Of a stretch of DNA of 64,000 nucleotides, positions 1 to 64,000 are shown piece after piece. This stretch comes from Flavobacteriales bacterium. Lineage in GTDB: Bacteria > Bacteroidota > Bacteroidia > Flavobacteriales > BACL11. The stretch is taken from the NCBI GenBank assembly GCA_018647945.1, contig JABGSE010000005.1, positions 1,491-65,490 on the forward strand. The letters run 5' to 3'. Position 1 is the first letter of the stretch, and each line of letters opens with the position of its first letter. The translations under genes were made by a program, and so were the position numbers. Below the pieces are notes generated by a model. It was not told the origin of the DNA. It searched no databases and was given only the letters and a program-made list of their open reading frames with translations.

Positions 1-421
1 CTCTTTTCTGAATTTGTTCCACTAAAGTAGGAACAGAAGATCTTAAATAAATAAGTAAATCTGGACCTTCAACTAAAGAGTCCATTAACGAAAATAATTC
101 TTTGTAATTTTCAAAATCTCTAGTTGACATCAATCCCATTGAATGTAAGTTAGGAGCAAATATAAATGCATCTTCATAAATAGTTCTGTCCTGAATAAAC
201 TCTTTAGAACTTTTTTTTATATCAATAATCTGGCGAAACCTACTATTCAAAAAATAAACTTGCAAATTAAAACTCCATCTTTGCATTTCTTTGTAAAAGT
301 CATTTAAGTATGGATTATTTTCCACATCCTCATAATGAGCTTCCCACTTAAAATGTTTTGCTAATTTTGTTGTAAGTGTTGTTTTTCCCGAACCAATGTT
401 CCCTGCTATCGCTACATGCAT
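1..421 (-). CDS. deoxynucleoside kinase (partial; C-terminus lies beyond the window start)
   Basis: Reverse-strand ORF with ATG at 421-419, absent from the ORF track because it is truncated. My translation is MHVAIAGNIGSGKTTLTTKLAKHFKWEAHYEDVENNPYLN..., which has the P-loop and N-terminal layout typical of dNK/dCK/dGK-family kinases. Confidence 0.8.
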   Translation of the reverse strand, partial: MHVAIAGNIGSGKTTLTTKLAKHFKWEAHYEDVENNPYLNDFYKEMQRWSFNLQVYFLNSRFRQIIDIKKSSKEFIQDRTIYEDAFIFAPNLHSMGLMSTRDFENYKELFSLMDSLVEGPDLLIYLRSSVPTLVEQIQKR

Positions 422-514
422 ATTTTTCAAAATTTTCGATAAAAATAAAAAAAGATTATTGTTTTTCTGAGAATAAACATATCAGTTTTATAAAAAGTTA
501 ATAAGTAATCTGTT

Positions 515-2029
515 TTATCTGTTTAATTCCAAAATTTGAAAGAATATTTTATTGTCGTTAAACAAACGCGGAACCTTGTACTGACCTCCTAATCTATCAT
601 TATTTTTCAACCATTTATAAAAAACTCCCTCTTTTGCAGGAATAATCTTTAAATTTTTTAGAATAAAATCATTATTTCTTTTCGCATCATAATCTGAATT
701 TAATTTTCTAATTTCAGAATCCAAATCCAATTCAAATTTCTGCAAACTAAGTGGAGGAGTATTAAATTCAATCAACCATTGATGTCTTCCACTACTATCG
801 GTAAGAAATTCTGGAGCTGCCGAATAGTTTTTAATGCTACAAAAATTCAATTCTGAACATTTATTAATGGCATCTTCAGTATTTTCCACCATCAATTCCT
901 CACCAAAAGTATTAATATAACTTTTTGTTCTTCCTACAATTCTAATTCTATAAGGGGAAATTGACGAAAAACGAATCGTGTCTCCGATCAAATATCTCCA
1001 TAAACCTGCATTGGTACTTATCACAATTACATATATATTTTTAACTTTAACTTCACTTAAAGGAATGCAATCTCTGTTTCCTTCATTGAATTTGCGTATC
1101 TCAATAAACTCATAGAAAATTCCATAGTCAAGCATTAAAAGTAAATCATTAGAATCTTTTTGATCCTTGATCCCAAAGAATCCCTCTGAAGCATTGTAAG
1201 CTTCCAAATAATTCATTTTACTAGAAGGAATTAGTTTTTTAAATTGATGTTTATATGGGTTAAAATTTATGCCTCCATGCATATATAACTCTAAATTTGG
1301 CCATACTTCCATAATGTTTTTTGCTCCTGTTTTTTTCAATACTCTATTAATTAACAAAAGCATCCATGAAGGAACTCCAGTCAAATTGGTAACATTTTCG
1401 TTTATACTTTGTTCTACTATTTTTTCTAATTTCAGTTCCCAATCTTTCAAAAGAGCTATTTCTAAATTGGGAGTTCGGTGAATGTTTACCCAAAAAGGAA
1501 AATTATTTATCAGAATAGCCGACAAATCGCCCTCTTCATAATTTTGAAATGGATTCTCCCACTGACTTCCACCTAACATTAAACCTTTTCCATTAAATAT
1601 TTTTGTTTCCGGAAAATTAGTACAGTATAAAGAAAGCATGTCTTTTCCTCCTTTAAAATGGCAATCCTCTAAAGATTCTTTTGAAATTGGGATGTATTTA
1701 CTTCTATCATTTGTTGTTCCGGAAGATTTGGCAAACCACTTTACTTTTCCGGGCCACAACACATCTTTTTCTCCTTCTCTCAATCTATTTATATAAGGAA
1801 ATAATTCTTCATAAGTCCGTACGGGTACTTGATTACAAAAATCAGAATAAGAAGAAATAGTTGCAAAAGAATGTTCCTCTCCAAAAGAAGTATATTTTCC
1901 TTTCTCTACTAAATTTCCGAAAACATCTTCTTGCGTTTTAATAGGATATTTACGAAACAAATCAATCTGATGAATTCGTTTTTTCATCATCCAAGAAAGA
2001 ATTGAATTTTTAAAAGGAATGTTTGTCAA
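515..2029 (-). CDS. GH3 (auxin-responsive promoter) family acyl-acid amido synthetase-like protein
   Basis: 504-aa ORF. Its length and sequence (..FRKYPIKTQEDVFGNLV.., ..FAKSSGTTNDRSKYIP..) match the bacterial GH3 adenylating-enzyme family that is common in Bacteroidota. Confidence 0.8.
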   Translation of the reverse strand: MTNIPFKNSILSWMMKKRIHQIDLFRKYPIKTQEDVFGNLVEKGKYTSFGEEHSFATISSYSDFCNQVPVRTYEELFPYINRLREGEKDVLWPGKVKWFAKSSGTTNDRSKYIPISKESLEDCHFKGGKDMLSLYCTNFPETKIFNGKGLMLGGSQWENPFQNYEEGDLSAILINNFPFWVNIHRTPNLEIALLKDWELKLEKIVEQSINENVTNLTGVPSWMLLLINRVLKKTGAKNIMEVWPNLELYMHGGINFNPYKHQFKKLIPSSKMNYLEAYNASEGFFGIKDQKDSNDLLLMLDYGIFYEFIEIRKFNEGNRDCIPLSEVKVKNIYVIVISTNAGLWRYLIGDTIRFSSISPYRIRIVGRTKSYINTFGEELMVENTEDAINKCSELNFCSIKNYSAAPEFLTDSSGRHQWLIEFNTPPLSLQKFELDLDSEIRKLNSDYDAKRNNDFILKNLKIIPAKEGVFYKWLKNNDRLGGQYKVPRLFNDNKIFFQILELNR

Positions 2030-2068
2030 TATTTCATATTTTTAGAGCTCATAAAAATACAAAAAAAT

Positions 2069-2890
2069 ATGAGGAGAGATACTCTAAAAAAAATGGATAC
2101 AGAATTGAAAGATGTAGTACACTACACTCTTGATATTCATGGTGAAACTCATAAAATGAACGATTATATTGGGAAGCAAATAAAAATAGAGTGGAGTGGT
2201 GTAGTTATTTGTAGTTGCGGGAAAAAAATGGAAAAATTCTATCGTTCCGGATTTTGCTACCCATGTTATTGGGACTCCCCAATGGCCTCTCAAAGTATTT
2301 TTAAACCCGAACTTTGTACGGCACATTTAGGAATTGAAGAAAGAGATTTGGAGTGGGAAATAGAATTTCAGTTAGCTCCACATTATGTTTATTTGGCAAA
2401 TTCTAGCGGAATAAAAGTAGGAATAACAAGGGGAAGCCAAGGAGTAATAAGGTGGATGGACCAAGGAGCAAGTCAAGCAATATTACTTGCAGAAGTTCCA
2501 AACAGAAGATTTTCTGGAGATATTGAAGTTTCCTTAAAACAATTTGTAGACGATAAAACTAATTGGAGAAAGATGCTTTCCGGAACACCAGAATCTGTAG
2601 ATTTAGTACAATTAAAAGAAGAGCTTTCCCAACATGTACCAGAAGAATTGAAACAATATATTTTACCAAATAATACAGTAACCGATATAAAGTATCCTGT
2701 AACAAAATACCCTGCAAAAATAAATAGCACAAAACTTGATAAAACTCCAATAATAAAAGGAGAACTTTTAGGAATAAAGGCTCAGTATTTATTATTAGAT
2801 GGAGATAGAGTGTTTAACATCCGTTCTCATGAAGGATATATTGCTAATTTTTCCGTTCCCAAGATAGCAAATCAAACTTCTCTATTCTAA
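2069..2890 (+). CDS. DUF2797-like protein with a Cys-cluster (putative zinc ribbon)
   Basis: 273-aa ORF divergent from the GH3 gene across a 39-bp gap. It carries a CSCG..x12..CYPCY cysteine cluster and the ..YLANSSGIKVGITR.. motif I associate with DUF2797. Confidence 0.7.
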   Translation: MRRDTLKKMDTELKDVVHYTLDIHGETHKMNDYIGKQIKIEWSGVVICSCGKKMEKFYRSGFCYPCYWDSPMASQSIFKPELCTAHLGIEERDLEWEIEFQLAPHYVYLANSSGIKVGITRGSQGVIRWMDQGASQAILLAEVPNRRFSGDIEVSLKQFVDDKTNWRKMLSGTPESVDLVQLKEELSQHVPEELKQYILPNNTVTDIKYPVTKYPAKINSTKLDKTPIIKGELLGIKAQYLLLDGDRVFNIRSHEGYIANFSVPKIANQTSLF

Positions 2891-4617
2891 TGTACTTCCA
2901 TAATGAAGGGAATACGTGCCTGGATTTTATCTTTTGAATTTAGAAACTCTAACTGATTCATTGTTTTTTCTGAAATACCCAGAAACTCAGGTAATACAAT
3001 ATTTTGTTTTGCAGAAAAACTTTTAATAAATTCCTCTAACATGTCTGTTTTCTTTGGAAGTGTAATAATTCTGTAATCCTCTAATTCTGCTAACTCAGCA
3101 GCGCTTACAATTGCAGCTTCCAATCCTCCTAGTTCATCAATAAGTCCGATAGAAAGAGCGTCTACTCCACTCCAAATTCTACCCTGTCCTATTTCATCAA
3201 CTTGTTGCTTTGTAATTCCTCTCCCTTCCGAAACATGAGTGATAAATGTTTCATAAATATCTTCTACTGAATTCTGAATGACACTAACCTCTTCATCACT
3301 TAATCTTCTGTATCCCATACCTATATCAGAATGTTTATGAGTATTTACCGTTTCAATATAAATACCTAATTTCTCATTCAAAAACTTTTTGTTATTCGGA
3401 ACTATTCCAAATACACCAATAGATCCTGTAAGAGTACTATTATTTGCAAAAATCTTATCGGCATTACAAGCAATATAATAACCTCCACTTGCTGCATAGT
3501 CACCCATAGAAACTACAATCTTTTTCTTCTGTTTTGCCAAGTTTATCTCCCTCCAAATGATTTCTGAAGCTAAAGCACTTCCTCCTGGGGAATTTACTCT
3601 TAAAACTATCGCTTTTACATTCTCGTCTTCAGATGCTTCTCTAATTGCTTCTACAGTAGTTTCGGAACCAATAGTATTATAACTTCCTTTCCCAGTATTA
3701 ATAGCTCCTGTTGCATAAATAATAGCGATTTTATTATTGCTAACAGAAGTTTTAGGGTTCTTGACTTTCATATAATCTGTTAGAGTGATTTCATTGTCCG
3801 ATAAATCTTCTAATACTGACAAAAATTCATCTTCATAAAAAATCTCATCAATAATTTTTCTATCTAAGCATTTTATTGATGAACTCAAATCCATATTATT
3901 TATCATTATATGAATTTCTTCAGAAGAAATTCCTTCTCTTGCAGTTGCAATACCACCAATCATATAATCAGAAAGAGAATTTACGAATTTCTCCAATTGT
4001 TCTCTATTTTCATTACTCATTTGATTGTACATAAATGGTTCTACAGCTCCTTTAAATTTTCCATGTCGGATAATTTGAGCTTCAATACCTAGTTTGTCCA
4101 TCAAACCTTTATAAAACATAACTCCAATACTCAATCCATTTAACTCAATGATTCCCTCAGGGTTTAATGCTATTTTGTCTGAAACAGATGCTAAATAATA
4201 AGCAGCCTGATTATAACTATCTGCATAAGAATAAATAAATTTTCCATTTTCTTTAAACTCTAATAACTTATTTCTGATTTCTTCAATCTGAGAAAAACCA
4301 GCATTCACTGATGAAAAATTCAGATAGATTCCTTTTATCTTATCATCATTTTTTGCTTTTTCAATATTATCTAAAATATCTTTAAACTCTACACTTTCTT
4401 CCTGTGAAAAATCCATAATATTTATAGCATCAAATGGATTCCCTGAAGTTCGATCTAAAATCTGATCGTTAAATTCAATCTTCAAAACTGAATTATCTTT
4501 TACAATAATTACCTGTTCTGCTTTCGGAATAAGTATTGCGACTAATATTAAAAATAAAACTACTAACAGAATTAAAGAAAGTAGTCTGGAAAATGTGCTT
4601 TTTAGGAAGTTTTTCAT
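2887..4617 (-). CDS. sppA: signal peptide peptidase SppA, 67K type
   Basis: 576 aa with an N-terminal TM anchor and two ClpP/crotonase-like halves. The second half has ..VLRVNSPGGSALASE.. and ..VSMGDYAASGGYYIA.., typical of SppA. Confidence 0.9.
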   Translation of the reverse strand: MKNFLKSTFSRLLSLILLVVLFLILVAILIPKAEQVIIVKDNSVLKIEFNDQILDRTSGNPFDAINIMDFSQEESVEFKDILDNIEKAKNDDKIKGIYLNFSSVNAGFSQIEEIRNKLLEFKENGKFIYSYADSYNQAAYYLASVSDKIALNPEGIIELNGLSIGVMFYKGLMDKLGIEAQIIRHGKFKGAVEPFMYNQMSNENREQLEKFVNSLSDYMIGGIATAREGISSEEIHIMINNMDLSSSIKCLDRKIIDEIFYEDEFLSVLEDLSDNEITLTDYMKVKNPKTSVSNNKIAIIYATGAINTGKGSYNTIGSETTVEAIREASEDENVKAIVLRVNSPGGSALASEIIWREINLAKQKKKIVVSMGDYAASGGYYIACNADKIFANNSTLTGSIGVFGIVPNNKKFLNEKLGIYIETVNTHKHSDIGMGYRRLSDEEVSVIQNSVEDIYETFITHVSEGRGITKQQVDEIGQGRIWSGVDALSIGLIDELGGLEAAIVSAAELAELEDYRIITLPKKTDMLEEFIKSFSAKQNIVLPEFLGISEKTMNQLEFLNSKDKIQARIPFIMEVH

Positions 4618-4696
4618 AATTAAAATTTAAGAGCATAAAATTACAAAAAATAATCCTATCATTTGTTTGCAATTCCTATATTTGAATTTAATTTTT

Positions 4697-5182
4697 ATGA
4701 ATATAATTTACATACAATTAGGGAGTAATATGGGAAATAGAAAATCCTATATTGAAAAAAGTATGCAACAAATTGAACAAGAAATTGGAAATATTATTTG
4801 CAGTTCTAAAATATACGAAAGTAGCCCCTGGGGAGTGAGTATTCAGAATCATTTTTTGAATAGTGTAATAAAGATAGAGAGCGAACTTTCCTCCTCCATT
4901 TTATTAAAAAAATTACAAGAAATAGAAAACAATTTAGGAAGAGCGAGGAAAGAAAAGTGGGGAGAAAGAAGTATCGATTTGGATATTTTATTTTACAATT
5001 CAGAAATAATAAATACAGAAAATTTAAAAGTTCCACACCCTTACATTCAGGATCGTAAATTTGTTTTAGTTCCACTTTCTGAAATTGATACAGATTATAA
5101 TCATCCTGTTTTACATAAAAATATTTCCTCACTATTAAAAGAATGTACTGATACTGAAATAGTTTATGAATATGCAATTTAA
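4697..5182 (+). CDS. folK: 2-amino-4-hydroxy-6-hydroxymethyldihydropteridine diphosphokinase
   Basis: HPPK motifs are present: IYIQLGSNMGNR, ..YESSPWG.., ..GERSIDLDILFY.., ..LKVPHPYIQDRKFVLVPL... I placed the start at the internal ATG (MNIIYIQLGSN) rather than the ORF-track start at 4667. Confidence 0.9.
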   Translation: MNIIYIQLGSNMGNRKSYIEKSMQQIEQEIGNIICSSKIYESSPWGVSIQNHFLNSVIKIESELSSSILLKKLQEIENNLGRARKEKWGERSIDLDILFYNSEIINTENLKVPHPYIQDRKFVLVPLSEIDTDYNHPVLHKNISSLLKECTDTEIVYEYAI

Positions 5183-5810
5183 TTTTATAGTAATAGAAGG
5201 AAATATTGGAAGTGGGAAAACCAGCCTCTCCAAAAAAATTGCAGCAGATTTGAATGGAAAATTAATTTTAGAAGAATTTGCCGACAATCCATTTTTACCA
5301 AAATTTTACAAAGATGCAGAACAAAATGCCTTTCCGTTAGAATTGTTTTTTATGGCGGAAAGATTTCAGCAATTGAGCAGCGAAAGTATGAAAAGTGATT
5401 TGTTTTCAGAATTTAGTATTGCAGATTATTCTTTTTTCAAATCGAAATTATTTTCACAAAACAACCTAAAGGAAGATGAATTAAATCTGTTTAACAGACT
5501 TTACTCTATCATGTTCACTTCCATAAAAAACCCAAATTTATTAATTTATCTTCATTCAGAAGTAAGCCGATTGCAAGAAAATATAAAAAAGAGAGGAAGA
5601 GATTACGAACAAAACATAAAAGATGAATACCTGAAAAATATTGAAAATAAATATTTTGATTATCTGAAAAAACAAACTGATTTTCAAGTATTAATGTTAG
5701 ATGTTTCGAAAGTAAATTTTATGAAAGATGAAAAGATTTACAATCAAATTATGAACGAAATAGAAAATTTTGAAAAAGATGTAAGAATAAAAAATCTTGT
5801 ATTAGGATAA
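5166..5810 (+). CDS. deoxynucleoside kinase (second paralog in the window)
   Basis: 214 aa with FIVIEGNIGSGKTSL P-loop, ..EEFADNPFLPKFY.. and ..ELFFMAERFQQ.. motifs of the dNK family. It overlaps the folK stop by 17 nt. Confidence 0.85.
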   Translation: MNMQFNFIVIEGNIGSGKTSLSKKIAADLNGKLILEEFADNPFLPKFYKDAEQNAFPLELFFMAERFQQLSSESMKSDLFSEFSIADYSFFKSKLFSQNNLKEDELNLFNRLYSIMFTSIKNPNLLIYLHSEVSRLQENIKKRGRDYEQNIKDEYLKNIENKYFDYLKKQTDFQVLMLDVSKVNFMKDEKIYNQIMNEIENFEKDVRIKNLVLG

Positions 5811-6701
5811 CCAACTACTCAAATCTTTATCAATTAATTTTTCTAAATTCTTAATTTCCTCATTGTAAAATCTACTAGTTAGTTCTCTTCTTAAATCAGA
5901 ATTTAGTTTTTCTGTTTTCGTATAAACCGATTTGAAAAGTAATTTTACCACAAAAGTTGGAAGATAGTCTGAAATTGCAAATTTTGGCATCAAATTATAA
6001 TACCTCATCTTTTTCAAAATATATCCCATCACCCCTTTTGGAGTTCCTGAAACATTTGACTTTTTGGATGTATCTACCTCAATATTTTCGTCTACATTCA
6101 AAAATTTAAAAATATCTTTCAGAGTTTCGTTCGGATTTTTCACTACATCTTCAAACAAATATACTTTTATATTTTCTTTTGGGAAAATATTATAATACCG
6201 TTTTAACTGAACCGAATAATATCCCTTTTCTATGTAATGATACAAAGGACTCCAATTATCTTCTATTCTTTGGTTTTCTATTTCAATAGCCTGTTCAAAG
6301 GAATTTAGATTTTCTCTATCGGCTCTTTTGGTATGCAAATAATTAGAATATGCTCTTTCTACAGGTTGTCGTAAAATGGCAATAATTTTCACATCCGGAA
6401 GATGCTCTTTTATCAACTGAGGAGCGTTTTCATTATAGATATAAGCAGGAGAAGCTTCCCCAATTGCAGATTCGTTTTCAACATCTGAAAATAAAGAAAA
6501 ATACTCCTCTAAAGTTGTGATTTTATTTCCTTTTCTGCCAAGTAATTTATAATCTTTATTCTGATTAAAATTATTAAAGAACATAGGTTCTTTCACCTTA
6601 GTCATAAAAATATCAGGATGTTGCTTTAGGTAGGTATCTAAAGAAGTTGTTGCCGCTTTCATGGCACCAATTACAATAAAATTCACTTTCTTTTCTACCA
6701 T
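5802..6701 (-). CDS. sulfotransferase domain protein
   Basis: 299 aa with a 5'-PSB-like loop (IGAMKAATTSL) and a 3'-PB-like motif (ILRQPVERAYSNYLH), both characteristic of PAPS-dependent sulfotransferases. Confidence 0.8.
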   Translation of the reverse strand: MVEKKVNFIVIGAMKAATTSLDTYLKQHPDIFMTKVKEPMFFNNFNQNKDYKLLGRKGNKITTLEEYFSLFSDVENESAIGEASPAYIYNENAPQLIKEHLPDVKIIAILRQPVERAYSNYLHTKRADRENLNSFEQAIEIENQRIEDNWSPLYHYIEKGYYSVQLKRYYNIFPKENIKVYLFEDVVKNPNETLKDIFKFLNVDENIEVDTSKKSNVSGTPKGVMGYILKKMRYYNLMPKFAISDYLPTFVVKLLFKSVYTKTEKLNSDLRRELTSRFYNEEIKNLEKLIDKDLSSWLS

Positions 6702-6715
6702 TTATTTTTATACAA

Positions 6716-6741
6716 AAGAACCCCAAATAAATGGGGTTCTT
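6716..6741 (-). terminator. rho-independent terminator downstream of the 6763-8472 gene
   Basis: Perfect 9-bp stem aagaacccc/ggggttctt with an 8-nt loop. On the minus strand it is followed by a TTTTGT run. Confidence 0.6.
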
Positions 6742-6762
6742 AAAGTAATTTCAATTTAATTT

Positions 6763-8472
6763 TTATTTTGTAAGAGAAATAAATTTCTCATTATTTCTGT
6801 AGTTCACAAACTCTAAATCTTTCAGAGCCTCTACTTTATACACTTCAGAATTCTGAATTGCTTTTTCTAAATTTGTAAATAATATAGTTTCGTTTCCTAA
6901 TCTTGCTCCAGCAATTGCATTTAAGTAATAACAAGCATCCGTTTCTTCATTACAAGTAGAATTATTATTTCCGTTTAAGATAGATACAAGTGCAGCATTA
7001 TAAGAGTTACCTCTTAAAATCCCAGTAGCAGATCTGTAATTTCCTTGTCTGACATCTAAAATTGCTTGGTTAGTAGAGTTTGTATTTGCTTTATCAAACA
7101 ACTTTTGAGCTTTATTTAATTCTCCATTCCAAGAAGCAATAATTCCTAAATTAGTAAGAACTGAAGACTCATTAGCACCTCCATTTTCTTTTGCTTTATT
7201 TAAGTATATCATTGCATTGTCATCATCATTTTTTGAAAGATAAATACACGCAATATTATTATATGCTCTCCAATCGTTATGTAAGCTAACAACAGAATTT
7301 AAAATAGTTAGCTTATTAGAAGAATTTTCTTCTAAAGTTGCGGAATATAATAATTCTTCAACCGACAATTCAGAAAGGTTTGTAGTGGAAAATAAAACAA
7401 TTTCTTCTCTCGTCTTTTTTGGATGATAAGATTTAATTGTAATTTCTGCTTTTCTCAAAAATGGTAAAATATTTTTATCTACCGCATCATACACCTCAGC
7501 CATATCTCTAATTGATTGTTCTTTTTCTTCTGCAGTTTTATTAGATTTTACAATTTTATTAATGATTTTTTTGTCCTTAATGTTAGAACTTCCTACCAAT
7601 TTGTAAAAACCATTCCAATCCTCTCCAATAGATGAAATCTGATATAAATCAGTATTGTCGGATCCATTAACTTTTAATTTATTCAGTAAATACTTTGCGT
7701 ATTTTAAAGTGCTTTTATTTCTTTTTCCACTAATATCATCATTTACACTTACCGAACCTTCTGGAGAAGCGTACGAAACAATTTCAAACGATTTGGTTAC
7801 ATATCCATTTTTAACAAATTCTTGTAATCTTTTCACATCATCATCAGATTTTTCTGAAGTTCGGATTTTAGATTGGTTAACCAAAAAGTATATTGTTGCA
7901 TCTTCGGAAAGAATCGTTTCCATTTCATATCCATGATTTTCAATTGCAATAATTTCATCATTTGCTACTCTTTCGGAAGTTGTTATAACTCCATTTGCTA
8001 TGATAACAGGACCTAATACCTTATTATCAGAGTTGTTTGTAGTGGTTTCTTTTAAAGTTGCTGTAGCTCTTAATTCCAAAGTTGATACCATCATATCATC
8101 TGAATATTCTATTTTGTCAGAATAGGAAAATCCACCTCCGGTTTCATAAAATATTGTTGACTCTCCTCCTGAAGCTTCTTCACCTTGAATTGTAATAGAT
8201 TTAAATGATGTTTCTTTTCCTTTTTCATCAATTAATACTGGTGTAATTTCTACAGTAGCCATCTTATTGAAATACTTTTCTGGAAATGTAGCGTCTAACT
8301 CCAAATTCACATTTCCTCCGTGAACTTCTAATGTTTTTGGATCTATATTATATCTAACATTATCATACTGATTTACCATTTTGTTTAATCCGCAACTACT
8401 AAGGATTAAAGCAAGAATTACTAATTTTGCAATGCTCATAATTTTATTTGATTTTTTAATGTGATTTAACAT
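6763..8472 (-). CDS. lipoprotein with central ASPEG/OmpA-like motif and C-terminal TPR-like repeats (function unknown)
   Basis: 569 aa with a lipobox (LILSSCG). The central SYASPEGSVSVNDDISGKR resembles the Bacteroidota ASPEG variant of the OmpA-like NxxLSxxR motif. The C-terminal third looks TPR-like (..AYNNIACIYLSKNDDDNAMIYLNKAKE..). An alternative start lies at 8439. Confidence 0.55.
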   Translation of the reverse strand: MLNHIKKSNKIMSIAKLVILALILSSCGLNKMVNQYDNVRYNIDPKTLEVHGGNVNLELDATFPEKYFNKMATVEITPVLIDEKGKETSFKSITIQGEEASGGESTIFYETGGGFSYSDKIEYSDDMMVSTLELRATATLKETTTNNSDNKVLGPVIIANGVITTSERVANDEIIAIENHGYEMETILSEDATIYFLVNQSKIRTSEKSDDDVKRLQEFVKNGYVTKSFEIVSYASPEGSVSVNDDISGKRNKSTLKYAKYLLNKLKVNGSDNTDLYQISSIGEDWNGFYKLVGSSNIKDKKIINKIVKSNKTAEEKEQSIRDMAEVYDAVDKNILPFLRKAEITIKSYHPKKTREEIVLFSTTNLSELSVEELLYSATLEENSSNKLTILNSVVSLHNDWRAYNNIACIYLSKNDDDNAMIYLNKAKENGGANESSVLTNLGIIASWNGELNKAQKLFDKANTNSTNQAILDVRQGNYRSATGILRGNSYNAALVSILNGNNNSTCNEETDACYYLNAIAGARLGNETILFTNLEKAIQNSEVYKVEALKDLEFVNYRNNEKFISLTK

Positions 8473-8596
8473 GCTACAAATATATAATTTATCCTTAAAA
8501 ACAACATTATATCATCTCAGTTTATTGTTTAAGTTTTAATTAGTTTTATAAAACTAAAAATTTAAATAAATTTGTCAATCAAATTACAAAATAATA

Positions 8597-9124
8597 ATGC
8601 GAAAATTTATAATTTTCTTGGTATTTCTTTTCAGTATAACAACTGTTATTTCTCAGGAAACTTCAGATGTTGACATCCTTAATAATCATTTTCAGATTGA
8701 AATAAAAGAAGATCAAATGAATATTTAGGATACACAGTTTACGATCCATACAGCAACTATGAAGTAAGTGGAGATAAGTTCAACACTTCTTTTAAAGAAG
8801 ATGATTTACAGGAATTATTTACCTAGAACCATATAATGGTGGAATGGGACATATTGACTTATATAATAAAGGAGAAACTGGCTCTGGTTTTTACTTAACA
8901 GATACAGTTTGGTTACTGAATCTAACAATAAGTTAGGAAAAGAAAGATCAGAAGAAGTAATAAGATATCTTGTGGAAACTTTTGGAATTGAAAGAAGTAG
9001 ATGTGTAACTTTTAGTAATGGGGAAGCAAAACCAATTACAACTAACAACAATACCTCTAACGAATTTTCAAATAATTATTTGAGGGAAATAAACAGAAGA
9101 GTAGATTTTCAGATTATCTATTAA
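8597..9124 (+). pseudogene. decayed OmpA-family outer-membrane protein gene
   Basis: A signal-peptide ORF (MRKFIIFLVFLFSITTVISQ..) stops at TAG 8726-8728. The reading then continues in other frames with further stops near 8825 and 8930. Only the last about 70 codons (8909-9124) keep an OmpA-like C-terminus ([30 protein letters not shown]). Confidence 0.5.
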
Positions 9125-9641
9125 TCTTATTATATAAGTCCCAAAGTACCACCCCAACACTTACCGATATATTTAAGGAATGTTTGGTTCCTATTTGCGG
9201 AATTTCTATACAGTTATCACACAAATCTATCACAGATTGTTGCACACCGTTTACTTCATTACCAAATACTACTGCAATAGGTTTCTCTGGAGAGGGAAAA
9301 TTATTTAACATAACAGATGTTTCAGCTTGTTCAATAGCAGAAACCACATAACCTTCTTTTTTTAATTTCAGAATTATATCTTCTGTTTTTTCTGCTTTTT
9401 CCCATTCTACAGAATCTGTTGCACCAAGTGCCGATTTCCTAATTTCTTTATTGGGAGGAAAAGCTGTAATACCGCACAAATATATTTTTTCAATTCGAAA
9501 AGCATCTGAAGTCCGGAAGGCAGAACCAACATTTAGTGCCGACCTCACACTGTCCAAAACAACAACAATTGGAGTTTTATTTGCCGTTTTAAAGTTTTCA
9601 ACACTTATTCTTTCTAATTCGCTATTTTTTAACTTTCTCAT
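9114..9641 (-). CDS. TrmH/SpoU family RNA 2'-O-methyltransferase
   Basis: 175 aa with SpoU motifs ..[13 protein letters not shown].., ..[10 protein letters not shown].. and ..[21 protein letters not shown]... Confidence 0.85.
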
Positions 9642-9645
9642 ATGT

Positions 9646-9653
9646 TATATTTG
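9646..9653 (+). promoter_or_regulatory. Bacteroidota-type -7 promoter box (TATATTTG) for mutS
   Basis: Matches the TAnnTTTG consensus. It lies 26 nt upstream of the TTG at 9679. Confidence 0.4.
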
Positions 9654-9678
9654 TAATCGCAAAATTAACAGAATTAAA

Positions 9679-12282
9679 TTGGCAAAAACGAAAACAAAAG
9701 TAAAAAAAGAAACTCCATTAATGACTCAATTTAATGGGATAAAAGCAAAGCACCCAGACGCTCTTTTACTTTTCCGTGTTGGAGATTTCTATGAAACTTT
9801 TGGAAAAGATGCCATAAAAGCATCTAAAATTTTAGGAATAGTACTTACCAGTCGAGCAAATGGTTCTTCCAAAATTGAACTTGCCGGTTTTCCACATCAT
9901 TCTATTGATACTTATTTACCTAAACTGGTAAGAGCAGGACAAAGAGTAGCCATTTGCGACCAATTAGAAGACCCAAAAATAACAAAAAATATTGTAAAAA
10001 GAGGAATTACAGAATTAGTAACACCTGGAGTTTCGTACAGAGACACCATCTCGGACCAAAAAAGCAATAACTTTTTAGCTTCTGTATTTTTTGGAACAGA
10101 AAATATTGGAGTTTCTTTTTTAGATAACTCTACGGGAGAATTTTTAGTGACAGAAGGAAAAGCAAATTATGTAGATAAATTATTACAAAGTTTCTCTCCT
10201 TCTGAAATTATTTTTGAAAAAGGAAAAAGAAAGGAATTTGAAAAAGAATTTGGAGACAGTTTTTTTACTCATATGCTGGACGATTGGATTTTTACAACTG
10301 ATTATTCCAACGAACTTTTATTGAATCAATTTAGCACTTCCTCCTTAAAAGGTTTTGGAATTGAAAAAATGGAAGAAGGAACCATATCGGCAGGTGCAGT
10401 ATTACACTACCTGAAAGAAACACACCACCATCTTACCAAACATATTTCTACAATAAGCAGAATAGAACAAGAAAAATATGTGTGGATGGACCGGTTTACC
10501 ATCCGAAATTTGGAATTGTTTTACTCTCCAAACGAACAAGCAAAAACCTTAATTGACGTATTAGACCATACCCTTTCTCCAATGGGAAGTAGAATGATAA
10601 AAAGGTGGGTAGCACTTCCTTTAAAAGAAAAAGATCAAATAAACAAGCGTTCAAATATTGTGTATCACCTTATAAAAGAAGATCACTTCCGAGAAAATAT
10701 TGAGGAAAATATAAAACAAATAGGAGATTTAGAACGATTAATCTCAAAAGTATCTACTGCCAGAGTATCTCCAAGAGAATGTAATCAGCTAAAAATAGCT
10801 TTAAATTGCATTACTCCTATAAAGGAAAGTTGTAAAACTTCAGGAAACACACAATTACAACTTGTAGGAAAACAACTAAATCCTTGCCAAAAGATTGCAG
10901 AAAAAATAGAAAATACTATTTCCGAAAATCCACCAGCACTAATACAAAAAGGGAATGTAATAAAGGAAGGGGTAAACTCTGAATTGGACGAACTCCGAAA
11001 TTTATCTAAATCTGGGAAAGATTATTTGCAACAAATACTAGAAAGAGAAACAGAAAAAACAGGAATATCATCCTTAAAAATATCGTTTAACAATGTATTC
11101 GGATATTACTTAGAAGTAAGAAATATACACAAAGAAAAAGTGCCTGAAGAGTGGATAAGGAAACAAACCTTAGTAAGTGCCGAGCGATATATAACAGAAG
11201 AACTAAAAGAGTACGAAAACAAAATACTATCTGCAGAGGAGAAAATAGCAGAATTAGAAGCCAAATTATATTTGGAGTTAGTAAATAGCATGTCGGAATA
11301 TGTGCAAACCATACAAATAAATGCACAACTTATTTCTCAGTTAGATTGTCTGTACTCTTTTGCAACAATTTCAAGAGCTAATAATTACAATAAAGCAACT
11401 ATAACAGACGGAACATCTATCTTAATAAAACAAGGAAGACATCCTGTAATAGAACAGCAATTAAATTCTGGTGAAAGTTACATCCCAAATGATGTACAAC
11501 TGGATAGAGAAAATCAGCAAATAATGATGATTACAGGACCAAACATGTCGGGGAAATCAGCACTATTAAGACAAACAGCACTAATTGTACTAATGGCACA
11601 AATAGGAAGTTTTGTACCTGCAGAAGCTGCTGAAATTGGAATAGTAGATAAAATTTTTACTAGAGTGGGAGCTTCCGATAACATCTCTATGGGAGAATCT
11701 ACTTTTATGGTAGAAATGAACGAGACAGCAAGTATCCTTAATAACCTTTCGGACAGGAGTTTAATTCTATTAGATGAGATTGGAAGAGGAACCTCAACTT
11801 ATGATGGAGTTTCTATAGCTTGGGCTATTACAGAATATTTACACGAAAATGAGTGTAAAGCCAAAACACTTTTTGCTACACATTATCATGAATTGAATGA
11901 TATGACCGAAACTTTTGACAGAATAAAAAACTTTAATGTATCGGTAAAGGAAGTCGGGAAAAAAATAATTTTTATCCGAACTTTAAAAGAAGGAGGATCG
12001 GAACACAGCTTTGGGATACATGTAGCCAAGATGGCTGGAATGCCAAAACAGATTATTAAAAAGAGCGAACAAATACTTAAAAAGCTAGAAAATAGCAGGA
12101 GAACAGAAGAAAATAAAAGTAAGATAAGCCAAAAAGACGATTTACAATTGAGCTTTTTTCAACTAGATGATCCAACGCTTATTCAGATAAGAGATGAGAT
12201 TACAGAAATAGATATCAATACTTTAACACCCGTAGAAGCACTGATGAAATTAAACGAAATAAAAAAACTTATAGGAAAGTAA
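9679..12282 (+). CDS. mutS: DNA mismatch repair protein MutS
   Basis: ..[32 protein letters not shown].., Walker A (GPNMSGKS) and ..[11 protein letters not shown].. are all present. I chose the in-frame TTG at 9679 ([15 protein letters not shown] resembles flavobacterial MutS N-termini). ATG 9721 is the conservative alternative. The ORF-track start at 9451 is antisense to trmH and was rejected. Confidence 0.93.
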
Positions 12283-12312
12283 AAATTCGTTTTGTGGTAT
12301 TGAATATTTAAT

Positions 12313-12320
12313 TAAATTTG
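12313..12320 (+). promoter_or_regulatory. Bacteroidota-type -7 promoter box (TAAATTTG) for the tRNA pair
   Basis: TAnnTTTG match 11 nt upstream of tRNA-Gly. A TTG lies about 21 nt upstream at 12292-12294. Confidence 0.45.
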
Positions 12321-12330
12321 CCGACCCAAT

Positions 12331-12403
12331 GCGAGTGTAGCTCAGGGGTAGAGCATCACCTTGCCAAGGTGAGGGTCGTGGGTCCGAATCCCATCACTCG
12401 CTC
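12331..12403 (+). tRNA. tRNA-Gly (anticodon GCC)
   Basis: I folded the cloverleaf by hand. The acceptor stem is gcgagtg/cactcgc, the anticodon stem is tcacc/ggtga with loop ttGCCaa, and the T stem is gtggg/cccat. No CCA is encoded. The T-loop reads TCCGAAT instead of TTCGAAT. Confidence 0.9.
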
Positions 12404-12427
12404 AAAAGTTCTTAATAAAAAACACCA

Positions 12428-12513
12428 GCCCGGGTGGTGGAATTGGTAGACACGTTGGACTTAAAATCCAATGGACAGTAATGTCCGTACGGGTTCAAGT
12501 CCCGTCCCGGGTA
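12428..12513 (+). tRNA. tRNA-Leu (anticodon TAA), class II with long variable arm
   Basis: The acceptor stem is gcccggg/cccgggt (G1-U72 wobble) with A73. The anticodon stem is ttgga/tccaa with loop ctTAAaa. The variable arm is ggaca-gtaa-tgtcc and the T arm is acggg-ttcaagt-cccgt. Confidence 0.93.
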
Positions 12514-12549
12514 CAAAAAAAGGCTGAAGATATCTTCAGCCTTTTTTTA
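12514..12549. terminator. bidirectional rho-independent terminator
   Basis: A-run, then stem aggctgaag / cttcagcct with loop atat, then a T7 run. It sits between the tRNA-Leu 3' end and the stop of the convergent CotH gene. Confidence 0.8.
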
Positions 12550-12559
12550 TTTGTAAATA

Positions 12560-15500
12560 TTATCTAATTATAAATAAATTCCCAAAATCTTGGTGTTTCC
12601 AACCTTCAAAATCTTGGTAATAAATCTCGTAAATATAAGTTGCCATTAAAAGTGGGGTACCTGTTTCTTGGTAGTTTCCATCCCAACCATTGTTACAATC
12701 CAAATCGTGAATATTGGTTGTAGAATAGACTATATTCGAAAATCTGTCGTACACATTAAATAGAAAAGTTGCTTCTCTTATTCCGTTATAAGAAATACAA
12801 AATTTATCATTTATTTGATCGTTATCTGGAGTGAAAGAATTCGGAATATAAATCCAATATTCATTTGTAATTATAACATTTCTAAAGGTTGTATCCTTAC
12901 ATCCAAAATCATCTTCTATTATTAGTGAAACAGTATAACTTCCTGCAGAGTCCTTAAAATAATGATATGGATTTTGAGAAAAATCAGCGATTGTATTATC
13001 TCCAAAATTCCAATTCCAATTTACAATATTTCCTTCAGAATCATCAACAAAATTACTTTCAGAACTTAAAATAGTCATTGTGTCAGGATTAGCATGAAAA
13101 GCAGAAATAGGAGCTTCTAAAACATTAATAAAAGCTTGCCCACTAATTCCTCCTACTTCATTTGCATCCGAAAAATTAATAAGTGTATATTCTCCCTCAT
13201 TTTTACTGCTAATAACATAAGGATTTAGCAAAGTTGTTATTGAAGGATGAGGAATTCCATTGTGCTTATATGTAAAAGTAAATGGAGCCACTCCACTAAA
13301 AGAGACGCTCACCTCAGCCATATCTTTTCCATTATCACAAATAGTATCATTTCCAGAGATAAACGCTTCAATTGTAGGAAGTTCATAAATATGAAGAACT
13401 ACTGTATCATGAAAGTTTACATAAAATGAATCTGTAGGATTTGTATTGAAAGGCATCATAATTACAGAATCTGTTTCCCAATAGTCAAACCCCCAAAGTG
13501 GATCAATCTGAGGGACAACCGTAACAGTATCTCCTATTGTATAATTTACTGAAGTTGGAAAAACACTCATATTAACCCCATTTATATCTATTGAAGTTGT
13601 AGTTCCTGCAGGATCTATTTTATACACGATATCTCTTGTTGGCGTTGGAGGGATAAAATTTGCTATTACAGTTACATCACCTTGCAATTCAAATGCTAAG
13701 GTATCTAAAATAGGGTCGTATAAGTAAACACCTGCTGGTAACACCTCCCAATACTGAAAAGTACCACTTTTCACTTCAAATGGAAGAACCACTCCTCCAA
13801 ATCTGCTATAAACTTGCGGGATATTAGTTTCATTAATTATATTATTATCACTCATTTCCACCTCACCAATTCCAATAATTTCTACTGTCACATCATATGG
13901 TCCTGATAAATCTGGATAACATGGGATAAAACCATTGTTCATAATACTGCACCTAGCAAGTATAAAGTCTCTCATATCCTGAACATTGGATTGCCATGTA
14001 GCGTAATTCCCTCCCCAAGTTGCAATTTGTCGTGGCATTTCAGGGTCAATAACATCAATCATACTATCTAGTATATTTATCATATTATCACAAGATAAGT
14101 CTGAAGTTGCTAAATCCTGCCATCTATTTATATAATCATCAAAGAACTCTTCATTTGTAAGCATCTCATTCCAAATAGGAACATGCCCTTGGCCTCCGGG
14201 ATCACTCAAACTACTCGGATCGCAAGGATCTGCATTTACAGACATAGTAGGGACTCCAGTATAATTCGTTCCATGATCAAAGGTATTATCCATATCCCAT
14301 AAAGTATATCTCCATTTCTTTTTATCTCCATTAGGATCCATTCCTCTCCACCATCCTGTATTCCAGTTTAACCAATCTGCACAAACTACATAAGAATTCA
14401 ATAAAAAATAGTCAATTAAGCTTCCTGTATTATATTGAGATTTTGCAGTATTATAATTTGCTTGTATGTTCATAGGGTTTGTCGCAACATAAGCAACAAA
14501 ATTATCCCAATCTGGTTGCGCATTTGGAGCTCCGTATTCCGTCCATGTTCCACCCCAAGTTTTTAAATATTGTAAATTATTTTTATCCTGATCATAGTAA
14601 TAATCGGTAAAATCATGATCATCTGTTTTTTCTCTCATTTCATAAACCCCCCAATATGATCCATCTAAATAAACAATACAGGAAGTAGTTGATCGTTCAT
14701 CTAATCGCAAGTCTGCAAGTTGAGATAAATGATTGACATAAGCATCTCTAATGTGAGCCCCTGATCCTCCATAAGAAAATGGATAATTATCATTCGCGGC
14801 AGCTTTAACAATAACTCTTTGAAATTTTTCTCTATCTTTCGTCATAAAAAGTTTATCCTGAAGTGCGTGATTATATCCAAATTGATCTCTCATTACATAA
14901 TCAAACCCTCTCTGGTCGTACGCCCAAGAATCATTTCCATGTTTATTATACTCTCCCATTCCTTTATCTATGATATTACCATCTTTATCAAACCACTCTA
15001 TAGTGCCCTCTGGTTCTAATGATGAAGATCCCCATCCTCCATCTAATAAATCCAAAACTTCATCCCCAGAAATTGACAGAATTGGAATAGTGTGAGTGTC
15101 ATCAACAAAGTAAGTACAGTATTCAATGAAAGAGGGAAGAATATTAGGATTCGAATTATAAGCAACCGCTTTTAAAACTGTGGTTTGAGTAAAAGTTATA
15201 GGAGTAGTATATTGAGTAGATGTATTGTCAGGTCTTCTGCCGTCAGTAGTATAATATATGGTTACGTTAGGATCAGCTGATGTTATTATTACTTGTGCAG
15301 ATCCGCTATAATATCCTGAAGGGATAGAAAAAATAGGAGTAGAAGAGTATCGTTCAAATGCCCCTGTATTTGCAATAGTAGGAGTTGCATTATCAAATAC
15401 AGACCAAATAGAACTTCCATTTGTTTCTCTACCTGTTGAGTGAGATTTAATATTTGGACGGACAGTTATAGAATCTAACAAAACTTGAGAAGCGTCCGAA

Positions 15501-15853
15501 AGAATGAACACCTCATTTCCTTTTGTCTGTGTTATTTTAAAATTTGTATGGGCAAAACCCCCGCTTACTTCATCTCTACCAGAACAAAAAACAATTCCAA
15601 CATCATTTGCGGGAATAATAAATGAAGACGGCACTTGCCATTTTGTTGGGTTGATTACTTTATCAGATAAATAATATCCATTAATATCAATTGGTGCGGC
15701 AGAACTATTGTAAATCTCTAACCAATCCCGATAGTCTCCATAATTATCCTGATAACTATCATAATTTGCAGCCGAATATTCATTTATTACCAATTGAGCA
15801 TTTGAATGGTTTATGAAAATAAAAGCAAATATTAATATTATAAATTTTTTCAT
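12560..15853 (-). CDS. secreted CotH-family protein with N-terminal lamin-tail domain, FN3-associated/chitobiase-C-like repeat, PKD domain and T9SS type B C-terminal sorting domain
   Basis: 1097 aa with a signal peptide. LTD-like LVINEYSAAN..DWLEIYN.. is at the N-terminus. TIYYTTDGRRPDNTSTQYTTPITF is the Chb/HEX-C-like motif. The central region looks CotH-like (..VYLDGSYWGVYEMREKTD..). The PKD domain is WNWNFGDNT..GSYTVSLIIEDDFGCKDT. The C-terminal YIPNSFTPDNDQINDKF marks the gliding-motility C-terminal (type B) domain. Confidence 0.8.
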   Translation of the reverse strand: MKKFIILIFAFIFINHSNAQLVINEYSAANYDSYQDNYGDYRDWLEIYNSSAAPIDINGYYLSDKVINPTKWQVPSSFIIPANDVGIVFCSGRDEVSGGFAHTNFKITQTKGNEVFILSDASQVLLDSITVRPNIKSHSTGRETNGSSIWSVFDNATPTIANTGAFERYSSTPIFSIPSGYYSGSAQVIITSADPNVTIYYTTDGRRPDNTSTQYTTPITFTQTTVLKAVAYNSNPNILPSFIEYCTYFVDDTHTIPILSISGDEVLDLLDGGWGSSSLEPEGTIEWFDKDGNIIDKGMGEYNKHGNDSWAYDQRGFDYVMRDQFGYNHALQDKLFMTKDREKFQRVIVKAAANDNYPFSYGGSGAHIRDAYVNHLSQLADLRLDERSTTSCIVYLDGSYWGVYEMREKTDDHDFTDYYYDQDKNNLQYLKTWGGTWTEYGAPNAQPDWDNFVAYVATNPMNIQANYNTAKSQYNTGSLIDYFLLNSYVVCADWLNWNTGWWRGMDPNGDKKKWRYTLWDMDNTFDHGTNYTGVPTMSVNADPCDPSSLSDPGGQGHVPIWNEMLTNEEFFDDYINRWQDLATSDLSCDNMINILDSMIDVIDPEMPRQIATWGGNYATWQSNVQDMRDFILARCSIMNNGFIPCYPDLSGPYDVTVEIIGIGEVEMSDNNIINETNIPQVYSRFGGVVLPFEVKSGTFQYWEVLPAGVYLYDPILDTLAFELQGDVTVIANFIPPTPTRDIVYKIDPAGTTTSIDINGVNMSVFPTSVNYTIGDTVTVVPQIDPLWGFDYWETDSVIMMPFNTNPTDSFYVNFHDTVVLHIYELPTIEAFISGNDTICDNGKDMAEVSVSFSGVAPFTFTYKHNGIPHPSITTLLNPYVISSKNEGEYTLINFSDANEVGGISGQAFINVLEAPISAFHANPDTMTILSSESNFVDDSEGNIVNWNWNFGDNTIADFSQNPYHYFKDSAGSYTVSLIIEDDFGCKDTTFRNVIITNEYWIYIPNSFTPDNDQINDKFCISYNGIREATFLFNVYDRFSNIVYSTTNIHDLDCNNGWDGNYQETGTPLLMATYIYEIYYQDFEGWKHQDFGNLFIIR

Positions 15854-15965
15854 AACTGCAAATATAACAATTTAACTAATATTATGAAAATATTTCATAA
15901 TCATTTTATCCGTTCATCAATGAATATAAAGATAATTATTAATGTTATTTATTCCTCTAATTTTA

Positions 15966-15973
15966 TAATTTTG
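15966..15973 (+). promoter_or_regulatory. Bacteroidota-type -7 promoter box (TAATTTTG) for the decarboxylase operon
   Basis: TAnnTTTG match 24 nt upstream of ATG 15997. Confidence 0.4.
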
Positions 15974-15996
15974 TAGAAAATTTCAAAAACCAAAAA

Positions 15997-17367
15997 ATGG
16001 CAAAAAAAATAGTTGACGATTTAAAAATTTTTAATTCCTTAGTTGATGATTTACTAAAAGAGGAGAAGGAAAAAGGAATTTCTACAAGAATTGAGGCTGA
16101 TAAACTTTTTGACCAACTTGATATATCCTTATCAGAAAATGCGATTGAAGATGAAGACTTTACAACTATTCTTAGGTCACTAATTTTAAACACTCCAAAA
16201 ACTTCTGGAAAATTATTTTTTAACCAATTGTATGGAGGAAGAGAAAGTAAATCTGTTTTAGGAGATTTGTTGGCCGTAATATTAAATAACAGCATGGCTA
16301 CTTACAAAATTGCTGGACCTATGGTTGTTGTGGAAAAAGAAATAATCAATAAAGTATGCGAGTTAATTTCTTATCCGAAAAGCAGTGGAGGAACATTCCC
16401 AACCGGAGGAAGTATGAGTAATTTTATGGCTCTTATTATCGCAAGAGACAAAAAAGATAATGAGATAAAAAATAAAGGAAATTGTTCAAACTTAATTTGT
16501 TATAGCTCGGTGAACTCTCATTATTCAATTGGGAAAAATGCATCATTCGCAGGAATTGGCAGAGATAATGTTCGATATATTTCAGCAAATGAAAAGGGTG
16601 AAATAATTTCATCTGAATTAGAAAATGCAATTATAAACGATATCGAAAATGGGAATACTCCATTTTTTGTAAATGCTACTGTAGGAACAACCGTTATGGG
16701 AGCAATTGATCCAATAGATGAAATAAGTAAAATCTGTAAAAAGCATAATATTTGGTTTCATATTGATGGATCATATTCAGGAACTGTTATTTTTTCCAAA
16801 AAATACAAACATTTAATAAAAGGGGTAGAAAATTCTGACTCATTTTGTTTTAACGCCCATAAAACTTTAGGAACTCCTCTTTCTACATCTATTTTTGTTT
16901 TAAGAGATGAAAAATATTTACACAATTCTTTCAATAATGAAGCTGATTATTTGTACCAAACAGACAACTCAAATTTTAATTTGGGGCAAACTTCTTTTGA
17001 ATGTGGAAGAAGAAACAATGCTTTAAAATTCTGGACACTTTGGAAATCGGTTGGAACAAACGGAATTGCAGAAATGGTAGAACACAACTATTATTTAGCA
17101 AATGTTGCAAGAGAGTACATCAGAAATAATGATAATTACAAATTATATAGTTTTGACGATAGTTTGTCAATTTGTTTTAATTATAAAAATTTAGATCCAG
17201 AAGAGATATGTATAAAACTTTACCACGCTAATAAACTTATGGTTGGTTTTGGGATGCATAAAACTGATAAGTTCATCAGGTTAGTAAGTATAAACAGAGA
17301 AAACACAAAAGAAGATATTCTTAATTTCTTTAAAATTTTAGAAGAATTTACAAATCAAAATGACTAA
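15997..17367 (+). CDS. group II pyridoxal-phosphate-dependent amino-acid decarboxylase (substrate unknown)
   Basis: 456 aa with ..GGSMSNFMALIIAR.., ..WFHIDGSYSG.. and the PLP-lysine motif ..FNAHKTLGTPL.., typical of GAD/CSAD/DABA/aspartate decarboxylase-type enzymes. Confidence 0.85.
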   Translation: MAKKIVDDLKIFNSLVDDLLKEEKEKGISTRIEADKLFDQLDISLSENAIEDEDFTTILRSLILNTPKTSGKLFFNQLYGGRESKSVLGDLLAVILNNSMATYKIAGPMVVVEKEIINKVCELISYPKSSGGTFPTGGSMSNFMALIIARDKKDNEIKNKGNCSNLICYSSVNSHYSIGKNASFAGIGRDNVRYISANEKGEIISSELENAIINDIENGNTPFFVNATVGTTVMGAIDPIDEISKICKKHNIWFHIDGSYSGTVIFSKKYKHLIKGVENSDSFCFNAHKTLGTPLSTSIFVLRDEKYLHNSFNNEADYLYQTDNSNFNLGQTSFECGRRNNALKFWTLWKSVGTNGIAEMVEHNYYLANVAREYIRNNDNYKLYSFDDSLSICFNYKNLDPEEICIKLYHANKLMVGFGMHKTDKFIRLVSINRENTKEDILNFFKILEEFTNQND

Positions 17368-18022
17368 TAAGGATTTCATTATTATACTTGCATGGCCAGA
17401 AGGAATGGTAACAGCTTCTGGAGCTTGGTACGATAAAATAATTTCTACTAATGGGAAATATAGAGTCGGACATTCGGCACTTATTTTGGTAGATTATTCA
17501 ACTGGAAAGTTACATTATTTTGATTTTGGAAGATACCACACATCAAACGGATACGGAAGAATTAGAGATACTGAAACGGACCCTGATGTTGAAATAAAAC
17601 AACTTGCAATTATTGAAAATAATGAAATTAAAAATATTGAAAATCTTTTAATTGAAGTGGCAAATAACACATCTTATCATGGAGATGGCCGTCTTTACTC
17701 ATCAGTAGTTTCAAATATAAATTTTAAATCTGCATTTAATTATGCGAAAAAATGGCAAGAAAAAGATGAGATTCCATATGGTCCTTTTGTGTGTAACGGA
17801 ACCAATTGCTCCCGATTTGTAGCGAAAATTAGCAGAAAAGCAGAGCCTTCTTTTCTGAAAACATTAAGATTAAAATTTCCTTTCTGTATTTCCCCTTCTC
17901 CAAAAAGAAATGTAAGCATTGGAAACTCAGAATATTTTATTGTTGAAGGAATAGAGTGTAAAAAAATAAACAAAAGTAAACTGAGAGGATATTTCAGTGG
18001 AATTGAAAATGCAAATGTATAA
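17360..18022 (+). CDS. hypothetical protein; putative permuted papain-fold (LRAT/PPPDE-like) thiol enzyme
   Basis: 220 aa. Its ATG overlaps the decarboxylase stop by 8 nt. His38 (VGHSALILV) and His52 (KLHYFDFG) are followed by Cys150 in NCSRFV (codon 17807-17809). This order and context resemble the NCEHF/NCNHF motif of permuted NlpC/P60-type enzymes. Confidence 0.5.
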   Translation: MTNKDFIIILAWPEGMVTASGAWYDKIISTNGKYRVGHSALILVDYSTGKLHYFDFGRYHTSNGYGRIRDTETDPDVEIKQLAIIENNEIKNIENLLIEVANNTSYHGDGRLYSSVVSNINFKSAFNYAKKWQEKDEIPYGPFVCNGTNCSRFVAKISRKAEPSFLKTLRLKFPFCISPSPKRNVSIGNSEYFIVEGIECKKINKSKLRGYFSGIENANV

Positions 18023-18290
18023 ACCAAATAATATACCAACCGATTCTCAATTTTTAAAAGGAATAGGAGCGTCTGCATGGTTTCATATTTCTGAAGAAGA
18101 AAATAATTTCAGAATTAAAAGATTTTCTGAAGAAGGGAAACTAGAATGCTCCAGGATTTTTAGTATAAACAACACTGATTTTAACATTCATTCACCTTTC
18201 CAATTCACTTATACCTCTCATTGTAAAAAGTGTACTATCATACAAAATAACAATACATATATTTTTAAAACCAACGATTATGAATATTAA
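18009..18290 (+). CDS. hypothetical small protein
   Basis: ORF overlapping the upstream stop, with candidate starts GTG 17997, ATG 18009 and ATG 18015. I recognise no family. It contains three Cys (..LECSR.., ..HCKKC..). Confidence 0.55.
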   Translation: MQMYKPNNIPTDSQFLKGIGASAWFHISEEENNFRIKRFSEEGKLECSRIFSINNTDFNIHSPFQFTYTSHCKKCTIIQNNNTYIFKTNDYEY

Positions 18291-18510
18291 AATTTATGGG
18301 GCAGATTGGTGTCCAGACTGTGTAAATGCTAAAAATTTCCTAAATTCAAAAGGAATAGAATTTGAATACATTGTAATTACTGATAATGATGAAGCAATTG
18401 CTTTTTTAGAAAAAGTAAATAACGGAAAACGAATAATTCCTACTTTATTAATTGATGGGGAAACACATACAAATCCAGGAATTAATGGATTAATGAATAT
18501 ATTTAAATAA
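18280..18510 (+). CDS. glutaredoxin-like / thioredoxin-fold protein (CPDC active site)
   Basis: 76 aa. IKIYGADWCPDCVNAKNFL..GKRIIPTLLIDG.. is the classic Grx/NrdH-like layout. It overlaps the upstream stop by 11 nt. Confidence 0.8.
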   Translation: MNIKIYGADWCPDCVNAKNFLNSKGIEFEYIVITDNDEAIAFLEKVNNGKRIIPTLLIDGETHTNPGINGLMNIFK

Positions 18511-18546
18511 TAACACTATTTTTGCAATCAATATCATACCAAATAA

Positions 18547-20442
18547 ATGAGTGACGAATTAAAACACGAATGTGGAGTAGCAATGTTAAGATTGCTAAAA
18601 CCCTTAGAGTTTTACCAAAAGAAATATGGCACATCCATTTACGGATTAAATAAAATGTACCTTTTGATGGAAAAACAACACAATAGAGGACAAGATGGTG
18701 TTGGATTGGCAAATATAAAGTTAGATGTTTCCCCTGGAAAAAGATACATTAGTAGAAAAAGATCAGTAGCGACAAATCCTATTCAGGATGTGTTTAAACA
18801 AGTAAACAAAAGGTTTCTGGAGTTGGAGGAAAATGAACCAGAAAAACTAAAAGATTCTCAATGGATGAAAGAAAACATGCCATTTACAGGAGAATTATTT
18901 TTAGGACATTTACGATATGGTACTTTTGGTGGAAATACAATAGAACAATGTCATCCCTTTTTACGTCAGAGTAATTGGAAAACTAGAAATGTAGTTTTAG
19001 CAGGTAACTTTAACATGACAAATGTAGATGAACTGTTTCAGCAGTTAGTTGACCTGGGTCAGCATCCAAAACAAAAAGCAGATACGGTAACTATTTTAGA
19101 AAAGATTGGTCATTTTTTAGATGAAGCAAATGATGAAATCTACTACAAGCGCAAAGATGATTTCAGCAAAAAAGAGATTACAAAAGTAATTGAAGAAGAA
19201 TTAGACTTACAAGATATTTTAACACAATCCGCTAAATATTGGGATGGAGGGTATGTGATGTGTGGAATAATCGGACATGGTGATGCTTTTGCGCTTAGAG
19301 ACCCAAATGCTATTAGACCAGCTTATTATTACAAGGATGATGAAATTGTAGTTGTAGCATCTGAAAGACCTGTAATACAAACCTCTTTTAATGTAGATAT
19401 TGAAGATGTAAAAGAGATAAAAAGAGGACATGCACTTATCATAAAGAAAGATGGTACAGTAGAAGAAAAACAAGTACGTGAACCTTTAGAAAGAAAAGCA
19501 TGCTCATTTGAACGTATTTACTTTTCAAGAGGAAATGATAAAGATATTTATAACGAAAGATTAGAGCTTGGGAAACGTATTTTCCCTAAGGTATTAGAAT
19601 CGATTAATAATGATGTAAGAAATACAGTATTCTCTTATATTCCAAATACTGCTGAGGTATCTTATTTTGGACTATTGAAAGGCTGTCATGCATATCTAAA
19701 TGAGGTGAAAACCAAAAAGATTCAGGAATTAGGAGACAATCCTTGTCATGATGAAATTGCCAAAATAATGGAGATTTCTCCAAGAGCAGAAAAAATTGCA
19801 ATTAAGGATGCTAAACTAAGAACCTTTATTACATCAGACGATAGTAGAGATGATTTGGTTGCTCATGTTTATGATGTTACTTATGGTACTGTCAAACCTA
19901 ATGATAATCTGGTAATGATAGACGATAGCATTGTAAGAGGTACAACTTTAAAACAATCTATTATCAGAATACTAGACCGATTAAATCCTAAGAAAATTGT
20001 GGTAGTTTCTTCAGCCCCACAAATTAGATATCCTGATTGTTATGGAATTGACATGGCTAAAATGGGTGATTTTATTGCTTTTAATGCAGCTGTTGATTTA
20101 CTAAAAGACACAAATCAGGAACACATACTTACTGAAGCTTATCTTAAATGTAAATCTCAATTAGATTTACCAAAAGAAGAAATGGTAAATTATGTTCAAG
20201 AAATTTACAGGCCATTTTCAGCAGAAGAGATTTCAGGTAAAATTAGTGAATTACTAACTCCAAAAGGAATAAAAGCAGAAGTGAAAATTATTTACCAAAG
20301 CATCTCTGATTTACACGAATCTTGCCCCAACCATTTAGGTGATTGGTATTTTACTGGGGATTACCCTACTCCAGGAGGGATAAAGGTAGTAAACAAAGCC
20401 TTTATCAATTATATGGATGGAAAAAACGAAAGAGCTTATTAG
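18547..20442 (+). CDS. purF: amidophosphoribosyltransferase (long Bacteroidota form)
   Basis: 631 aa. It has the N-terminal nucleophile context MSDELKHECGVAM, an Ntn glutaminase domain, and a PRTase motif (..LVMIDDSIVRGTTL..). Confidence 0.93.
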   Translation: MSDELKHECGVAMLRLLKPLEFYQKKYGTSIYGLNKMYLLMEKQHNRGQDGVGLANIKLDVSPGKRYISRKRSVATNPIQDVFKQVNKRFLELEENEPEKLKDSQWMKENMPFTGELFLGHLRYGTFGGNTIEQCHPFLRQSNWKTRNVVLAGNFNMTNVDELFQQLVDLGQHPKQKADTVTILEKIGHFLDEANDEIYYKRKDDFSKKEITKVIEEELDLQDILTQSAKYWDGGYVMCGIIGHGDAFALRDPNAIRPAYYYKDDEIVVVASERPVIQTSFNVDIEDVKEIKRGHALIIKKDGTVEEKQVREPLERKACSFERIYFSRGNDKDIYNERLELGKRIFPKVLESINNDVRNTVFSYIPNTAEVSYFGLLKGCHAYLNEVKTKKIQELGDNPCHDEIAKIMEISPRAEKIAIKDAKLRTFITSDDSRDDLVAHVYDVTYGTVKPNDNLVMIDDSIVRGTTLKQSIIRILDRLNPKKIVVVSSAPQIRYPDCYGIDMAKMGDFIAFNAAVDLLKDTNQEHILTEAYLKCKSQLDLPKEEMVNYVQEIYRPFSAEEISGKISELLTPKGIKAEVKIIYQSISDLHESCPNHLGDWYFTGDYPTPGGIKVVNKAFINYMDGKNERAY

Positions 20443-20447
20443 TTTCT

Positions 20448-21362
20448 CTATTCTACAAATTTTAGTAGTTGTTTGCTTTCAATAGGAAATTCTGAAAATA
20501 TTTCTGAAACATATTTTTTGTAAAAATTAATATCATCCGGACTATGGTTATAAGATGGTTTAATATTATAAATTTTTATCACATCATCACACCACTGATC
20601 GTCAAACGTAAGAGACATATATTCGCAAAATTTCTCTAACACATTTTTGTCAAAAGTGTGTTCATAAAAATGAAAAAAGTGAACAGTCCTTTTCTTTTGA
20701 TTCTGAAAATAAATTAGAAACTCATCCAGGATTGCCTTAATAATATCTTGAAGTGTGGACTGATCCGAAATCTGATTAAAAATTAATGCCAAATTTGTTT
20801 TTTGGTTGGATACAGCGCAATCCAAGGGATTTCTAATTGGTAATATGTATCTGATTTTATCATTGTGTTTTATTAACTCCAAAACATCTACTTCTTTTTC
20901 TAATAAATGATTTTTCAGATATAAACCTTCCTTCCAAAACAAACATCTAATATCTTCCTTTACTAAGGAATTTTTATATCTATTTTGAAACAAATATTTT
21001 ACTTCCGATTTATCAAATGCATGAGAAAGAGTAATACTTCCTCCATACCTTCCTCTTTGTCCAATTCCGGATAACAAAATAGCATATTGCATAAATTGAT
21101 TGAAACTTTTTTCTGAATACTCTCCAAAAAAATCAACCTTTTTATGTGGAAATATCCTGTCTTTTGCGTGATTTAGAACTTGGCAATTTGGATGTAAAGC
21201 TGCCACAGAAGCGGTAAGAGATGTTAAGTTTCTGTACGGGCCCGCTACCAAACAAAGTGTTTCCACTGAAGATATATCAATTTTAGAAGATTGCTTTATT
21301 AGTCTTTCTTCTAAAATATATTGATATGTATCTTCTATTTTCTTTTGAATCCTACCCAACAT
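20448..21362 (-). CDS. hypothetical protein with sulfotransferase-fold motifs
   Basis: 304 aa. LVAGPYRNLTSLT is a degenerate 5'-PSB-like loop. ILPIRNPLDCAVSNQ closely matches the RNPxDxxVS 3'-PB motif of sulfotransferases. Confidence 0.45.
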   Translation of the reverse strand: MLGRIQKKIEDTYQYILEERLIKQSSKIDISSVETLCLVAGPYRNLTSLTASVAALHPNCQVLNHAKDRIFPHKKVDFFGEYSEKSFNQFMQYAILLSGIGQRGRYGGSITLSHAFDKSEVKYLFQNRYKNSLVKEDIRCLFWKEGLYLKNHLLEKEVDVLELIKHNDKIRYILPIRNPLDCAVSNQKTNLALIFNQISDQSTLQDIIKAILDEFLIYFQNQKKRTVHFFHFYEHTFDKNVLEKFCEYMSLTFDDQWCDDVIKIYNIKPSYNHSPDDINFYKKYVSEIFSEFPIESKQLLKFVE

Positions 21363-21402
21363 AAATGTTAATTTTCTTTTTGTAAAAGTATGAAAAACTA
21401 AA

Positions 21403-21426
21403 AAAACCTGCCAAATAGCAGGTTTT
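21403..21426 (-). terminator. rho-independent terminator after the S46 peptidase gene
   Basis: Stem aaaacctgc/gcaggtttt with a 6-nt loop, followed on the minus strand by a T-run. Confidence 0.6.
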
Positions 21427-21449
21427 CTTTATTTTATCTGAATAAAAGA

Positions 21450-23840
21450 TTATCTTTTTTCAGTAGTATAAACATTATCATTCCACCAAAATAACTGATC
21501 TTTACTTGATCCATATTTAGCAACTGCGTTTTCGAAAGCAGAATTAAACGATTGCATATTAAAAACAGGAATCAATTTTCCAAGAAAATATTTCATATTT
21601 AAATTAGATACTTCTTCTTGTGCGTCTACCGATTCTACTTCATCATCTTCAACTGCAACAACATTAGTTTTTGGATGTGAAGGAGCAATTGTCATTTCAT
21701 CAATTAAGTGAGAAGCTCCAGCAAACTTGTCAATAATAAACATAATATATCTGATATCCACAGAAATTGTTCTTTGTATTTCATTTTCAAAAGCAATATC
21801 TCCACTCATAGCTTCCCAATTTCCATCAAATGCAGTTCCTACAATTTCTCCCCACGCATTAATTACTGGAGAACCAGAATTTCCACCTGTAATATCATTA
21901 TTAGAAATAAAGTTAATTCTGAGGTTTCCGTCTTCATCAGCATATCTGCCATAATCTCCAATTTCGTACAATTCCTTTAATCTTTCAGGAACAATAAACT
22001 CATCATTAGTTGCGTCTTCTTTCTCAATAATACCATCTATTGTGGTGTAAAAATCGTAATGTACCGCATTTCCTGGTTCATAATCTCCCACATTTCCATA
22101 AGTAACTCTCATTGTAGAATTTGCATTCGGATAATATTTTTTATCAGGATTCATTTCTCTCAATCCGGCAACAAACAATCTGTTTCCTTCATCTAATTTT
22201 GATTTTACCAATTTTCTTTTCGAATAAAGATTCTCAATGTAAAAATCGTAAATTGACATAAGAGTAGTAAAAGCAGGATCCTTAGTAATTTTAGATGCAG
22301 ATGGACGAACTAAAAAGCTCATGAATTTTTCTTTAGAAGAAAAAACAGATTTTGTAAATACATTTTTTGCATAATAATCAAAGTCCAATGCTTTAAATCC
22401 TAATAATTGGTTTTCAATTTTCTTAAAAACCGTAGGATGTTGATATTTTGGAACATTGTAATAATACATTTCTAACATTGAAGAAAATAATTCTTGGTCA
22501 ATATCTGCATTATAATTTTTATAAAAATCAATTGCTTGTTTTTTGATATCTCTTATTTGTTGTCTTTTTTCTTGTTCATCTTCCGATAAATTAGAAATTT
22601 GTCTTTCCATTAAAAATGAAAAATACATAATTTCAGCACCCTGAAAAACAGCTTCATTCAAATATGTTCTGGCAATATTTATTTTTCTATTTACATCATA
22701 AGCGTCTTCAATTAAATTAAGGGCTTCTCCATATTTTTCTTTTCTATTATCATCTCCAGTGTTAACCCAATCAGTAAACTGATTTTCAATTTCAACTTTT
22801 TTATCAAGAACTCTCATTCTTTTTAACCCTCTTGACTGCCCGATAAAGTATTTCCAGTAGTTTGATGTTTGTGCATATTTGGCTGCATACTGAATTTTTA
22901 CTCTTTTACTAGCATCCATTCCTGCTTTCATAATAGCAAGTTTTTCTTCTCTAATTTGAACAATAGTTGGATTACTTTGATCTAAAGCTAGTTCAATTCC
23001 ATAAGAAGTTAGATACCTATCCGTACTTCCAGGGAAGCCGAAAATCATAGTATAATCACCATTGTCCACACCATCTAACTGAATAGGTAAATGGTGCTTT
23101 GGAGTAAATGGAATGTTCTCTTCAGAATATTCTGCAGGACTTCCGTCCGGAGCACAATAAACTCTAAATAAAGAAAAATCTCCGGTATGACGTGGCCACA
23201 TCCAGTTATCTGTATCTCCACCAAATTTTCCAATTGAAGAAGGAGGAGCTCCTACTAATCTCACATCATTGTATGTAATATAAGTCATTAAGTAAAATTC
23301 ATTACCTCCAAAGAAAGGTTTTACTCTAGCATTGTAATTTGTTCCTTCTGTTTTTTCTGTTACTATTGTATTGAAAATTGCTCTAAGTGCTGAATTTCTT
23401 TCCGCTTCATCTAGCTCTCCTAATTCTTCTAAAACTCTATCTGTAACACTTTCAATACTTACCAAAAAGGAAGCGAAAAGTCCTTCATTAGGAAGTTCTT
23501 CATCTCTACTCATTGCCCAAAAACCATCTTTTAAATAGTCGTTAGCTACTGTTGAATGTGTCTGAATGACGTCAAAACCACAATGGTGATTGGTAAGCAT
23601 TAATCCTTCAGCAGAAATTATTTCACCCGTACAAAAACCACCCAAAGAAACAATGGCATCTTTAAGTGATGAGTTATTAATATCGTATAAATCTTCTGCC
23701 GAAAGTTGAAGTCCAGAAGATTTCATATCATCTTCATTCATTGCTTGCAAAAGTTGAGGAAGCCACATTCCTTCATCCGCTTTTGCTACCGAGAAGGATA
23801 TGCTAAATAATAATACAATTGATGAAATTCTTTTAATCAT
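21450..23840 (-). CDS. S46 family dipeptidyl-peptidase (DPP7/DPP11-like) with C-terminal extension
   Basis: 796 aa. The signal peptide is followed by ADEGMWLP, then ..LTNHHCG.. (His), ..GGNSGSPVIN.. (Ser) and ..DTDNWMWPRHTGDFS... About 75 extra residues follow the usual ..HLIDEMTI end. Confidence 0.88.
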   Translation of the reverse strand: MIKRISSIVLLFSISFSVAKADEGMWLPQLLQAMNEDDMKSSGLQLSAEDLYDINNSSLKDAIVSLGGFCTGEIISAEGLMLTNHHCGFDVIQTHSTVANDYLKDGFWAMSRDEELPNEGLFASFLVSIESVTDRVLEELGELDEAERNSALRAIFNTIVTEKTEGTNYNARVKPFFGGNEFYLMTYITYNDVRLVGAPPSSIGKFGGDTDNWMWPRHTGDFSLFRVYCAPDGSPAEYSEENIPFTPKHHLPIQLDGVDNGDYTMIFGFPGSTDRYLTSYGIELALDQSNPTIVQIREEKLAIMKAGMDASKRVKIQYAAKYAQTSNYWKYFIGQSRGLKRMRVLDKKVEIENQFTDWVNTGDDNRKEKYGEALNLIEDAYDVNRKINIARTYLNEAVFQGAEIMYFSFLMERQISNLSEDEQEKRQQIRDIKKQAIDFYKNYNADIDQELFSSMLEMYYYNVPKYQHPTVFKKIENQLLGFKALDFDYYAKNVFTKSVFSSKEKFMSFLVRPSASKITKDPAFTTLMSIYDFYIENLYSKRKLVKSKLDEGNRLFVAGLREMNPDKKYYPNANSTMRVTYGNVGDYEPGNAVHYDFYTTIDGIIEKEDATNDEFIVPERLKELYEIGDYGRYADEDGNLRINFISNNDITGGNSGSPVINAWGEIVGTAFDGNWEAMSGDIAFENEIQRTISVDIRYIMFIIDKFAGASHLIDEMTIAPSHPKTNVVAVEDDEVESVDAQEEVSNLNMKYFLGKLIPVFNMQSFNSAFENAVAKYGSSKDQLFWWNDNVYTTEKR

Positions 23841-23937
23841 TTTTTTAATTTTTTAGTTCGACAAATATATAATATTCTACTCTCTAATTCTCATAATATT
23901 AACTAAATTATTAAACAGAAATTACTTCAAATGCTAA

Positions 23938-24930
23938 CTAAGTTTTCACATCCAAAGAGTTCCTTAATCCATTACCCAGAAGCATAAATGCAAGAACCGA
24001 AAACAGAATAGACAAACCAGGAATAATTGCCAAATACGCTTTATCCATTATGATGTAAGAATAGTGGTCTTTTATCATCCCTCCCCATGATGGGATAGGA
24101 GGTTGAGCACCTAAACCTAAAAAACTTAGTCCCGCTTCTATCAATATTGCAGAAGCAAAATTGGCAGCAGAAATTACAATAACTGGCCCAATTACATTTG
24201 GTAAAATATGTTTAAAGATAATTCGGAAATTGGAAAAAGCCAAAACTTTTCCTGCTTCTACATATTCCATTTCTCTTTGAGCAATTACTTGACCTCTTAT
24301 GACTCTTGCTACTTCCACCCACATTGTTAAACCTACCGCAACAAATACTTGCCAAAAACCTTTACCAAGTGCTAAAGTAATTGCTATTACCATTAATAGT
24401 GTTGGAATTGACCAAATAACATTTACAAACCACATAATAATATTATCTGTTTTTCCTCCAAAATAACCAGCAATTGATCCAAGGGTTATACCAATAATTA
24501 ATGAAATTAAAACGGCAATTAAACCAACTGAAAGTGAAATTCGGATACCATAAATTATTCTGCTATACATATCTCTACCAAATTTATCAGTACCAAAAAA
24601 GTAGGTTTTATCTGACAATTGATATTCTCCAGTATATTCCACATATTTGGAAGTATTATACACTGTATAAGAAACTCCCCCGCTTTGTTCAAAAACATCT
24701 ATTACAAAAATTTTCTCTTCTTCAATTGTTAAAACTGAAACTTTTGAAAATGGAGGTAAGGTTGAAAGTTCCAAGTTCATTTCATTTGCATATTCAGTAT
24801 TATCAGTCATCAATAAATAAGGAAACATCCCAATAAAAGATAAAATAAGAATAAAAATAAGGGAGTAAAAAGCAAGTTTATCTTTCTTTAATTTTTTCCA
24901 AGCAATTTTATTGAGTGAGTTATTTTCCAT
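23938..24930 (-). CDS. ABC transporter permease, DppC/OppC-like
   Basis: ..FGTDKFGRDMYSRIIYG.. and the EAA-like region ..YVEAGKVLAFSNFRIIFKHILPN.. are present. I placed the start at MENNSLNK (24930), 1 nt after the upstream stop. The ORF-track start at 24990 would overlap the upstream gene. Confidence 0.85.
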   Translation of the reverse strand: MENNSLNKIAWKKLKKDKLAFYSLIFILILSFIGMFPYLLMTDNTEYANEMNLELSTLPPFSKVSVLTIEEEKIFVIDVFEQSGGVSYTVYNTSKYVEYTGEYQLSDKTYFFGTDKFGRDMYSRIIYGIRISLSVGLIAVLISLIIGITLGSIAGYFGGKTDNIIMWFVNVIWSIPTLLMVIAITLALGKGFWQVFVAVGLTMWVEVARVIRGQVIAQREMEYVEAGKVLAFSNFRIIFKHILPNVIGPVIVISAANFASAILIEAGLSFLGLGAQPPIPSWGGMIKDHYSYIIMDKAYLAIIPGLSILFSVLAFMLLGNGLRNSLDVKT

Positions 24931-24931
24931 T

Positions 24932-26077
24932 TTATTTTCTAAAATTCCTTCCTTTCCATTCAAACTTAGTGCTAAATGAATAAATGACAATAAAAAATAT
25001 GTAAAAAGAATAAATTATTTCAAATGGTAAAATCCAAATTGCCAAATCCCTTCTTCTGAAAAACTTTAATACAGGTATTAAAAAATTATAATCTGAAATG
25101 TATTTAAAAAATAAAACAAATAATAATAGAAATTTAGTTGAAAAAAGAATTACTGATTCGTGCGGAGTGATAGCAGAAAGAGTTGAAAGAACAGACAAAA
25201 CAACAATACTTACATTTATCAGCAATACTAAAATACTTACAGAAATTGTATCCCAATCCGTGTACGAACCACTTTTTGAGGTCCACCTTTTTCTCTGATT
25301 GATAAAAGATTTCAAATTTGGCTGAGCATCTGTTTTCACAATTGCTTCTCTGTCTTTCACAAATCGAATCCCACTAGGATATTTTACTTTCACATGATGC
25401 ATTAAAAAAACATCATCACCAGAAACTGCAGAATTACTATCGTAAGAATTCATTTCCAAAAAAATAGATTTACGATAAGCCAAATTTGCACCATTACAGA
25501 AAATTCCTTTTCCTCTATTGATTGCTGCAGCGCCAGAACCAATTAAACTTAAAAATTCCAAAGCTTGTATTTTCTGAAAAATATCTTTCTTATAGTGAAA
25601 TTCAACAGGAGCAGAAAGCAACTTTACACTTTTATCAGTAAAATAATTCGCAATTGTTTTAATCCAATTTTCACCTGCTCTACAATCTGCATCTGTACAC
25701 AAAATCACAGATCCATTTGCACATGAGATTCCTTTTTTAATTGCGTTTTTCTTTCCTTGTTCCCCTTCATTCATGCAAATAATTTTCAAATTTTCCCAAC
25801 TTTTAGCAGACTTTTCCAAAATTTTTAAAGTAGAATCTTCCGAATGGTCATTCACCACAATCATCTCAAATCTCTGTTTATCAAAATTCTGATTTTTCAC
25901 ATCTTCTATAATATTCAGAATATTATTTTCTTCATTTCGGCAAGCAACAATTACAGAAATAAAATCTGTATTATTTGCATTTTCTGAAGGAAGAATTGAC
26001 TTCCAAGAATATCGGTACAGAAAAAAAACTTTAAAATACCAACTAAGAAGAAGAATTAAAAAAATATATAAAATCAT
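24932..26077 (-). CDS. family 2 glycosyltransferase (membrane-anchored)
   Basis: 381 aa with ..ISVIVACRNEE.., ..IVVNDHSED.., ..CTDADC.. and ..QRKRW.. motifs of GT2 enzymes, plus C-terminal TM helices. Confidence 0.85.
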   Translation of the reverse strand: MILYIFLILLLSWYFKVFFLYRYSWKSILPSENANNTDFISVIVACRNEENNILNIIEDVKNQNFDKQRFEMIVVNDHSEDSTLKILEKSAKSWENLKIICMNEGEQGKKNAIKKGISCANGSVILCTDADCRAGENWIKTIANYFTDKSVKLLSAPVEFHYKKDIFQKIQALEFLSLIGSGAAAINRGKGIFCNGANLAYRKSIFLEMNSYDSNSAVSGDDVFLMHHVKVKYPSGIRFVKDREAIVKTDAQPNLKSFINQRKRWTSKSGSYTDWDTISVSILVLLINVSIVVLSVLSTLSAITPHESVILFSTKFLLLFVLFFKYISDYNFLIPVLKFFRRRDLAIWILPFEIIYSFYIFFIVIYSFSTKFEWKGRNFRK

Positions 26078-27081
26078 TATTTCTTCCTAAAAAATTTAAG
26101 TGTGAAAACAAAAAACATTCCAATTACAGATGGAATCAATAAATTGATTATCCACAATAAAAATGTTGCAGATAAAATTCCACTAATATTTACAGAAGCT
26201 AATCCAAGAATAACAACTGCTACATAGGCTCTTACCCCTATTTCAGTTATTGCAATTGTTGGAATTACAGAAACAATAAATAACATAGACATCACTAAAA
26301 ACATGACTTCTGTATAGGGAATATTTACTGAACACATTTGCAATAAAATATAATATTGAAAAGTGAAAACCGCATATCGGAAAGCAGAATACAAGAGGAC
26401 TTTGAACAACTCAGAACAATTGTAAAAAGAAAAAACCTCAGAATATTTATGATACTTTTCTAAAAATTTAAGTTTATTCAAAAATACAGTAAATAAAGAC
26501 GTATTAAGAAATAAAAGAAGTAATAACAGATTTAACAATACCAAAACAAAAATGATAACATAAAATGAAATCCCATCAATAGACCAAAACTCTGAAAAAT
26601 CATCTGTATAATTACTCATCACATACACAATCCCTATGCTACCAAATACAATTGTAATGAGTAATTGCGACATACTTCCAATTACGGTAATCAGCACCGC
26701 TTTAATTCTGTCTGCAGTGGACAAACAAAAAACCCTTCCTCCATATTCTCCAATTCTGTTTGGAGTAAAAGCAGAAACGGTTATCCCAGAAAACACAGCC
26801 CTTAATGAATTTAAAACTGAAATATTTTCAATCTTTTTTATTAAAAATCTCCATTTAAGTGACTCCAACAACCAATTGAAAAACATTAAAAATACTACAA
26901 TACAAATTGTAAAGAAATTTTCAGAAAGAAATTCGCTCGATAAGAAAGTCTTCAAATTATAAGATGAACCATTTACAGATTGAACAAATAAATTATCTTT
27001 AAATTGTGTATATAGAAAATAAAGGGATGTTAATACAATCCCAATCTTAATTAAAAAACCAATTGACTTTTTATAATTCAT
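26077..27081 (-). CDS. polytopic membrane protein, lysylphosphatidylglycerol-synthase-TM / flippase-like family
   Basis: 334 aa with about 8 predicted TM helices. ..FSGITVSAFTPNRIGEYGGRV.. resembles the UPF0104/LPG_synthase_TM family that often pairs with GT2 genes. Its TAA shares one nucleotide with the GT2 ATG. Confidence 0.65.
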   Translation of the reverse strand: MNYKKSIGFLIKIGIVLTSLYFLYTQFKDNLFVQSVNGSSYNLKTFLSSEFLSENFFTICIVVFLMFFNWLLESLKWRFLIKKIENISVLNSLRAVFSGITVSAFTPNRIGEYGGRVFCLSTADRIKAVLITVIGSMSQLLITIVFGSIGIVYVMSNYTDDFSEFWSIDGISFYVIIFVLVLLNLLLLLLFLNTSLFTVFLNKLKFLEKYHKYSEVFSFYNCSELFKVLLYSAFRYAVFTFQYYILLQMCSVNIPYTEVMFLVMSMLFIVSVIPTIAITEIGVRAYVAVVILGLASVNISGILSATFLLWIINLLIPSVIGMFFVFTLKFFRKK

Positions 27082-27124
27082 TGCTTAATTTTGAAAAGAC
27101 AATATTACGGAAAATAAGAGAAAA

Positions 27125-27676
27125 TTGAGCAAAGAAAGAATCATATTAGGAATAGATCCTGGAACCAATATTATGGGGTATGGTGTAATTCGTATTATGG
27201 GCAAAAAAATGGAAATGATTCAGATGGGGATTGTCCATATGGAAAAATTAGATGGACACTCACTAAAATTAAAACGAATCTTTGAAAGAACTCTCGAATT
27301 GGTAGATGAGTATAAACCTGATGAAGTCTCCTTGGAGGCTCCATTTTTCGGAAAAAATGTACAATCTATGTTGAAACTTGGGAGAGCTCAAGGGGTAGCA
27401 ATGGCCGCTGCTCTTTACAGAGATGTTCCAATTTTTGAATATACCCCAAAAAAGATAAAAAAATCGGTAACAGGAAATGGAAATGCATCAAAATTACAAG
27501 TTGCTTCGATGTTACAATCGTTATTTAATATTAAAAAAATGCCAAAACACTTGGACGCAACAGATGGATTGGCAGCTGCTGTTTGTCATTATTTTCAGAG
27601 AGATAATACGACTGGAGGGAAAAGTTATTCCAATTGGTCGTCCTTTTTAAAAGACAATCCTGATAAGATTGCTTAA
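27125..27676 (+). CDS. ruvC: crossover junction endodeoxyribonuclease RuvC
   Basis: ..[16 protein letters not shown].., ..[13 protein letters not shown].. and ..[13 protein letters not shown].. are present. The start codon is TTG. Confidence 0.93.
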
Positions 27677-28065
27677 AGGGCTTGTTTTATTTTATCAGCA
27701 ATTTCTATCATTTGCTCAGTTGTAAATTGTTTTTTTGGTCTTTCAAAATTAATATCTGAAATTCCATTTATTGGGACCAAATGAATATGAGCGTGAGGAA
27801 CTTCAAGTCCGATTACTGCAACTCCAATTCTTTCGCAATCAATTACCTTATCCATTGCTTTTGCAATTTCCTGAGAAAACTTCCAAAGTCCAAAATATTC
27901 TTCCGATTCTAAATCAAACAGATAATCTATTTCCTTTTTAGGAATTACCAAAACATGACCCAGTGTTAGTGGAAATGTATCTAAAAATGCCAAATAATTA
28001 TCGTCCTCTGTAATTTTGAAACAGGGGATTTTTCCCTTAACTATTTTTGTAAAAATACTGGACAT
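27673..28065 (-). CDS. HIT family protein
   Basis: 130 aa with a histidine triad (..[11 protein letters not shown]..) and N-terminal ..[15 protein letters not shown]... Confidence 0.9.
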
Positions 28066-28541
28066 TATATTGCTTCAATAGATATTATTTCAAATCTCAT
28101 AATTCCATTTGGAACTTCAATTTCCGCTATTTCTCCAGGAAATTTCCCTAACAACCCTTTCCCAATTGGAGAAGAAACAGATATCTTTTTTAACTTTAAA
28201 TCTGCTTCTGCTTCTGGAACAATTGAATAAGTCATTTCCATATTGTTAGCTGTATTTTTAATCGTAACTTTTGTAAGTAAATGAACAGAAGATGTATCAA
28301 GTTTAGATGTATCAATTACCCTTGCTTTACTGTGTAATTCTTCCAACTTTGCAATTCTGGCTTCCAAATGTCCTTGAGCTTCTTTTGCTGCATCATATTC
28401 TGCATTTTCCGATAAATCTCCTTTATCTCTTGCCTCAGAAATTTGCCTGATAACTGATGGTCTTTCAACTCCTGTCAGATGATCTAATTCATCTTTTAAT
28501 TTCTTTAATCCTTCTTCCGTGAAATATTGTGTATCTTTCAT
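28065..28541 (-). CDS. greA: transcription elongation factor GreA
   Basis: 158 aa with ..EARDKGDLSENAEYDAAKE.. and a C-terminal ..VSSPIGKGLLGK.. FKBP-like domain. Confidence 0.95.
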   Translation of the reverse strand: MKDTQYFTEEGLKKLKDELDHLTGVERPSVIRQISEARDKGDLSENAEYDAAKEAQGHLEARIAKLEELHSKARVIDTSKLDTSSVHLLTKVTIKNTANNMEMTYSIVPEAEADLKLKKISVSSPIGKGLLGKFPGEIAEIEVPNGIMRFEIISIEAI

Positions 28542-28573
28542 AATTCTTATTTATTGATATCGTATTAAACTTC

Positions 28574-28599
28574 AAAAAGGAAGTTTTACCTTCCTTTCT
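28574..28599 (-). terminator. rho-independent terminator after the PorV/PorQ-like gene
   Basis: Stem aaggaag/cttcctt (28577-28583 / 28590-28596), followed on the minus strand by a TTTTT run. Confidence 0.55.
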
Positions 28600-28623
28600 G
28601 AAAAATATGTGTTTGTATTGGTT

Positions 28624-29754
28624 TTATAAATCTATTCTCGCTCCTATTGAATGCGAACCATTAAATGGTTGTGTAGCTCTATAAGAATAATCTAAACCAA
28701 AAGTAGATCCGTTACCCATTGGTAATTCTACTGTAAAACCAGCAGTTGGGCCTCTAAGTGCAGTTGTTCTGTAGGATTCTTTATCATTATCCTCTGCAAA
28801 TCCTTGAGAATATCTAATTCCATCTTCATATACATAACCAGTTCTGATCATAAAGTAATCTTTGTAAGAATATTCACAACCTAATCGGTATTGATCTTTT
28901 TGGAAAGAATTAGAAGTAAAAGTAGTCGCACCGGTTAACCTATTGTCTCTATTAATATTAACATCATAAGTTATTCCAATATTGAAAAGTGCTGGCAAAT
29001 CAAAGAATGAAGACCTTTGTTCAACAGTCATTTTAAAATCGTCCGCACTTCCAACTATTCCTCTAAAGGAAAGTCCATCACCATTAAACGACATCCTTGG
29101 TCCCCAGTTTTTAAGTGAAATACCAAATTTCAAATTATCCTCTGCTCCTGTAATATATTGTATTCCTGCGTCAAAAGCAAGACCATTAGCACTTACATCC
29201 GAAATTTGTTCGGATATCATTCTTATTGTCGCTCCTCCATAAATACTATTAGAAAAAATATGCGCATAAGACACTCCAATATTCATAAACTTTGGAGAGA
29301 ATGTTCCGATACCTCCATCTGGAAGTTCGACAGTAGTAATTTCAATATCACCAAAATCCAAGGACATTACTCCAAATCCTAATACTCCTGATTCTCCCAT
29401 TTTTTGAGAGAAACCAAAAGTACTAATTGTACTTACTGAATTATCCGAATCAAATAATTTGTTACCATACTGTAACCAAGAAGTTTGACTAAAAATTAAT
29501 TCTGTTTTCTCAGTAAATGCCAATCCAGCAACATTTGAATACTGACCTTCCAAACCTTCAACTCCAGCAACATTTGCACCAGCCCATCCAGAAGATCTGG
29601 CAAAAGGATTAATTAGTAATTCAGAAGCTCCTGCGGAACCCGCTCTAATAGCTTCTTCTTGAGAAAAACTCTCTTTAGCAGGGATTAATACAATTGCAGA
29701 TACTACTACAACTTTTATCCAATGAGTTATTTTTTTCATATTTAAAATTTTCAT
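28624..29754 (-). CDS. PorV/PorQ-family outer-membrane beta-barrel protein
   Basis: 376 aa with a signal peptide. The N-terminal block GSAGASELLINPFARSSGWAGANVAGVEGLEGQYSNVAGLAF matches my memory of the conserved PorV/PorQ opening motif. The rest shows alternating beta-strand periodicity. The start lies 10 nt after the upstream stop. Confidence 0.6.
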   Translation of the reverse strand: MKILNMKKITHWIKVVVVSAIVLIPAKESFSQEEAIRAGSAGASELLINPFARSSGWAGANVAGVEGLEGQYSNVAGLAFTEKTELIFSQTSWLQYGNKLFDSDNSVSTISTFGFSQKMGESGVLGFGVMSLDFGDIEITTVELPDGGIGTFSPKFMNIGVSYAHIFSNSIYGGATIRMISEQISDVSANGLAFDAGIQYITGAEDNLKFGISLKNWGPRMSFNGDGLSFRGIVGSADDFKMTVEQRSSFFDLPALFNIGITYDVNINRDNRLTGATTFTSNSFQKDQYRLGCEYSYKDYFMIRTGYVYEDGIRYSQGFAEDNDKESYRTTALRGPTAGFTVELPMGNGSTFGLDYSYRATQPFNGSHSIGARIDL

Positions 29755-29764
29755 TTTTTATTTT

Positions 29765-32700
29765 TTAGAATGTATCTAAATCAATTGGTCGTAATACGCC
29801 AAACCATTTTAATATTTTAGGCTCCGCAAGTGAAGGGGAATCTATATGAATAATATACAAACCACTTGCAATAGGAATACCATAATTATTTTTCAAATCC
29901 CAATCAACAGAAGTTTTATTATCTGATTTTTTAATTTTTTTAATTAATGTACCACTTATTGTAAATATCTGAATGGTTGTATTTTTAGGTAAATTAGTAA
30001 TCTTTATTCTATTATCTAACTGACTTGTTTCGTACTGAGAATAACCGTAATAAGGATTTGGCACTACATTGATTAATTCAGCAGCATTATGAGCTGTAGT
30101 TTCATCCTTAGTAGTAGACATCAAATCTGAAGTATTAAAACTATAGTATGGATTAAAATTATTTAATGGTAGCTGAGCAATAACTCTAGCTTTTGACGAG
30201 CTTGCCGAAAAAGATGTAGTAGTTGCAGTAAATGTTTCTCCAACTTGATACTGAGTTCCATCGTGAGTTACTTTTTTCCCTCCATAAACTTTTGGTCTGG
30301 TTTGAGAATGTTTCACATTATGAGATTGTAAATTATTATCGGCTACCAAATATGTATTCCCAATCACTAAATCATCATTTTTATTCAATATTGCATCAAT
30401 ATCAACATTTACATAAGTATTGTAGGAGCTGTTTACTCTTAATTTTACTGTAGCAACATTTTTACCGTCTTTTCCAAATAACTGTGAATTACTTCCATTT
30501 GCCAATAATGGCATTCCTACCCATGCAGTATGCTGAAATACAGAAGTAATAGCTACTTTCTGAGCAGTAGAATCAGAAAAATCTTCTGAAAGAATATTAT
30601 GAATCCAAGCACCTTTGTCATAATTAGGACTAAGTACTGCATCTAAATAATCATCTTCCGCTTTTACTGAAGCATCTCCACCCATTACATAAATAAAGTG
30701 TTTACCACCCAATAAGAAACTACCTCCTGAAGCTGTATTAGTTTCAGGGTCATATTGTGGAAATTCTTCTGTTAATAAATTAGAGGTTGGGTTCCAAACC
30801 ATGTCTCTACCGTTTTCTTCTGTTAACCACGAATCTTCTGCGAAAATAATATTTAATCTTTCTCCTGTTTCCAGATTGATAGCATAACCAGGGAACCAAC
30901 TCATTCCCTCTGTTCCACTTGCATCTGCAGTAACAGAAACCCCAGTTTTATATTTACTTAAAACTTCTGTTTTGCTTAAAGAAGCACTTTTTCTTAATCC
31001 TAACTTTCTTTGTCCTCCTTCTGCCAAGCTCATATTTTCCTGTACTTCCACCACCACACATCTTGTCCACATTGATGTATCTCTGGTAAATACAATATCT
31101 ACTGAAGGAATAATATCCATAGAAGAATAAGGTGATGCAGTATAGTATCCTGGTGCTGGACCATCATAATAGTGAGATGTTAAACGATAAGGTGCCCAAG
31201 TACCACCGGTTACCTCACCAACACCTACATTTACAGTTTGTTCTACAGCTGTTTCATAAATTCCATTCGGATCATCATCTATAAAATAATCACTCAATCT
31301 GTCTTCATCTTCATGTTCAAAAGACCCAGCTCTTATCCAGTTTAATCCCCAGAAATTACCATTTTCATCATCTCTATCTGGCACACCAGTCAACCATTTG
31401 TCGTAAACATCATCAAACTCAATGGTACCCGAAATTAATCCGTTTGATGATTCAATAATAGGATTGGCAGCAGGATTAACCGCTTGCTTTATTTTGATAG
31501 AAAAACCAAAATTTGCAAATAGTTTTTCCTCTCCAATATCAATTGGTTTTGTAGATGCTGCAACAGTCACTCCATTTTCGTTAAGTAAAGACCATCTTCC
31601 GTAAGAAGTAAGTACGTTCTGAACTTCTATTGGTTCTGAAAGTTGAATAGAATAACTTTTTCCGGTAATTTTCATTGGGTCCACCACCGAAACTTGAATT
31701 GGTCCTGCACCTTTTTTATAAACCGGATTTTCAATTCTACCATTTGCCAAAATATCAACAACCGACATAGAGTCTAACTCTAAATTAATTGAGCCATTTC
31801 CTGTTCCTTCAATTCTTTCAATTTTTGCTCCTGTACCATAATTAGAACCTAAAATAGTTCCTCCATTTTCAGGGTCAATCTGGTGAGGAATTGCAGAATA
31901 AGTTTGTATATTTCTTCTCCCAGCTATATACGGCTGATTTCTACCATCATACAAAGGATTATTTACATCATAAGGATCTAAATTAATTTCTGCAGGAGTA
32001 AATCCGTAAGCAATTGACATAAAATGGTATGTTTTATGGTTTACCAAACGGGTATTACCAAGTGCAAATTTATCATCTAATAATTGAAAAGAATATTCCA
32101 CACCATTATCCACCGAACCAAGTACTCCCGATTCTAATACTGAAGGTACTTCTTCAATAGGAATATAAACATTTAATGTTGGATCCAAATATTGATTCAC
32201 AATTCCTGATACTCCATCATCAATATCAGAACGGAACACCATTCTTGCTTTATCAGGATCATCTAAATCTGTTACAGAAACCGTAGCATCTTTTAATTGG
32301 AAAACAACATATCCTTGAAATTTATAGTTCTGATTTTCAAGATTGGAAGCCAAAGTAATGTATGGATCTTTTTCAGAGTATGTTTCGTTATAATTATTTG
32401 ATGATGTAGAATTGGTTAAAGAAATAATCAACTCTTTATCTAACTCTCTGATATTTAAATCTGGAGCATCTGGCCCATTCATCATATTAAAGTTATTATC
32501 AAATAAGGCTTGTGCCTCTCTATCATATACTTTTACAAGTTGAACTGAAGCAGCATTTCCGCCTGATTTTGCTCTGGCCCACACTACACCTGTAGTAATT
32601 GTATTTACAGCTCCTGGTTGTAAAGTAAACGGACCAGCTGATTGTATAAATCTTCTATCGGCTGGACTATTACCAGCAGTTACTTCTGTCCATTCTTGTC

Positions 32701-34018
32701 CTGGGAACATTGGATCCGAAACTCCGGGGAACATAAAGTTACAAAGTTCGGTTGTTGCTCCAGGGCCTTCTCCTTTACCATTTCCTCCGAAAGTCATAGG
32801 CACATTATCTCTCCATATTCCTCTTAAATAATTATAAATATCTGTACCTGAATTTGGATTTCCTCTTACTGTTTGATCATTATTATAATAAACAAATTTC
32901 GACATAATAATTTGTTCACCTAGCTCATCAATTGTTCCATCTCTATCATTGTCTATCCCATCACCAGCATCTGCAAGTGGTCCCTGGAAAAAGTCAACTC
33001 CAATAGCTGGAGGATTAAAACCATAACCAGCAGCACCTTCATCTTCCGCATCTCCATTGTAGCAAATTCCTAAACCAAGATTCACATCACAACCTACATA
33101 ATCATCTAAATAAAATCCTAAATCCGGATCTACCCACTGTCCGAAATAAGTATCAGTTAAAGGTAAAGTAGAGCGGTTTATAATTTTATAGTTGTAAAAA
33201 GTCATATCATTAATTTCATTATCAGCAGTAAATGCAAAAGCTTGTGCATGTATTTCTAATCCAATTGCCTCTTCTCCAAATTCTGTATGAATATTTCCTT
33301 TATCATTAAATACCCACCAAAGAGTCTGATCTCCAAAAAGTTTTGCACTTTCATTGTCACCCGTAATGTTATAGTCAGGATAATCTCCATCAAAAGGTGA
33401 ATAATTTCCATCACCATTCTTATCAAAGAAGGGTGCTAAGTATTGAGAATATCCACTTGCTTCTGCATTACCAGAAGCTGGCCAATTTTTAATAGATTCT
33501 GGTATCAAATCATCAGTATAAGTAGGGTCAATTCCATGTCTAGCAACAAATTCTTCTACATCCGCTCTGTCTAATTTGAAGTGTTTGTCCCATTCCAAAC
33601 ATTCGCTAGCATCAATAGTAGCGGTAGCGGTATTTAAAGGTCCTGGCCAAAAATCAGAACCAGATTGTCTGTAAGTCATAGCAGCTACTTTCAACTGACC
33701 ACCAGCATCAACCCCACCAATCCAAAGCGCTCCGGCAAATAATGAGTTTAATCCGGAACCAATAGGGATTTCATATTGAGCATCACTTAAATTCCACCAC
33801 ATATCTCCACCTCCTAATATCATTGCTCTTACATTGTTTACATCCAAGTCAACTTGTGAAGATGCTTCAGCACATCCCGCGGCTACCCTTGCATGAGTAA
33901 AGGAAGACATATTAGAATTTACATTTTCTCTTGCAATAACTCCAACACTTAATAAAGCAAGTGATAGGGTTAATATTTGTCTGAATTTTATATTCATAAA
34001 TGATTTATTTTCTGTCAT
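29765..34018 (-). CDS. large secreted protein of unknown function with T9SS type A C-terminal sorting domain
   Basis: 1417 aa with a signal peptide (a likely start is MNIKFRQ at 33997). It contains a DGIDNDRDGTIDE calcium-binding-like loop. The C-terminal part ..VVPNPYYGYSQYE..IKITNLP..IQIFTISGTLI..ASGLYIIHI.. looks like the Por secretion tail (type A CTD). I recognise no catalytic family. Confidence 0.65.
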   Translation of the reverse strand: MTENKSFMNIKFRQILTLSLALLSVGVIARENVNSNMSSFTHARVAAGCAEASSQVDLDVNNVRAMILGGGDMWWNLSDAQYEIPIGSGLNSLFAGALWIGGVDAGGQLKVAAMTYRQSGSDFWPGPLNTATATIDASECLEWDKHFKLDRADVEEFVARHGIDPTYTDDLIPESIKNWPASGNAEASGYSQYLAPFFDKNGDGNYSPFDGDYPDYNITGDNESAKLFGDQTLWWVFNDKGNIHTEFGEEAIGLEIHAQAFAFTADNEINDMTFYNYKIINRSTLPLTDTYFGQWVDPDLGFYLDDYVGCDVNLGLGICYNGDAEDEGAAGYGFNPPAIGVDFFQGPLADAGDGIDNDRDGTIDELGEQIIMSKFVYYNNDQTVRGNPNSGTDIYNYLRGIWRDNVPMTFGGNGKGEGPGATTELCNFMFPGVSDPMFPGQEWTEVTAGNSPADRRFIQSAGPFTLQPGAVNTITTGVVWARAKSGGNAASVQLVKVYDREAQALFDNNFNMMNGPDAPDLNIRELDKELIISLTNSTSSNNYNETYSEKDPYITLASNLENQNYKFQGYVVFQLKDATVSVTDLDDPDKARMVFRSDIDDGVSGIVNQYLDPTLNVYIPIEEVPSVLESGVLGSVDNGVEYSFQLLDDKFALGNTRLVNHKTYHFMSIAYGFTPAEINLDPYDVNNPLYDGRNQPYIAGRRNIQTYSAIPHQIDPENGGTILGSNYGTGAKIERIEGTGNGSINLELDSMSVVDILANGRIENPVYKKGAGPIQVSVVDPMKITGKSYSIQLSEPIEVQNVLTSYGRWSLLNENGVTVAASTKPIDIGEEKLFANFGFSIKIKQAVNPAANPIIESSNGLISGTIEFDDVYDKWLTGVPDRDDENGNFWGLNWIRAGSFEHEDEDRLSDYFIDDDPNGIYETAVEQTVNVGVGEVTGGTWAPYRLTSHYYDGPAPGYYTASPYSSMDIIPSVDIVFTRDTSMWTRCVVVEVQENMSLAEGGQRKLGLRKSASLSKTEVLSKYKTGVSVTADASGTEGMSWFPGYAINLETGERLNIIFAEDSWLTEENGRDMVWNPTSNLLTEEFPQYDPETNTASGGSFLLGGKHFIYVMGGDASVKAEDDYLDAVLSPNYDKGAWIHNILSEDFSDSTAQKVAITSVFQHTAWVGMPLLANGSNSQLFGKDGKNVATVKLRVNSSYNTYVNVDIDAILNKNDDLVIGNTYLVADNNLQSHNVKHSQTRPKVYGGKKVTHDGTQYQVGETFTATTTSFSASSSKARVIAQLPLNNFNPYYSFNTSDLMSTTKDETTAHNAAELINVVPNPYYGYSQYETSQLDNRIKITNLPKNTTIQIFTISGTLIKKIKKSDNKTSVDWDLKNNYGIPIASGLYIIHIDSPSLAEPKILKWFGVLRPIDLDTF

Positions 34019-34031
34019 AATTTATTTCTTC

Positions 34032-37000
34032 TTAAAAAGTAAGTGTTAATCCCATTCTGAACATTCTTGGTAAACTATAATGTGACGGATTGTTTACAGC
34101 CAAAGAATACAGATAAATAAAAGATTCAGGATTGTTTCTTGCTAAAATATCGTTTTGAGATTCAGTTGCAGTTAAATATCCATCATCTTCCGGATTTCCG
34201 GTAGCTCTGTAAACACTTATAATGTTTCTTGCATCAAATAGATTTTGTATTTGTAAGTATGCATTTACAGAAGATGATTTGGTTTTACTCCATTTAATTT
34301 CAAAGTTTTTGTTGAATTTGGCATTCATACGGAATTGCCAAGGTAATCGTGAACCATTAATACTTCCATCCAAAGTAGAACGGTCGTTAATACCAGAAGC
34401 CGCTTCTTGTGTAACATTCGACTGACGGCTATAAGGTGTACCCGAACCGGCAGACAACATAATATTTGCTCCTGCATCTTCAAGTATTTTCCATTTCCCT
34501 ATAACAGGTCCTTTATATTTGTCTCCTCTTTTATATCTGTAATCCACAGAAGAAGAAATTGCATGACGCTGATCGTTAGAAAGTGGAATTGTAGTTCTTA
34601 AGTTTGGCTGACCTGTATTTACCAAACTATAACCTGAAGAAGCAGATGAACCTGTTCCGTCAGCAAATTGAATTGTATAGTTTGATGTCATCTGAATTCT
34701 TCCTGTTCTTCTTAAATCGTAACTTATTGAGAATCCTTTTGATGTCCCAAAATCAATATTTTGATACATCATATATGTTGCAGGATACGCTCCCAATACA
34801 TTTGTAACCTGAACCATATCTCTCATTTCCTTATAGAATAAAGACATCTTTAGCGCTGAGGAGATGGTTAATTTCTTTGCAAAACCAATTTCATAATCAA
34901 TTGTCGTTTCTGGTTTTAAGTCAGGGTTATTTAAAAGTGCTCCTACTTGACTTTCCATAAATAAGTAATCCATTGGTTCAATTCTGTTAGCAGATGGTCG
35001 TTGAGTTAACACATCATAATGAGCGAAAAACTGAGCTTCATCCGAAATAGGGAAAGAAAATGCAATCCTTGGCATAAAAGACAATTGTGGTTCATAATCT
35101 TTAAAAGCATCTACTGTTTTAAATCCTTTTACAGCAAATTCTGGATTGCTCAGTAAAGGAGCTATTTTACCATCTGCAGCTTCCGACAGTAAAGTAGGGT
35201 CCGAAATTTGAGTACCTACCGAATTGTACCAGTCATCTCCATTTCTGTACCCAACAATTTTTGTTGGACTTTCTACATCATCAACATACACCACAAAATT
35301 ATCTCCAATTGCAGATGGGTGACTACCTCCTTCAGTTAATCCCTTAGCTTCATCTGTTCCGGCTAAATTAGGATTGTACATTAAATACTTATCTTTTAAT
35401 ACCATCTGATTTGCATCATAATTACTAATTCGTAATCCTATATTAAACATTAAATCGTTTATGGCAAATTTATCCTGTATGTAACCTGCAGAATAAGTCG
35501 GAGCAAATGCAGCAATATTTCTATCTAAATTTGCTACTGTAATAATCTTTTCATCTGGAGACCCACAATTTTCACATAAATCTCCATCTGCGTTTCTTGT
35601 TCCGAAAAAGGCTGCTAAGGAATTAGGATTATTGTTTATTTGTCCATAAGCATCATATCCATAATAGGAAACATAAGCACTTCCATTGTTTATTAATTCT
35701 GATGGAGAAAACCAATTTAGTTGAAAATCTTCAGGAGACAATTCATCAATATCAATAAATTCAAGCTGTGAATAATTCAAATTAGATCTTAAGCTATCAT
35801 CAAATACTGATTGTTCTTCTGCAATAAACAATCTATTATAGTTTATTGTATCTAGGAAAATTCCATTTTCATCCTCTAGAGGTAATGGATTACTTAAATC
35901 TCTTTCTAATATGTGTCTGTTTGTCAAACTTCTCATTAATCCCCATAGCCCTGTTGTACCTACTGACCAAGCCATATCTTTTCTGTATTCTTGTTCAAAA
36001 CCCATAGATATTTCATGGTCACCAATATCAGCAGAAGAAGCAAACTTAAATGATTGTTGATTGTTTTGAGCGTAGTAAGCTCCATTATACCTTGCTCCCC
36101 AACCTCCAAATAAAGAATATACATTTGCAGGGCCATCACCATTTCTCAATCCTTGTCCTTGCAAATCGTTAGGAGTTCTGATTACACCATCCGCTCCATA
36201 TCCGGAAATGTATTGAGAGGCCATATTGTATTGAGAATAAATATCGTAATAAGCATTTGTGTAAGCTGCAGCTTCTGGGTTTTTTGTATTAGCGTCATCA
36301 AATGTATAAGAAGTATCTCTCCACCCTAATAATACTTTCCCTACATAAGGAGTGCTGTTTGCTGTATCGTAAACTGCCATGTTAAACCTACTATATACAT
36401 TTTCTCTTTCTGTTGTAAACTTACCTACATATCCATAATCAAATAAATTATATTCGTGCCTGGCATCAAATGTTTCGTAATAGTTATTGGTGTAATTGTA
36501 CTGAACAGTAAAAAATGCATTTTTAATCAGATTGGAACTACTCTCGCTATTGGATTCTTCATTACCAAATTTTTGAGTTAATTTACCAACCGCTCTCCAA
36601 GTTTTTTGTGTAGAATTACTGTTGTTGTCCCAAGAAAACATGGACCTCCAATAGTTAGAATTTTTATTGTTACTATTATAATGTGTGGCGCTTAAAGAAA
36701 GGAATGTGTTTTTAGCAGGTTTTATATCCAATTTGGCAGTAAAATTATACCTATTTTGTTGCATATTTTGTTTTGCCTGAACATTTTCGTAATCTTCTGA
36801 GGTTAGAAAATCAGAAGTACTTAAAAACCCTGCTGCTGCATTTGGTGCAATTTGAAAAGGAGTAGATTTTAATTCTTGCAGTACATCATCTTTTACTTTC
36901 CAAACTCCAATTGCTGAAGGGTCTGTATCATCAACTTTTCTAATTTCTCCTGAAATAAAGAATCCGATAATTGAATTTCCTTTGGTACCATCCGCATTTG

Positions 37001-37790
37001 TTTTTCTTAATAGAGGACCTGAAAGCACCCCTCCAATCAAATGATAATTGTAATCATCAAACAAAGCAGAAGTTTCATATTCTATTCCTCCATAAAACTT
37101 ATTAGAAGGTCCTTTAGTGGTAATTTCAATAATCCCCCCTGTTACATCTCCATATTTTGCAGGTAAACCTCCAGTAACAACTGTCATTTGCTCAATAGCT
37201 GATGTAGGCACTCCTAAGGAACCTCTCACCCTTACCCCGTCTACAATATATGCAGTGGAAGAAGATCTGGATCCTCTCATATTTAAAGCGTCACCCTCAT
37301 CTCTTTGGTATACACCAGCAGTTGCAGCGGCTATGGAATTAATACTTTTTGTTGGTACAGCCAAAATCTCTGCAGAAGTTTTTGTTTCTCCAGACATTAC
37401 ATTCTGATCAATTAATGGTTTTCGGAAAATCCTTATATCAACTTCATCAATCAGTACACCTGCTGTCATTTGTATTGCATTTTCTCCTTTAAGAGATGTA
37501 GTTCTGTTTGCTGAAATAACTACACTAGGCATTGAAAATGTAGTATATCCAATAAAAGAAGCTTTTACGGTATAAATACCTGGTTCAATAGGTTTAATTG
37601 TAAAGTTACCTTGCCCATCAGTGACTGTTCCATCTATTTGGTTTCCATCTTTTTCAATTATCACATTGATATAACCCATGGACTTACCAGTTGATTTATC
37701 TGTTATCGTTCCTTTAAGGGTTCCTGTCTGAGCGAATGCAATTACGGAAAAAAATCCTAAAATTGCTGTTAAATATATTTTTCTAAACAT
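34032..37790 (-). CDS. oversized TonB-dependent-receptor-like outer-membrane barrel with CarboxypepD_reg-like N-domain
   Basis: The start is set at MFRKIYLTAILGFFSVIAFAQ. The N-terminus GTLKGTITD..GYINVII..GNFTI..GIYTVKASFIGY is the carboxypeptidase-regulatory-like fold. A plug-like region follows (..MRGSRSSSTAYIVDGVRV..GGIIEITTK..). The protein ends in ..GLTLTF with a terminal Phe. No SusD-like gene follows. Confidence 0.8.
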   Translation of the reverse strand: MFRKIYLTAILGFFSVIAFAQTGTLKGTITDKSTGKSMGYINVIIEKDGNQIDGTVTDGQGNFTIKPIEPGIYTVKASFIGYTTFSMPSVVISANRTTSLKGENAIQMTAGVLIDEVDIRIFRKPLIDQNVMSGETKTSAEILAVPTKSINSIAAATAGVYQRDEGDALNMRGSRSSSTAYIVDGVRVRGSLGVPTSAIEQMTVVTGGLPAKYGDVTGGIIEITTKGPSNKFYGGIEYETSALFDDYNYHLIGGVLSGPLLRKTNADGTKGNSIIGFFISGEIRKVDDTDPSAIGVWKVKDDVLQELKSTPFQIAPNAAAGFLSTSDFLTSEDYENVQAKQNMQQNRYNFTAKLDIKPAKNTFLSLSATHYNSNNKNSNYWRSMFSWDNNSNSTQKTWRAVGKLTQKFGNEESNSESSSNLIKNAFFTVQYNYTNNYYETFDARHEYNLFDYGYVGKFTTERENVYSRFNMAVYDTANSTPYVGKVLLGWRDTSYTFDDANTKNPEAAAYTNAYYDIYSQYNMASQYISGYGADGVIRTPNDLQGQGLRNGDGPANVYSLFGGWGARYNGAYYAQNNQQSFKFASSADIGDHEISMGFEQEYRKDMAWSVGTTGLWGLMRSLTNRHILERDLSNPLPLEDENGIFLDTINYNRLFIAEEQSVFDDSLRSNLNYSQLEFIDIDELSPEDFQLNWFSPSELINNGSAYVSYYGYDAYGQINNNPNSLAAFFGTRNADGDLCENCGSPDEKIITVANLDRNIAAFAPTYSAGYIQDKFAINDLMFNIGLRISNYDANQMVLKDKYLMYNPNLAGTDEAKGLTEGGSHPSAIGDNFVVYVDDVESPTKIVGYRNGDDWYNSVGTQISDPTLLSEAADGKIAPLLSNPEFAVKGFKTVDAFKDYEPQLSFMPRIAFSFPISDEAQFFAHYDVLTQRPSANRIEPMDYLFMESQVGALLNNPDLKPETTIDYEIGFAKKLTISSALKMSLFYKEMRDMVQVTNVLGAYPATYMMYQNIDFGTSKGFSISYDLRRTGRIQMTSNYTIQFADGTGSSASSGYSLVNTGQPNLRTTIPLSNDQRHAISSSVDYRYKRGDKYKGPVIGKWKILEDAGANIMLSAGSGTPYSRQSNVTQEAASGINDRSTLDGSINGSRLPWQFRMNAKFNKNFEIKWSKTKSSSVNAYLQIQNLFDARNIISVYRATGNPEDDGYLTATESQNDILARNNPESFIYLYSLAVNNPSHYSLPRMFRMGLTLTF

Positions 37791-37896
37791 AGGTATATAA
37801 ATGTTAGTGTGTTTATAATTCAAAGGCGGTAAAGGTAATAACTTTTATAAATCAGACAAACAGATTTCTTTTTTATTTTATTTGTAAAATTGCAAT

Positions 37897-38310
37897 ATGA
37901 AAAAACTAAGTAATATTATTTGTTTCCTTGTTGTATTATCATCCTGTGGTGATAAAAATGATTACATAAGAGAAGTATATGTAAACATTGAGATTCCTGT
38001 AAATCAACCAGAATATTCGGATTTGAACGCAATTGGAAATTCAATTTTTGTAACTGGAGGTGTGCAAGGCATCATCATTTATCATTCCAATATTAATCAA
38101 TACAGAGCTTACGACAGAAACTGCAGCTTTGAACCTTCCGAAAATTGTGCTGTAATCGATTCGATAAATGCAACTGTAGCAGCTTGCGGATGTTGTACAT
38201 CAAAATTCCTATTGGACCAAGGAGGTATAACAGCAAACGGACCAGCATTACTATCGTTAAAAGAATATTTCACTACATTTTCTGGAGGAATACTTCACAT
38301 TAAAAACTAA
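37897..38310 (+). CDS. small lipoprotein with Rieske-like fold lacking the His ligands
   Basis: 137 aa with a lipobox (VVLSSCG). ..DRNCSFEPSENC..x14..ACGCCTSKFLLDQGGITANGPA.. aligns by eye to the Rieske CxH..CPxHGxxF..G....GPA pattern, but with His replaced by Phe and Cys. Confidence 0.45.
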   Translation: MKKLSNIICFLVVLSSCGDKNDYIREVYVNIEIPVNQPEYSDLNAIGNSIFVTGGVQGIIIYHSNINQYRAYDRNCSFEPSENCAVIDSINATVAACGCCTSKFLLDQGGITANGPALLSLKEYFTTFSGGILHIKN

Positions 38311-38311
38311 A

Positions 38312-38333
38312 AAATCCCGATTTCTCGGGATTT
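38312..38333. terminator. hairpin terminator between convergent genes
   Basis: Stem aaatcccga/tcgggattt with loop tttc, flanked by an A-run and a T-rich tract. It lies between the lipoprotein stop (38310) and the ahcY stop (38360). Confidence 0.6.
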
Positions 38334-38359
38334 CTTTAATCTAATATCTATTGTCTAAA

Positions 38360-39667
38360 CTAGTATCTGTAATATTCCGGCTTATACGGTCCTTCAACCG
38401 TTACTCCAATATACTCTGCTTGATCCGGTCTTAAAACTTCTAATTCTACCCCAATTTTAGCAAGGTGTAATCTGGCTACTTTTTCATCCAAATGTTTAGG
38501 AAGCATATATACTTCATTGTTGTAATTATCCGTATTGTTCCATAATTCCAATTGAGCCAATACTTGATTCGTAAATGAATTAGACATCACAAAAGAAGGA
38601 TGTCCAGTAGCACAACCTAAATTTACTAATCTACCTTCAGCAAGTAAAATAATATCTTTTCCGTCAATAGTGTACATATCCACCTGAGGCTTTACAGTAT
38701 CTTTAGTGTGTCCCCAATTATCATTTAACCAAGCTACATCAATTTCATTGTCAAAATGACCAATATTACAAACAATCGTTTTGTCTTTCATCCCCTCAAA
38801 ATGACGAGCCTGAATAATATCTTTATTTCCTGTTGTTGTTACAATGATATCTGCATTTTTACATGCATCATCCATTCTTTTAACGGCAAAACCATCCATT
38901 GCTGCTTGTAAAGCGCAAATAGGATCAATTTCTGTAACTATCACTCTAGCTCCCGCACCTCTAAGTGAAGCAGCGGAACCTTTACCAACATCCCCATAAC
39001 CGGCAACCACAGCAACTTTCCCCGCCATCATTACATCAGTTGCTCTTCTAATTGCATCAACTAACGACTCTTTACAACCGTACTTATTATCAAATTTTGA
39101 TTTAGTAACTGAATCGTTAATATTAATAGCAGGTGTTAAAAGTGTTCCTTTCTCCATTCTTTCATAAAGTCTATGAACTCCAGTAGTTGTTTCTTCCGAA
39201 AGACCCTTGATGTCCTCTACCATTTCTGGGAATCTATCAAATACCATATTCGTTAAATCTCCACCATCATCTAAAATCATATTTAATGATTTCCCCCCTT
39301 CAAAAGCAGTTAGAGTTTGTAAAATACACCAATCAAATTCTTCTTCATTTAACCCTTTCCAAGCAAAAACAGGAACTCCTGTAGCTGCAATTGCCGCAGC
39401 TGCCTGATCTTGCGTAGAAAATATATTACAAGACGACCAACTTACCTCAGCTCCTAAATGAGTTAATGTCTCAATTAATACTGCGGTTTGAATAGTCATA
39501 TGCAAACAACCAGCAATCCTTGCTCCAGCAAGTGGTTTACTATCTCCAAATTCTTCTCTAATCGACATTAATCCCGGCATTTCCGCTTCAGCTAATATCA
39601 TTTCTTTTCTTCCCCAATCTGCTAAGGAGATGTCTTTTACTTTATAATTCATTGTTTCCGTTTCCAT
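38360..39667 (-). CDS. ahcY: adenosylhomocysteinase
   Basis: ..[15 protein letters not shown].., an NAD-binding motif (..[13 protein letters not shown]..) and ..GHFDNEID.. are present. An alternative start lies at 39652. Confidence 0.95.
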
Positions 39668-39731
39668 TATATTTTTTTTAGGACGGCAAATATAAGCATT
39701 ATTATTACTTTTGTATTCAATATTTTAACTT

Positions 39732-40313
39732 ATGGGACTACATCTAATTATCAAAGAAAAAAAATCTGAAATTGGCATCTGGAAAATGGAAGAAATATGG
39801 GGAAAATTACAAAATATGATCTCTGAAACAGACAGTTCCCATCTAACTACTGAAAAAAGAAAAAAAGAGTTTTTATCCACCAGAATTCTTTTGAATAAGT
39901 TAAACCCTAATTCTGAAATTACTTATAACAAATTTGGAGCTCCTCAACTTTCGGATGGAAAACAGATTTCAATTTCTCATTCCAAAACATCTGTTGCGAT
40001 AATAATAAGCGACAACAATGTAGGAATTGACATTGAAGAAATTGATGAAAAAGCACTAAGAATATCTTCCAAGTTCATCAATAAAAATCATCTTGTAAAT
40101 TTAACAAAAGAAAAAGCAACTCTTATTTGGTGTGTAAAAGAATGCATCTATAAACTTTTTCAGAAAGGAAATATTGATTTTAGGAAAGACATAACAATTG
40201 AAGAGTTTCAAATTGAAAAAAAAGGAAAGATTAATTGTAAATTGAGAGGAGAAAAAATAATTGTGAATTATCAGAAAATAGATAATCAGTATTTAGCGTA
40301 TGTTTGCAATTAA
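39732..40313 (+). CDS. 4'-phosphopantetheinyl transferase superfamily protein
   Basis: 193 aa with ..ISISHSKTSVAIIIS..VGIDIEEI.. and ..WCVKECIYK.. motifs of Sfp/AcpS-type PPTases. Confidence 0.75.
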   Translation: MGLHLIIKEKKSEIGIWKMEEIWGKLQNMISETDSSHLTTEKRKKEFLSTRILLNKLNPNSEITYNKFGAPQLSDGKQISISHSKTSVAIIISDNNVGIDIEEIDEKALRISSKFINKNHLVNLTKEKATLIWCVKECIYKLFQKGNIDFRKDITIEEFQIEKKGKINCKLRGEKIIVNYQKIDNQYLAYVCN

Positions 40314-40325
40314 TAAAATTGAAAA

Positions 40326-41063
40326 ATGAATATCTACAATCATATTACAGAAAGTAAGAAAAGAGGAAATAAACTTTTCTCTATCTTAATTGACCCCGAC
40401 AAACAAGAAAAAGAAGAACTAATTTCTATTTGCCACAAAGCAACATCCGCAAAAACAGATTTCTTTTTTGTAGGAGGGAGTTTACTTACCAACGATAGTT
40501 TGGACAATTGCATTTCAACCCTAAAAGAAAACTCCAATATTCCAGTTGTTTTGTTTCCTGGAAACGCAATGCAAGTAAATAATAAAGCAGACGGAATCCT
40601 ATTTCTTACCTTAATTTCTGGGAGAAATGCAGAAATGTTGATTGGGAAACAAGTAATAACAGCTCCTATTTTGAAGCAATCTTCTTTGGAAGTTTTAGCA
40701 ACTGGCTACATGCTAATAGATAGCGGAAAAGCGACAACAGCCTCTTATATGAGTAACACCACTCCTATTCCGAACGACAAAAATGCAGTAGCATCTTGCA
40801 CAGCAATGGCTGGAGAAATGCTCGGATTAAAACTTATTTTTATGGATGGAGGAAGCGGAGCTCAAAATCCTATATCATCTACAATGATTTCTTCTGTAAG
40901 TAAATCGGTTGATGTCCCAATTATTATTGGAGGAGGAATAAGTTCTGCTGAAAAAGCTACTGAAAACTGCAAAGCAGGTGCTGACATTATTGTGGTTGGA
41001 AATGCAATTGAAAAGGATAATGGGTTAATTAAAGAAATTGCAAATGCAATTCATTCTTTGTAA
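40326..41063 (+). CDS. geranylgeranylglyceryl / heptaprenylglyceryl phosphate synthase (PcrB/GGGPS family)
   Basis: 245 aa TIM-barrel protein with ..FSILIDPDK.., ..FFFVGGS.. and ..IIIGGGISS..IVVGNAIE.., typical of GGGPS/PcrB. Confidence 0.8.
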   Translation: MNIYNHITESKKRGNKLFSILIDPDKQEKEELISICHKATSAKTDFFFVGGSLLTNDSLDNCISTLKENSNIPVVLFPGNAMQVNNKADGILFLTLISGRNAEMLIGKQVITAPILKQSSLEVLATGYMLIDSGKATTASYMSNTTPIPNDKNAVASCTAMAGEMLGLKLIFMDGGSGAQNPISSTMISSVSKSVDVPIIIGGGISSAEKATENCKAGADIIVVGNAIEKDNGLIKEIANAIHSL

Positions 41064-41067
41064 AGAT

Positions 41068-41928
41068 TTAATGCGTTTTGCACATATCTTCATCTACTAC
41101 AATAAAGTAATCAGCATTTCCAATTAACTCTTCATCAAACTGAGAGATATCTTCTTGTTCGACAACTTCAATAGTTACAATATCTAAATCCGAATTCAAT
41201 TGTAATAAATACCACATTATCGACTCGTAAAATCTAGAATGATACGAACCATTAAAGTGTAAAAATTTCGTGTTTTCCTTCATGTTTTTATGAATAAAAT
41301 ATGCCATAGTAGCGTCTTTTATTGCTTGAGATTTCGGTAAATTCTCTCCTCCATGACCTTCTGCCATTACAGATATTTCTTTATAGCAATGTAAAGAGGT
41401 GTCATAATCTATTGGGAGTGGAGCGATAAATTGTTTTGATGACTGAGGCAAATACTCTAAAGTATCCATTCCAAATCGATATACCATATTTGCAAATCTT
41501 CTGGGAATATTTGTTGCTACAAAATGTATCTTATTTTCTTTTGCAAAACTTAGAAGTGGCCTATAATCTGTTTTGTGGTTTGTCCAAATTTTAGCTTCCT
41601 TTTCAAAATCTTTCTCCCGGATAAATCCTAGGAGATACTCATCTAATTTAAGCTGATCATCCGACTCTAACATTTCGGACCCAAGCATTAAATTTTCTCC
41701 ATGTTTGTCAAAAAGACTTTTTGTAAGTTCTAACTGCAACCAATGAGAAATAGGGTCGTTATGATTTTCCCCAAAAAGTACAACATCCGCTTTTCCACAA
41801 TTTTGACTCATTATTCTATAAGACACCTTTTTTCCAGCATCATTATAAATCTGAAAAGCTCTATCTTGTCCGAAAATATCTATAAATAAATAAAAATTTA
41901 ATAGAGTAAATAATAATAGTTTTCTCAT
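41068..41928 (-). CDS. ChaN-family (haem/iron-associated, Tiki-like) lipoprotein
   Basis: ..ADVVLFGENHNDPISHWLQLEL.. is the signature ChaN/Cofac_haem_bdg N-terminal motif. I placed the start at MRKLLLFTLL. Confidence 0.7.
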   Translation of the reverse strand: MRKLLLFTLLNFYLFIDIFGQDRAFQIYNDAGKKVSYRIMSQNCGKADVVLFGENHNDPISHWLQLELTKSLFDKHGENLMLGSEMLESDDQLKLDEYLLGFIREKDFEKEAKIWTNHKTDYRPLLSFAKENKIHFVATNIPRRFANMVYRFGMDTLEYLPQSSKQFIAPLPIDYDTSLHCYKEISVMAEGHGGENLPKSQAIKDATMAYFIHKNMKENTKFLHFNGSYHSRFYESIMWYLLQLNSDLDIVTIEVVEQEDISQFDEELIGNADYFIVVDEDMCKTH

Positions 41929-41983
41929 AATGATAAATTTGTAATGCAAACTTATACATTTTCGTATTTTTGGCTCATTATTA

Positions 41984-42574
41984 ATGGAAGAAATAACTCA
42001 AATATTTAGTGACTACAATTTAAATTGGATTACAGTATGCGCTGCCAGTTTTGGAATTCTATACATAATTTTAGCTGCAAAAGAAAATGTCTGGTGCTGG
42101 TTAGCCGCAGCTATTAGTGTTTCTCTCTACATGTATATAAACTATAATTTAGGTTATTATTTACAATCTGCGCTCCAAATATTTTATCTCTTTATGGCAA
42201 TTTATGGATATGTTATGTGGAACAAATTAGATCCTGAAAGAATCAAAGAATGGTCTGCAAAAAAACATCTCTTTATAGTATTTATTGGAGCAATTATAAC
42301 TTTTATAATTGGATTCATATTAACAGAATATGTTGAGGATTCTGAACAGCCACTTCTCGATTCTCTTACTACAGTTTTTTCTGTATTTGCTTGTTATATG
42401 GTAGCAAAAAAAGTACTTGGAAACTGGTTGTACTGGATTGTGATAGACTCTCTTATAATTTATCTTTATTATATCCAGGGGGAGTTTATTTTGGCTCTAC
42501 AATTTTTAGTTTATATTATTATTGCTGTTTACGGTTATTTCTCTTGGATGCAGAAAATGAAAACGAATGGATAA
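41984..42574 (+). CDS. pnuC: Pnu-family transporter (nicotinamide riboside PnuC-like; thiamine-type PnuT not excluded)
   Basis: 196 aa with 7 TM segments and W-rich motifs (..ENVWCWLAA.., ..GNWLYWIVID..) typical of PnuC-family vitamin transporters. Confidence 0.8.
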   Translation: MEEITQIFSDYNLNWITVCAASFGILYIILAAKENVWCWLAAAISVSLYMYINYNLGYYLQSALQIFYLFMAIYGYVMWNKLDPERIKEWSAKKHLFIVFIGAIITFIIGFILTEYVEDSEQPLLDSLTTVFSVFACYMVAKKVLGNWLYWIVIDSLIIYLYYIQGEFILALQFLVYIIIAVYGYFSWMQKMKTNG

Positions 42575-43082
42575 AATAATTGTTACTGGACCTGAAAGTA
42601 GTGGGAAAACTACCATATGCCAGCAATTATCAACTCATTTTAAAATCCCGTTTACAAAAGAATTTGCTCGTGATTATATTGACAATTTAGATAAAGAATA
42701 TTTGCAAAAAGATTTAATAGAAATTGCTAAAGGACAATTAAAGAACGAACAACTAACAACTAACAACAAGAAACTATCCTTACACGACACCGACCTTATC
42801 ACCATAAAAATATGGAGTAATTACAAATATGGAAGTTGCGACAAGTGGATTATAAATCAGATTGAAAAACAAAAAACAGAAAATCGTTTTTATCTTTTAT
42901 GTAAGCCCGATATTCCATGGGAAGCAGATCCTCTCAGAGAGAACTCCCAAAATAGAGAAGAACTTTTTGAAATATATAAAAAAGAATTAGAAAAATTAAA
43001 ATACAATTATGTTATTATAGAAGGTGAAGAAAGGATTAAAAATTCCATTTCAAAAATCTCCAGTTTAATGTCCAATAATTAA
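42567..43082 (+). CDS. P-loop kinase, NadR C-terminal (ribosylnicotinamide kinase)-like
   Basis: 171 aa. IIVTGPESSGKTT..FTKEFARDYI.. resembles the RNK domain of NadR. It overlaps the pnuC stop by 8 nt. Confidence 0.65.
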   Translation: MDKIIVTGPESSGKTTICQQLSTHFKIPFTKEFARDYIDNLDKEYLQKDLIEIAKGQLKNEQLTTNNKKLSLHDTDLITIKIWSNYKYGSCDKWIINQIEKQKTENRFYLLCKPDIPWEADPLRENSQNREELFEIYKKELEKLKYNYVIIEGEERIKNSISKISSLMSNN

Positions 43083-43092
43083 AATCTAATTG

Positions 43093-43100
43093 TATTTTTG
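43093..43100 (+). promoter_or_regulatory. Bacteroidota-type -7 promoter box (TATTTTTG) driving the riboswitch-TonB receptor unit
   Basis: TAnnTTTG match directly upstream of the riboswitch core. Confidence 0.45.
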
Positions 43101-43104
43101 TGTC

Positions 43105-43187
43105 GTCTTAAAAGGGGTGCCCATAAAGCTGAGATTATACCCATTGAACCTGAGGTGGTAATTCATCATAGGAAAATGAGTTTTCAT
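43105..43187 (+). promoter_or_regulatory. TPP (THI-box) riboswitch
   Basis: The conserved core is read directly: GGGGTGC (43114-43120), GCTGAGA (43128-43134), ACCC (43139-43142), ACCTGA (43148-43153), a P5-like ggtgg-TAAT-tcatc, and TAGGAA (43169-43174). I could not pair P1 convincingly, and P3 is very short. Confidence 0.8.
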
Positions 43188-43249
43188 TAATTAAACATAC
43201 ATCAACCCCATAATGTGTGTAATGTTAACTTAAAAAAAAAAATTAAAAA

Positions 43250-45535
43250 ATGTTTAACAAAAAATTGAGTATTGCTGTACTTATAGCTTTGCCTATTATA
43301 GGGTTTGCACAGCAACAAGACAGCATTCCAATACAACAACTATTGGAAGAAGTAAATGTAAAAAGCACTGAAGCAGGAAAAAAAACTCCTATGGCTTTCA
43401 CTAATATTTCCGAAAAGGAAATAGAAAATATAAACTTAGGTCAGGATTTACCTTGCCTAATTTCACTTACTCCCTCTGTTGTTTATTCTTCAGATGCAGG
43501 AGCAGGAATTGGATATACTTATATGACTATAAGAGGTACGGATGCAAGTAGAATTAATGTAACGATTAACGGAATTCCTCTTAACGATTCAGAAAGTCAG
43601 GGTGTATGGTGGGTAAATATGCCAGATTTCACTTCTTCTGTAAGTAATATACAAATACAAAGGGGGGTAGGAACTTCTACAAATGGAGGATCTGCTTTTG
43701 GGGCAACAGTAAATTTACAAACTGATGGTCTAAGAAAAGATAAATACCTTACAACTTCCAATTCTGTTGGTTCTTTTAATTCTATCAAAAACAATATAGA
43801 ATTTGGGACAGGACTTTTAAATGGGAAATTTACTTTAGATGGTAGATTGTCTCAAATTACTTCTGATGGATTTATTGACAGAGCATCTTCTAATCTGAAA
43901 TCATTTTATTTTGCAGGAGGATATTATGGTGAAACTTCCATTTTAAAAGCAATTGTTTTTTCCGGACAAGAAAGAACTTATCAAGCTTGGTATGGTGTAC
44001 CTCAACAATATTTAGATACTCTCCCTACTTTTAATCCTTACAATTATAAAGATGAAGTAGATGATTATTCACAAACGCATTTTCAACTACATTACAACAA
44101 GCAATTAAGTCCGAAAACTTATTTGAATTTGGCAACTCATTATACTAAAGGAGGTGGTTTTTACGAGCAATATGTTGGTACCGAACACAATTCTATTCTG
44201 TATGATGGAGATTATATTTTCGGACAAAACTCTCTTTCGTATTATGGATTAGAAGATGTAATAGTAGATGGAGATACTATAACAACTACTAATCTAATAA
44301 GAAGAAAATGGTTAGATAACAATTTTTATGGGATAACTTTCTCCTTAAATCATTCTACAAATAATTTGAATTTAATTTTAGGGGGTGCTGCCAATACTTA
44401 TGTAGGTCAACATTTTGGGAAAGTTATTTCTACTGAAATTCATGGAGATTTAGAACATGAATACTATAGAAATGAAGCAACAAAAAACGATTATAATATC
44501 TATTTGAAAGGAGATTATAAACTTACACAAAAGATAAATCTTTTTGCAGATTTACAAAGCAGAATTATAGACTATAATTTTGAAGGTTTAAATGATGATG
44601 GAACAATTGCGAATCAAAATGTAAACTTGAATTTCTTCAATCCAAAGTTTGGATTGTTCTATAATATTTCTGATAAAACTGCAATATACACTTCATATTC
44701 TGTAGCAAATAAAGAACCAAACAGAAACGACTATGTGGAAAGTTCTCCTTCTGACAGACCTTTACACGAAACACTTTACGATACAGAAATTGGTTTAAAA
44801 CACAAATCGGAAAACTTTACTTTCGGTATTAACCTTTACCATATGGATTATAATAATCAACTTATAAATACTGGAGAGATAAATGATGTGGGGTATTCTG
44901 TGCACTCTAACATCAAGGATTCTTACAGAAAAGGAATTGAGTTAGAAGCAGCGGTAAAAATAACTAACAAATTAAGCTGGAGCGGAAACCTTACTTTATC
45001 CGAAAACAAAATTGTTTCTCATGATGAATACATTGAAACTTGGGATTATCCTGTAGTTTATCCAATTGAAGGTTTTGATATTCAAGTCATGGGGGAAGAT
45101 ACATTATTTCATAAAAGTTATGAAAATACCGATATTTCTTTTTCACCAAATATTATTTGGGTATCTCAATTCAATTATAAGTTAAAGGACAACTTTAATA
45201 TTGATGTAATTAGTAAATATGTTGGAGAGCAGTTTATTGACAATACCTCTTCTGAAGATAGGAAATTAGATGATTATTTGGTAAATAATTTACGCCTTAC
45301 TTATAACTTAAAGTTCAAAAATGTGAAAGAAGCAAGGCTAACTTTAATGGTAAATAATGTATTAGACAATCAGTACAGTAACAGAGCTTGGATTTACCGT
45401 TTTGTTTCTAAGGGTTGGGACCCAAGAGGTGAAGCAAACCCATATACCAATGCAGATTCGGATAGATATAATATGATTGGACAATTTCCACAAGCTGGAA
45501 GAAACTTTTTACTAGGATTAACTTTAGGTTTTTAA
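43250..45535 (+). CDS. TonB-dependent receptor (TPP-riboswitch controlled; likely thiamine or thiamine-precursor uptake)
   Basis: 761 aa with a signal peptide, a plug region (..IRGTDASRINVTINGIPLND..), a long beta-barrel and a terminal ..LGLTLGF. Confidence 0.88.
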   Translation: MFNKKLSIAVLIALPIIGFAQQQDSIPIQQLLEEVNVKSTEAGKKTPMAFTNISEKEIENINLGQDLPCLISLTPSVVYSSDAGAGIGYTYMTIRGTDASRINVTINGIPLNDSESQGVWWVNMPDFTSSVSNIQIQRGVGTSTNGGSAFGATVNLQTDGLRKDKYLTTSNSVGSFNSIKNNIEFGTGLLNGKFTLDGRLSQITSDGFIDRASSNLKSFYFAGGYYGETSILKAIVFSGQERTYQAWYGVPQQYLDTLPTFNPYNYKDEVDDYSQTHFQLHYNKQLSPKTYLNLATHYTKGGGFYEQYVGTEHNSILYDGDYIFGQNSLSYYGLEDVIVDGDTITTTNLIRRKWLDNNFYGITFSLNHSTNNLNLILGGAANTYVGQHFGKVISTEIHGDLEHEYYRNEATKNDYNIYLKGDYKLTQKINLFADLQSRIIDYNFEGLNDDGTIANQNVNLNFFNPKFGLFYNISDKTAIYTSYSVANKEPNRNDYVESSPSDRPLHETLYDTEIGLKHKSENFTFGINLYHMDYNNQLINTGEINDVGYSVHSNIKDSYRKGIELEAAVKITNKLSWSGNLTLSENKIVSHDEYIETWDYPVVYPIEGFDIQVMGEDTLFHKSYENTDISFSPNIIWVSQFNYKLKDNFNIDVISKYVGEQFIDNTSSEDRKLDDYLVNNLRLTYNLKFKNVKEARLTLMVNNVLDNQYSNRAWIYRFVSKGWDPRGEANPYTNADSDRYNMIGQFPQAGRNFLLGLTLGF

Positions 45536-45634
45536 GAAAAAAAATAGGATTTAGTTATTAGATTTAAGAAAATACCTCCAAATTGTAGGGATTTTTCTTT
45601 TTTTCAATTTCTGATTTGTTAAATTCTATTTTTA

Positions 45635-45642
45635 TACTTTTG
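45635..45642 (+). promoter_or_regulatory. Bacteroidota-type -7 promoter box (TACTTTTG) for DUF4290-murA
   Basis: TAnnTTTG match 18 nt upstream of ATG 45660. Confidence 0.4.
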
Positions 45643-45659
45643 CAAGCTAACAACAAATT

Positions 45660-46283
45660 ATGGATTATAATACAGAAAGAAAACAACTTATCATTCCCGA
45701 ATACGGAAGACATGTACAAAAAATGGTAGCTCATGCTACTTCCCTTTCGGATGAAGAGGAGAAGAAAAAATGCGTAAACGCAATTATCAGTTACATGGGG
45801 CAAATGAATCCACATTTGCGTGACATACCAGATTACAAACACAAACTTTGGGATCATCTTTTTATCATGTCCGAATTCGAATTGGATGTAGAATCTCCAT
45901 ACGAAAAGCCATTACCAGAAAAATTGTCGGAAAAACCAGAATGTTTGGACTACCCAAAAAGTAGTATAAAATATTCCTATTATGGCAAGCAAATACAAAC
46001 CATGATAGAAACTGCAATAAAAATGGAAGAAGGAGAAGAAAAACTCATCATTGCTGGAATGATTGCAAATCATATGAAAAAATGTTATTTAACTTGGAGT
46101 CAAAGTTCAGTAGATGACGCTACAATATTAAAACACTTTTCGCAGTTATCAGAAGAAAATTTAAAACTAGATGAAGATTTCAAATTAATTGACGATATAA
46201 AAGCAATTAAAAAGAATTCTGCAAAATACACCAAACATAAAAAAAGCCAACAAAACAATAAGAAGAAGAAAAAGAAATATTAA
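45660..46283 (+). CDS. DUF4290-like protein
   Basis: 207 aa. MDYNTERKQLIIPEYGRHVQKMV.. matches my memory of DUF4290, which precedes murA in Flavobacteriia. It has a Lys-rich tail, and its stop shares one nucleotide with the murA ATG (the two ORFs overlap by 1 nt). Confidence 0.75.
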   Translation: MDYNTERKQLIIPEYGRHVQKMVAHATSLSDEEEKKKCVNAIISYMGQMNPHLRDIPDYKHKLWDHLFIMSEFELDVESPYEKPLPEKLSEKPECLDYPKSSIKYSYYGKQIQTMIETAIKMEEGEEKLIIAGMIANHMKKCYLTWSQSSVDDATILKHFSQLSEENLKLDEDFKLIDDIKAIKKNSAKYTKHKKSQQNNKKKKKKY

Positions 46284-47590
46284 TGACTACATTTAAAGTA
46301 AAAGGAGGATTAAAATTAAAAGGAGATTTACATCCGCAAGGAGCAAAAAATGAAGCCTTACAAGTGCTTTGTGCAGTATTACTTACTCCGGAAGAAGTAA
46401 TAATGGAAAATGTACCTAACATCCGTGATGTAAATATACTTATCGACCTTTTACGAGATTTGAATGTAAAAGTAAATCAAATTGATAAAGAAACATATAG
46501 TTTTAAGGCGGATGAGGTAGATGTTGATTATCTTTCTTCTGATGATTATAAAGTTAAAAGTAGCCAAATTAGAGGATCAATCATGATTGTAGGTCCTTTA
46601 CTTGCTCGCTACGGAAAAGGTTATATTCCAAGACCGGGTGGAGACAAAATTGGAAGAAGAAGATTAGACACTCACTTTATTGGTTTCCAAAAATTAGGAG
46701 CTAATTTTGTGTACGATAGTAAAGAGGAATTCTACCGAGTTACTGCCGATCAGCTGAAAGGGACATACATGCTTTTGGATGAAGCTTCCGTAACAGGAAC
46801 AGCAAATATTGTAATGACTGCCGTGATGGCGAAAGGGAAAACTACGATTTACAATGCGGCTTGCGAACCTTATTTACAACAACTTTGCCAAATGCTTAAT
46901 TCCATGGGAGCAAAAATTTCTGGTATCGGTTCCAACCTTTTAGAAATTGAAGGAGTAGAAAAACTAGGAGGATGTACCCATAGAATACTTCCTGACATGA
47001 TTGAAATTGGAAGTTTTATTGGACTCGCTGCCATTACCCAATCTGAAATTACAATTAAAAATGTTTCTTACGATAAGTTGGGAGTTATTCCTTCAGTTTT
47101 TTCCAAATTAGGAATAAAAATGGAACGTAGAGGAGATGATATTTACATTCCGGCACAAGAAAGTTACGAGATTGAAAGCTTTATTGATGGTTCTATACTT
47201 ACCATTTCAGATGCTCCTTGGCCAGGTTTTACTCCTGATTTATTAAGTATTATTTTAGTAGTTGCTTCTCAGGCAAAAGGTTCGGTTCTTATCCACCAAA
47301 AAATGTTTGAAAGCAGACTTTTCTTTGTGGACAAACTAATAGATATGGGAGCTCAAATTATACTTTGCGATCCACACCGCGCTACCGTTATCGGTTTAAA
47401 TCATCAATTTAAATTCAAATCTACTACCATGACTTCTCCAGATATTAGAGCGGGAGTTTCTTTACTTTTAGCGGCACTTGCTGCTGATGGAGAAAGTACC
47501 ATACATAATGTAGAACAAATTGATAGAGGATACCAAAATATTGACGACAGATTAAATGCAATTGGTGCCGATATCCAAAGAATTGACTAA
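46283..47590 (+). CDS. murA: UDP-N-acetylglucosamine 1-carboxyvinyltransferase
   Basis: 435 aa with ..GAKNEALQVLCAVLL.. and ..GGDKIGRRRLDTH.. of the EPSP-synthase-fold MurA. Confidence 0.95.
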   Translation: MTTFKVKGGLKLKGDLHPQGAKNEALQVLCAVLLTPEEVIMENVPNIRDVNILIDLLRDLNVKVNQIDKETYSFKADEVDVDYLSSDDYKVKSSQIRGSIMIVGPLLARYGKGYIPRPGGDKIGRRRLDTHFIGFQKLGANFVYDSKEEFYRVTADQLKGTYMLLDEASVTGTANIVMTAVMAKGKTTIYNAACEPYLQQLCQMLNSMGAKISGIGSNLLEIEGVEKLGGCTHRILPDMIEIGSFIGLAAITQSEITIKNVSYDKLGVIPSVFSKLGIKMERRGDDIYIPAQESYEIESFIDGSILTISDAPWPGFTPDLLSIILVVASQAKGSVLIHQKMFESRLFFVDKLIDMGAQIILCDPHRATVIGLNHQFKFKSTTMTSPDIRAGVSLLLAALAADGESTIHNVEQIDRGYQNIDDRLNAIGADIQRID

Positions 47591-47698
47591 TTCTTAGAAA
47601 GAGAAATCTCTACTCCTGACAAAAAGTCCTAAAATCTACTTTGGCAAAGTATTTTCAATAATAGATATTGTATACAAATAAAAAATACAAAAACTGAA

Positions 47699-48214
47699 AT
47701 GAAAAAAAAGAAAAAAGAGGTAATTAAGGAAGTGGAAAACAAAGAGGAAAACACAAACTTGCAAGAGGAAGAAGTAAAAACTTCTCCTACAACTGAAGAA
47801 CTTTTGGCTATTGAAAAGGATAAAAATATTCGACTCATTGCAGAGTTTGAGAACTTCCGAAAGAGAAATGCAAAGGAAAGAATTGAGTTTTTCAGTACTG
47901 CTAATAAAGACATTATGACTTCTTTATTGCCCATTCTTGACAATTTTGAAAGATCTATAGAATCAAACAATTACACAGATAAGGACGGAACCATGATTAT
48001 TTACAAGCAGTTAAAATCAGAATTAGAAAAAAAAGGATTAAACGAAATTGAAAATCCAATTGGGAAAGAATTGGACACTAACTTTCATGAAGCAATCACA
48101 AATATTCCAGCACCTACAAAAAAGGAAATTGGAAAAATAATTGATTCAGTAGAAAAAGGATATATGTTAGGTGAAAAAGTAATCAGATATACTAAAGTTA
48201 TACTAGGAAAATAA
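47699..48214 (+). CDS. grpE: nucleotide exchange factor GrpE
   Basis: 171 aa with ..[13 protein letters not shown].., ..[10 protein letters not shown].. and ..FHEAI... Confidence 0.9.
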
Positions 48215-48221
48215 AACAAAA

Positions 48222-49334
48222 ATGGCAAAAAGAGATTTTTACGAGATATTAGGAGTAAGCAAAAATTCGGATGTAAAAGAAATTAAAAAAGCATACCGAA
48301 AATTAGCAATAAAATATCATCCTGATAAAAACCCTGACAACAAACAGGCTGAAGAAAAATTTAAGGAGGCAGCGGAAGCATATGATGTTCTTTCCAATTC
48401 AGAAAAAAAACAAAGATACGACCAATTTGGCCATTCAGGAATGAGTGGAGCAGCAGGAGGAGGATTTGGAGGGGGAATGAATATGGATGACATATTTTCC
48501 CAATTTGGAGACATTTTTGGAGGTGGTGGTTTCGGTGGATTTGGAGGCGGACAAAGAAGAAGAGTAGTAAAAGGAACAAACCTCAGAATAAGATTAAACC
48601 TTACTTTAAAAGATGTTGTAGAAGGAGTGGATAAAAAGATAAAAGTAAGGAAACTAGTAATTGCTGATGGAGTAACTTACAAAACTTGCGGAAGTTGTAA
48701 TGGTAGTGGTCAGATAACCAGAATGAGCAATACCATTTTAGGACAAATGCAAACCTCATCTCCATGTCCCACTTGTAGTGGAAATGGCAAAAGTATCGAT
48801 AAAAAACCATCCGGAGCAGACTACAATGGTATGATTCAGAAAGAAGAAACAGTAGAGATTTCTATCCCTGCAGGGGTGGAAGATGGAATGCAGTTAAAAG
48901 TAAGTGGGAAAGGAAATGACGCTCCCGGGAACGGAATAAATGGAGATTTACTAGTAGCTATTTATGTAGAGCAACATCCTGATTTAGTAAGGGATTCTTC
49001 TAATAATTTACATTACGATAAATACATTAGTTTTTCAGAGGCTGTTTTGGGAACTTCAACAGAAATACCAACGGTAAACGGTAAAGTGAAAATAAAATTA
49101 GATGCCGGAACGCAATCTGGGAAGACTCTAAGATTGAAAGGGAAAGGAGTTCCTTCAGTAGAAAGATACAGAACAGGAGATTTGTTGGTTCATATTAACA
49201 TCTGGACTCCACAAAAATTAAATAAAGAAGAAAAGGAATTTTTTGAAAATTGCAAAAATTCTGATAATTTTACCCCCAATCCAACATCAAAAGATAAATC
49301 CTTTTTCGATAAGGTAAAAGAAATGTTTGGATAA
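48222..49334 (+). CDS. dnaJ: molecular chaperone DnaJ
   Basis: J-domain (..[17 protein letters not shown]..), a G/F-rich linker, and a CxxCxGxG zinc-finger repeat region. Confidence 0.95.
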
Positions 49335-50241
49335 AAAGAACACTATGGAAAATCACATATTAAAAGCAAATAAAATAGTAAAACAATATGGAGACTATTT
49401 CGCTCTTAACAATGTAGATTTATCTATTCCTAGAGGAAGTGTTTTTGGTTTGCTTGGCCCAAATGGAGCTGGTAAAACCACTTTAATGAGAATAATAAAC
49501 CAAATTATTGCTGCAGATAGTGGAGAGGTCCTATTTAATGGATCTCCTCTTAACCGGAAACATATTTCTCAAATTGGTTATCTACCAGAAGAAAGAGGAT
49601 TGTATAAAAAAATGAAAGTTGGAGAACAATCCCTTTATTTGGCTCAACTTAAGGGAATGAACAGATTTGAAGCCACAAATAAGTTAAAATATTGGTTTGA
49701 AAAATTAGAAATCCAAAGCTGGTGGAACAAGAGAATTGAGGAGCTTTCCAAGGGAATGGCACAAAAAGTTCAGTTTGCAGTAACTGTAATTCACAATCCA
49801 GATTTATTAATTTTTGATGAACCATTTTCAGGATTTGATCCAGTAAATACCGCACTTATCCGAAATGAAATATTAAAATTAAGAAAACAAGGAACATCTA
49901 TTATTTTCTCAACTCACAGAATGGAATCTGTTGAAGAGATTTGTGATGAAATATCACTTATAAATAATGGAGAGACACTTTTGCAAGGAGAAATAATAAA
50001 CATAAAAAACAATTTTCGAAATAATATTTTTTCAATAGAGATGAAAACTGAAATAGATAATTTATCTGAAAAATTTACCATCTTAAATAAAAAAGAAAAT
50101 ATTTTAGAAATCAAAATTCAGGAAGGAAGTAACTCAAAAGAGTTGATAAATGAACTTTTACAAAAATCTGATATTATTTCTTTTAACGAAAAGATTCCTT
50201 CTATGGAAGACATCTTTATTAAAACAGTGAGTGGTGAATAA
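49327..50241 (+). CDS. ABC transporter ATP-binding protein (ABC-2/NatA-like)
   Basis: Walker A (GPNGAGKTT), signature (LSKGMAQK) and Walker B (LLIFDEP) are present. It overlaps the dnaJ stop by 8 nt. An alternative start lies at 49345. Confidence 0.85.
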
Positions 50242-51487
50242 AATTTGGCTCATCATAAAAAGAGAATACTCGGTAAGAGTTCGGAAAAAATCCTTTATTG
50301 TAATGACTATTTTGGGTCCTATTTTAATGGCGGCTTTGTTTATTGTTCCTACTTATTTAAGTATTCAGGGATTGGAAACTCAACAGATTGTAGTTTCAGA
50401 AAAAGGAAATTTCTTTTCGGAAAAACTAGAAGATAACGAATTAGTTCAGTTTAGCAAAATACCTGAAATGGAGATCGAAAGACTGAAGAAAAATTTTGGA
50501 AGTTCTCCTTATTATGCATTACTCATTATCTCCGACTCTAATAGTCAGAACAGATTTACCATTTATTCCGCTCAACACATTAGCCTTTCGGTGAAAAACA
50601 ATATCGAAAGTCAGATTTCCAAAATAAATGAGAGAAAAAAACTAGAAGAAGCGGATATAGATATTGAAATATTGAACAGTCTTTTTTCGGAAATAGAAAT
50701 TATGAGTGTAATAATTGATGAACAAGGAGATGAAAGTAAAGGAAGTTCTGAAATGAACTCGGCTATTGGTTTTATTACCGCCTTTCTTATTTACCTTTTT
50801 ATCTTTATGTACGGTTCTATGGTAATGAGAGGAGTAATTGAAGAAAAAACAAGTAGAATTGTAGAAGTAATCATTTCATCTGTCCGACCATTTCAACTAA
50901 TGATGGGTAAAATTGTAGGTGTTGCTCTTGTGGGACTCACCCAATTTGTACTTTGGATACTCCTTACTTATAGTATTGCTAGCCTTTTTGAAGTGGTATT
51001 TATGAATAGTAATAACCAATCTGAAATAATTACTGGGATATTAAGTAGCGTGGGGCAAATCAACCTTTCTTCTATTGTAATTAGTTTCTTGTTTTATTTT
51101 ATTGGAGGATACCTACTTTATAGTTCTCTATTTGCCGCTATCGGATCTGCGGTAGATACCGAATCGGACACACAACAATTTGTACTTCCTATAACAATAC
51201 CACTTATCCTTTCTTTAGTAATGATAGAACCAATTATGAACAACCCAGATGGTACACTAGCAATTTGGCTCTCTATTATTCCTTTTTCTTCCCCTATTAT
51301 CATGATGGTCCGTCTTCCTTTTGGGGGAGTAGAAAATTGGGAAATTATTATTTCTGCTACGGTTCTTATTTGCACTTTCCTTTCCACTACCTATATAGCC
51401 TCAAAAATATACCGAGTAGGGATACTAATGTATGGAAAAAAGAGCTCCTTTAAAGAGCTTATTAAGTGGATTTCGTACAAGGACTAA
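50231..51487 (+). CDS. ABC-2 type transporter permease (NatB-like)
   Basis: 418 aa. An N-terminal TM helix is followed by a large extracytoplasmic loop and then 5-6 TM helices. The start is GTG and overlaps the ATPase stop by 11 nt. Confidence 0.8.
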   Translation: MVNKIWLIIKREYSVRVRKKSFIVMTILGPILMAALFIVPTYLSIQGLETQQIVVSEKGNFFSEKLEDNELVQFSKIPEMEIERLKKNFGSSPYYALLIISDSNSQNRFTIYSAQHISLSVKNNIESQISKINERKKLEEADIDIEILNSLFSEIEIMSVIIDEQGDESKGSSEMNSAIGFITAFLIYLFIFMYGSMVMRGVIEEKTSRIVEVIISSVRPFQLMMGKIVGVALVGLTQFVLWILLTYSIASLFEVVFMNSNNQSEIITGILSSVGQINLSSIVISFLFYFIGGYLLYSSLFAAIGSAVDTESDTQQFVLPITIPLILSLVMIEPIMNNPDGTLAIWLSIIPFSSPIIMMVRLPFGGVENWEIIISATVLICTFLSTTYIASKIYRVGILMYGKKSSFKELIKWISYKD

Positions 51488-51663
51488 AATTGTCTTTTAC
51501 AAATTTTTATCTCTTTTAAAAGAAATTTACTCTTTTTTATGTGGGTTTTTATACCGATATACTAACAGGCTTACAAATTGATTTACAGATACTTAACTGT
51601 GATGTAAACATTGATATGTTAAAAAACATGATACATTCTATTTGCCATAAGTTTTGATATACA

Positions 51664-51671
51664 TATATTTG
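51664..51671 (+). promoter_or_regulatory. Bacteroidota-type -7 promoter box (TATATTTG) for the porin-like gene
   Basis: TAnnTTTG match 32 nt upstream of ATG 51703. Confidence 0.4.
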
Positions 51672-51702
51672 CCCCGTATTAACCAATAAACATAAAATAA
51701 TT

Positions 51703-52653
51703 ATGAAAAAAAATTTACGAAACATATTAGTTCTTTCTTTAGGGCTAATAACAACAATTGCTTCAGCTCAGTGGAGTGCAGATTCAAGAACAAGAATTGA
51801 CAACACTGATTCTGAGAACAGAACAGCTACACAAAGATTGACTGTAGGAGCTGACTGGGGAGGAATTCATGCATCATATGATGTAAATTATGACCTAAAT
51901 AATGGAGCTGCAACTCATGATGTATATGAAGCTTACGCTTCTACTGACTTAATGGGCTTTGGTACATTAACAGTAGGTCGTCAGGACTTAAGCTTTGGTT
52001 CTGGAGCTTTAATTTCTTCTAATAACTGGGGGATGAACAGATACACTAATGATGGAGTTTCTCTATCTATGGAACTTGCTTCAGTTAACATTACTGCTGG
52101 TACAATGGGAGGAATCAACACTGATGCAAACTACATGAACGCATCTACATCTTTAGCAGGTGCTGAAGTAAACATCTTAATGATGAATGATGGAGACAAT
52201 TCTGCTCATGGATATGATATTTCATATGCAATGGGTGATTTTTCTATGTCTGTGAGTATGAATGCTGATTACTCAGAAAATGAGTACAATAGTTATGGAT
52301 TATCTTACCAAGTGTTTGATAACTTATCTGCTTCTGTTTCTCAAACTTCTAATGAAGGTGGATTCTCAATGGCTAACACTGCTTTATCTGGTGGATGGGC
52401 TAATGGAAACATTGGATATTTAGGTGCTGGTGATGAAGATAGAGCTATGGGTATTTCTTATGACTTAGGTGACATTACTTTAGGTTACACTACTCATAAC
52501 GTAACAAATGAGGATGAAGGTGAGGAGTCTGACTATGAAGCTACTGAAATGCATATTGGATATTCTTTAAACGACAATGCTAATATCTCTATTTCAAAAA
52601 TGGGAGGTACTGATACAGAAATGACTTGGTTAACTATTTCAATTACTCCGTAA
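51703..52653 (+). CDS. porin-like outer-membrane beta-barrel protein
   Basis: 316 aa with a signal peptide (..ITTIASAQ). ..VYEAYASTDLMGFGTLTVGRQDLSFGSGALISSNNWGMNRYTNDG.. resembles the alginate-export/porin-type opening strands. It is Cys-free and rich in Asp, Gly, Ser and Met. Confidence 0.6.
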   Translation: MKKNLRNILVLSLGLITTIASAQWSADSRTRIDNTDSENRTATQRLTVGADWGGIHASYDVNYDLNNGAATHDVYEAYASTDLMGFGTLTVGRQDLSFGSGALISSNNWGMNRYTNDGVSLSMELASVNITAGTMGGINTDANYMNASTSLAGAEVNILMMNDGDNSAHGYDISYAMGDFSMSVSMNADYSENEYNSYGLSYQVFDNLSASVSQTSNEGGFSMANTALSGGWANGNIGYLGAGDEDRAMGISYDLGDITLGYTTHNVTNEDEGEESDYEATEMHIGYSLNDNANISISKMGGTDTEMTWLTISITP

Positions 52654-52678
52654 TTTCGAAATTTTAAACTATATTAAA

Positions 52679-52706
52679 AGAGGGACTTTATTGTCCCTCT
52701 TTTTTA
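52679..52706 (+). terminator. rho-independent terminator
   Basis: Stem agagggac/gtccctct with loop tttatt, followed by TTTTT. Confidence 0.8.
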
Positions 52707-52780
52707 TTCTTATATCTAGCAATTAACAGTATTTTGTTAATAATAACTAAAATCACTTTTTCTAGGGTATATTATTCTGT

Positions 52781-52788
52781 TATCTTTG
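52781..52788 (+). promoter_or_regulatory. Bacteroidota-type -7 promoter box (TATCTTTG) for the small OMP gene
   Basis: TAnnTTTG match 29 nt upstream of ATG 52817. Confidence 0.4.
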
Positions 52789-52816
52789 CATTAATATTAA
52801 TTTAAAATTTTATAAA

Positions 52817-53287
52817 ATGAAAAAAGTATTATTAACAATGGTTGTGGCATTTGCTACTTTAGTTGCTTCCGCACAATTTATGGTTGTTACAACCTATGAT
52901 GGTGACCAAGAAGAAACTATGGACAAATTAACAGCAAATTTAGGTATTGGTTATGAAGTTTCTGATGGATTAACTGTAGGTGCTGTAAGATCTAAAGGTT
53001 CAGATGCTATTGCGGCTGACTCTACAGCTGGTATCGTAGGAGTTGATGCTGTTGATGACGGTTATGAATTATTTGTAAGATACAATTTGTCTATGATGGA
53101 TGGAATGTATGCTATGATACAAGCTCCTACAGAAGACATGTCTGACAACATGAAGATTGGTGTAGGAATGTCTTTTAGCGTTTGGAACTCATTATACATT
53201 GAGCCAAATTACACTATGCCAGTAAGTGAAGATGCTAGTGGAAGCAGAGAAGGATCTTTCAATATTGGAGTAGCATACAAATTCTAA
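52817..53287 (+). CDS. small outer-membrane beta-barrel protein
   Basis: 156 aa with a signal peptide (..LVASAQ), alternating hydrophobic strands, and a terminal ..GVAYKF aromatic residue typical of OM barrels. Confidence 0.55.
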   Translation: MKKVLLTMVVAFATLVASAQFMVVTTYDGDQEETMDKLTANLGIGYEVSDGLTVGAVRSKGSDAIAADSTAGIVGVDAVDDGYELFVRYNLSMMDGMYAMIQAPTEDMSDNMKIGVGMSFSVWNSLYIEPNYTMPVSEDASGSREGSFNIGVAYKF

Positions 53288-53310
53288 GAATAAAATTCTT
53301 TATAATGATT

Positions 53311-53342
53311 AAAAAAACCACCTTAAAAGGGTGGTTTTTTTT
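53311..53342. terminator. bidirectional rho-independent terminator
   Basis: A7 run, then ccacc-ttaaaag-ggtgg, then a T-run. It sits between the small OMP stop and the convergent alaS stop. Confidence 0.8.
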
Positions 53343-53367
53343 ATTTGTAGATTAAAGAAATAGAGTA

Positions 53368-55965
53368 TTATAATATTTGCTTTACTTTCTCTAAAGCTTT
53401 ATCTATTCCTGAGGGTTTTGAACCACCTGCAGTCGCAAAAAACGATTGTCCTCCACCTCCTCCATTTATTTCTGCAGAAAGCTCTCTAATCATCTGAGAA
53501 GCGTTTAATTTTTTATCAGCAACTAAATCATCTGTAATCATTAGGGTGAGTAAAGCTTTATTGTCGTTCTCACTAGCAAGTACCAATATCAAATTCTCTT
53601 CTGATTTTCTTAATTTAAAGGAGAGTGTCTTCATTCCTTCCGCATCTAACTCTACTTTCTGAGCAATTAAATTAATACCCTTAATATTTTCTTTATTTTT
53701 CAAAATACTTTCAGAAAGAATATTTACCTCTAAATCTTTATAACTTTCATTTTTCTTAGTCAATTTCTTATTTTCAGATATTAAATCCTGAACACCTTTT
53801 AACAAATCTTTATTTTTTACAACAGATTTAATGGAATTTAAGGTATGTTCCATTTGAGTATTGAATTCTCTGAGTTTATCTGCAGTTATTGCTTCTATCC
53901 TTCTTATCCCTGCTGCAGTGGAACTTTCCGATAAGATCTTGAACATTCCTATTTCTGCTGTACTCTTTACATGAGTTCCTCCGCAAAGTTCTATTGATGA
54001 CTCAAACTGAATGGCACGGACTGTATCTCCATATTTTTCTCCAAACAGCATCATAGCTCCCATCTTTTTTGCCTTTGTTAACGGCAAATTTATATGTTCC
54101 TGTAAAGTAGAGTTTAACAAAATTTTGTCATTTACCGTATCCTCAATTAATTTAATCTCTGTATCCGAAATTTTAGAAAAATGAGTAAAATCAAATCTCA
54201 GATAATCTGGACAAACCAGCGACCCTTTTTGTTCAACATGCTCTCCTAAAACTTCTCTTAAAGTTTCGTGCAACAAATGTGTTGCACTGTGGTTTCTTTC
54301 AGAAGAAACTCTTTTTATTTTATCAACCTTTGCACTAAAATCAGAATCTAGATGAATTGGTAATTTCTCTGAAAAATGAATAATCAAATTGTTTTCCTTT
54401 TTAGTGTCAATTATTTCTATTGATTCATTTTTATTTTCAATTGTTCCTACATCTCCAATTTGCCCTCCTCCTTCAGGATAAAAAGGGGTTAAGTTAAACA
54501 CCAATTGATATAAATCTTTATCATTTGTTTTTACACTTCTGTATCTAGTAATTTTAATTTCAGATTGAAGATTATTATAGCCAACAAATTCTTCTGTATC
54601 ATCTTCAAGAAGAACCTTCCAATCAGCCGTTTCTACCTTTGTAGCGTTTCTCGATCTATTTTTTTGTTTTTCCATTTCCTGATTAAAAACCTCAATATCC
54701 AATGTCATATTATTTTCTGACAAAATAAGAGAAGATAAATCCAATGGAAACCCATAAGTATCGTACAATTCAAAAATCCTTTTTCCAGAAACTACTCCTT
54801 CTGAATTTTTTATTATTCCATCCAATGATTTCAATCCATCCGATAAAGTTCTTAAAAATGACAACTCCTCCTCCTTTATTACATTTTCTATCAATTGTTT
54901 TTGAGAAGATATCTCCGGAAAACTTTCGGACATTTGTAAGCTCAGTATATCTATCAATTTGTACATAAAGGCCTCCTGTATATTTAGGAAAGTATAAGCA
55001 TATCTAACGGATCTTCTTAAGATTCTTCTTATGACATATCCCGCTTTTACATTAGAGGGTAATTGCCCGTCTGCAATGGAAAATGAAATGGCTCTCAAAT
55101 GGTCGGCAATAACTCTCATAGCAATATCTGATTTCTCATTTTTCCCATATTCTATCTTACATATCTTTTCTATTTCTTTTATTATAGGTTGGAAAACATC
55201 CGTATCATAATTCGATTTTACATTTTGCATTATCATACACAATCTTTCAAATCCCATTCCAGTATCTACATGCTTATTGGGTAATAACTCTAACGAATTA
55301 TCCGATTTTCTATTGAATTGTATAAAGACCAAATTCCATATTTCAATAACTTGAGGGTGATCTTCATTTACTAAAGTTGATCCATCTATCTTATCTCTCT
55401 CTTTATCGTCTCTGTTATCAAAATGTATTTCCGAACAAGGGCCGCAAGGTCCAATTTCCCCCATTTCCCAAAAATTATCTTTTTTATTTCCATTTAATAT
55501 TCTCTCCTCAGGAAGATATTTCCTCCAAAAGTCATAGGATTCATTGTCTTTTTCTAATTTATCTGTTTTGTCACCCTCAAAAACTGTTACATAAAACCTA
55601 TTTTTGTCTAACTTACAAATTTCAGTCAGAAATTCCCAAGCCCAACCAATAGCCTCTTCTTTAAAATAATCTCCAAATGACCAATTTCCTAACATTTCGA
55701 ACATTGTATGGTGATATGTATCGTGTCCTACCTCTTCCAAATCATTGTGTTTGCCCGAAACTCTTAAACATTTCTGAGAATTCGCAACTCTAGAATCTTC
55801 AATTTCAGAGTTTCCTAAGAAGATATCTTTAAATTGATTCATTCCCGCATTGGTAAACATAAGTGTAGGGTCATCCTTAATTACCATAGCTGCGGAGGAG
55901 GTAATTTCATGTCCTTTCTCTTTAAAAAACTCAATAAAACTTTTTCTTATCTCTGAAGATTTCAT
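53368..55965 (-). CDS. alaS: alanine--tRNA ligase
   Basis: 865 aa with MKSSEIRKSFIEFFKEKGH.., ..FTNAGMNQFK.., an editing-domain HxxxH (..HSATHLLH..) and a C-terminal DHHA1-like GGGGG motif. Confidence 0.95.
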   Translation of the reverse strand: MKSSEIRKSFIEFFKEKGHEITSSAAMVIKDDPTLMFTNAGMNQFKDIFLGNSEIEDSRVANSQKCLRVSGKHNDLEEVGHDTYHHTMFEMLGNWSFGDYFKEEAIGWAWEFLTEICKLDKNRFYVTVFEGDKTDKLEKDNESYDFWRKYLPEERILNGNKKDNFWEMGEIGPCGPCSEIHFDNRDDKERDKIDGSTLVNEDHPQVIEIWNLVFIQFNRKSDNSLELLPNKHVDTGMGFERLCMIMQNVKSNYDTDVFQPIIKEIEKICKIEYGKNEKSDIAMRVIADHLRAISFSIADGQLPSNVKAGYVIRRILRRSVRYAYTFLNIQEAFMYKLIDILSLQMSESFPEISSQKQLIENVIKEEELSFLRTLSDGLKSLDGIIKNSEGVVSGKRIFELYDTYGFPLDLSSLILSENNMTLDIEVFNQEMEKQKNRSRNATKVETADWKVLLEDDTEEFVGYNNLQSEIKITRYRSVKTNDKDLYQLVFNLTPFYPEGGGQIGDVGTIENKNESIEIIDTKKENNLIIHFSEKLPIHLDSDFSAKVDKIKRVSSERNHSATHLLHETLREVLGEHVEQKGSLVCPDYLRFDFTHFSKISDTEIKLIEDTVNDKILLNSTLQEHINLPLTKAKKMGAMMLFGEKYGDTVRAIQFESSIELCGGTHVKSTAEIGMFKILSESSTAAGIRRIEAITADKLREFNTQMEHTLNSIKSVVKNKDLLKGVQDLISENKKLTKKNESYKDLEVNILSESILKNKENIKGINLIAQKVELDAEGMKTLSFKLRKSEENLILVLASENDNKALLTLMITDDLVADKKLNASQMIRELSAEINGGGGGQSFFATAGGSKPSGIDKALEKVKQIL

Positions 55966-56002
55966 TTAATCTGTATTATATAAACTCCATTGTGTTGAAA
56001 AT

Positions 56003-56010
56003 CAAATATA
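56003..56010 (-). promoter_or_regulatory. possible -7 promoter box (TATATTTG on minus strand) for alaS
   Basis: The reverse complement of caaatata matches TAnnTTTG. It lies 38 nt upstream of the alaS ATG. Confidence 0.35.
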
Positions 56011-56038
56011 CCAAAATTCTATTATAATCATAATTTAA

Positions 56039-56046
56039 TATCTTTG
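56039..56046 (+). promoter_or_regulatory. Bacteroidota-type -7 promoter box (TATCTTTG) for the M23 peptidase operon
   Basis: TAnnTTTG match 19 nt upstream of ATG 56065. It overlaps the ORF-track TTG start at 56044, which argues against that start. Confidence 0.4.
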
Positions 56047-56064
56047 CGTCAACATTTTTTTACA

Positions 56065-57036
56065 ATGGCTAAAATAAAATATTATTACGACACTAAAACA
56101 CTCAATTATCAGAGAATTGAAAAAAGTAATTTTGATAAAGTAAAAAACATACTTATTTACATTACTGCTTCTAGTTTTTCAGGACTTATAATGATTGTAT
56201 TTTTCTTTCAGTTTTTTGACAGTCCAAAGGAAATGAAGCTAAAAAGAGAGATTTCTGAATTGACTACTCAATACAATTTACTTAATAGTGAATTAAGCCA
56301 AATTGACTTTGTCTTAAAAGATATGCAGGAAAGAGACGACAATATTTACAGAGTAATATTTGAAGCTGACCCAATCCCAAACTCAATCCGAAAAGCTGGT
56401 TTTGGAGGAGTAAATCGTTACAAGCATCTTGAAAATTTAACAAATTCAGAACTCATCACATCAACTACAAAAAAGATTGACGAAATAACAAAACAGATTT
56501 ACATTCAATCAAAATCATTTGACGAAATAATTGAGCTTGCAAAAAATAAAAGTGATATGTTATCTTCAATTCCGGCTATTCAGCCTGTTGCAAACAAAAA
56601 TTTGAAAAGAATGGCAAGTGGATACGGTTACAGAATGCATCCAGTTTATAAAACAAGAAAACTTCATACAGGTATGGACTTTTCTGCACCAACAGGAACA
56701 CCAATTTATGCTACAGGAAACGGTAGAGTGGAGAAAGTAACAAAATCAAGAAGTGGATATGGAAGACATGTTATAATTAATCATGGTTATGGATATAAAA
56801 CCCTTTACGGACATATGTCGAAATACATAGTAAAAAGAGGTCAAAGGGTTAAAAGAGGGGAAATTATTGGTTATGTAGGTTCTACCGGAACATCAGTAGC
56901 TCCTCATTTGCACTATGAAGTACATAAAGATGGAAGAAAAATAAATCCTGCGCCTTTTTATTACAATGATTTAACTCCTGAAGAGTACGAAAAAATGTTA
57001 GAATTATCTTCTAAATTCAATCAATCATTCGATTAA
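56065..57036 (+). CDS. M23 family metallopeptidase
   Basis: An N-terminal TM helix and coiled coil are followed by ..HTGMDFSAPTGTPIYA.. and ..GSTGTSVAPHLHYEV.. (LytM/M23 HxxxD and HxH motifs). Confidence 0.9.
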   Translation: MAKIKYYYDTKTLNYQRIEKSNFDKVKNILIYITASSFSGLIMIVFFFQFFDSPKEMKLKREISELTTQYNLLNSELSQIDFVLKDMQERDDNIYRVIFEADPIPNSIRKAGFGGVNRYKHLENLTNSELITSTTKKIDEITKQIYIQSKSFDEIIELAKNKSDMLSSIPAIQPVANKNLKRMASGYGYRMHPVYKTRKLHTGMDFSAPTGTPIYATGNGRVEKVTKSRSGYGRHVIINHGYGYKTLYGHMSKYIVKRGQRVKRGEIIGYVGSTGTSVAPHLHYEVHKDGRKINPAPFYYNDLTPEEYEKMLELSSKFNQSFD

Positions 57037-57371
57037 TGCCAAAACTAAAAAATAATATTGAAAAGTTATTTTACCCTATTGGTGAAGTAGCAAAAGCATT
57101 TGATGTAAATGTTTCATTAATTCGATTTTGGGAAAAAGAGTTTGATATTCTGAAACCAAAAAAGAACAAAAAAGGAAACAGAATGTTCACCAAAAAAGAC
57201 ATGGATAATATTACCATTATTTTTCATTTGGTAAAAGAAAGAGGATTTACATTAGAGGGAGCTAAAAAGAAATTAAAAGAAAATAAAGAAGACACAATCA
57301 ATAATATTGAAATAATAAACAGATTGAAAGAAATTAGATCTTTTTTAGTGGAATTAAGAGACGAACTTTAG
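57036..57371 (+). CDS. MerR family transcriptional regulator
   Basis: 111 aa. ..YPIGEVAKAFDVNVSLIRFWEKEF.. is a MerR-type HTH. Its ATG overlaps the M23 TAA (TAATG). Confidence 0.85.
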   Translation: MPKLKNNIEKLFYPIGEVAKAFDVNVSLIRFWEKEFDILKPKKNKKGNRMFTKKDMDNITIIFHLVKERGFTLEGAKKKLKENKEDTINNIEIINRLKEIRSFLVELRDEL

Positions 57372-57399
57372 CACAAAAATCCCTGAAAATCATTATATA

Positions 57400-57735
57400 A
57401 TGATGAATAAAGAAAATATTATTGCAATTAACAAAAAGTTGGTTCAGGAAATAGAAAATACACAATCCAGAATATCCGAATACAAAGATTTGACAAAACC
57501 GATTGCTCCAGAAAATGCTATCGGTAGAGTGAGCAGAATGGATGCCATAAACAATAAAAGTGTGGTAGAAGCCGCCTTAAGAGAATCCGAAAGAAAACTT
57601 GATCAATTATTAGATATGCAAAAAAACATTACAGGAGAAATATTTGGGATTTGCATTAAATGTAAAAGTGAAATCCCTTTTGGAAGACTTTTAATTAGAC
57701 CACAAAGTAAATGTTGTGTAAAATGTGCCTCATAA
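57400..57735 (+). CDS. TraR/DksA family C4-type zinc-finger protein
   Basis: 111 aa with ..GRVSRMDAIN.. and CIKC..x17..CVKC. Confidence 0.8.
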   Translation: MMNKENIIAINKKLVQEIENTQSRISEYKDLTKPIAPENAIGRVSRMDAINNKSVVEAALRESERKLDQLLDMQKNITGEIFGICIKCKSEIPFGRLLIRPQSKCCVKCAS

Positions 57736-57757
57736 TTAAAAGGTGTATTATTGTCAC

Positions 57758-58543
57758 ATGAAAGCAATTCAATTTATTTTCAGATATATAAATTATTTTT
57801 TCAAAGCGAAAAATCATCATTCTGTTCAATCTCCATTTGTATTCCAATTGGTAACAAAAGTTATCAATAAAAAATTGAAAGAAAAAGATTGTATAGAAAT
57901 TGAACAATTAAGAAAAGAACTTTGTAAATCTGAAATTGATATAAATATTACAGATTTTGGAGCGGGATCAAACATCAATAAATCCAATAAACGAAAGGTG
58001 AAAGATGTTGCAAAAAACTCCGCTAAATCATCTAAATTTGGGCAATTACTTTACCGGATTATTGATTTCTACAATCCGAAAAATATTTTGGAACTCGGAA
58101 CTTCACTTGGTGTGAGCTCCTGTTATTTAGCAAAATCAAATGGAAATTCTAATGTTTTTACTTTAGAGGGGTGCCCAGAAACAGCAAAAATTGCAAAAGA
58201 AAACTTTGAGAAATTAGGGATTAAAAATATAAACTTAATTGTTGGAAATTTCAAAGACACTTTTGATGAAACATTAAACAAAATGGATTCCTTAGATTTG
58301 GCGTTTATTGATGGAAATCATCAAGAAAAAGCCACAATTGAATATTTTAACAACTGTTTGGAGAAATCGAATAACAACACAATTTTTGTTTTTGATGACA
58401 TACACTGGTCAGAAGGAATGGAAAACGCTTGGAAACATATTCAGAATCACCCTAAAACAAGCACAACAATTGATTTATTTTTCGTTGGAATTGTTTTTAT
58501 TAAATCCGAACTTACTAAAGAACATTTTACAATCCGATTTTAA
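57758..58543 (+). CDS. class I SAM-dependent (O-)methyltransferase
   Basis: ..ILELGTSLGVSSCYLA.. is motif I and ..LAFIDGNH.. is also present. I placed the start at ATG (MKAIQFIF..) rather than the GTG at 57743. Confidence 0.75.
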   Translation: MKAIQFIFRYINYFFKAKNHHSVQSPFVFQLVTKVINKKLKEKDCIEIEQLRKELCKSEIDINITDFGAGSNINKSNKRKVKDVAKNSAKSSKFGQLLYRIIDFYNPKNILELGTSLGVSSCYLAKSNGNSNVFTLEGCPETAKIAKENFEKLGIKNINLIVGNFKDTFDETLNKMDSLDLAFIDGNHQEKATIEYFNNCLEKSNNNTIFVFDDIHWSEGMENAWKHIQNHPKTSTTIDLFFVGIVFIKSELTKEHFTIRF

Positions 58544-58556
58544 TTATATTTGACAA

Positions 58557-59096
58557 ATGAAAGTTTACACAAAAAAAGGTGATAAAGGGAAAACTCAATT
58601 ATTGGGAGGAAGTATGGTAAATAAATTTGACATTCGGATAGAAGCTTATGGAAATATTGACGAATTAAATGCTTTTATAGGGCATCTTTACGATCAAAAA
58701 ATCAATGTAAATCACAAAAAATTTTTATTTTTTATTCAAAATCAATTACTAAATTTGGGAAGTATTGTGTCTTTTGATGGGAAAAAAGACAAAATAAAGC
58801 TTCCAAAAATTACAACAAATGAAGTTGAAAAAATTGAAAAAGAAATAGATGAATTAGAAAAATGTTTAACTCCACTAAAAAACTTTATTTTACCCTCCGG
58901 ACATCCTATTTCTTCCTTATGTCACATTGCCAGAACTGTTTGTAGAAGAGCTGAAAGAGGAGTGGTTTTATTAGATTCTCAAACACAAATAAACAAAATT
59001 TGTATTATATTTCTCAACCGTTTATCGGACTATTTGTTTGTACTATCAAGAGTAATTTTAGTAGACAATAATAGGAAGGAAATTTATTGGAAATAA
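58557..59096 (+). CDS. ATP:cob(I)alamin adenosyltransferase, PduO type
   Basis: MKVYTKKGDKGKT..RIEAYGNIDELNA.. and ..LPSGHPISSLCHIARTVCRRAER.. are present. Confidence 0.9.
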   Translation: MKVYTKKGDKGKTQLLGGSMVNKFDIRIEAYGNIDELNAFIGHLYDQKINVNHKKFLFFIQNQLLNLGSIVSFDGKKDKIKLPKITTNEVEKIEKEIDELEKCLTPLKNFILPSGHPISSLCHIARTVCRRAERGVVLLDSQTQINKICIIFLNRLSDYLFVLSRVILVDNNRKEIYWK

Positions 59097-59158
59097 ACCA
59101 ATCAATTTTACTGCCGTTTCATCAGAAATTTTACTTTTGCAATAAAATATAGAATACT

Positions 59159-59386
59159 ATGTATTGGACTTTAGAATTAGCATCAAAATTAGAAGACGCA
59201 CCATGGCCAGCAACAAAAGATGAATTGATTGATTTCGCTATTCGTTCTGGCGCTCCAATGGAAGTTGTAGAAAACCTTCAGGAATTAGTGGAAGAAGAGG
59301 AGAATCAAACTTGGGAAAAAATAGAAGAAATTTGGCCCGATTACCCATCCAAAGAAGATTTTTTCTTTAATGAGGATGAATATTAA
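59159..59386 (+). CDS. DUF2795-like small acidic protein
   Basis: 75 aa. ..APWPATKDELIDFAIRSGAPMEVVENLQEL.. matches my memory of DUF2795. Confidence 0.75.
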   Translation: MYWTLELASKLEDAPWPATKDELIDFAIRSGAPMEVVENLQELVEEEENQTWEKIEEIWPDYPSKEDFFFNEDEY

Positions 59387-59395
59387 TTAAATTTT

Positions 59396-59413
59396 AGGTC
59401 TGTTTTCAGACCT
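59396..59413 (+). terminator. weak hairpin downstream of the DUF2795 gene
   Basis: Stem aggtctg/cagacct with loop tttt, but only a short TT tail follows. Confidence 0.3.
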
Positions 59414-59438
59414 TTAATCTATTACATTAAACAAATAA

Positions 59439-62400
59439 ATGGCAGGATTTTTAAATATTATTGGCAAACTTTTTGGTAGCAAATACGATAAGGATGTCAA
59501 AGAAATAATGCCTATAGTTCAACAAATAAATGAGGAATTTGAAAAATTAAATTCCCATTCCAACAATCAGTTAAGAGAAAAAACCAAGGAGTTAAAATCG
59601 GAAATTCAAGAATTTACAAAGATTGAATCAGAAAAAATTAAATCCTTAAAAATTGAATCAGAAAAAGAAATTTCAGATGAAGAAAAAGAAAATCTTTATG
59701 ATGAAATTGACAAATTAGAACAAGATATTGTTGACAAAACGGAAGATATTTTAAATCAGATTTTACCTTCCGCTTTCGCTATTGTAAAAGAAACTGCCAG
59801 AAGACTTACTGAAAATGAGACCATTATTGTAAAAGCAAATGACTTTGATAGGGATTTATCAGCAACTAAAGATTTTGTAAGTATTGATGGTGAAAATGCA
59901 ATTTATAAAAATGAATGGACCGCTGCAGGAACTACAATTCAGTGGAACATGATTCATTATGATGTACAATTAATTGGAGGAATTGTAATGCATCAAGGGA
60001 AAATTGCAGAAATGCAAACTGGAGAAGGAAAAACGCTTTCTGCAACATTGCCTATTTTTTTAAATGCCCTTGCCGGAAAAGGAGTTCACCTGATTACAGT
60101 TAATAATTATTTGGCAAAAAGGGATGCTGAGTGGATGGGCCCTATCTTTCAGTTTCATGGTCTTTCAGTAGATTGTATTGACAATCATGCTCCTAATTCT
60201 GAAAGTAGAAAAAATGCATATTTATCGGATGTTACTTATGGTACAAATAACGAATTTGGTTTTGATTATTTGAGAGATAATATGGCCAAGCGTCCTCAGG
60301 ATTTAGTTCAAAGAAAACACCATTATTCTATTGTTGATGAGGTTGACTCAGTTTTAATTGATGATGCCAGAACACCTCTTATTATATCGGGACCTACTCC
60401 TAGGGGAGATGTCCATGAATTCAATGAATTAAAACATAAAATTGAGACATTAGTTTCCGCACAAAAACGATATGTAAATACAGTTTTATCGGATTCTAAA
60501 AAACTATTAAAAGAAGGGAATAAAGAAGATGGAGGTTTTAATTTACTGAGAGCTTTCAGGGGATTACCAAAAAACAAAGCACTTATTAAATATTTAAGTG
60601 AGGAAGGAATTAAAGCTCAATTACAGAAAACAGAGAATTTCTACATGCAAGAGCAATCTAAAGAGATGCCAAAAGTAGATGAGGAACTTTATTTTGTAAT
60701 TGAAGAGAAACAAAACACCATAGAGCTTACTGAAAAGGGAATTGATTTAATGACAACAGATGGTGAAAGTAAAGATTTCTTTATAATGCCAGATGTAGGA
60801 GGAGAAATTTCCAAAATAAATAATTCTTCTTTATCTGATTCGGAAAAAGCTTCCCAAAAAGAAACTTTAATGAGGGATTTTTCCATAAAAAGTGAACGAA
60901 TTCATACCATAAACCAACTGTTAAAAGCATACACACTTTTCGAAAAAGATGTGGAATATGTAGTAATGGACAACAAAGTGAAAATTGTTGACGAGCAAAC
61001 TGGGAGAATAATGGATGGCAGAAGATATTCTGATGGACTACACCAAGCTATTGAAGCAAAAGAAAATGTAAAAATTGAAGCTTCAACCCAAACATTTGCT
61101 ACCATTACCTTGCAAAATTATTTCCGAATGTACAACAAACTTGCAGGTATGACTGGTACTGCAGAAACTGAAGCTGGGGAATTTTGGGAGATTTATAAAT
61201 TAGATGTTGTTGCCATACCTACAAACAGACCTGTTGTTAGAGAAGATAAGGACGATTGGGTATATAAAACAAATAGAGAAAAATACAATGCAGTAATTGA
61301 AGAAATTGTAAAATTAACAGATGAAGGAAGACCTATTCTAGTGGGGACTACTTCTGTTGAAATTTCCGAATTACTTGGAAGAATACTAAAAACAAGAGGG
61401 ATAAAACATAATATTCTAAATGCAAAACTCCATCAGAGAGAAGCAGATATTGTTGCAGAAGCAGGAAACTCATCAGTTGTTACTATCGCTACAAATATGG
61501 CAGGTAGAGGAACGGATATTAAACTTACTGAAGAGGTAAAGCAAGTGGGTGGACTTGCAATTATTGGTACCGAAAGACACGATTCCAGAAGGGTTGACCG
61601 TCAGTTAAGAGGTCGTTCCGGTAGACAAGGAGATCCTGGTTCATCTCAGTTTTTTGTTTCCTTGGAAGACAATTTAATGAGGCTATTTGGCTCAGACAGA
61701 ATAGCAAAATTAATGGACAGAATGGGATTAGAAGAAGGAGAAGTTATCTCACATTCCATGGTAAATAAATCCATTGAAAGAGCTCAAACAAAAATAGAAG
61801 AAAATAATTTCGGGACAAGAAAAAGATTATTGGAGTATGATGATGTGATGAACAATCAGAGGGAAATTATTTACAAGAAAAGAAAACATGCCCTGTTTGG
61901 AGAGCGACTTTCTTTGGATGTTTCCAATATGATATATGATACTTGTTACAACATTGTTTCTGAACATCATGAATTGAAAAATTATTCTGATTACTCAATG
62001 GATATTATGAGAATTCTTGCAATTGACTCACCAATATCTGAAGATGAATTCGACTCATTAAATATTGATGAAGTTACAGACTCTACATTCTCAAAATGTA
62101 TTTCAAACTACAAATTAAAATCAGAAAAGATAGCAGAAAAAGTTCTTCCAAACATTAAAAATGTTTTTGAAAACGAATCTGCAACATATAAAAATATTGT
62201 TATTCCATTTACTGATGGAATGAAAACACTTCAAGTAACCTCTAACCTTGAAGAAGCTGTGAAAAGTGAAGGGAAAAATATTCCAACTTCCATTGAAAAA
62301 AGTGTAACTCTTGCCATGATTGACGACTTTTGGAAAGAACATTTGAGAGAAATGGACGAATTGAAACAATCTGTACAAAATGCTGTTTACGAGCAAAAAG

Positions 62401-62723
62401 ATCCTTTGCTAATTTACAAATTCGAATCCTTTGAATTATTTAAAGTTTTGATGAGTAAGATTAATAAAGACATTGTTTCCTTTTTGTTAAAGTCAGATAT
62501 TTATAGTGGAGGTTCGGCTTCAATTCAGGAGGAAAAGATTAAGAAACAAGATGATAATTTACAAATGAGTAGAGAATCTGATATTCCTGATGGAAATCCA
62601 CAAGCTCCGCAAAACAAAAAACCTCAAAGAATTCAACCCGTAAGAGCGGAACAAAAAATAGAGAGAAACGCTCCTTGCCCTTGCGGAAGTGGAAAGAAAT
62701 ACAAAAAATGTCACGGAAGATAG
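59439..62723 (+). CDS. secA: preprotein translocase subunit SecA
   Basis: 1094 aa with a DEAD-like motor (..MQTGEGKTL.., ..IVDEVDSVLIDDARTPLIISG.., ..TNMAGRGTDI..) and a C-terminal zinc motif CPCGSGKKYKKCHG. Confidence 0.96.
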   Translation: MAGFLNIIGKLFGSKYDKDVKEIMPIVQQINEEFEKLNSHSNNQLREKTKELKSEIQEFTKIESEKIKSLKIESEKEISDEEKENLYDEIDKLEQDIVDKTEDILNQILPSAFAIVKETARRLTENETIIVKANDFDRDLSATKDFVSIDGENAIYKNEWTAAGTTIQWNMIHYDVQLIGGIVMHQGKIAEMQTGEGKTLSATLPIFLNALAGKGVHLITVNNYLAKRDAEWMGPIFQFHGLSVDCIDNHAPNSESRKNAYLSDVTYGTNNEFGFDYLRDNMAKRPQDLVQRKHHYSIVDEVDSVLIDDARTPLIISGPTPRGDVHEFNELKHKIETLVSAQKRYVNTVLSDSKKLLKEGNKEDGGFNLLRAFRGLPKNKALIKYLSEEGIKAQLQKTENFYMQEQSKEMPKVDEELYFVIEEKQNTIELTEKGIDLMTTDGESKDFFIMPDVGGEISKINNSSLSDSEKASQKETLMRDFSIKSERIHTINQLLKAYTLFEKDVEYVVMDNKVKIVDEQTGRIMDGRRYSDGLHQAIEAKENVKIEASTQTFATITLQNYFRMYNKLAGMTGTAETEAGEFWEIYKLDVVAIPTNRPVVREDKDDWVYKTNREKYNAVIEEIVKLTDEGRPILVGTTSVEISELLGRILKTRGIKHNILNAKLHQREADIVAEAGNSSVVTIATNMAGRGTDIKLTEEVKQVGGLAIIGTERHDSRRVDRQLRGRSGRQGDPGSSQFFVSLEDNLMRLFGSDRIAKLMDRMGLEEGEVISHSMVNKSIERAQTKIEENNFGTRKRLLEYDDVMNNQREIIYKKRKHALFGERLSLDVSNMIYDTCYNIVSEHHELKNYSDYSMDIMRILAIDSPISEDEFDSLNIDEVTDSTFSKCISNYKLKSEKIAEKVLPNIKNVFENESATYKNIVIPFTDGMKTLQVTSNLEEAVKSEGKNIPTSIEKSVTLAMIDDFWKEHLREMDELKQSVQNAVYEQKDPLLIYKFESFELFKVLMSKINKDIVSFLLKSDIYSGGSASIQEEKIKKQDDNLQMSRESDIPDGNPQAPQNKKPQRIQPVRAEQKIERNAPCPCGSGKKYKKCHGR

Positions 62724-62727
62724 AAAG

Positions 62728-63774
62728 TTGAAACATCTAAAATACATAATCAAATTTCTATTTTATTTCATCTTACTAATAAATATAAACTCCTGTAAAA
62801 CTTACAAACTTGTTCCTGAAAAGGAGGATAATCCACAACACAATTTTGATATAAATTTATCGGGAGACAGTCCTAACTATTCAGAAATAAAATATTGGGT
62901 AGAACATCCTGAAAAGGAAATTCATTACACAAGTCTCCCAAAAAATTACACAGATTCTTTATACAATTCTAATCCAGAAATAGATGTATTTTTTGTGCAC
63001 CCTACTCTTTATTTTAAAGGAAACAGATGGAACGCAGATATTCATAACAAAAAACTAAATAAAGAAATTGGTAATTCTGCTATTAAAAATCAGGCCTCTG
63101 TTTTTTTAGGAATTGCAAATATTTACGCTCCACATTACAGACAAATGCACATTCAATCATATTACGATTTAAAAAATGGACTACAAGCATTTGAAGTTGC
63201 TTATTCGGATGTAGAAAGTGCATTTCTGTATTATTGGAACAATAACAATAATGGAAATAAATTTATAATTGCAGGACACAGTCAAGGTACTAATCATGCA
63301 GAAAGATTATTGAAAGATATAATTATGAAAAAAGATAGTATGAAAAACAGCTTGATTATCAGCTATCTTCCAGGAATGCCTATTATACCATTTCATGAGG
63401 ACTTACCTCCTTGTAGTTCTCCTAATCAATTGGATTGCTACCTATCGTGGCGTACATTAGCAGAAGGACACTTTCCAAGCGGATGGGATTCTTCCGATAG
63501 TATTTCTTGTATAAATCCTATTAGTTGGAAAACAGACACTATAGTTTCTGAAAATGAAAATCATCTAGGAATTCTTTTTCAAAATCATAAAATACATTAT
63601 CCAAATTCGGTATCAGTTTACAATAATAATGGAGTGGTTTGGATAAAACCCATAAAAATTCCTTTTGCCAGATTTTACAGAATGGATAACTATCATATTG
63701 CAGATTATAATCTGTTTTGGATCAACATTAGACATAATCTAAGATACAGATTAAAAGAAAATGGATACGACTAA
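62728..63774 (+). CDS. DUF3089-like alpha/beta-hydrolase-fold lipoprotein
   Basis: ..DVFFVHPT.., ..YAPHYRQ.. and a nucleophile-elbow-like IIAGHSQGT are present. I chose the TTG at 62728 (MKHLKYIIKFLFYFILLININSC lipobox), just after the secA stop. The ORF-track ATG at 62689 would overlap secA by 35 nt. Confidence 0.7.
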   Translation: MKHLKYIIKFLFYFILLININSCKTYKLVPEKEDNPQHNFDINLSGDSPNYSEIKYWVEHPEKEIHYTSLPKNYTDSLYNSNPEIDVFFVHPTLYFKGNRWNADIHNKKLNKEIGNSAIKNQASVFLGIANIYAPHYRQMHIQSYYDLKNGLQAFEVAYSDVESAFLYYWNNNNNGNKFIIAGHSQGTNHAERLLKDIIMKKDSMKNSLIISYLPGMPIIPFHEDLPPCSSPNQLDCYLSWRTLAEGHFPSGWDSSDSISCINPISWKTDTIVSENENHLGILFQNHKIHYPNSVSVYNNNGVVWIKPIKIPFARFYRMDNYHIADYNLFWINIRHNLRYRLKENGYD

Positions 63775-64000
63775 CAAAAAGAGATGTAATTGGCCAAAAG
63801 ATGATGCTTTATACATAGAGTATCATGATACAGAATGGGGGGTTCCCGTATATGATGATGATAAAATATTTGAATTCTTATTATTAGAAACTTTTCAGGC
63901 GGGACTAAGTTGGATTACTATTTTAAGAAAAAGAGAGAATTTCCGAATAGCATTTAATAACTTTGACTACAAAAAAATATCTAATTATTCTGATGATAAA
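63761..64000 (+). CDS. tag: DNA-3-methyladenine glycosylase I (partial; runs off the window end)
   Basis: My translation is MDTTNKKRCNWPKDDALYIEYHDTEWGVPVYDDDKIFEFLLLETFQAGLSWITILRKRENFR.., which is the Tag signature. It overlaps the upstream gene end by 14 nt. Confidence 0.85.
   Translation, partial: MDTTNKKRCNWPKDDALYIEYHDTEWGVPVYDDDKIFEFLLLETFQAGLSWITILRKRENFRIAFNNFDYKKISNYSDDK

Follow-up and report, generated by a model that had tools for sequence, protein, structure and literature searches.

Recurrent pairing of a group II decarboxylase gene with a two-subunit DUF6695 enzyme in Bacteroidota may mark an undescribed pathway

Results

A gene for a group II PLP decarboxylase (A) was found next to two genes (B and C) predicted to encode the subunits of one DUF6695 enzyme in distantly related Bacteroidota, and we infer that this pairing marks an undescribed pathway. 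In our preferred reading, to which we give a probability of about 0.4, A would form an amine and B-C would carry out acyl-thioester conjugation or deconjugation, in a redox-stress setting. The locus occupies positions 15997-18510 of a 64,000-nt stretch (the window) of contig JABGSE010000005.1, from an uncultured marine Flavobacteriales bacterium with a compact genome of 31% GC.

Organization of the locus

The interval is filled by four overlapping ORFs on the + strand (Table 1), as had been described. The overlaps, which were re-measured, are of 8 nt between A and B, of 26, 14 or 8 nt between B and C for C starts at GTG 17997, ATG 18009 or ATG 18015, respectively, and of 11 nt between C and D. 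Since the orthologues of C start with M-x-(x)-P-K-N-I, the start at ATG 18015 was retained; the length of 94 aa proposed earlier fits no start codon. In this genome, same-strand neighbours commonly overlap by 1-17 nt (as at 42567/42574, 49327/49334 and 50231/50241). The A/B overlap was found in the window only, the relatives checked having spacers of roughly 13-45 nt, and the B/C and C/D junctions are kept as overlaps or abutments. The stoichiometric co-expression of four proteins that the overlaps had been taken to imply was thus an over-reading, because the coupling of A to B is not conserved.

The original prediction also placed the four genes behind a single TAnnTTTG box. One occurrence of this motif means little, since it is not enriched across the window (106 matches for 104.8 expected). 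Its position is conserved, 34 of 37 related loci having the box 19-37 nt 5' of the A start. The separate spacing of purF was confirmed, with a gap of 36 nt after D. This spacer contains a second box, as it does in 25 of 45 relatives (at about -26 to -35), in support of purF being transcribed on its own. The four genes make up one transcription unit, whose conserved core consists of three genes (A, B and C) and not four.

Table 1. Features of the locus, in window coordinates.
Feature	Positions	Strand	Remarks
Promoter box TAATTTTG	15966..15973	+	Bacteroidota-type -7 TAnnTTTG; 23 nt 5' of the A ATG
A, group II PLP decarboxylase, 456 aa	15997..17367	+	PF00282
B, TseH-like permuted NlpC/P60 catalytic subunit (predicted), 220 aa	17360..18022	+	PF25218
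C, DUF6695 C-terminal domain, 91 aa from ATG 18015	18015..18290	+	PF20405
D, glutaredoxin-fold protein, 76 aa, CPDC	18280..18510	+	PF00462
Second TAnnTTTG box TATTTTTG	18517..18524	+	22 nt before the purF start at 18547; probable 3' limit of the operon

Conservation of the gene order

Relatives of B are encoded in 396 species-level genomes of the scanned collection. The comparison covered 149 representative clusters and 83 fetched loci (46 from the close clade and 37 distant). All 80 B-relative genomes inspected are Bacteroidota by record label (two are labelled 'Chlorobi'), and MAGs and single-cell genomes of uncultured marine Flavobacteriales are numerous among them. In the close clade, A lies no more than ~1.4 kb 5' of B in all loci reaching far enough, with five exceptions in which A is apart from B-C-D, separated by a 5.8-kb stretch with valyl-tRNA synthetase (L020, L022 and L023) or by a CotH gene or CotH remnant (L024 and L036). 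The adjacency of the four genes in this clade proves little, because the whole CotH-purF neighbourhood is syntenic there. Among the distant loci, A is immediately 5' of B and co-directional in 8 of 37, with B identities of 41-48%. These A-B-C loci span several Bacteroidota orders (records labelled Flavobacteriales, Draconibacterium, Vicingaceae, Bacteroidales, Bacteroidetes and 'Chlorobi') and their other neighbours differ, which argues against an incidental adjacency. Of the four-gene synteny initially expected, the A-B-C part therefore extends to distant Bacteroidota, whereas D and purF are linked to it in the close marine clade only. Most of the distant A-linked loci belong to one B subfamily, which includes the window.

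In 29 of the 37 distant loci, the pair B-C occurs in the absence of A, which argues that its basic function is independent of the decarboxylase. These A-less pairs usually lie among genes for ECF sigma and anti-sigma factors and for AhpC/TSA, thioredoxin-like, CMD/AhpD, YceI, MMPL and MerT-HMA proteins. All of these except the anti-sigma and MMPL genes recur near B-C in general, including the close-clade locus L024, and ECF-sigma, peroxiredoxin and thioredoxin genes are frequent neighbours in both subfamilies. The second B-C subfamily lacks A and is located 3' of a TANGO2-like Cys-Ntn protein. TANGO2-like and/or weakly DinB-like genes are directly 5' of B-C in 12-16 loci, the DinB assignment being weak (E 0.02-0.06, below threshold). 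TANGO2 binds acyl-CoA (PMC11867700); its fold is of the Cys-Ntn type, and fatty-acyl amides have been put forward as its substrates (PMC13044924). Neither the window nor its clade contains these partners of the second subfamily (TANGO2/NRDE Cys-Ntn proteins and DinB-type thiol transferases). They provide a clue to context, being thiol-dependent enzymes whose proposed substrates are fatty-acyl amides, acyl-CoA or thiol conjugates.

It is conceivable, if somewhat unlikely, that A and B-C merely belong to the same stress regulon and share no substrate, their adjacency reflecting co-regulation only. A would then serve to dispose of excess cysteine, or to supply an antioxidant or osmolyte in the form of hypotaurine or taurine. 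B-C would act by itself as a lipid or thioester hydrolase (a phospholipase A, an S-deacylase or a thiol-conjugate amidase type of enzyme) in the repair or detoxification of oxidised membrane lipids or thiol adducts. The redox neighbourhoods of the A-less pairs, their frequent position right after weakly DinB-like and TANGO2-like proteins and the five close-clade loci with a detached A are in agreement with such a regulon, as are the hydrolytic or transacylase activities on lipids of TseH (PMC12994826) and of CLN5, a relative of B by fold match. However, where A is present in a distant locus it is always directly 5' of B and in the same direction. Moreover, the SHCxxC form of C was found in 7 of 8 loci with A versus about 5 of 27 without A, and a subtype that tracks A suggests that B-C has adapted to this partner. 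An envelope location is also predicted for the sigma factor, peroxiredoxin and YceI neighbours (signal-peptide-like N-termini occur in those of the peroxiredoxin, YceI and OB-fold type), unlike A, B and C, which lack such N-termini and are predicted to be cytoplasmic.

Gene A and its likely substrate

A matched PF00282 in a profile search (254.4 bits for a gathering cut-off of 27, E 2e-75), in line with the group II PLP decarboxylase first proposed, and its best solved relatives were mouse CSAD (5e-73), GADL1 (6e-72) and GAD65 (2e-68). Judged from its sequence, A is a member of the acidic-amino-acid branch (CSAD/GADL1/GAD) of this group. Its NAHK motif aligns with NPHK (Lys305) of mouse CSAD, designating K289 as the PLP lysine, SHYS aligns with CHYS (His191, the stacking histidine) and ADYLYQ with ASYLFQ (Tyr335, the catalytic-loop tyrosine); the roles of these three CSAD residues have been reported (bioRxiv 10.1101/2020.09.25.308866). 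Weak DndA/SspA matches of A in PADLOC correspond to the shared PLP fold.

A comparison of specificity residues, which the original prediction had called for, gave a mixed answer. The reference motifs were F94/S114/Y116 for CSAD, Y/S/Y for GADL1 and S/N/F for GAD, the second and third positions of the CSAD motif being those reportedly given by Agnello 2013. The corresponding residues are Y79/S99/A101 in A and mostly F/S/A in the close clade. Positions 1 and 2 (Y/F, S) are thus of the CSAD/GADL1 type and differ from the S and N of GAD, while the enzymes of the window clade have Ala in place of the Tyr of CSAD and GADL1 at position 3, and Lys in place of Glu three residues further on. Position 1 corresponds to Phe94, a selectivity residue of CSAD (bioRxiv 10.1101/2020.09.25.308866). 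With Ala at position 3, A was not retained as a CSAD in the strict sense; the distant B-linked decarboxylases have the complete Y/F-S-Y motif. Assignments as PanP aspartate 1-decarboxylase (TIGR03799, 126.6 bits for a cut-off of 606.1), DABA decarboxylase (NF052646, 170.5 for 900) and MfnA (TIGR03812, 96.3 for 299.4) were also rejected. GABA and a diamine, both of which had been put forward, are unlikely products, because A does not resemble GAD at the selectivity positions and falls far short of the DABA and PanP cut-offs. The most likely product of A would be hypotaurine, taurine or beta-alanine.

No cysteine dioxygenase was detected by tblastn in the window or in the 46 close-clade loci, so that the choice of cysteine sulfinate as the substrate of A is not secure here. 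In the distant loci L047 and L054, a CDO_I gene (PF05995, 28.9 bits for a cut-off of 23) lies two genes 5' of A, with a peroxiredoxin gene in between. A bacterial CDO-CSAD taurine pathway was reportedly described by Agnello et al. in 2013 in ACS Chem Biol (cited in PMC8153620). The neighbourhoods of L047 and L054 recall this pathway, but the window is without CDO, and A is here followed by a DUF6695 enzyme, a partner unmentioned in the literature we found on the pathway.

A might otherwise work alone in housekeeping, as a PanP-like aspartate decarboxylase that provides beta-alanine for coenzyme A or as a diaminobutyrate decarboxylase in polyamine formation; its place beside B-C-D would then be a historical accident in a compact genome. 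GADL1-type enzymes do decarboxylate aspartate (PMC7367687) and the first selectivity position of A is a GADL1-like Tyr; the lack of a nearby cysteine dioxygenase and the wholly syntenic close-clade neighbourhood would also be compatible with this explanation. It is nonetheless improbable in view of the PanP and DABA scores, of the CDO_I genes near A in the two distant loci, and of the A-B-C order recurring where all other neighbours differ.

Gene B, a TseH-like enzyme

The permuted papain-like thiol enzyme originally predicted was recovered as a match of B to PF25218 (TseH), with 159.3 bits for a cut-off of 27 (E 1e-46) over profile positions 1-158 of 167, and to TseH itself in the PDB (6v98, E 7.5e-5). 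Instead of the His..His..Cys arrangement suggested at first, the alignment gave a triad H38-D55-C150, facing His64, Glu81 and Cys172, the catalytic residues of TseH (PMC11573676). The three residues are invariant in 19 and in 83 homologues (alignments A2 and A4, respectively). Their order His, acid, Cys, with the His N-terminal to the Cys, is that of a circular permutation, and an NCxxF-like motif (NCSRF) surrounds the catalytic Cys. The AF2 model of P0123, a homologue in which B and C are fused (pLDDT 90, pTM 0.88), matched the folds of TseH 6v98 (E 2e-6) and CLN5 (6r99, E 7e-3, probability 0.95). Neither an N-terminal hydrophobic signal-like segment nor a secretion-marker domain was found in B, which is thus predicted to be a cytoplasmic, TseH-like permuted NlpC/P60 cysteine hydrolase/acyltransferase. 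The acyltransferase or amidase type of role assigned to B earlier holds by analogy: acyl transfer or deacylation fits its closest characterised relatives, namely TseH, which has phospholipase activity within a group of permuted NlpC/P60 clades acting on lipids (PMC12994826), CLN5 and Lnb, a characterised relative of the permuted NlpC/P60 type (PMC11573676).

TseH (Vibrio cholerae VCA0285), the type member of PF25218, shares with B the Pfam family, the permuted fold and equivalent catalytic residues in the same order. It differs from B by a low identity (~18% in the structural alignment of P0123) and by the absence of the DUF6695 C-terminal domain, which is for B an obligate second domain or subunit. 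B is also without secretion context, among ordinary chromosomal genes, several of them housekeeping (mutS, purF).

We consider it very improbable that B-C is a conflict module, whether a TseH-like toxin with its immunity protein or a toxin-antitoxin-like pair, with A and D as bystanders. PF25218 is admittedly named for a T6SS effector, the TseH/DUF6695 clade has been placed in conflict contexts (PMC12994826), and the domain was found at the C-terminus of an RHS/YD-repeat protein (P0238, 2919 aa). This RHS toxin, however, stops right after the catalytic domain and is without C domain, whereas B and C are fused in most representative clusters, which is unexpected for a toxin and an immunity protein. 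B has no signal peptide or secretion-marker domain, and no T6SS genes (VgrG/Hcp/PAAR, delivery domain or immunity) were found among the window neighbours or the annotated recurrent families of the 83 loci, over ~7-10 kb on each side. PADLOC returned no match for B or C, and the pair is stably kept, in a single copy, by streamlined marine genomes, where its neighbours are ordinary chromosomal genes.

Gene C and the B-C pair

C, regarded until now as a protein of no assigned family, matched the DUF6695 C-terminal domain (PF20405, 100.7 bits for a cut-off of 25, E 5e-29) and would be the second subunit of B. It forms a seven-strand beta domain (AF2 pLDDT 87), whose model gave no significant solved-structure match and no recognisable fold relative. 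Its invariant cysteines C45, C70 and C73, numbered from ATG 18015 (C48, C73 and C76 in alignment A5), belong to an 'LEC' and a 'SHCxxC' motif. B relatives of fused size account for 93 of the 149 representative clusters, and the C domain is detectable in 87 of these 93. In the fetched loci, C lies directly 3' of B in 82 of 83 (the exception being L051) and is a separate gene in about 75 of the 82, with stop-start junctions of the ATGA/TAATG type. The two domains of DUF6695 are present in the window in the same N-to-C order, as adjacent overlapping genes. As they are fused in 87 of 149 representatives and stop-start coupled in most others, B and C are obligate partners, predicted to be the two subunits of one enzyme. 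That they are the two remains of a disrupted DUF6695 gene (a pseudogene), or that programmed ribosomal frameshifting joins them, might be suggested by the overlapping +1 frame of C relative to B and by the full-length fused homologues, but has next to no probability given the split in the vast majority of loci with C, the conservation of both proteins at 41-98% identity, the variable offset (+2 in 55 loci, +1 in 20 and in frame in 7, with 4 true fusions and 3 cases split by a stop), the own start codon of every C at an ATGA/TAATG-like junction and the lack of a conserved slippery sequence.

Gene D

The glutaredoxin fold announced for D was found again with PF00462 (51.9 bits for a cut-off of 22.9, E 9e-14), CPDC corresponding to residues 11-14, and CxDC is kept in its orthologues wherever the gene is present. 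D resembles the small glutaredoxin-like proteins mycoredoxin, YruB and NrdH in fold, size (~75 aa) and N-terminal CxxC, but it has its own CPDC motif, scores below the cut-off of each subfamily (mycoredoxin TIGR02200, 66.3 for 89.5; YruB TIGR02196, 53.6 for 88.6; NrdH TIGR02194, 28.8 for 85.8) and is surrounded by no ribonucleotide reductase or mycothiol context. Grx3 was rejected as well (40 for a cut-off of 90). D was not found in eight close-clade genomes (L008, L038-L041 and L043-L045) nor in any of the 37 distant loci, and within the close marine clade, to which its linkage is limited, the neighbourhood from CotH to purF is all conserved. The role of dedicated reductant once envisaged thus has no independent support, and D is by these comparisons an accessory gene of this marine Flavobacteriales lineage.

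Discussion

In the pathway that we favour, A would decarboxylate a short acidic amino acid, cysteine sulfinate/cysteate or else aspartate, and thereby yield hypotaurine, taurine or beta-alanine. B-C would form an acyl-thioester on Cys150, as do LRAT, PLAAT, CLN5, Lnb and TseH, and would transfer the acyl group to the amine made by A, giving an N-acyl conjugate, or hydrolyse such a conjugate. D may keep Cys150 and/or the CxxC of C reduced, a task that other thioredoxin-fold proteins could perform in other lineages, and the A-B-C module would act in oxidative or thiol stress. LRAT/PLAAT, CLN5, Bacteroides Lnb (DUF4105) and Tox-Act1 work via an acyl-thioester intermediate and have in common with B a catalytic Cys C-terminal to the His and an NCxxF-like motif. 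Unlike them, B is devoid of a transmembrane segment or lipid anchor, and its sequence similarity to them is undetectable beyond the catalytic motifs. No acyl-activating enzyme or acyl carrier was found linked to the locus.

A bolder proposal, which we regard as unlikely, is that A and DUF6695 form a dedicated Bacteroidota pathway that makes or recycles an unrecognised small molecule based on hypotaurine, taurine or beta-alanine, such as an N-acyl-hypotaurine/taurine lipid or some other amide conjugate. This molecule would act in redox buffering or in membrane protection. To our knowledge, the low-molecular-weight thiol and antioxidant chemistry of Bacteroidota is still poorly defined. In the literature that we found, DUF6695 is mentioned in two works, and only as a toxin clade. 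It appears here in a non-conflict form, as a stable, predicted cytoplasmic two-subunit enzyme repeatedly tied either to an A-type decarboxylase (in some loci together with cysteine dioxygenase) or to a TANGO2-like protein, and surrounded by oxidative-stress genes. If the bolder proposal is true, the TseH branch of permuted NlpC/P60 enzymes would gain its first physiological function other than that of a toxin, and there would be a hint at the role of bacterial TANGO2 homologues; human TANGO2 is a disease gene of disputed function. The locus raises three questions, namely whether hypotaurine, taurine or one of their derivatives is synthesized by marine flavobacteria, which native, non-toxin reactions TseH-like enzymes catalyse, and on what bacterial TANGO2 homologues act. 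As for annotation, the short ORF C is not an orphan of unassigned nature but a domain split from its neighbour B.

Conservation of the A-B-C unit

A pattern scan restricted to one genome per species detected relatives of B, the TseH-like permuted NlpC/P60 catalytic subunit, in 396 genomes. From these, 80 loci were fetched, all of Bacteroidota by record label, including two labelled 'Chlorobi'. Gene order in the 46 loci of the close marine clade of Flavobacteriales (B identity 52-69%) is conserved as CotH(-) / A B C D purF, A being a group II PLP decarboxylase, C a DUF6695 C-terminal domain and D a glutaredoxin-fold protein. However, the flanking genes are conserved as well in this clade, so adjacency there proves little. 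In L020, L022 and L023, 5.8 kb including a valyl-tRNA synthetase gene separate A from B-C-D, indicating that A is not always co-transcribed with B-C-D; in L024 and L036, a CotH gene or remnant stands between them. The insert (L020:4245-9928, also in L022 and L023) carries, besides the valyl-tRNA synthetase, a protein with a signal-peptide-like N-terminus and class I/II aminotransferase-like and Cys-rich YkgJ-like proteins, all four recognised by eye and not through a family search.

The 37 distant loci (B identity 40-50%) differ from the window in all their other neighbours. A PF00282-type decarboxylase, sharing 32-37% identity with A, was found directly upstream of B in 8 of them (L046, L047, L054, L055, L056, L058, L074 and L079), with record labels Flavobacteriales, Draconibacterium, Vicingaceae, Bacteroidales, Bacteroidetes and 'Chlorobi'. 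In a neighbour-joining tree of B, most of the A-linked loci group with the window clade in a single subfamily, and the SHCxxC form of C tracks A (7/8 loci with A versus about 5/27 without).

D shows a glutaredoxin fold with a CPDC motif, as proposed, and its scores fall short of the cut-offs of all named subfamilies. It is absent from eight of the 46 close loci (L008, L038-L041 and L043-L045), and neither D nor purF was ever found beside B-C in the 37 distant loci. Synteny of the four-gene operon first described therefore holds in distant relatives for A-B-C, with D and purF limited to the close clade, and the view of the Grx-like protein as a dedicated partner gains no independent support. 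Since only A-B-C recurs in the distant loci, gene order makes A-B-C the conserved unit; D is best seen as a lineage-specific addition and purF as a mere neighbour of the operon.

Features of the window, with positions in window coordinates
Feature	Position	Strand	Product or remark
A	15997-17367	+, co-directional	456 aa
B	17360-18022	+, co-directional	220 aa
C	best start ATG 18015, end 18290	co-directional with A, B and D	91 aa
D	18280-18510	+, co-directional	76 aa
TAnnTTTG box upstream of A	15966-15973		TAATTTTG; presence confirmed in the sequence
Second TAnnTTTG box, before purF	18517-18524		counterpart at the same place in 25/45 relatives
purF	18547-20442		long form, 631 aa
Sulfotransferase-like gene 1	5802-6701	-
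Sulfotransferase-like gene 2	20448-21362	-	just after purF
CotH surface-protein gene	12560-15853	-	1097 aa; divergent from the operon
Two adjacent tRNA genes	12331-12402 and 12428-12513	+	between mutS and the CotH gene

Operon layout and promoter

The six-frame ORF list and the sequence confirmed A, B, C and D as co-directional overlapping ORFs. A and B overlap by 8 nt and C and D by 11 nt, while the B/C overlap is 26, 14 or 8 nt for a C start at GTG 17997, ATG 18009 or ATG 18015, respectively. Because C orthologues start with M-x-(x)-P-K-N-I, the last of these is the best start, and the 94 aa first attributed to C, a length for which there is no start codon, was revised to 91 aa. Short same-strand overlaps are common in this compact genome (31% GC), and those of the four genes are consistent with an operon, yet unremarkable by themselves. 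The B/C and C/D junctions are conserved in relatives; the A/B overlap is peculiar to the window, the relatives checked having spacers of about 13-45 nt.

The single TAnnTTTG promoter box described upstream of A is present. The motif was not enriched in the window (106 observed versus 104.8 expected), so that a single box is weak evidence on its own, and positional conservation in relatives was used in place of motif enrichment. In 34 of 37 related loci, such a box precedes the A start by 19-37 nt, and this recurrence speaks for a real promoter. The spacer between D and purF is 36 nt, and the second box in front of purF indicates that this gene is probably a separate transcription unit. Upstream of A, no riboswitch or leader RNA was matched in Rfam at the gathering threshold or at E<=1.

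B and C as a two-subunit enzyme

B matched Pfam PF25218 'TseH' (1e-46) and the sequence of the TseH crystal structure (7.5e-5), in agreement with the permuted papain-like thiol protein anticipated. The His..His..Cys arrangement initially suggested gave way to the triad His38-Asp55-Cys150, by alignment to Glu81-His64-Cys172 of TseH (PMC11573676); all three are unchanged across two alignments, one with 19 homologues and one with 83. B carries no signal-peptide-like N-terminal hydrophobic segment. C, previously considered unknown, matched PF20405, 'DUF6695 C-terminal domain' (E 5e-29).

An exhaustive HMMER search recovered only 347 representative clusters of B relatives. Among the 149 relatives listed, 93 are 266-400 aa long, and a C domain was detectable in 87 of these 93. 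Fused B-C forms were taken from this search and not from the one seeded with C, which led to the recovery of only 18 proteins, all close and unfused. C immediately follows B in each of the 83 fetched loci except L051, mostly as a separate ORF with a stop-start junction of the ATGA or TAATG type. The frame offset between B and C is +2 in 55 loci and +1 in 20, and the two are in frame in 7, including 4 true fusions. Fusion in some genomes and separation with varying frame in others constitute classic domain-fusion evidence, from which B and C are predicted to be one two-subunit enzyme. The same pattern, together with an own start for every C and the lack of a conserved slippery site at the junction, led us to reject a programmed frameshift as well as gene decay.

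Structure predictions agree with a two-subunit enzyme. AlphaFold2, applied to the natural B-C fusion P0123 with the 83-sequence alignment (pLDDT 90, pTM 0.88), produced an alpha/beta N-domain, a linker of low confidence and a beta C-domain of good confidence; the best fold match of this model is TseH (E 2e-6, probability 1.0), followed by human CLN5 (E 7e-3, probability 0.95). The model of C by itself (pLDDT 87) shows a beta meander of seven strands, without a significant match among solved structures. Three cysteines of C are invariant within the window clade: that of 'LEC' and both of 'SHCxxC'. Across L001-L083, its orthologues split into A-linked 'SHCxxC' and TANGO2-linked 'SHCxxV' forms, the upstream 'EC'/'DC' cysteine being common to both.

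Two other B-like sequences were observed. P0238 (2919 aa), a giant RHS/YD-repeat protein without DUF6695-C, bears a TseH-like domain at its C-terminal tip (residues 2716-2907), apparently the same catalytic domain put to use in a polymorphic toxin. In L006 (9398-9826), a partial sequence between A and B shares 33% identity with B residues 1-143; called as an ORF of 63 aa, it is possibly the decayed copy of a tandem duplication.

A, cysteine dioxygenase and the redox context

A matched PF00282 (E 2e-75), and alignment located the Schiff-base lysine K289 (NAHK), the stacking histidine and the catalytic-loop tyrosine, bearing out its assignment as a group II PLP decarboxylase. Among proteins of solved structure, A is closest to the animal acidic-amino-acid decarboxylases CSAD (5e-73), GADL1 (6e-72) and GAD65 (2e-68). 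The selectivity motif, which we take to be F94/S114/Y116 in CSAD, Y/S/Y in GADL1 and S/N/F in GAD (the second and third positions presumed, and backed by the alignment), reads Y79/S99/A101 in A and mostly F/S/A in the window clade. A is thus not GAD-like; it resembles CSAD/GADL1 at two of three positions, the third being divergent, and is best classed as a divergent CSAD/GADL1-type decarboxylase. The canonical Y/F-S-Y motif occurs in 7 of the 8 A-linked distant decarboxylases, L074 having Y-A-H.

In L047 and L054, a CDO_I gene (28.9 bits versus a cut-off of 23) and a peroxiredoxin gene precede A, B and C, the strongest hint that the substrate of A may be cysteine sulfinate. The string spans L054:6321-10032 and about 7900-10997 in L047, and its peroxiredoxin has a signal-peptide-like N-terminus. 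The 64-kb window itself contains no CDO, TANGO2, DinB-like, peroxiredoxin or YceI gene.

A second subfamily (C = SHCxxV) has B-C directly after a 170-aa protein (16 loci) and a TANGO2/NRDE protein beginning Met-Cys (12 loci; PF05742, 2.6e-16). The 170-aa protein gave only sub-threshold DinB matches; its identification as a DinB protein was not accepted and is kept as a lead. The full cassette of weakly DinB-like protein, TANGO2/NRDE, B and C was seen at L066:1929-3920 and in L048, L053, L059, L068, L069, L072, L077, L078, L080, L082 and L083. By its gene content, this cassette defines a second DUF6695 subfamily, without decarboxylase, and may offer a way into what TANGO2 does in bacteria.

Around both subfamilies, genes for an ECF sigma factor, a putative anti-sigma factor, an AhpC/TSA peroxiredoxin, three thioredoxin-like kinds, CMD/AhpD, YceI, a tRNA_anti-like OB-fold protein, MerT-HMA and an MMPL transporter are recurrent. 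A cluster resembling this distant context (ECF sigma factor, anti-sigma factor, OB-fold protein, YceI, CMD/AhpD, peroxiredoxin) lies between A and CotH in the close-clade locus L024 (1363-6472). Signal-peptide-like N-termini were found in the peroxiredoxin, YceI and OB-fold protein, and not in A, B, C, CDO or TANGO2.

Proposed pathway and alternatives

We propose, with a probability of roughly 40%, that the amine product of A is acylated or deacylated through an acyl-thioester of B-C, with D as reductant. A would make hypotaurine/taurine from cysteine sulfinate/cysteate, or beta-alanine from aspartate. B-C would form an acyl-thioester on Cys150, by analogy with the characterised permuted NlpC/P60 enzymes LRAT/PLAAT, CLN5, Lnb, Tox-Act1 and TseH, the latter having phospholipase activity at pH 8.9 (PMC12994826; PMC11573676). 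It would then move the acyl group onto the amine, or hydrolyse such a conjugate, while D would keep catalytic or CxxC cysteines reduced. TANGO2, the partner in the second subfamily, fits the same acyl-amide/thioester chemistry: it is an acyl-CoA binder (PMC11867700), and its Cys-Ntn fold resembles that of bile-salt hydrolase and N-acylethanolamine amidase (PMC13044924).

Because the majority of distant B-C loci lack A, the main rival is co-regulation without a shared substrate, in which B-C would act by itself, hydrolysing lipids, thioesters or thiol conjugates as part of an oxidative-stress regulon; we regard it as possible, if somewhat less likely. That A is a housekeeping beta-alanine enzyme seems improbable; A scored far below the cut-offs of the NCBIfam PanP, DABA decarboxylase and MfnA models. 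A toxin-immunity or defence module is very unlikely, since B and C also occur fused, the annotated neighbour families showed no secretion context and PADLOC was negative, and a pseudogene or frameshift at B/C is hardly credible given its junctions.

All parts belong to described families: A to the CSAD/GADL1 type, B-C to DUF6695 (TseH clade) and D, as far as its sequence tells, to unclassified small glutaredoxins. In the literature found, two works mention DUF6695, both only as a conflict-associated clade; neither a cytoplasmic, non-secreted form nor a split into two genes was met there, nor any association with a CSAD-type decarboxylase and cysteine dioxygenase or with TANGO2 and redox genes of the ECF-sigma type of cluster. 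A-B-C thus offers a solid lead towards a pathway, as yet uncharacterised and with a chemistry that is putative, in marine bacteria that are abundant.

Other genes of the window

The purF product is 67-91% identical across the clade; it scored 122.6 bits against a TIGR01134 cut-off of 350, with weak Pfam glutamine amidotransferase domains. The first sulfotransferase-like gene is clear (PF13469 2e-15, PF00685 1e-14); the second has a faint PF00685 match (E 0.031), no other family match and no counterpart at the same position in L001. The CotH surface protein combines LTD, CotH, PKD and CHU_C (type IX secretion signal) domains, and its gene is kept at the same position in most close-clade loci. 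The two tRNA genes are the sole Rfam gathering-level matches in the window.

Follow-up and report, generated by a model that had tools for sequence, protein, structure and literature searches.

What the protein encoded at positions 17360..18022 (+) of the window (the 64-kb stretch of DNA that was analysed) does, and to which enzyme family it belongs, is the question raised by this locus. A sequence-only reading had proposed a permuted papain-fold enzyme of the LRAT or PPPDE type, with a catalytic signature of H38, H52 and C150 and without a characterised bacterial counterpart in such an operon context. The open reading frame was confirmed and its translation comprises 220 aa, with the three residues at the reported positions, as verified on the DNA codons. 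The protein matches the TseH-like family of Pfam (PF25218) with 159.3 bits against a cut-off of 27 (E 1.1e-46), over residues 7-158 and profile positions 1-158 of 167, and at E<=10 this was the only Pfam match, with neither LRAT nor PPPDE recovered. A phmmer search with the protein retrieved the structure of TseH (PDB 6v98, E 7.5e-5), and the profile of the diverse alignment A2 retrieved only the same entry from the PDB sequences. The AF2 model (pLDDT 78, pTM 0.82) matched 6v98 in Foldseek as well (E 2.3e-8, probability 1.00, TM 0.62/0.73), this being the sole match at E<=0.001. The 220-aa protein is a permuted papain-type (NlpC/P60) cysteine enzyme of the TseH-like/DUF6695 family. At the superfamily level, the initial idea holds, given the TseH fold and the His placed before the Cys, while membership in LRAT or PPPDE has no Pfam or Foldseek match behind it; the suggested structural comparison recovered a papain-like fold through TseH alone, and none of LRAT, HRASLS or DeSI. 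The catalytic signature is genuine; as its family is already present in Pfam and NCBI, however, the main claim is one of classification, not of discovery.

A characterised bacterial member does exist: the crystal structure of V. cholerae TseH was solved and its catalytic Cys mutated (PMC12994826, PMC11573676), with a triad formed by Glu81-His64-Cys172 (PMC11573676 / bioRxiv 10.1101/2024.05.31.596883). TseH, a secreted toxin with weak phospholipase activity, is the sole characterised relative. TseH (VCA0285) and the 220-aa protein share the Pfam family, the permuted order, the GRY and NCxxFV motifs and a similar length, and the triad of the former is equivalent to Asp55/His38/Cys150 of the latter, although the identity is only about 19-25%. 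Residues R67 and D74, invariant among the homologs of the 220-aa protein, are not found in TseH. The direct homologs are the DUF6695 proteins of Bacteroidota, which carry PF25218 and PF20405 in one chain, have 27-45% identity, share the invariant residues and are in many cases likewise encoded beside the decarboxylase.

The His-before-Cys order and the N-C-x-x-F context turned out to be genuine and not due to chance, with the key residues invariant in homologs. In two sets of diverse homologs, of 47 and 85 sequences and with identities as low as about 22-27%, no variation was seen at G37, H38, D55, G57, R58, Y59, R67, R69, D74 and C150. The nucleophile motif N149-C150-S-R-F-V154 lies at 17804..17821 (+), with the Cys150 codon at 17807-17809; C150 is invariant across the 85 homologs, N149, R152, F153 and V154 are conserved in at least 90% of the aligned homologs, and the entire motif is invariant within the close clade (33 sequences). 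C145, on the other hand, is a variable position. His38 (17471..17473, +), the putative general base of the triad, is invariant in the alignments A1, A2 and A4 and aligns with the GH of TseH. Non-conservation of H38, H52 and C150 had been named as the outcome that would speak against a catalytic signature, and of the three only H52 varies: within the 33 sequences of the close clade its position is occupied by Q, E, Y, F, L, C, N or R. Because it is unconserved even at this level, H52 is non-catalytic, and its place as third triad residue is taken by the invariant Asp55 (17522..17524, +), located at His+17 and aligned with Glu81 of TseH. The protein thus has the complete permuted core, that is, the His, an acidic or polar residue at His+17 and then the Cys in N-C-x-x-F, and, judging from conservation, the catalytic triad is Asp55-His38-Cys150.

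The closest analogy drawn in the sequence-only reading was with LRAT/PLAAT enzymes (HRASLS, PF04970), according to which the protein would be a membrane-lipid acyltransferase or a phospholipase acting on phospholipids. Both belong to the same permuted NlpC/P60 superfamily, with the His before the Cys and the nucleophile in N-C-x-x-F at the start of a helix, and NCSRFV, with its invariant Cys following the His, aligns with NCEHFV of PLAAT3 as it does with NCMTFV of TseH. LRAT/PLAAT also act via an acyl-Cys intermediate, as we propose for the 220-aa protein; TseH and Tox-Act1 have phospholipase activity (PMC12994826), and TANGO2, a frequent neighbour of the family, was reported to bind acyl-CoA in humans (PMC11867700). 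However, besides the missing LRAT match in Pfam, no LRAT or PLAAT chain was present among the Foldseek matches, and hhalign between A2 and PLAAT3 (sequence verified against 4fa0) paired only the NCxxFV helix, without significance (E 0.056, probability about 1%). In LRAT/PLAAT, the first His is followed some 12 residues later by another catalytic one, which corresponds here to the varying H52, with D55 conserved instead, and the membrane anchor of the C-terminus is absent, the protein ending in ...YFSGIENANV. In addition, the cluster of invariant Arg residues and the decarboxylases encoded nearby favour a small anionic substrate. We consider an LRAT/PLAAT activity unlikely and place the protein outside that family. 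The second analogy is with PPPDE/DeSI-type isopeptidases, which remove modifiers similar to ubiquitin or SUMO, or other peptide-linked groups. The permuted papain architecture with His before Cys is shared with them, and Foldseek paired the model of a fused homolog with human CLN5 at a borderline level (6r99, E 1e-2, probability 0.92, TM 0.24). CLN5 has a PPPDE-like fold and is a reported lipid transacylase or depalmitoylase rather than a deubiquitinase. As the model of the 220-aa protein itself has no CLN5/PPPDE match in Foldseek, Pfam recovers no PPPDE domain (PF05903) at E<=10 and no ubiquitin-like or E1/E2-like genes occur in the neighbourhoods examined, an isopeptidase is extremely improbable. 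Tox-Act1, a permuted NlpC/P60 phospholipase, and DUF4105/Lnb, the Bacteroides lipoprotein N-acyltransferase, are sister clades in the permuted NlpC/P60 tree and combine a Cys-His-polar triad with acyl-thioester chemistry on lipids (PMC12994826, PMC11573676). Neither has a detectable sequence match to the 220-aa protein, and Tox-Act1 is a secreted toxin while Lnb resides in the membrane and has a periplasmic domain.

Given that the Pfam family is named after TseH, the protein could also be regarded as a T6SS-type antibacterial effector, that is, an envelope-targeting hydrolase or phospholipase delivered to competitors. TseH is delivered in this way and is accompanied by an immunity gene, whereas the 220-aa protein is cytoplasmic by its sequence, with no N-terminal signal sequence (in the AF2 model, the chain begins directly with the first beta-strand), and its gene is overlapped on both sides by metabolic genes. 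Among the ORFs scanned, about half of those in the 64-kb window, no T6SS family, PAAR, VgrG, Hcp or immunity-like gene was found; the scanned ORFs are housekeeping ones (MutS, S46 peptidase, ABC permease, TonB receptor), and RuvC and GreA were assigned by synteny with the related locus L001. Moreover, the GC content is uniform, the synteny is stable in 41 species, and the genes next to the family member at 80 distant loci encode DinB, TANGO2, decarboxylases and redox proteins instead of secretion systems. An effector role is very unlikely, and the 220-aa protein most probably has a housekeeping function as a metabolic or redox enzyme. While a recent paper described the whole clade as conflict-associated, the Bacteroidota branch is located in conserved metabolic and redox neighbourhoods. 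The operon context had been noted as unusual, and it does differ from the toxin context of the characterised TseH.

Most family members are single polypeptides of 300-365 aa, and the N- and C-domains are fused in most distant homologs. Here, PF25218 and PF20405 are instead found in trans, on two overlapping ORFs. The second one encodes a DUF6695 C-terminal domain protein of 93 aa (18009..18290, +; PF20405, E 5e-29), which is the detached C-terminal half of the usual single polypeptide. It starts with the ATG at 18009, in a frame that differs from that of the TseH-like ORF and is open from the GTG at 17997, and shares 14 nt with the end of the TseH-like gene and 11 nt with the beginning of the following glutaredoxin gene. 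One could argue that a normal DUF6695 gene of 300 aa has been truncated here to a pseudogene, or broken by a frameshift in the assembly, considering the size of the usual family members and the 14-nt overlap with a downstream ORF in another frame. Against this, a separate adjacent DUF6695_C ORF was found in 40 of the 41 loci of the marine Flavobacteriales clade, the remaining one (L048) being a cut contig; the genome scan used the close-clade alignment A1 and its matches are from the close clade only. These are independent species-level genomes with intact ORFs, and the junction varies between an overlap of 14 nt or 4 nt and a 2-nt gap. Both halves are conserved within the clade (52-69% and 44-63% identity, respectively), and the N-terminal ORF retains a clade-specific tail with Y211, F212, I215 and E216. 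Split versions are also known from other lineages, and many metagenome contigs contain the split with intact ORFs. The probability of a pseudogene or an assembly error is hence close to nil. A programmed frameshift joining the two ORFs was also discarded, as the junction varies across the clade and there is no shared slippery site. The TseH-like and DUF6695_C genes are separate and translationally coupled. The family gene has been divided repeatedly into a catalytic and a small beta-rich subunit, and in the marine clade this split comes together with a CxxC motif and a dedicated glutaredoxin; judged from the alignments, TseH has no such partner protein. For the fold of the C-domain, Foldseek gave only non-significant, lipocalin/FABP-like matches. 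A fused homolog, P0123, is located in the same decarboxylase-X-glutaredoxin context, and its AF2 model (pLDDT 89.6, pTM 0.88) implies a defined packing between its two domains.

The unit consists of four overlapping genes, which encode, in this order, a CSAD/GADL1-like PLP decarboxylase, the TseH-like protein, DUF6695_C and a glutaredoxin, and it is conserved as such across 41 species of marine Flavobacteriales. The first encodes a group II PLP-dependent decarboxylase of the acidic-amino-acid (CSAD/GADL1/GAD) subgroup (15997..17367, +; PF00282, E 2e-75), and its last 8 nt are shared with the beginning of the TseH-like gene. Among proteins of solved structure, it is closest to cysteine sulfinic acid decarboxylase (6zek, E 5e-73), GADL1 (6enz) and GAD65/67, and with the NCBIfam models for DABA decarboxylase and PanP it does not reach the cut-offs. 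It is encoded upstream of the TseH-like gene in 38 of the 41 clade loci, mostly immediately so, with exceptions that have an insertion of ~6 kb (L027, L029, L031) or a gap of ~0.6-0.8 kb (L012, L037, L039). At the other end of the unit, a small glutaredoxin-like protein of 76 aa (18280..18510, +; PF00462, E 9e-14) contains the active site W-C11-P-D-C14 (18310-18321, +). The glutaredoxin gene is present in 36 of the 41 clade loci, absent from the complete loci L015, L038, L043 and L045 and beyond the cut contig of L048, and it also adjoins the fused P0123.

The putative counterpart of the glutaredoxin is the C72-K-K-C75 motif of the DUF6695_C protein (18222..18233, +), found in the alignment as S[H/N]CxxC in all 47 marine-clade sequences, whereas most other family members have SHCxxV/I. 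With respect to the homologs having both domains in one chain, the locus differs in the two-gene arrangement, in the gain of the CxxC by the C-domain and in the glutaredoxin next to it. A glutaredoxin gene directly downstream was observed only with the CxxC: both are present in 44 loci, neither in 65, and a glutaredoxin without the CxxC in 0, with the counts being phylogenetically non-independent, as one clade supplies most of the 44 positive loci. We infer both the association of the two subunits and the link between glutaredoxin and CxxC from the order of the genes and their co-occurrence. Synteny in the marine clade may partly reflect shared ancestry and not function, as for instance in the case of a PurF-like gene, which is syntenic in this clade only. 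This gene was set aside as a member of the unit; at 72-91%, it is far better conserved than the others, as would be expected of a housekeeping gene. A promoter and terminator scan of 15700-20700 was uninformative, since the counts equal the shuffled expectation, and the sigma-70 model is ill-suited to Bacteroidota.

Taken together, the product of 17360-18022 is fairly likely to be the catalytic subunit of a TseH-like (DUF6695-family) cysteine enzyme of the cytoplasm, with a split-off partner and putative acyl chemistry, encoded in a decarboxylase/glutaredoxin operon, which provides a concrete and testable proposal for a family common in marine Flavobacteriales. Mechanistically, Asp55 would orient His38, and His38 would deprotonate Cys150, which would then attack an ester or amide carbonyl and form an acyl-thioester. 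As in LRAT/PLAAT, Lnb, Tox-Act1 and TseH, the acyl group would then be released by hydrolysis or transferred to an amine acceptor. The detached DUF6695_C protein would bind the catalytic one as a second subunit, and its clade-specific CxxC might be kept reduced, or switched, by the co-encoded glutaredoxin. The presence of the invariant R58, R67 and R69 suggests that the substrate or the acceptor is anionic. The best reading is a cytoplasmic thioester-forming acyl hydrolase/transferase tied to the product of the decarboxylase and to thiol redox, with a substrate that we infer. As the window contains no CDO, TANGO2, DinB or PanD genes, this part of the argument borrows from distant relatives.

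Among 80 distant loci of the fused type, a PLP decarboxylase is directly upstream in 19, four of which also have CDO_I, and in two loci (L133 and L134) PanD is directly downstream of the family gene. Across the family, the neighbours include DinB_2 (33 loci), TANGO2 (31), AhpC/TSA (14) and rhodanese-thioredoxin (12). The recurrent types are acidic-amino-acid decarboxylases (PLP, PanD), cysteine dioxygenase and TANGO2-like, DinB-like and thioredoxin-fold proteins, with none of them occurring at about a quarter of the family loci. Considering that acidic-amino-acid decarboxylases of two unrelated folds recur near the family (the PLP-dependent CSAD/GADL1-like one, sometimes with cysteine dioxygenase, and the pyruvoyl PanD), the co-substrate or product most likely belongs to the beta-amino acids, such as beta-alanine, hypotaurine or taurine and their like, or to the amides of these, e.g., as an N-acyl derivative.

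A broader and more tentative possibility, to which we give a rather low probability, is that the Bacteroidota DUF6695/TseH-like enzymes represent an unrecognised acyl-transfer or amidase step of a beta-amino-acid/cysteamine-type pathway (beta-alanine, hypotaurine, taurine, pantetheine/CoA). The recurrent neighbours would then be its other parts, that is, the CSAD/GADL1-like or PanD decarboxylases, cysteine dioxygenase, the bacterial TANGO2 homolog and the DinB-type metalloprotein. In that case, the TseH toxin would have been recruited from a housekeeping enzyme. The family is also linked to bacterial homologs of TANGO2, whose human counterpart has a disputed function; if the pathway exists, the bacterial TANGO2-DUF6695 gene pair would be a tractable handle on the molecular function of TANGO2. 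A literature search returned nothing tying TANGO2 to DinB in bacteria. A strict module swap between DinB plus TANGO2 and CDO plus decarboxylase was considered too, and is weakened by the Patiriisocius locus (L132, in CP159835 of Patiriisocius sp. Uisw_017), where TANGO2 and a PLP decarboxylase are both near the family gene.

The TseH-like ORF (17360-18022, + strand) translates into 220 residues and is real. At E<=1e-3 it has 770 matches among database proteins, of which the closest 120 all have a length of 204-229 aa. Its sole Pfam match is PF25218 ("T6SS effector TseH-like", E 1.1e-46). By phmmer, the crystal structure of TseH (6V98, deposited as "cysteine hydrolase") was matched at E 7.5e-5, with GH38 opposite GH of TseH, NC150SRFV opposite NCMTFV, and D55 opposite a Glu located 17 residues past the TseH His. 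For an AF2 model built from a 33-sequence alignment (pLDDT 78, pTM 0.82), Foldseek gave the same structure as its single significant hit (E 2.3e-8, TM 0.62/0.73). The sequence-only reading had proposed a permuted papain-like fold with the His preceding the Cys, and this is borne out by the TseH matches in both sequence and structure. Its assignment to the LRAT or PPPDE enzymes is not, as Foldseek was significant for TseH only and no LRAT, PPPDE or NLPC_P60 model matched the ORF even with the Pfam search relaxed to E<=10. Against the LRAT-type protein PLAAT3 (sequence verified against PDB 4FA0), hhalign aligned only the nucleophile-bearing helix, without significance. The model of a fused homolog gave a borderline Foldseek match (E 1e-2) to human CLN5, a protein with a PPPDE-like fold.

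The residues H38, H52 and C150, the last within NCSRFV, are located where they had been placed, and the codons of H38 (17471-17473, +) and C150 (17807-17809, +) were verified on the DNA. Among 33 close homologs (57-96% identity), neither H38, D55 nor any residue of NCSRFV varies, while position 52 can hold Q, E, Y, F, L, C, N or R instead of His; C145 is variable as well. Two diverse sets of 47 and 85 members, reaching down to about 22-27% identity, retain G37, H38, D55, G57, R58, Y59, R67, R69, D74 and C150 without exception; Y140 shows no variation in the smaller set, and its conservation in the larger one is 90% or higher. Judged from these alignments, the H38/C150 pair is under strong constraint and H52 is not, so that H52 has to be dropped as a catalytic residue. 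The TseH triad is Glu81-His64-Cys172 (PMC11573676 and its preprint), and the window protein has D55, H38 and C150 at the aligned positions; a weak, Cys-dependent phospholipase activity was reported for TseH (PMC12994826). The protein belongs to an already catalogued family of uncharacterised function, the fold-level call being correct and one of the three named residues wrong.

The next ORF (ATG at 18009, end at 18290, +; frame open from 17997) matches the Pfam model for the C-terminal domain of DUF6695 at E 5e-29 and is hereafter called DUF6695_C. Only 386 family representatives were found among the 1.84 billion representative proteins searched, most of them 300-365 aa long with both domains in one chain, for which the NCBI name is "DUF6695 family protein". 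The marine clade of the window is represented by 41 species-level genomes, all from uncultured marine Flavobacteriales or Cryomorphaceae. In 40 of these, each half has a gene of its own, the remaining locus being a cut contig (L048), and the junction varies from genome to genome. This excludes an assembly artefact as the source of the split, and the differing junctions argue against a programmed frameshift joining the two ORFs. Split versions were also found in other family branches. The AF2 model of P0123, a fused homolog, is confident over the whole chain (pLDDT 89.6, pTM 0.88) and has an all-beta C-domain connected to the N-domain by a disordered linker; on the basis of this model, the two window proteins probably form a complex. 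A 112-aa antisense ORF (17740-18078, -) wholly within this coding region can most likely be put down to chance, the DNA being AT-rich.

Both genes are part of a set of four mutually overlapping genes: a group II PLP decarboxylase (15997-17367, +), the TseH-like gene (8-nt overlap), DUF6695_C (14 nt) and a 76-aa glutaredoxin with WCPDC (+, 11 nt). The decarboxylase is nearest to cysteine sulfinic acid decarboxylase (CSAD), GADL1 and GAD65/67 (E 5e-73 to 2e-66). At three aligned positions, presumably the selectivity motif of Agnello 2013, it has Y/S/A, compared with Y/S/Y in GADL1, F/S/Y in CSAD and S/N/F in GAD65. The clade-wide order is CotH(-) / decarboxylase, TseH-like, DUF6695_C, glutaredoxin, PurF-like(+) / S46 peptidase(-), with the glutaredoxin gene absent from four complete clade loci and an insertion of about 6 kb (about 2150-8000) between decarboxylase and TseH-like gene in L027, L029 and L031; in L012, L037 and L039 a gap of about 0.6-0.8 kb is found there. 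P0123 (44% identical) sits in the same decarboxylase-X-glutaredoxin arrangement. The motif S[H/N]-C-x-x-C (C72 and C75 in the window, 18222-18233, +) is found in all 47 DUF6695_C sequences of the marine clade; at this site, most other family members have just one Cys, with V or I in place of the second. A glutaredoxin lies directly downstream only at CxxC-bearing loci (both 44, glutaredoxin alone 0, CxxC alone 8, neither 65), counts that are not phylogenetically independent. The glutaredoxin may service this CxxC.

In 80 fused-type loci from metagenomes (L052-L131), whose neighbours were clustered and the clusters confirmed with Pfam, two same-strand upstream contexts were identified: DinB_2 with a TANGO2/NRDE-type Ntn protein (both in 26 loci, one of them on further cut contigs), or a PLP decarboxylase (19 of 80). 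In four of these 19 (L078, L086, L099, L107), a homolog of cysteine dioxygenase type I (CDO_I, PF05995, E 5e-7) precedes the decarboxylase, two genes upstream of the family gene; CDO_I followed by a CSAD-like decarboxylase constitutes the two-step cysteine-to-hypotaurine route. The contexts share the outer neighbours YceI, AhpC/TSA, rhodanese-thioredoxin and DUF4833, and their loci interleave on a rough NJ tree. The bacterial TANGO2/NRDE-type proteins, encoded together with DinB_2 directly upstream of the family gene at many Bacteroidota loci, start with MCT and have the SNRDE motif and PF05742 (e.g., L061 7001-7933 and upstream genes; L132 6300-8026); our literature search found no paper linking TANGO2 and DinB_2/DUF6695 families in bacteria. 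In a cultured Patiriisocius genome, TANGO2 lies upstream of the family gene and the PLP decarboxylase is encoded on the other strand, two genes downstream; at another locus an Orn/DAP/Arg decarboxylase is two genes away. PanD (pyruvoyl aspartate 1-decarboxylase, PF02261, GS self-cleavage site) is immediately downstream in two distant loci (L133 8075-8464; L134 8312-8677), a second decarboxylase fold, unrelated to the PLP type, adjoining the family. No CDO, DinB, TANGO2 or PanD was found in the window, and no secretion system in any family neighbourhood examined, fused-type loci and distant members alike. Of the readings of the protein as a toxin, an LRAT member, a PPPDE member or a pseudogene, each conflicts with one or more of the features tested.

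Alongside the observed family, fold, triad, split, operon and neighbour statistics, we propose that Cys150 would form an acyl-thioester, then hydrolysed or transferred, with the DUF6695_C protein as a putative subunit. Acidic-amino-acid decarboxylases yield beta-amino acids (beta-alanine, hypotaurine, taurine), and the substrate or acceptor may be related to such products or to amides of them; an anionic ligand would fit the invariant Arg cluster. What is unusual about the protein is its non-toxin metabolic context together with the conserved split, redox-linked architecture.

About half of the ORFs in the window were scanned, which is also the extent of the check for T6SS genes; those covered have housekeeping roles, and the GC content of the window is uniform. 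The 631-aa PurF-like protein (18547-20442, +; class II amidotransferase and PRTase) scores 122.6 bits with NCBIfam purF, the cut-off of which is 350, but shows 72-91% identity between clade members. It probably represents the long form of amidophosphoribosyltransferase known from Bacteroidota, and its gene is syntenic with the operon in the marine clade only. Divergent from the operon, in a position kept across the clade, is a 1097-aa CotH-kinase-domain protein (12560-15853, -) with lamin-tail, PKD and T9SS type B (CHU_C) sorting domains. Of two sulfotransferase-like genes, the one at 5802-6701 (-) is a clear match (PF13469/PF00685, E 1e-15) and the one at 20448-21362 (-) a faint one (E 0.03), adjoining the PurF-like gene in one other clade locus only (L039). 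A 1263-aa TonB-dependent receptor-like protein (34032-37823, -; CarboxypepD_reg, Plug and barrel) is directly followed downstream by a 1417-aa ORF with no Pfam match at E<=0.001 (29765-34018, -) and then by a 376-aa ORF without matches (28624-29754). Finally, a protein of the GH3 family (acyl-acid amido synthetase type) is encoded at 515-2029 (-), with all three GH3 domains matched.

Follow-up and report, generated by a model that had tools for sequence, protein, structure and literature searches.

Three adjacent minus-strand genes lie within a 64,000-nucleotide stretch of contig JABGSE010000005.1 from a bacterium of the Flavobacteriales (hereafter, the window). They encode a predicted TonB-dependent transporter (TBDT; G1), a 1417-aa secreted protein with a predicted type IX secretion system (T9SS) C-terminal domain (CTD; G2), and a predicted outer-membrane barrel of the PorV/PorQ family (G3). 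Together they constitute an uncharacterized module whose genes stay linked in at least 70 of the examined species of Flavobacteriales and Cytophagales. We propose, as a reading that has about an even chance of being correct, that the trio encodes a single outer-membrane capture-and-import assembly devoid of a SusD lipoprotein, in which G2, once secreted through the T9SS, would be held on G3 and made to serve G1. The original prediction regarded such an arrangement as uncharacterized, and our search of the literature likewise found no paper that characterizes the trio.

The gene unit and its boundaries

The open reading frames (ORFs) of the trio span 34032..37823 (G1), 29765..34018 (G2), and 28624..29754 (G3), all on the minus strand, with gaps in the window of 13 nt (G1/G2) and 10 nt (G2/G3), exactly as first described. 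The mechanically called G1 frame begins at a TTG at 37823; translation in fact starts from the ATG at 37790, with MFRKIYLTAILGFFSVIAFAQ as a signal peptide, which gives a protein close to the approximately 1250 aa initially estimated. The features discussed below are as follows.

37791..37896, strand unassigned: 106-nt intergenic region upstream of G1, between G1 and a divergent gene for a 137-aa lipoprotein
34032..37790, minus: G1, predicted TBDT, 1252 aa from the ATG at 37790
37491..37721, minus: CarboxypepD_reg-like N-terminal extension domain of G1 (Pfam PF13620, 53.5 bits)
37134..37385, minus: plug of G1 (Pfam PF07715, 36.2 bits; cut-off 23.9)
34239..36167, minus: beta-barrel region of G1 (Pfam PF00593, 55.9 bits; cut-off 27; ORF residues 553-1195)
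29765..34018, minus: G2, secreted protein of 1417 aa, with a Sec signal peptide cleaved near GVIA/RE; not a lipoprotein
32219..33877, minus: most conserved part of the G2 body, residues ~48-600, by column conservation
29768..30073, minus: predicted CTD of G2, residues ~1316-1417 (TIGR04183, 24.1 bits; CTD fold by Foldseek)
28624..29754, minus: G3, predicted PorV/PorQ-family outer-membrane barrel, 376 aa (NCBIfam NF033709)
28570..28603, minus: hairpin between G3 and greA (14 bp, -17.7 kcal/mol, z = -6.3)

The claim that these genes form one operon is upheld, in that G1-G2-G3 is supported as a single operon-like unit. The 106-nt region upstream of G1 is presumed to be its promoter region. The hairpin 3' of G3 likely marks its end: none of 200 shuffled sequences was equally stable, and it corresponds to the terminator originally placed at 28574-28599, though a consensus promoter/terminator scan did not pick it up. 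The number of promoters reported by that scan equaled the shuffled expectation and is uninformative. An Rfam search of positions 27000-39000 recovered no element, whether riboswitch or leader, in the vicinity of the operon.

Domain architectures of the three products

The CarboxypepD_reg, plug, and barrel architecture that had been ascribed to G1 is recovered in full, with all three domains above their Pfam cut-offs. In profile searches of the PDB, its N-terminal domain matches those of a TBDT and a SusC homolog (6ytc and 9hfj), and the proteins matched by its plug are Cir, PirA, PfeA, and Fiu. Ahead of the plug lies a TonB-box-like stretch (LIDEVDIRIFRKPLID), wherein KPL.D is nearly invariant across 47 orthologs; the candidate TonB box directly before the plug is DEVDIRIFRKPLID, of which only the E and KPL.D are well conserved. 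Approximately 320 residues separate the plug from the Pfam barrel match, and the protein terminates in GLTLTF, with F as its last residue. The plug and barrel models scoring above cut-off, along with the C-terminal aromatic residue, identify G1 at the sequence level as a TBDT. It is not of the SusC type and is without a SusD partner, as anticipated: no SusC/RagA model is found among its NCBIfam matches at E <= 0.01, none of the neighbors of the trio contains a SusD-like domain, and no SusD-like gene is seen among the 33 window ORFs scanned (from 47 of at least 120 aa; all of at least 300 aa bar one, plus the flanking ones).

G2 belongs to a very large family (7788 clusters at 50% identity with E <= 0.001; 2778 with E <= 1e-30), for which cluster look-ups gave almost no names other than "hypothetical" and one "YCF48-related" fusion; the family has neither a Pfam domain in its body, nor a solved relative, nor an assigned function. 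Searches against Pfam and NCBIfam returned nothing except the Por_Secre_tail match, and sequence and profile searches against the PDB found no match outside the CTD, which bears out the earlier statement that G2 contains no recognizable catalytic family. Conservation within the body is highest at residues ~48-600, with values per 50-residue block of 0.60-0.89 that reach at least 0.73 in all blocks but one; this region includes the motifs GGDMWW, NDMTFYN, and DGIDNDRDG. The AlphaFold2 model of residues 30-1229 (pLDDT 88.3, pTM 0.74) is mainly beta. A Foldseek search of the PDB with this body gave weak matches (TM 0.1-0.2) to the beta-sandwich domains of GH94/GH116/GH15-like enzymes; because these matches are weak, ligand binding by the body is a candidate function only.

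The CTD of G2 passes the TIGR04183 cut-off narrowly (24.1 bits vs 23) and falls below that of Pfam PF18962 (Por_Secre_tail; 17 vs 27). Its pattern, VVPNPYY.YS.YE..QLDNR.KITNLP followed by DWDLKN..GIPIASG.Y.IH and then KWFG..RP.DLD.F., is that of a divergent T9SS subtype that carries an insertion and is extended at its C-terminus, and its conservation (0.71-0.86) exceeds that of the preceding 500 residues. When a 268-aa fragment of G2 was modeled with AlphaFold2, pLDDT was ~82-93 over the domain (residues 190-260 of the fragment). The best PDB matches of this model by Foldseek are PorZ (5m11, E = 4.6e-6), PorU (6za2), and the translocon-bound CTD of NucA (8glk_D), with a TM of 0.68 against the 75-residue NucA chain. 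As modeled, the domain has the Ig-like beta-sandwich fold of T9SS CTDs, in line with the original prediction of such a domain in G2. Four relatives of the G2 body (P0232, P0237, P0260, and P0263) instead bear a classical CTD recognized by Pfam, and their neighborhoods contain no TBDT and no PorV-like gene. On the other hand, the KWFG..RP.DL..F tail is present in nearly all trio-type G2 proteins. By these comparisons, the CTD subtype appears to go with the presence of a PorV-like barrel, although the relatives with classical CTDs may simply be a separate paralog clade.

G3 scores 135.5 bits on the PorV family model NF033709 (cut-off 90), with residues 42-375 covering profile positions 3-325 of 326. 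It scores far below cut-off on both equivalog models, namely 64 bits vs 250 for PorV (NF033710), where only the N-terminal half is aligned, and 54.4 bits vs 220 for PorQ (NF033711). The PorV/PorQ-type N-terminal motif that had been noted in G3 is conserved in an alignment of 16 orthologs. A profile of these orthologs retrieves Flavobacterium johnsoniae PorV from the PDB (6h3i_F, E = 5.8e-13) with far greater significance than the FadL-type TodX (E = 0.025), and we accordingly rejected the reading of G3 as a FadL-type or other barrel. Judged by these profile scores, G3 is a PorV/PorQ-family paralog of a third subfamily, neither PorV nor PorQ proper. A link to the BAM machinery, considered since BamG is FadL/PorV-like, was also rejected: the BAM subunits of Bacteroidota are unrelated to the trio.

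Conservation of the trio and its neighborhood

The order, strand, and short gaps of G1-G2-G3 are the same in 79 of the 79 GTDB loci with enough flank, which cover about 70 GTDB species and show 40-76% identity. All three features are also kept in two Cytophagales genomes, those of Flexibacter flexilis and Adhaeribacter soli. The co-conservation in relatives that the original prediction had singled out as a check is thus seen across both sets. Over 71 species, the median gaps are 19 nt (G1/G2), 21 nt (G2/G3), and 72 nt to greA. Marine Flavobacteriales with small genomes still keep members of the G2 family, one locus being on a 2.1-Mb chromosome, and in some genomes a second G2 paralog follows 3' of G3 in the presence of a single G1.

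The housekeeping neighbors share this synteny, a caution that goes beyond the earlier analysis. The trio is located between the gene for S-adenosylhomocysteine hydrolase and greA/HIT/ruvC; greA and HIT, often with ruvC, match the trio in synteny, Cytophagales included, and so, often, do an LPG_synthase_TM gene and a GT2 gene. Since greA and HIT downstream are equally syntenic, the synteny of the trio is by itself weak evidence, and the gene-order signal therefore partly reflects a conserved block of the core genome. Stronger evidence comes from divergence, as it does from the unusual CTD of G2, from the stand-alone relatives with a classical CTD, and from the Rhodothermus loci described below. 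The pairwise identities of G1, G2, and G3 correlate with r = 0.93-0.96 (0.96 for G1 vs G2), as against 0.67-0.74 for the trio vs GreA and 0.33-0.34 for the trio vs HIT, values inflated because the proteins share a phylogeny and those of the trio are longer. As gauged from these identities, the three proteins diverge in step. Their conservation is about that of GreA (0.60-0.66 vs 0.67), which is uncommon among surface proteins.

Proposed function, rival readings, and related systems

Under the capture-and-import reading, G2 would enter the periplasm via Sec and then cross the outer membrane via the T9SS, directed by its CTD. The special subtype of this CTD would be recognized by G3, acting as a cargo-specific barrel of the PorV/PorQ family. 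G3 would thereby be a private shuttle, and probably also a permanent anchor, comparable to PorQ for PorZ and PorV for PorU. With its CTD retained, the ~150-kDa G2 would be kept at the surface by G3 beside G1, presumably through contacts between G2 and G3 and between G3 and G1. The conserved N-terminal half of G2 would capture, and perhaps process, the substrate and hand it over to G1, which, energized by TonB, would import rather than export it; the role of G2 would be that of SusD, the SGBPs, or BtuG for their respective transporters. This private-barrel role of G2, put forward in the original prediction, which we find supported in part, is indirectly supported by the CTD subtype tracking the barrel, by the in-step divergence of the three proteins, and by the like layout of the alginate locus (and in part the xylan locus) of Rhodothermus marinus. 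It is at odds with the current view in F. johnsoniae, which has every type A CTD relying on the general PorV (PMC12618676). As to the substrate, the fold matches of the G2 body and the Rhodothermus context allow a weak guess that it is a glycan.

BtuG serves as the surface lid partner of the TonB-dependent transporter BtuB. Like BtuB-BtuG and SusCD/RagAB, the trio couples genetically an N-terminally extended TonB barrel to a large surface partner proposed to capture the substrate; unlike in these systems, G2 is no lipoprotein, is neither SusD- nor BtuG-like, and would reach the surface through the T9SS, where another protein, the third of the unit, would tether it. A combination of a type A CTD protein with a PorV/PorQ-family barrel recurs in PorZ-PorQ and PorU-PorV of the Porphyromonas gingivalis T9SS attachment complex, where the CTDs of PorZ and PorU, the best PDB matches of that of G2, are retained on PorQ and PorV (PMC10202324). 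The trio differs from these pairs in having a G2 body unrelated to the PorZ propellers or the PorU peptidase, a barrel of a third subfamily, and adjacent cargo and barrel genes in a unit that includes a TBDT. The adjacency itself is shared with the type B CTD cargo of F. johnsoniae, whose gene adjoins that of its own PorP/SprF-like barrel, which sets secretion and final location (PMC12618676; PMC9143113), but the CTD of the trio is type A-like and its barrel is of the PorV/PorQ family. TonB-dependent-receptor-like outer-membrane proteins are also linked to the T9SS in the case of PorF (PG0534) and CHU_1606, a ~91-kDa protein that co-immunoprecipitates with PorV (PMC8564354); unlike G1, neither is known beside a cargo or PorV paralog gene. 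A parallel in gene order is the R. marinus alginate locus, with an uncharacterized row comprising a TonB-dependent receptor (TBDR), a T9SS type A sorting protein (hypA), and a PorV/PorQ family protein (hypB) (PMC9530828), an order of annotated families that equals that of G1-G2-G3. The xylan locus of R. marinus is a partial match, wherein only the TBDR Rmar_1070 and the Por-CTD protein Rmar_1071 are annotated as such and Rmar_1072 is uncharacterized (PMC6987092). These gene rows drew no comment from their authors (PMC9530828; PMC6987092). Unlike those of the trio, the Rhodothermus proteins are smaller (934, 727, and 352 aa) and are found in inducible glycan loci in more than one copy.

The core-genome setting raises an alternative that we consider unlikely but worth weighing: the trio could be a housekeeping module of the envelope or T9SS, a lineage-specific counterpart of PorF/PorZ/PorQ that acts late in type IX secretion, e.g., by supplying or importing glycan/LPS material for surface attachment. 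Its site between the hydrolase gene and greA/HIT/ruvC and its GreA-like conservation would fit such a role, as would the facts that the G2 CTD is structurally closest to PorZ and that G3 matches PorQ as well as PorV. Moreover, mutation of porF, porQ, or porZ in P. gingivalis leads to similar partial phenotypes, PorF being without known partners (PMC12704123), and a TBDR of Cytophaga hutchinsonii co-immunoprecipitates with PorV (PMC8564354). However, the 54 bits of G3 are remote from the PorQ equivalog cut-off of 220, G2 matches neither PorZ nor PorU HMMs and its body has no propeller or PorZ fold among the matches listed, G1 at 1252 aa contrasts with the ~91 kDa of the PorF homolog CHU_1606 (PMC8564354), and the like gene layout in Rhodothermus occurs inside glycan-utilization loci. 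G1 might alternatively be unrelated and merely co-transcribed with a self-contained surface unit, namely an adhesin, enzyme, or coat protein (G2) on its own anchor (G3). We regard this as quite unlikely, even though the stand-alone T9SS cargo relatives of the G2 body, which occur without a TBDT, indicate that this body can work without a transporter, and some genomes have a second G2 paralog after G3 with but one G1. Across ~70 species in two orders, G1 is never apart from G2 (median gap 19 nt), its divergence parallels that of G2 no less closely than that of G3 does (r = 0.96), and in the Rhodothermus loci the comparable row of genes begins with a TBDR.

In Myxococcus, Oar has an outward role for the protease PopC, and transporters of the Oar type have a CarboxypepD_reg domain followed by a plug and a large barrel, the very domain order of G1. 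That G1 works outward in this manner, aiding the export or assembly of G2, is nevertheless highly improbable, given that G2 itself carries a T9SS export signal whose predicted fold is the expected one and that no Oar-type model is found among the Pfam and NCBIfam matches of G1. The identification of G2-G3 as the ordinary porU-porV pair beside an unrelated receptor can be practically discounted. It might be entertained because G3 belongs to the PorV family and the porU and porV genes of C. hutchinsonii have adjacent locus tags (CHU_3237 and CHU_3238; PMC8564354), but it is contradicted by the HMM scores: G3 reaches just 64 bits of the 250 set for the PorV equivalog, and G2 has no PorU model or C25 peptidase match. 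Only its CTD matches PorU; the fold matches listed for the body do not include PorU, so that the check on G2 as PorU comes out negative. Nor does G2 score as PorZ: it has no PorZ model match, and 5m11 matches its CTD fragment but is absent among the 50 fold matches listed for the body. Further, that same separate porU-porV pair is documented in Cytophagales, an order with carriers of the trio (PMC8564354). No porU or porV gene occurs among the 33 window ORFs scanned.

Returning to the capture-and-import reading, its confirmation would join type IX secretion and TonB-dependent uptake, two signatures of the Bacteroidota outer membrane, in one conserved machine, and would extend to type A signals the principle, drawn from type B, that each cargo has a cognate barrel. 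More tentatively, private PorV-family tethering of T9SS-delivered proteins might represent a second, SusD-independent form of TBDT equipment across the FCB group, with subtypes of the type A CTD being read by different PorV paralogs; the trio of the window would then be an ancient core version, preserved beside greA in Flavobacteriales and Cytophagales, that imports an indispensable substrate. The capture-and-import hypothesis is directly testable, because there are cultured carriers of the trio (Flexibacter flexilis, Adhaeribacter soli, and Catalinimonas alkaloidigena) and the Rhodothermus alginate locus has a known substrate.

A coupled trio among housekeeping genes

The original prediction of three tightly coupled minus-strand genes is confirmed. 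[quoted passage not shown] They are separated by gaps of 13 nt (G1-G2) and 10 nt (G2-G3) and end in a hairpin that a simple terminator scan missed.

34032..37823, minus strand: G1 (mechanical start at a TTG)
29765..34018, minus strand: G2
28624..29754, minus strand: G3
28570-28603: 14-bp hairpin 3' of G3 (-17.7 kcal/mol, z = -6.3, 0 shuffles as stable)

Read from the ATG at 37790, G1 is 1252 aa long, and its N-terminus, MFRKIYLTAILGFFSVIAFAQ, is a plausible signal peptide. Housekeeping genes flank the trio: downstream lie greA, a HIT gene, and ruvC, and upstream the gene for S-adenosylhomocysteine hydrolase; mutS, secA, alaS, murA, and dnaJ are present at other places in the window. The window (GC content ~31%) comes from the chromosome of a marine Flavobacteriales bacterium, and the closest species representatives are uncultured Flavobacteriales MAGs at ~70% protein identity.

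Conservation of the trio and its block

Two peptide motifs for G2, scanned over a single genome from each GTDB species, gave 535 positive species, and 79 loci were retained. Wherever the flank is long enough, G2 has G1 immediately upstream and G3 immediately downstream on the same strand, at 40-76% identity, and the order is the same in the cultured Cytophagales Flexibacter flexilis DSM 6793 and Adhaeribacter soli; the trio is thus co-conserved, which the original prediction had left in question. The labels Thalassomonas or Synechococcus on a few loci almost certainly reflect mis-binning of the contigs. Median gaps across loci are 19 and 21 nt within the trio versus 72 nt to greA. The greA and HIT genes follow in nearly all examined genomes, and four further genes often do so too, even in Adhaeribacter. 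Because these neighbors are equally retained, the trio is part of an old, stable core-genome block, and gene order by itself is no proof that its members are functionally linked. For genes with no apparent relation to each other, order retained at such depth is unusual.

Window 24932-28541 and 37897-39667, loci L002-L081: synteny block in Flavobacteriales and at least one Cytophagales genome (Adhaeribacter soli), in the order S-adenosylhomocysteine hydrolase, G1-G2-G3, greA, HIT, ruvC (opposite strand), LPG_synthase_TM, GT2 glycosyltransferase, OppC-like permease
L062:7932-12035 and 13488-17570: example of a G2 paralogue pair

Across 47 genomes, the pairwise identities of G1, G2, and G3 correlate at 0.93-0.96, values inflated by protein length and shared phylogeny, as against 0.67-0.74 with GreA and 0.33-0.34 with HIT; even with this inflation, the three proteins clearly diverge in step. 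They are also conserved about as strongly as GreA, an unusual level for surface proteins of large size. Some genomes (loci L059, L061, and L062) carry a second G2 paralogue right after G3 (G1-G2-G3-G2'-greA), which is 67% identical to the first, with nearly identical C-terminal domains (CTDs).

Divergent from G1 is a gene (37897-38310, plus strand) for a 137-aa cysteine-rich predicted lipoprotein starting MKKLSNIICFLVVLSSCG, with no Pfam or NCBIfam match. It is kept at the same position in 58 of the 79 loci, is missing from both Cytophagales loci, and could be a lineage-specific fourth partner of the trio. Between it and the convergent S-adenosylhomocysteine hydrolase gene, a 12-bp GC-containing hairpin with T-runs on both strands (38309-38336) is likely a bidirectional terminator.

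Domain assignments and the divergent tail of G2

G1 shows CarboxypepD_reg, Plug, and TonB_dep_Rec barrel domains, each over its Pfam cut-off. A profile built from 16 of its orthologues finds the plugs of Cir, PirA, PfeA, and Fiu, as well as the N-terminal extension domains of SusC-type transporters. G1 itself matches no SusC/RagA family model of NCBIfam, and no SusD-like gene is among the trio's neighbors, in line with the earlier description of a TonB-dependent barrel without SusD. G3 scores above the cut-off of the NCBIfam PorV/PorQ family model (135.5 bits against 90), and its profile matches F. johnsoniae PorV at E = 5.8e-13 versus just E = 0.025 for the FadL-type TodX, which disposes of the concern that it might be a FadL-like or other barrel. 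It falls far under both equivalogs, with 64 bits for PorV (cut-off 250) and 54 bits for PorQ (cut-off 220).

The T9SS CTD predicted for G2 is marginal by profile (TIGR04183, 24.1 versus a cut-off of 23; Pfam Por_Secre_tail, 17 versus 27). In a model of residues 1150-1417, pLDDT is ~82-93 over fragment residues 190-260, the last ~80 residues of the domain, and its best counterparts in the PDB are PorZ (E = 4.6e-6, rmsd 3.0 Å over 105 columns), PorU, and the CTD of NucA as it sits in the T9SS translocon. These matches show that, by its fold, the modelled tail is a genuine T9SS CTD. Its subtype is divergent: extra residues are inserted after the PNP motif, and the C-terminus is extended by KWFG..RP.DLD.F, a stretch almost constant over the G2 family. 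A few family members sharing the G2 body carry a classical type A CTD recognised by Pfam, and all four that were looked up stand alone, with no transporter or PorV-like gene adjoining.

P0232, P0237, P0260, and P0263 (loci L082, L085, L086, and L087): relatives with a classical Por_Secre_tail CTD, two of them with PKD domains too

On this distribution, the private barrel goes with the special subtype of CTD; an alternative reading is a simple paralogue split. One further relative, P0249 (L084), has an intermediate CTD and is located after a LytTR two-component pair.

The G2 body follows a Sec signal peptide, not that of a lipoprotein, matches no Pfam or NCBIfam model besides the marginal tail, and has no sequence relative in the PDB. 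Its family is very large: at 50% identity, E <= 0.001 takes in 7788 clusters and E <= 1e-30 takes in 2778. The best conserved parts of G2 are the N-terminal 550 residues (mostly 0.73-0.89) and the CTD (0.71-0.86), and residues 750-1300 vary far more (0.41-0.68); in an ordinary cleaved export tag, better conservation than in the exported protein would not be expected. An AlphaFold2 model of residues 30-1229 from 67 sequences is confident (pLDDT 88.3, pTM 0.74) and mostly beta, and it gives weak, partial Foldseek matches in the PDB (E about 1e-6, TM 0.1-0.2) to the GH94, GH116, GH15-like, and GH63 families. In these enzymes, an N-terminal beta-sandwich is joined to an (alpha/alpha)6 barrel; given the few helices in the model, we read the matches as a likeness to the accessory sandwich of carbohydrate enzymes, a hint of glycan binding and nothing more. 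A 1687-aa family member (P0157 / P0270), named 'YCF48-related protein' by NCBI, suggests a fusion of the G2 body to a BNR/propeller-type domain in some Bacteroidia.

A candidate surface complex and its alternatives

The gene-level facts on the trio are solid. We propose that G2 would be exported via the T9SS and that G3 would read its subtype-specific CTD, shuttle and probably retain it, and position it beside G1; a substrate would be captured or processed by the N-terminal half of G2, which is conserved, and imported by G1 in a TonB-energised manner. We infer every physical step of this mechanism and give the whole about an even chance; it is testable. Among the alternatives, a housekeeping role in the envelope or the T9SS, on the pattern of PorF/PorZ/PorQ, has a minor but real chance, favored by the core-genome position and strong conservation of the trio. 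PorF is a TonB-dependent-receptor-like T9SS component with unknown partners, the mutant of which resembles porQ and porZ mutants (PMC12704123). It is rather unlikely that G2 and G3 form a surface unit with which G1 is merely co-transcribed, and an Oar-like outward role for G1 is improbable. That G2 and G3 are the ordinary porU-porV pair is very improbable, being contradicted by the 64 bits of G3 against a PorV cut-off of 250; with G2 matching no model beyond its tail, this earlier caveat falls away.

Each part of the trio is of a known kind; their combination is undescribed and very widespread. In keeping with the original prediction, a literature search found no paper that characterises the coupling of a PorV-family paralogue with a single cargo and a TonB-dependent transporter. 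The PorU CTD is retained on PorV and that of PorZ on PorQ, and cognate PorV-like barrels have been speculated to shield CTDs from cleavage (2023 review, PMC10202324). Type A CTDs are stated all to use PorV, and type B cargo uses dedicated PorP/SprF shuttles (2025 study, PMC12618676). In C. hutchinsonii, a TonB-dependent receptor co-immunoprecipitates with PorV (PMC8564354). In the Rhodothermus marinus alginate locus, genes for a TonB-dependent receptor, a T9SS type A sorting protein, and a PorV/PorQ family protein stand in a row and adjoin alginate lyases, without comment by the authors (PMC9530828); the xylan locus of R. marinus has the TonB-dependent receptor Rmar_1070, then Rmar_1071, a hypothetical protein with a Por CTD, and another hypothetical protein, Rmar_1072 (PMC6987092). 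These gene rows, alike to the trio in gene-family layout by annotation, suggest that a trio-like architecture, judged by annotated families, recurs in glycan-uptake contexts outside Bacteroidota.

Less than 25 kb from the trio, and not conserved beside it, are genes for a Dpp7-like dipeptidyl-peptidase (772 bits, under its equivalog cut-off) and a GldA-like ABC ATPase (188 bits, under the GldA cut-off). The 1097-aa protein has two tRNA genes and a decarboxylase as neighbors, with no PorP/SprF gene seen among the adjoining ORFs. The 761-aa receptor has no NCBIfam equivalog and is in the same size class as the PorF/CHU_1606-type receptors of the T9SS literature.

21450-23840, minus strand: Dpp7-like dipeptidyl-peptidase
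49327-50241, plus strand: GldA-like ABC ATPase
12560-15853, minus strand: 1097-aa protein with LTD, CotH, CHB_HEX_C, PKD, and a type B (CHU_C / TIGR04131) T9SS sorting domain
43250-45535, plus strand: second TonB-dependent receptor of the window, 761 aa, plug and barrel, of ordinary size
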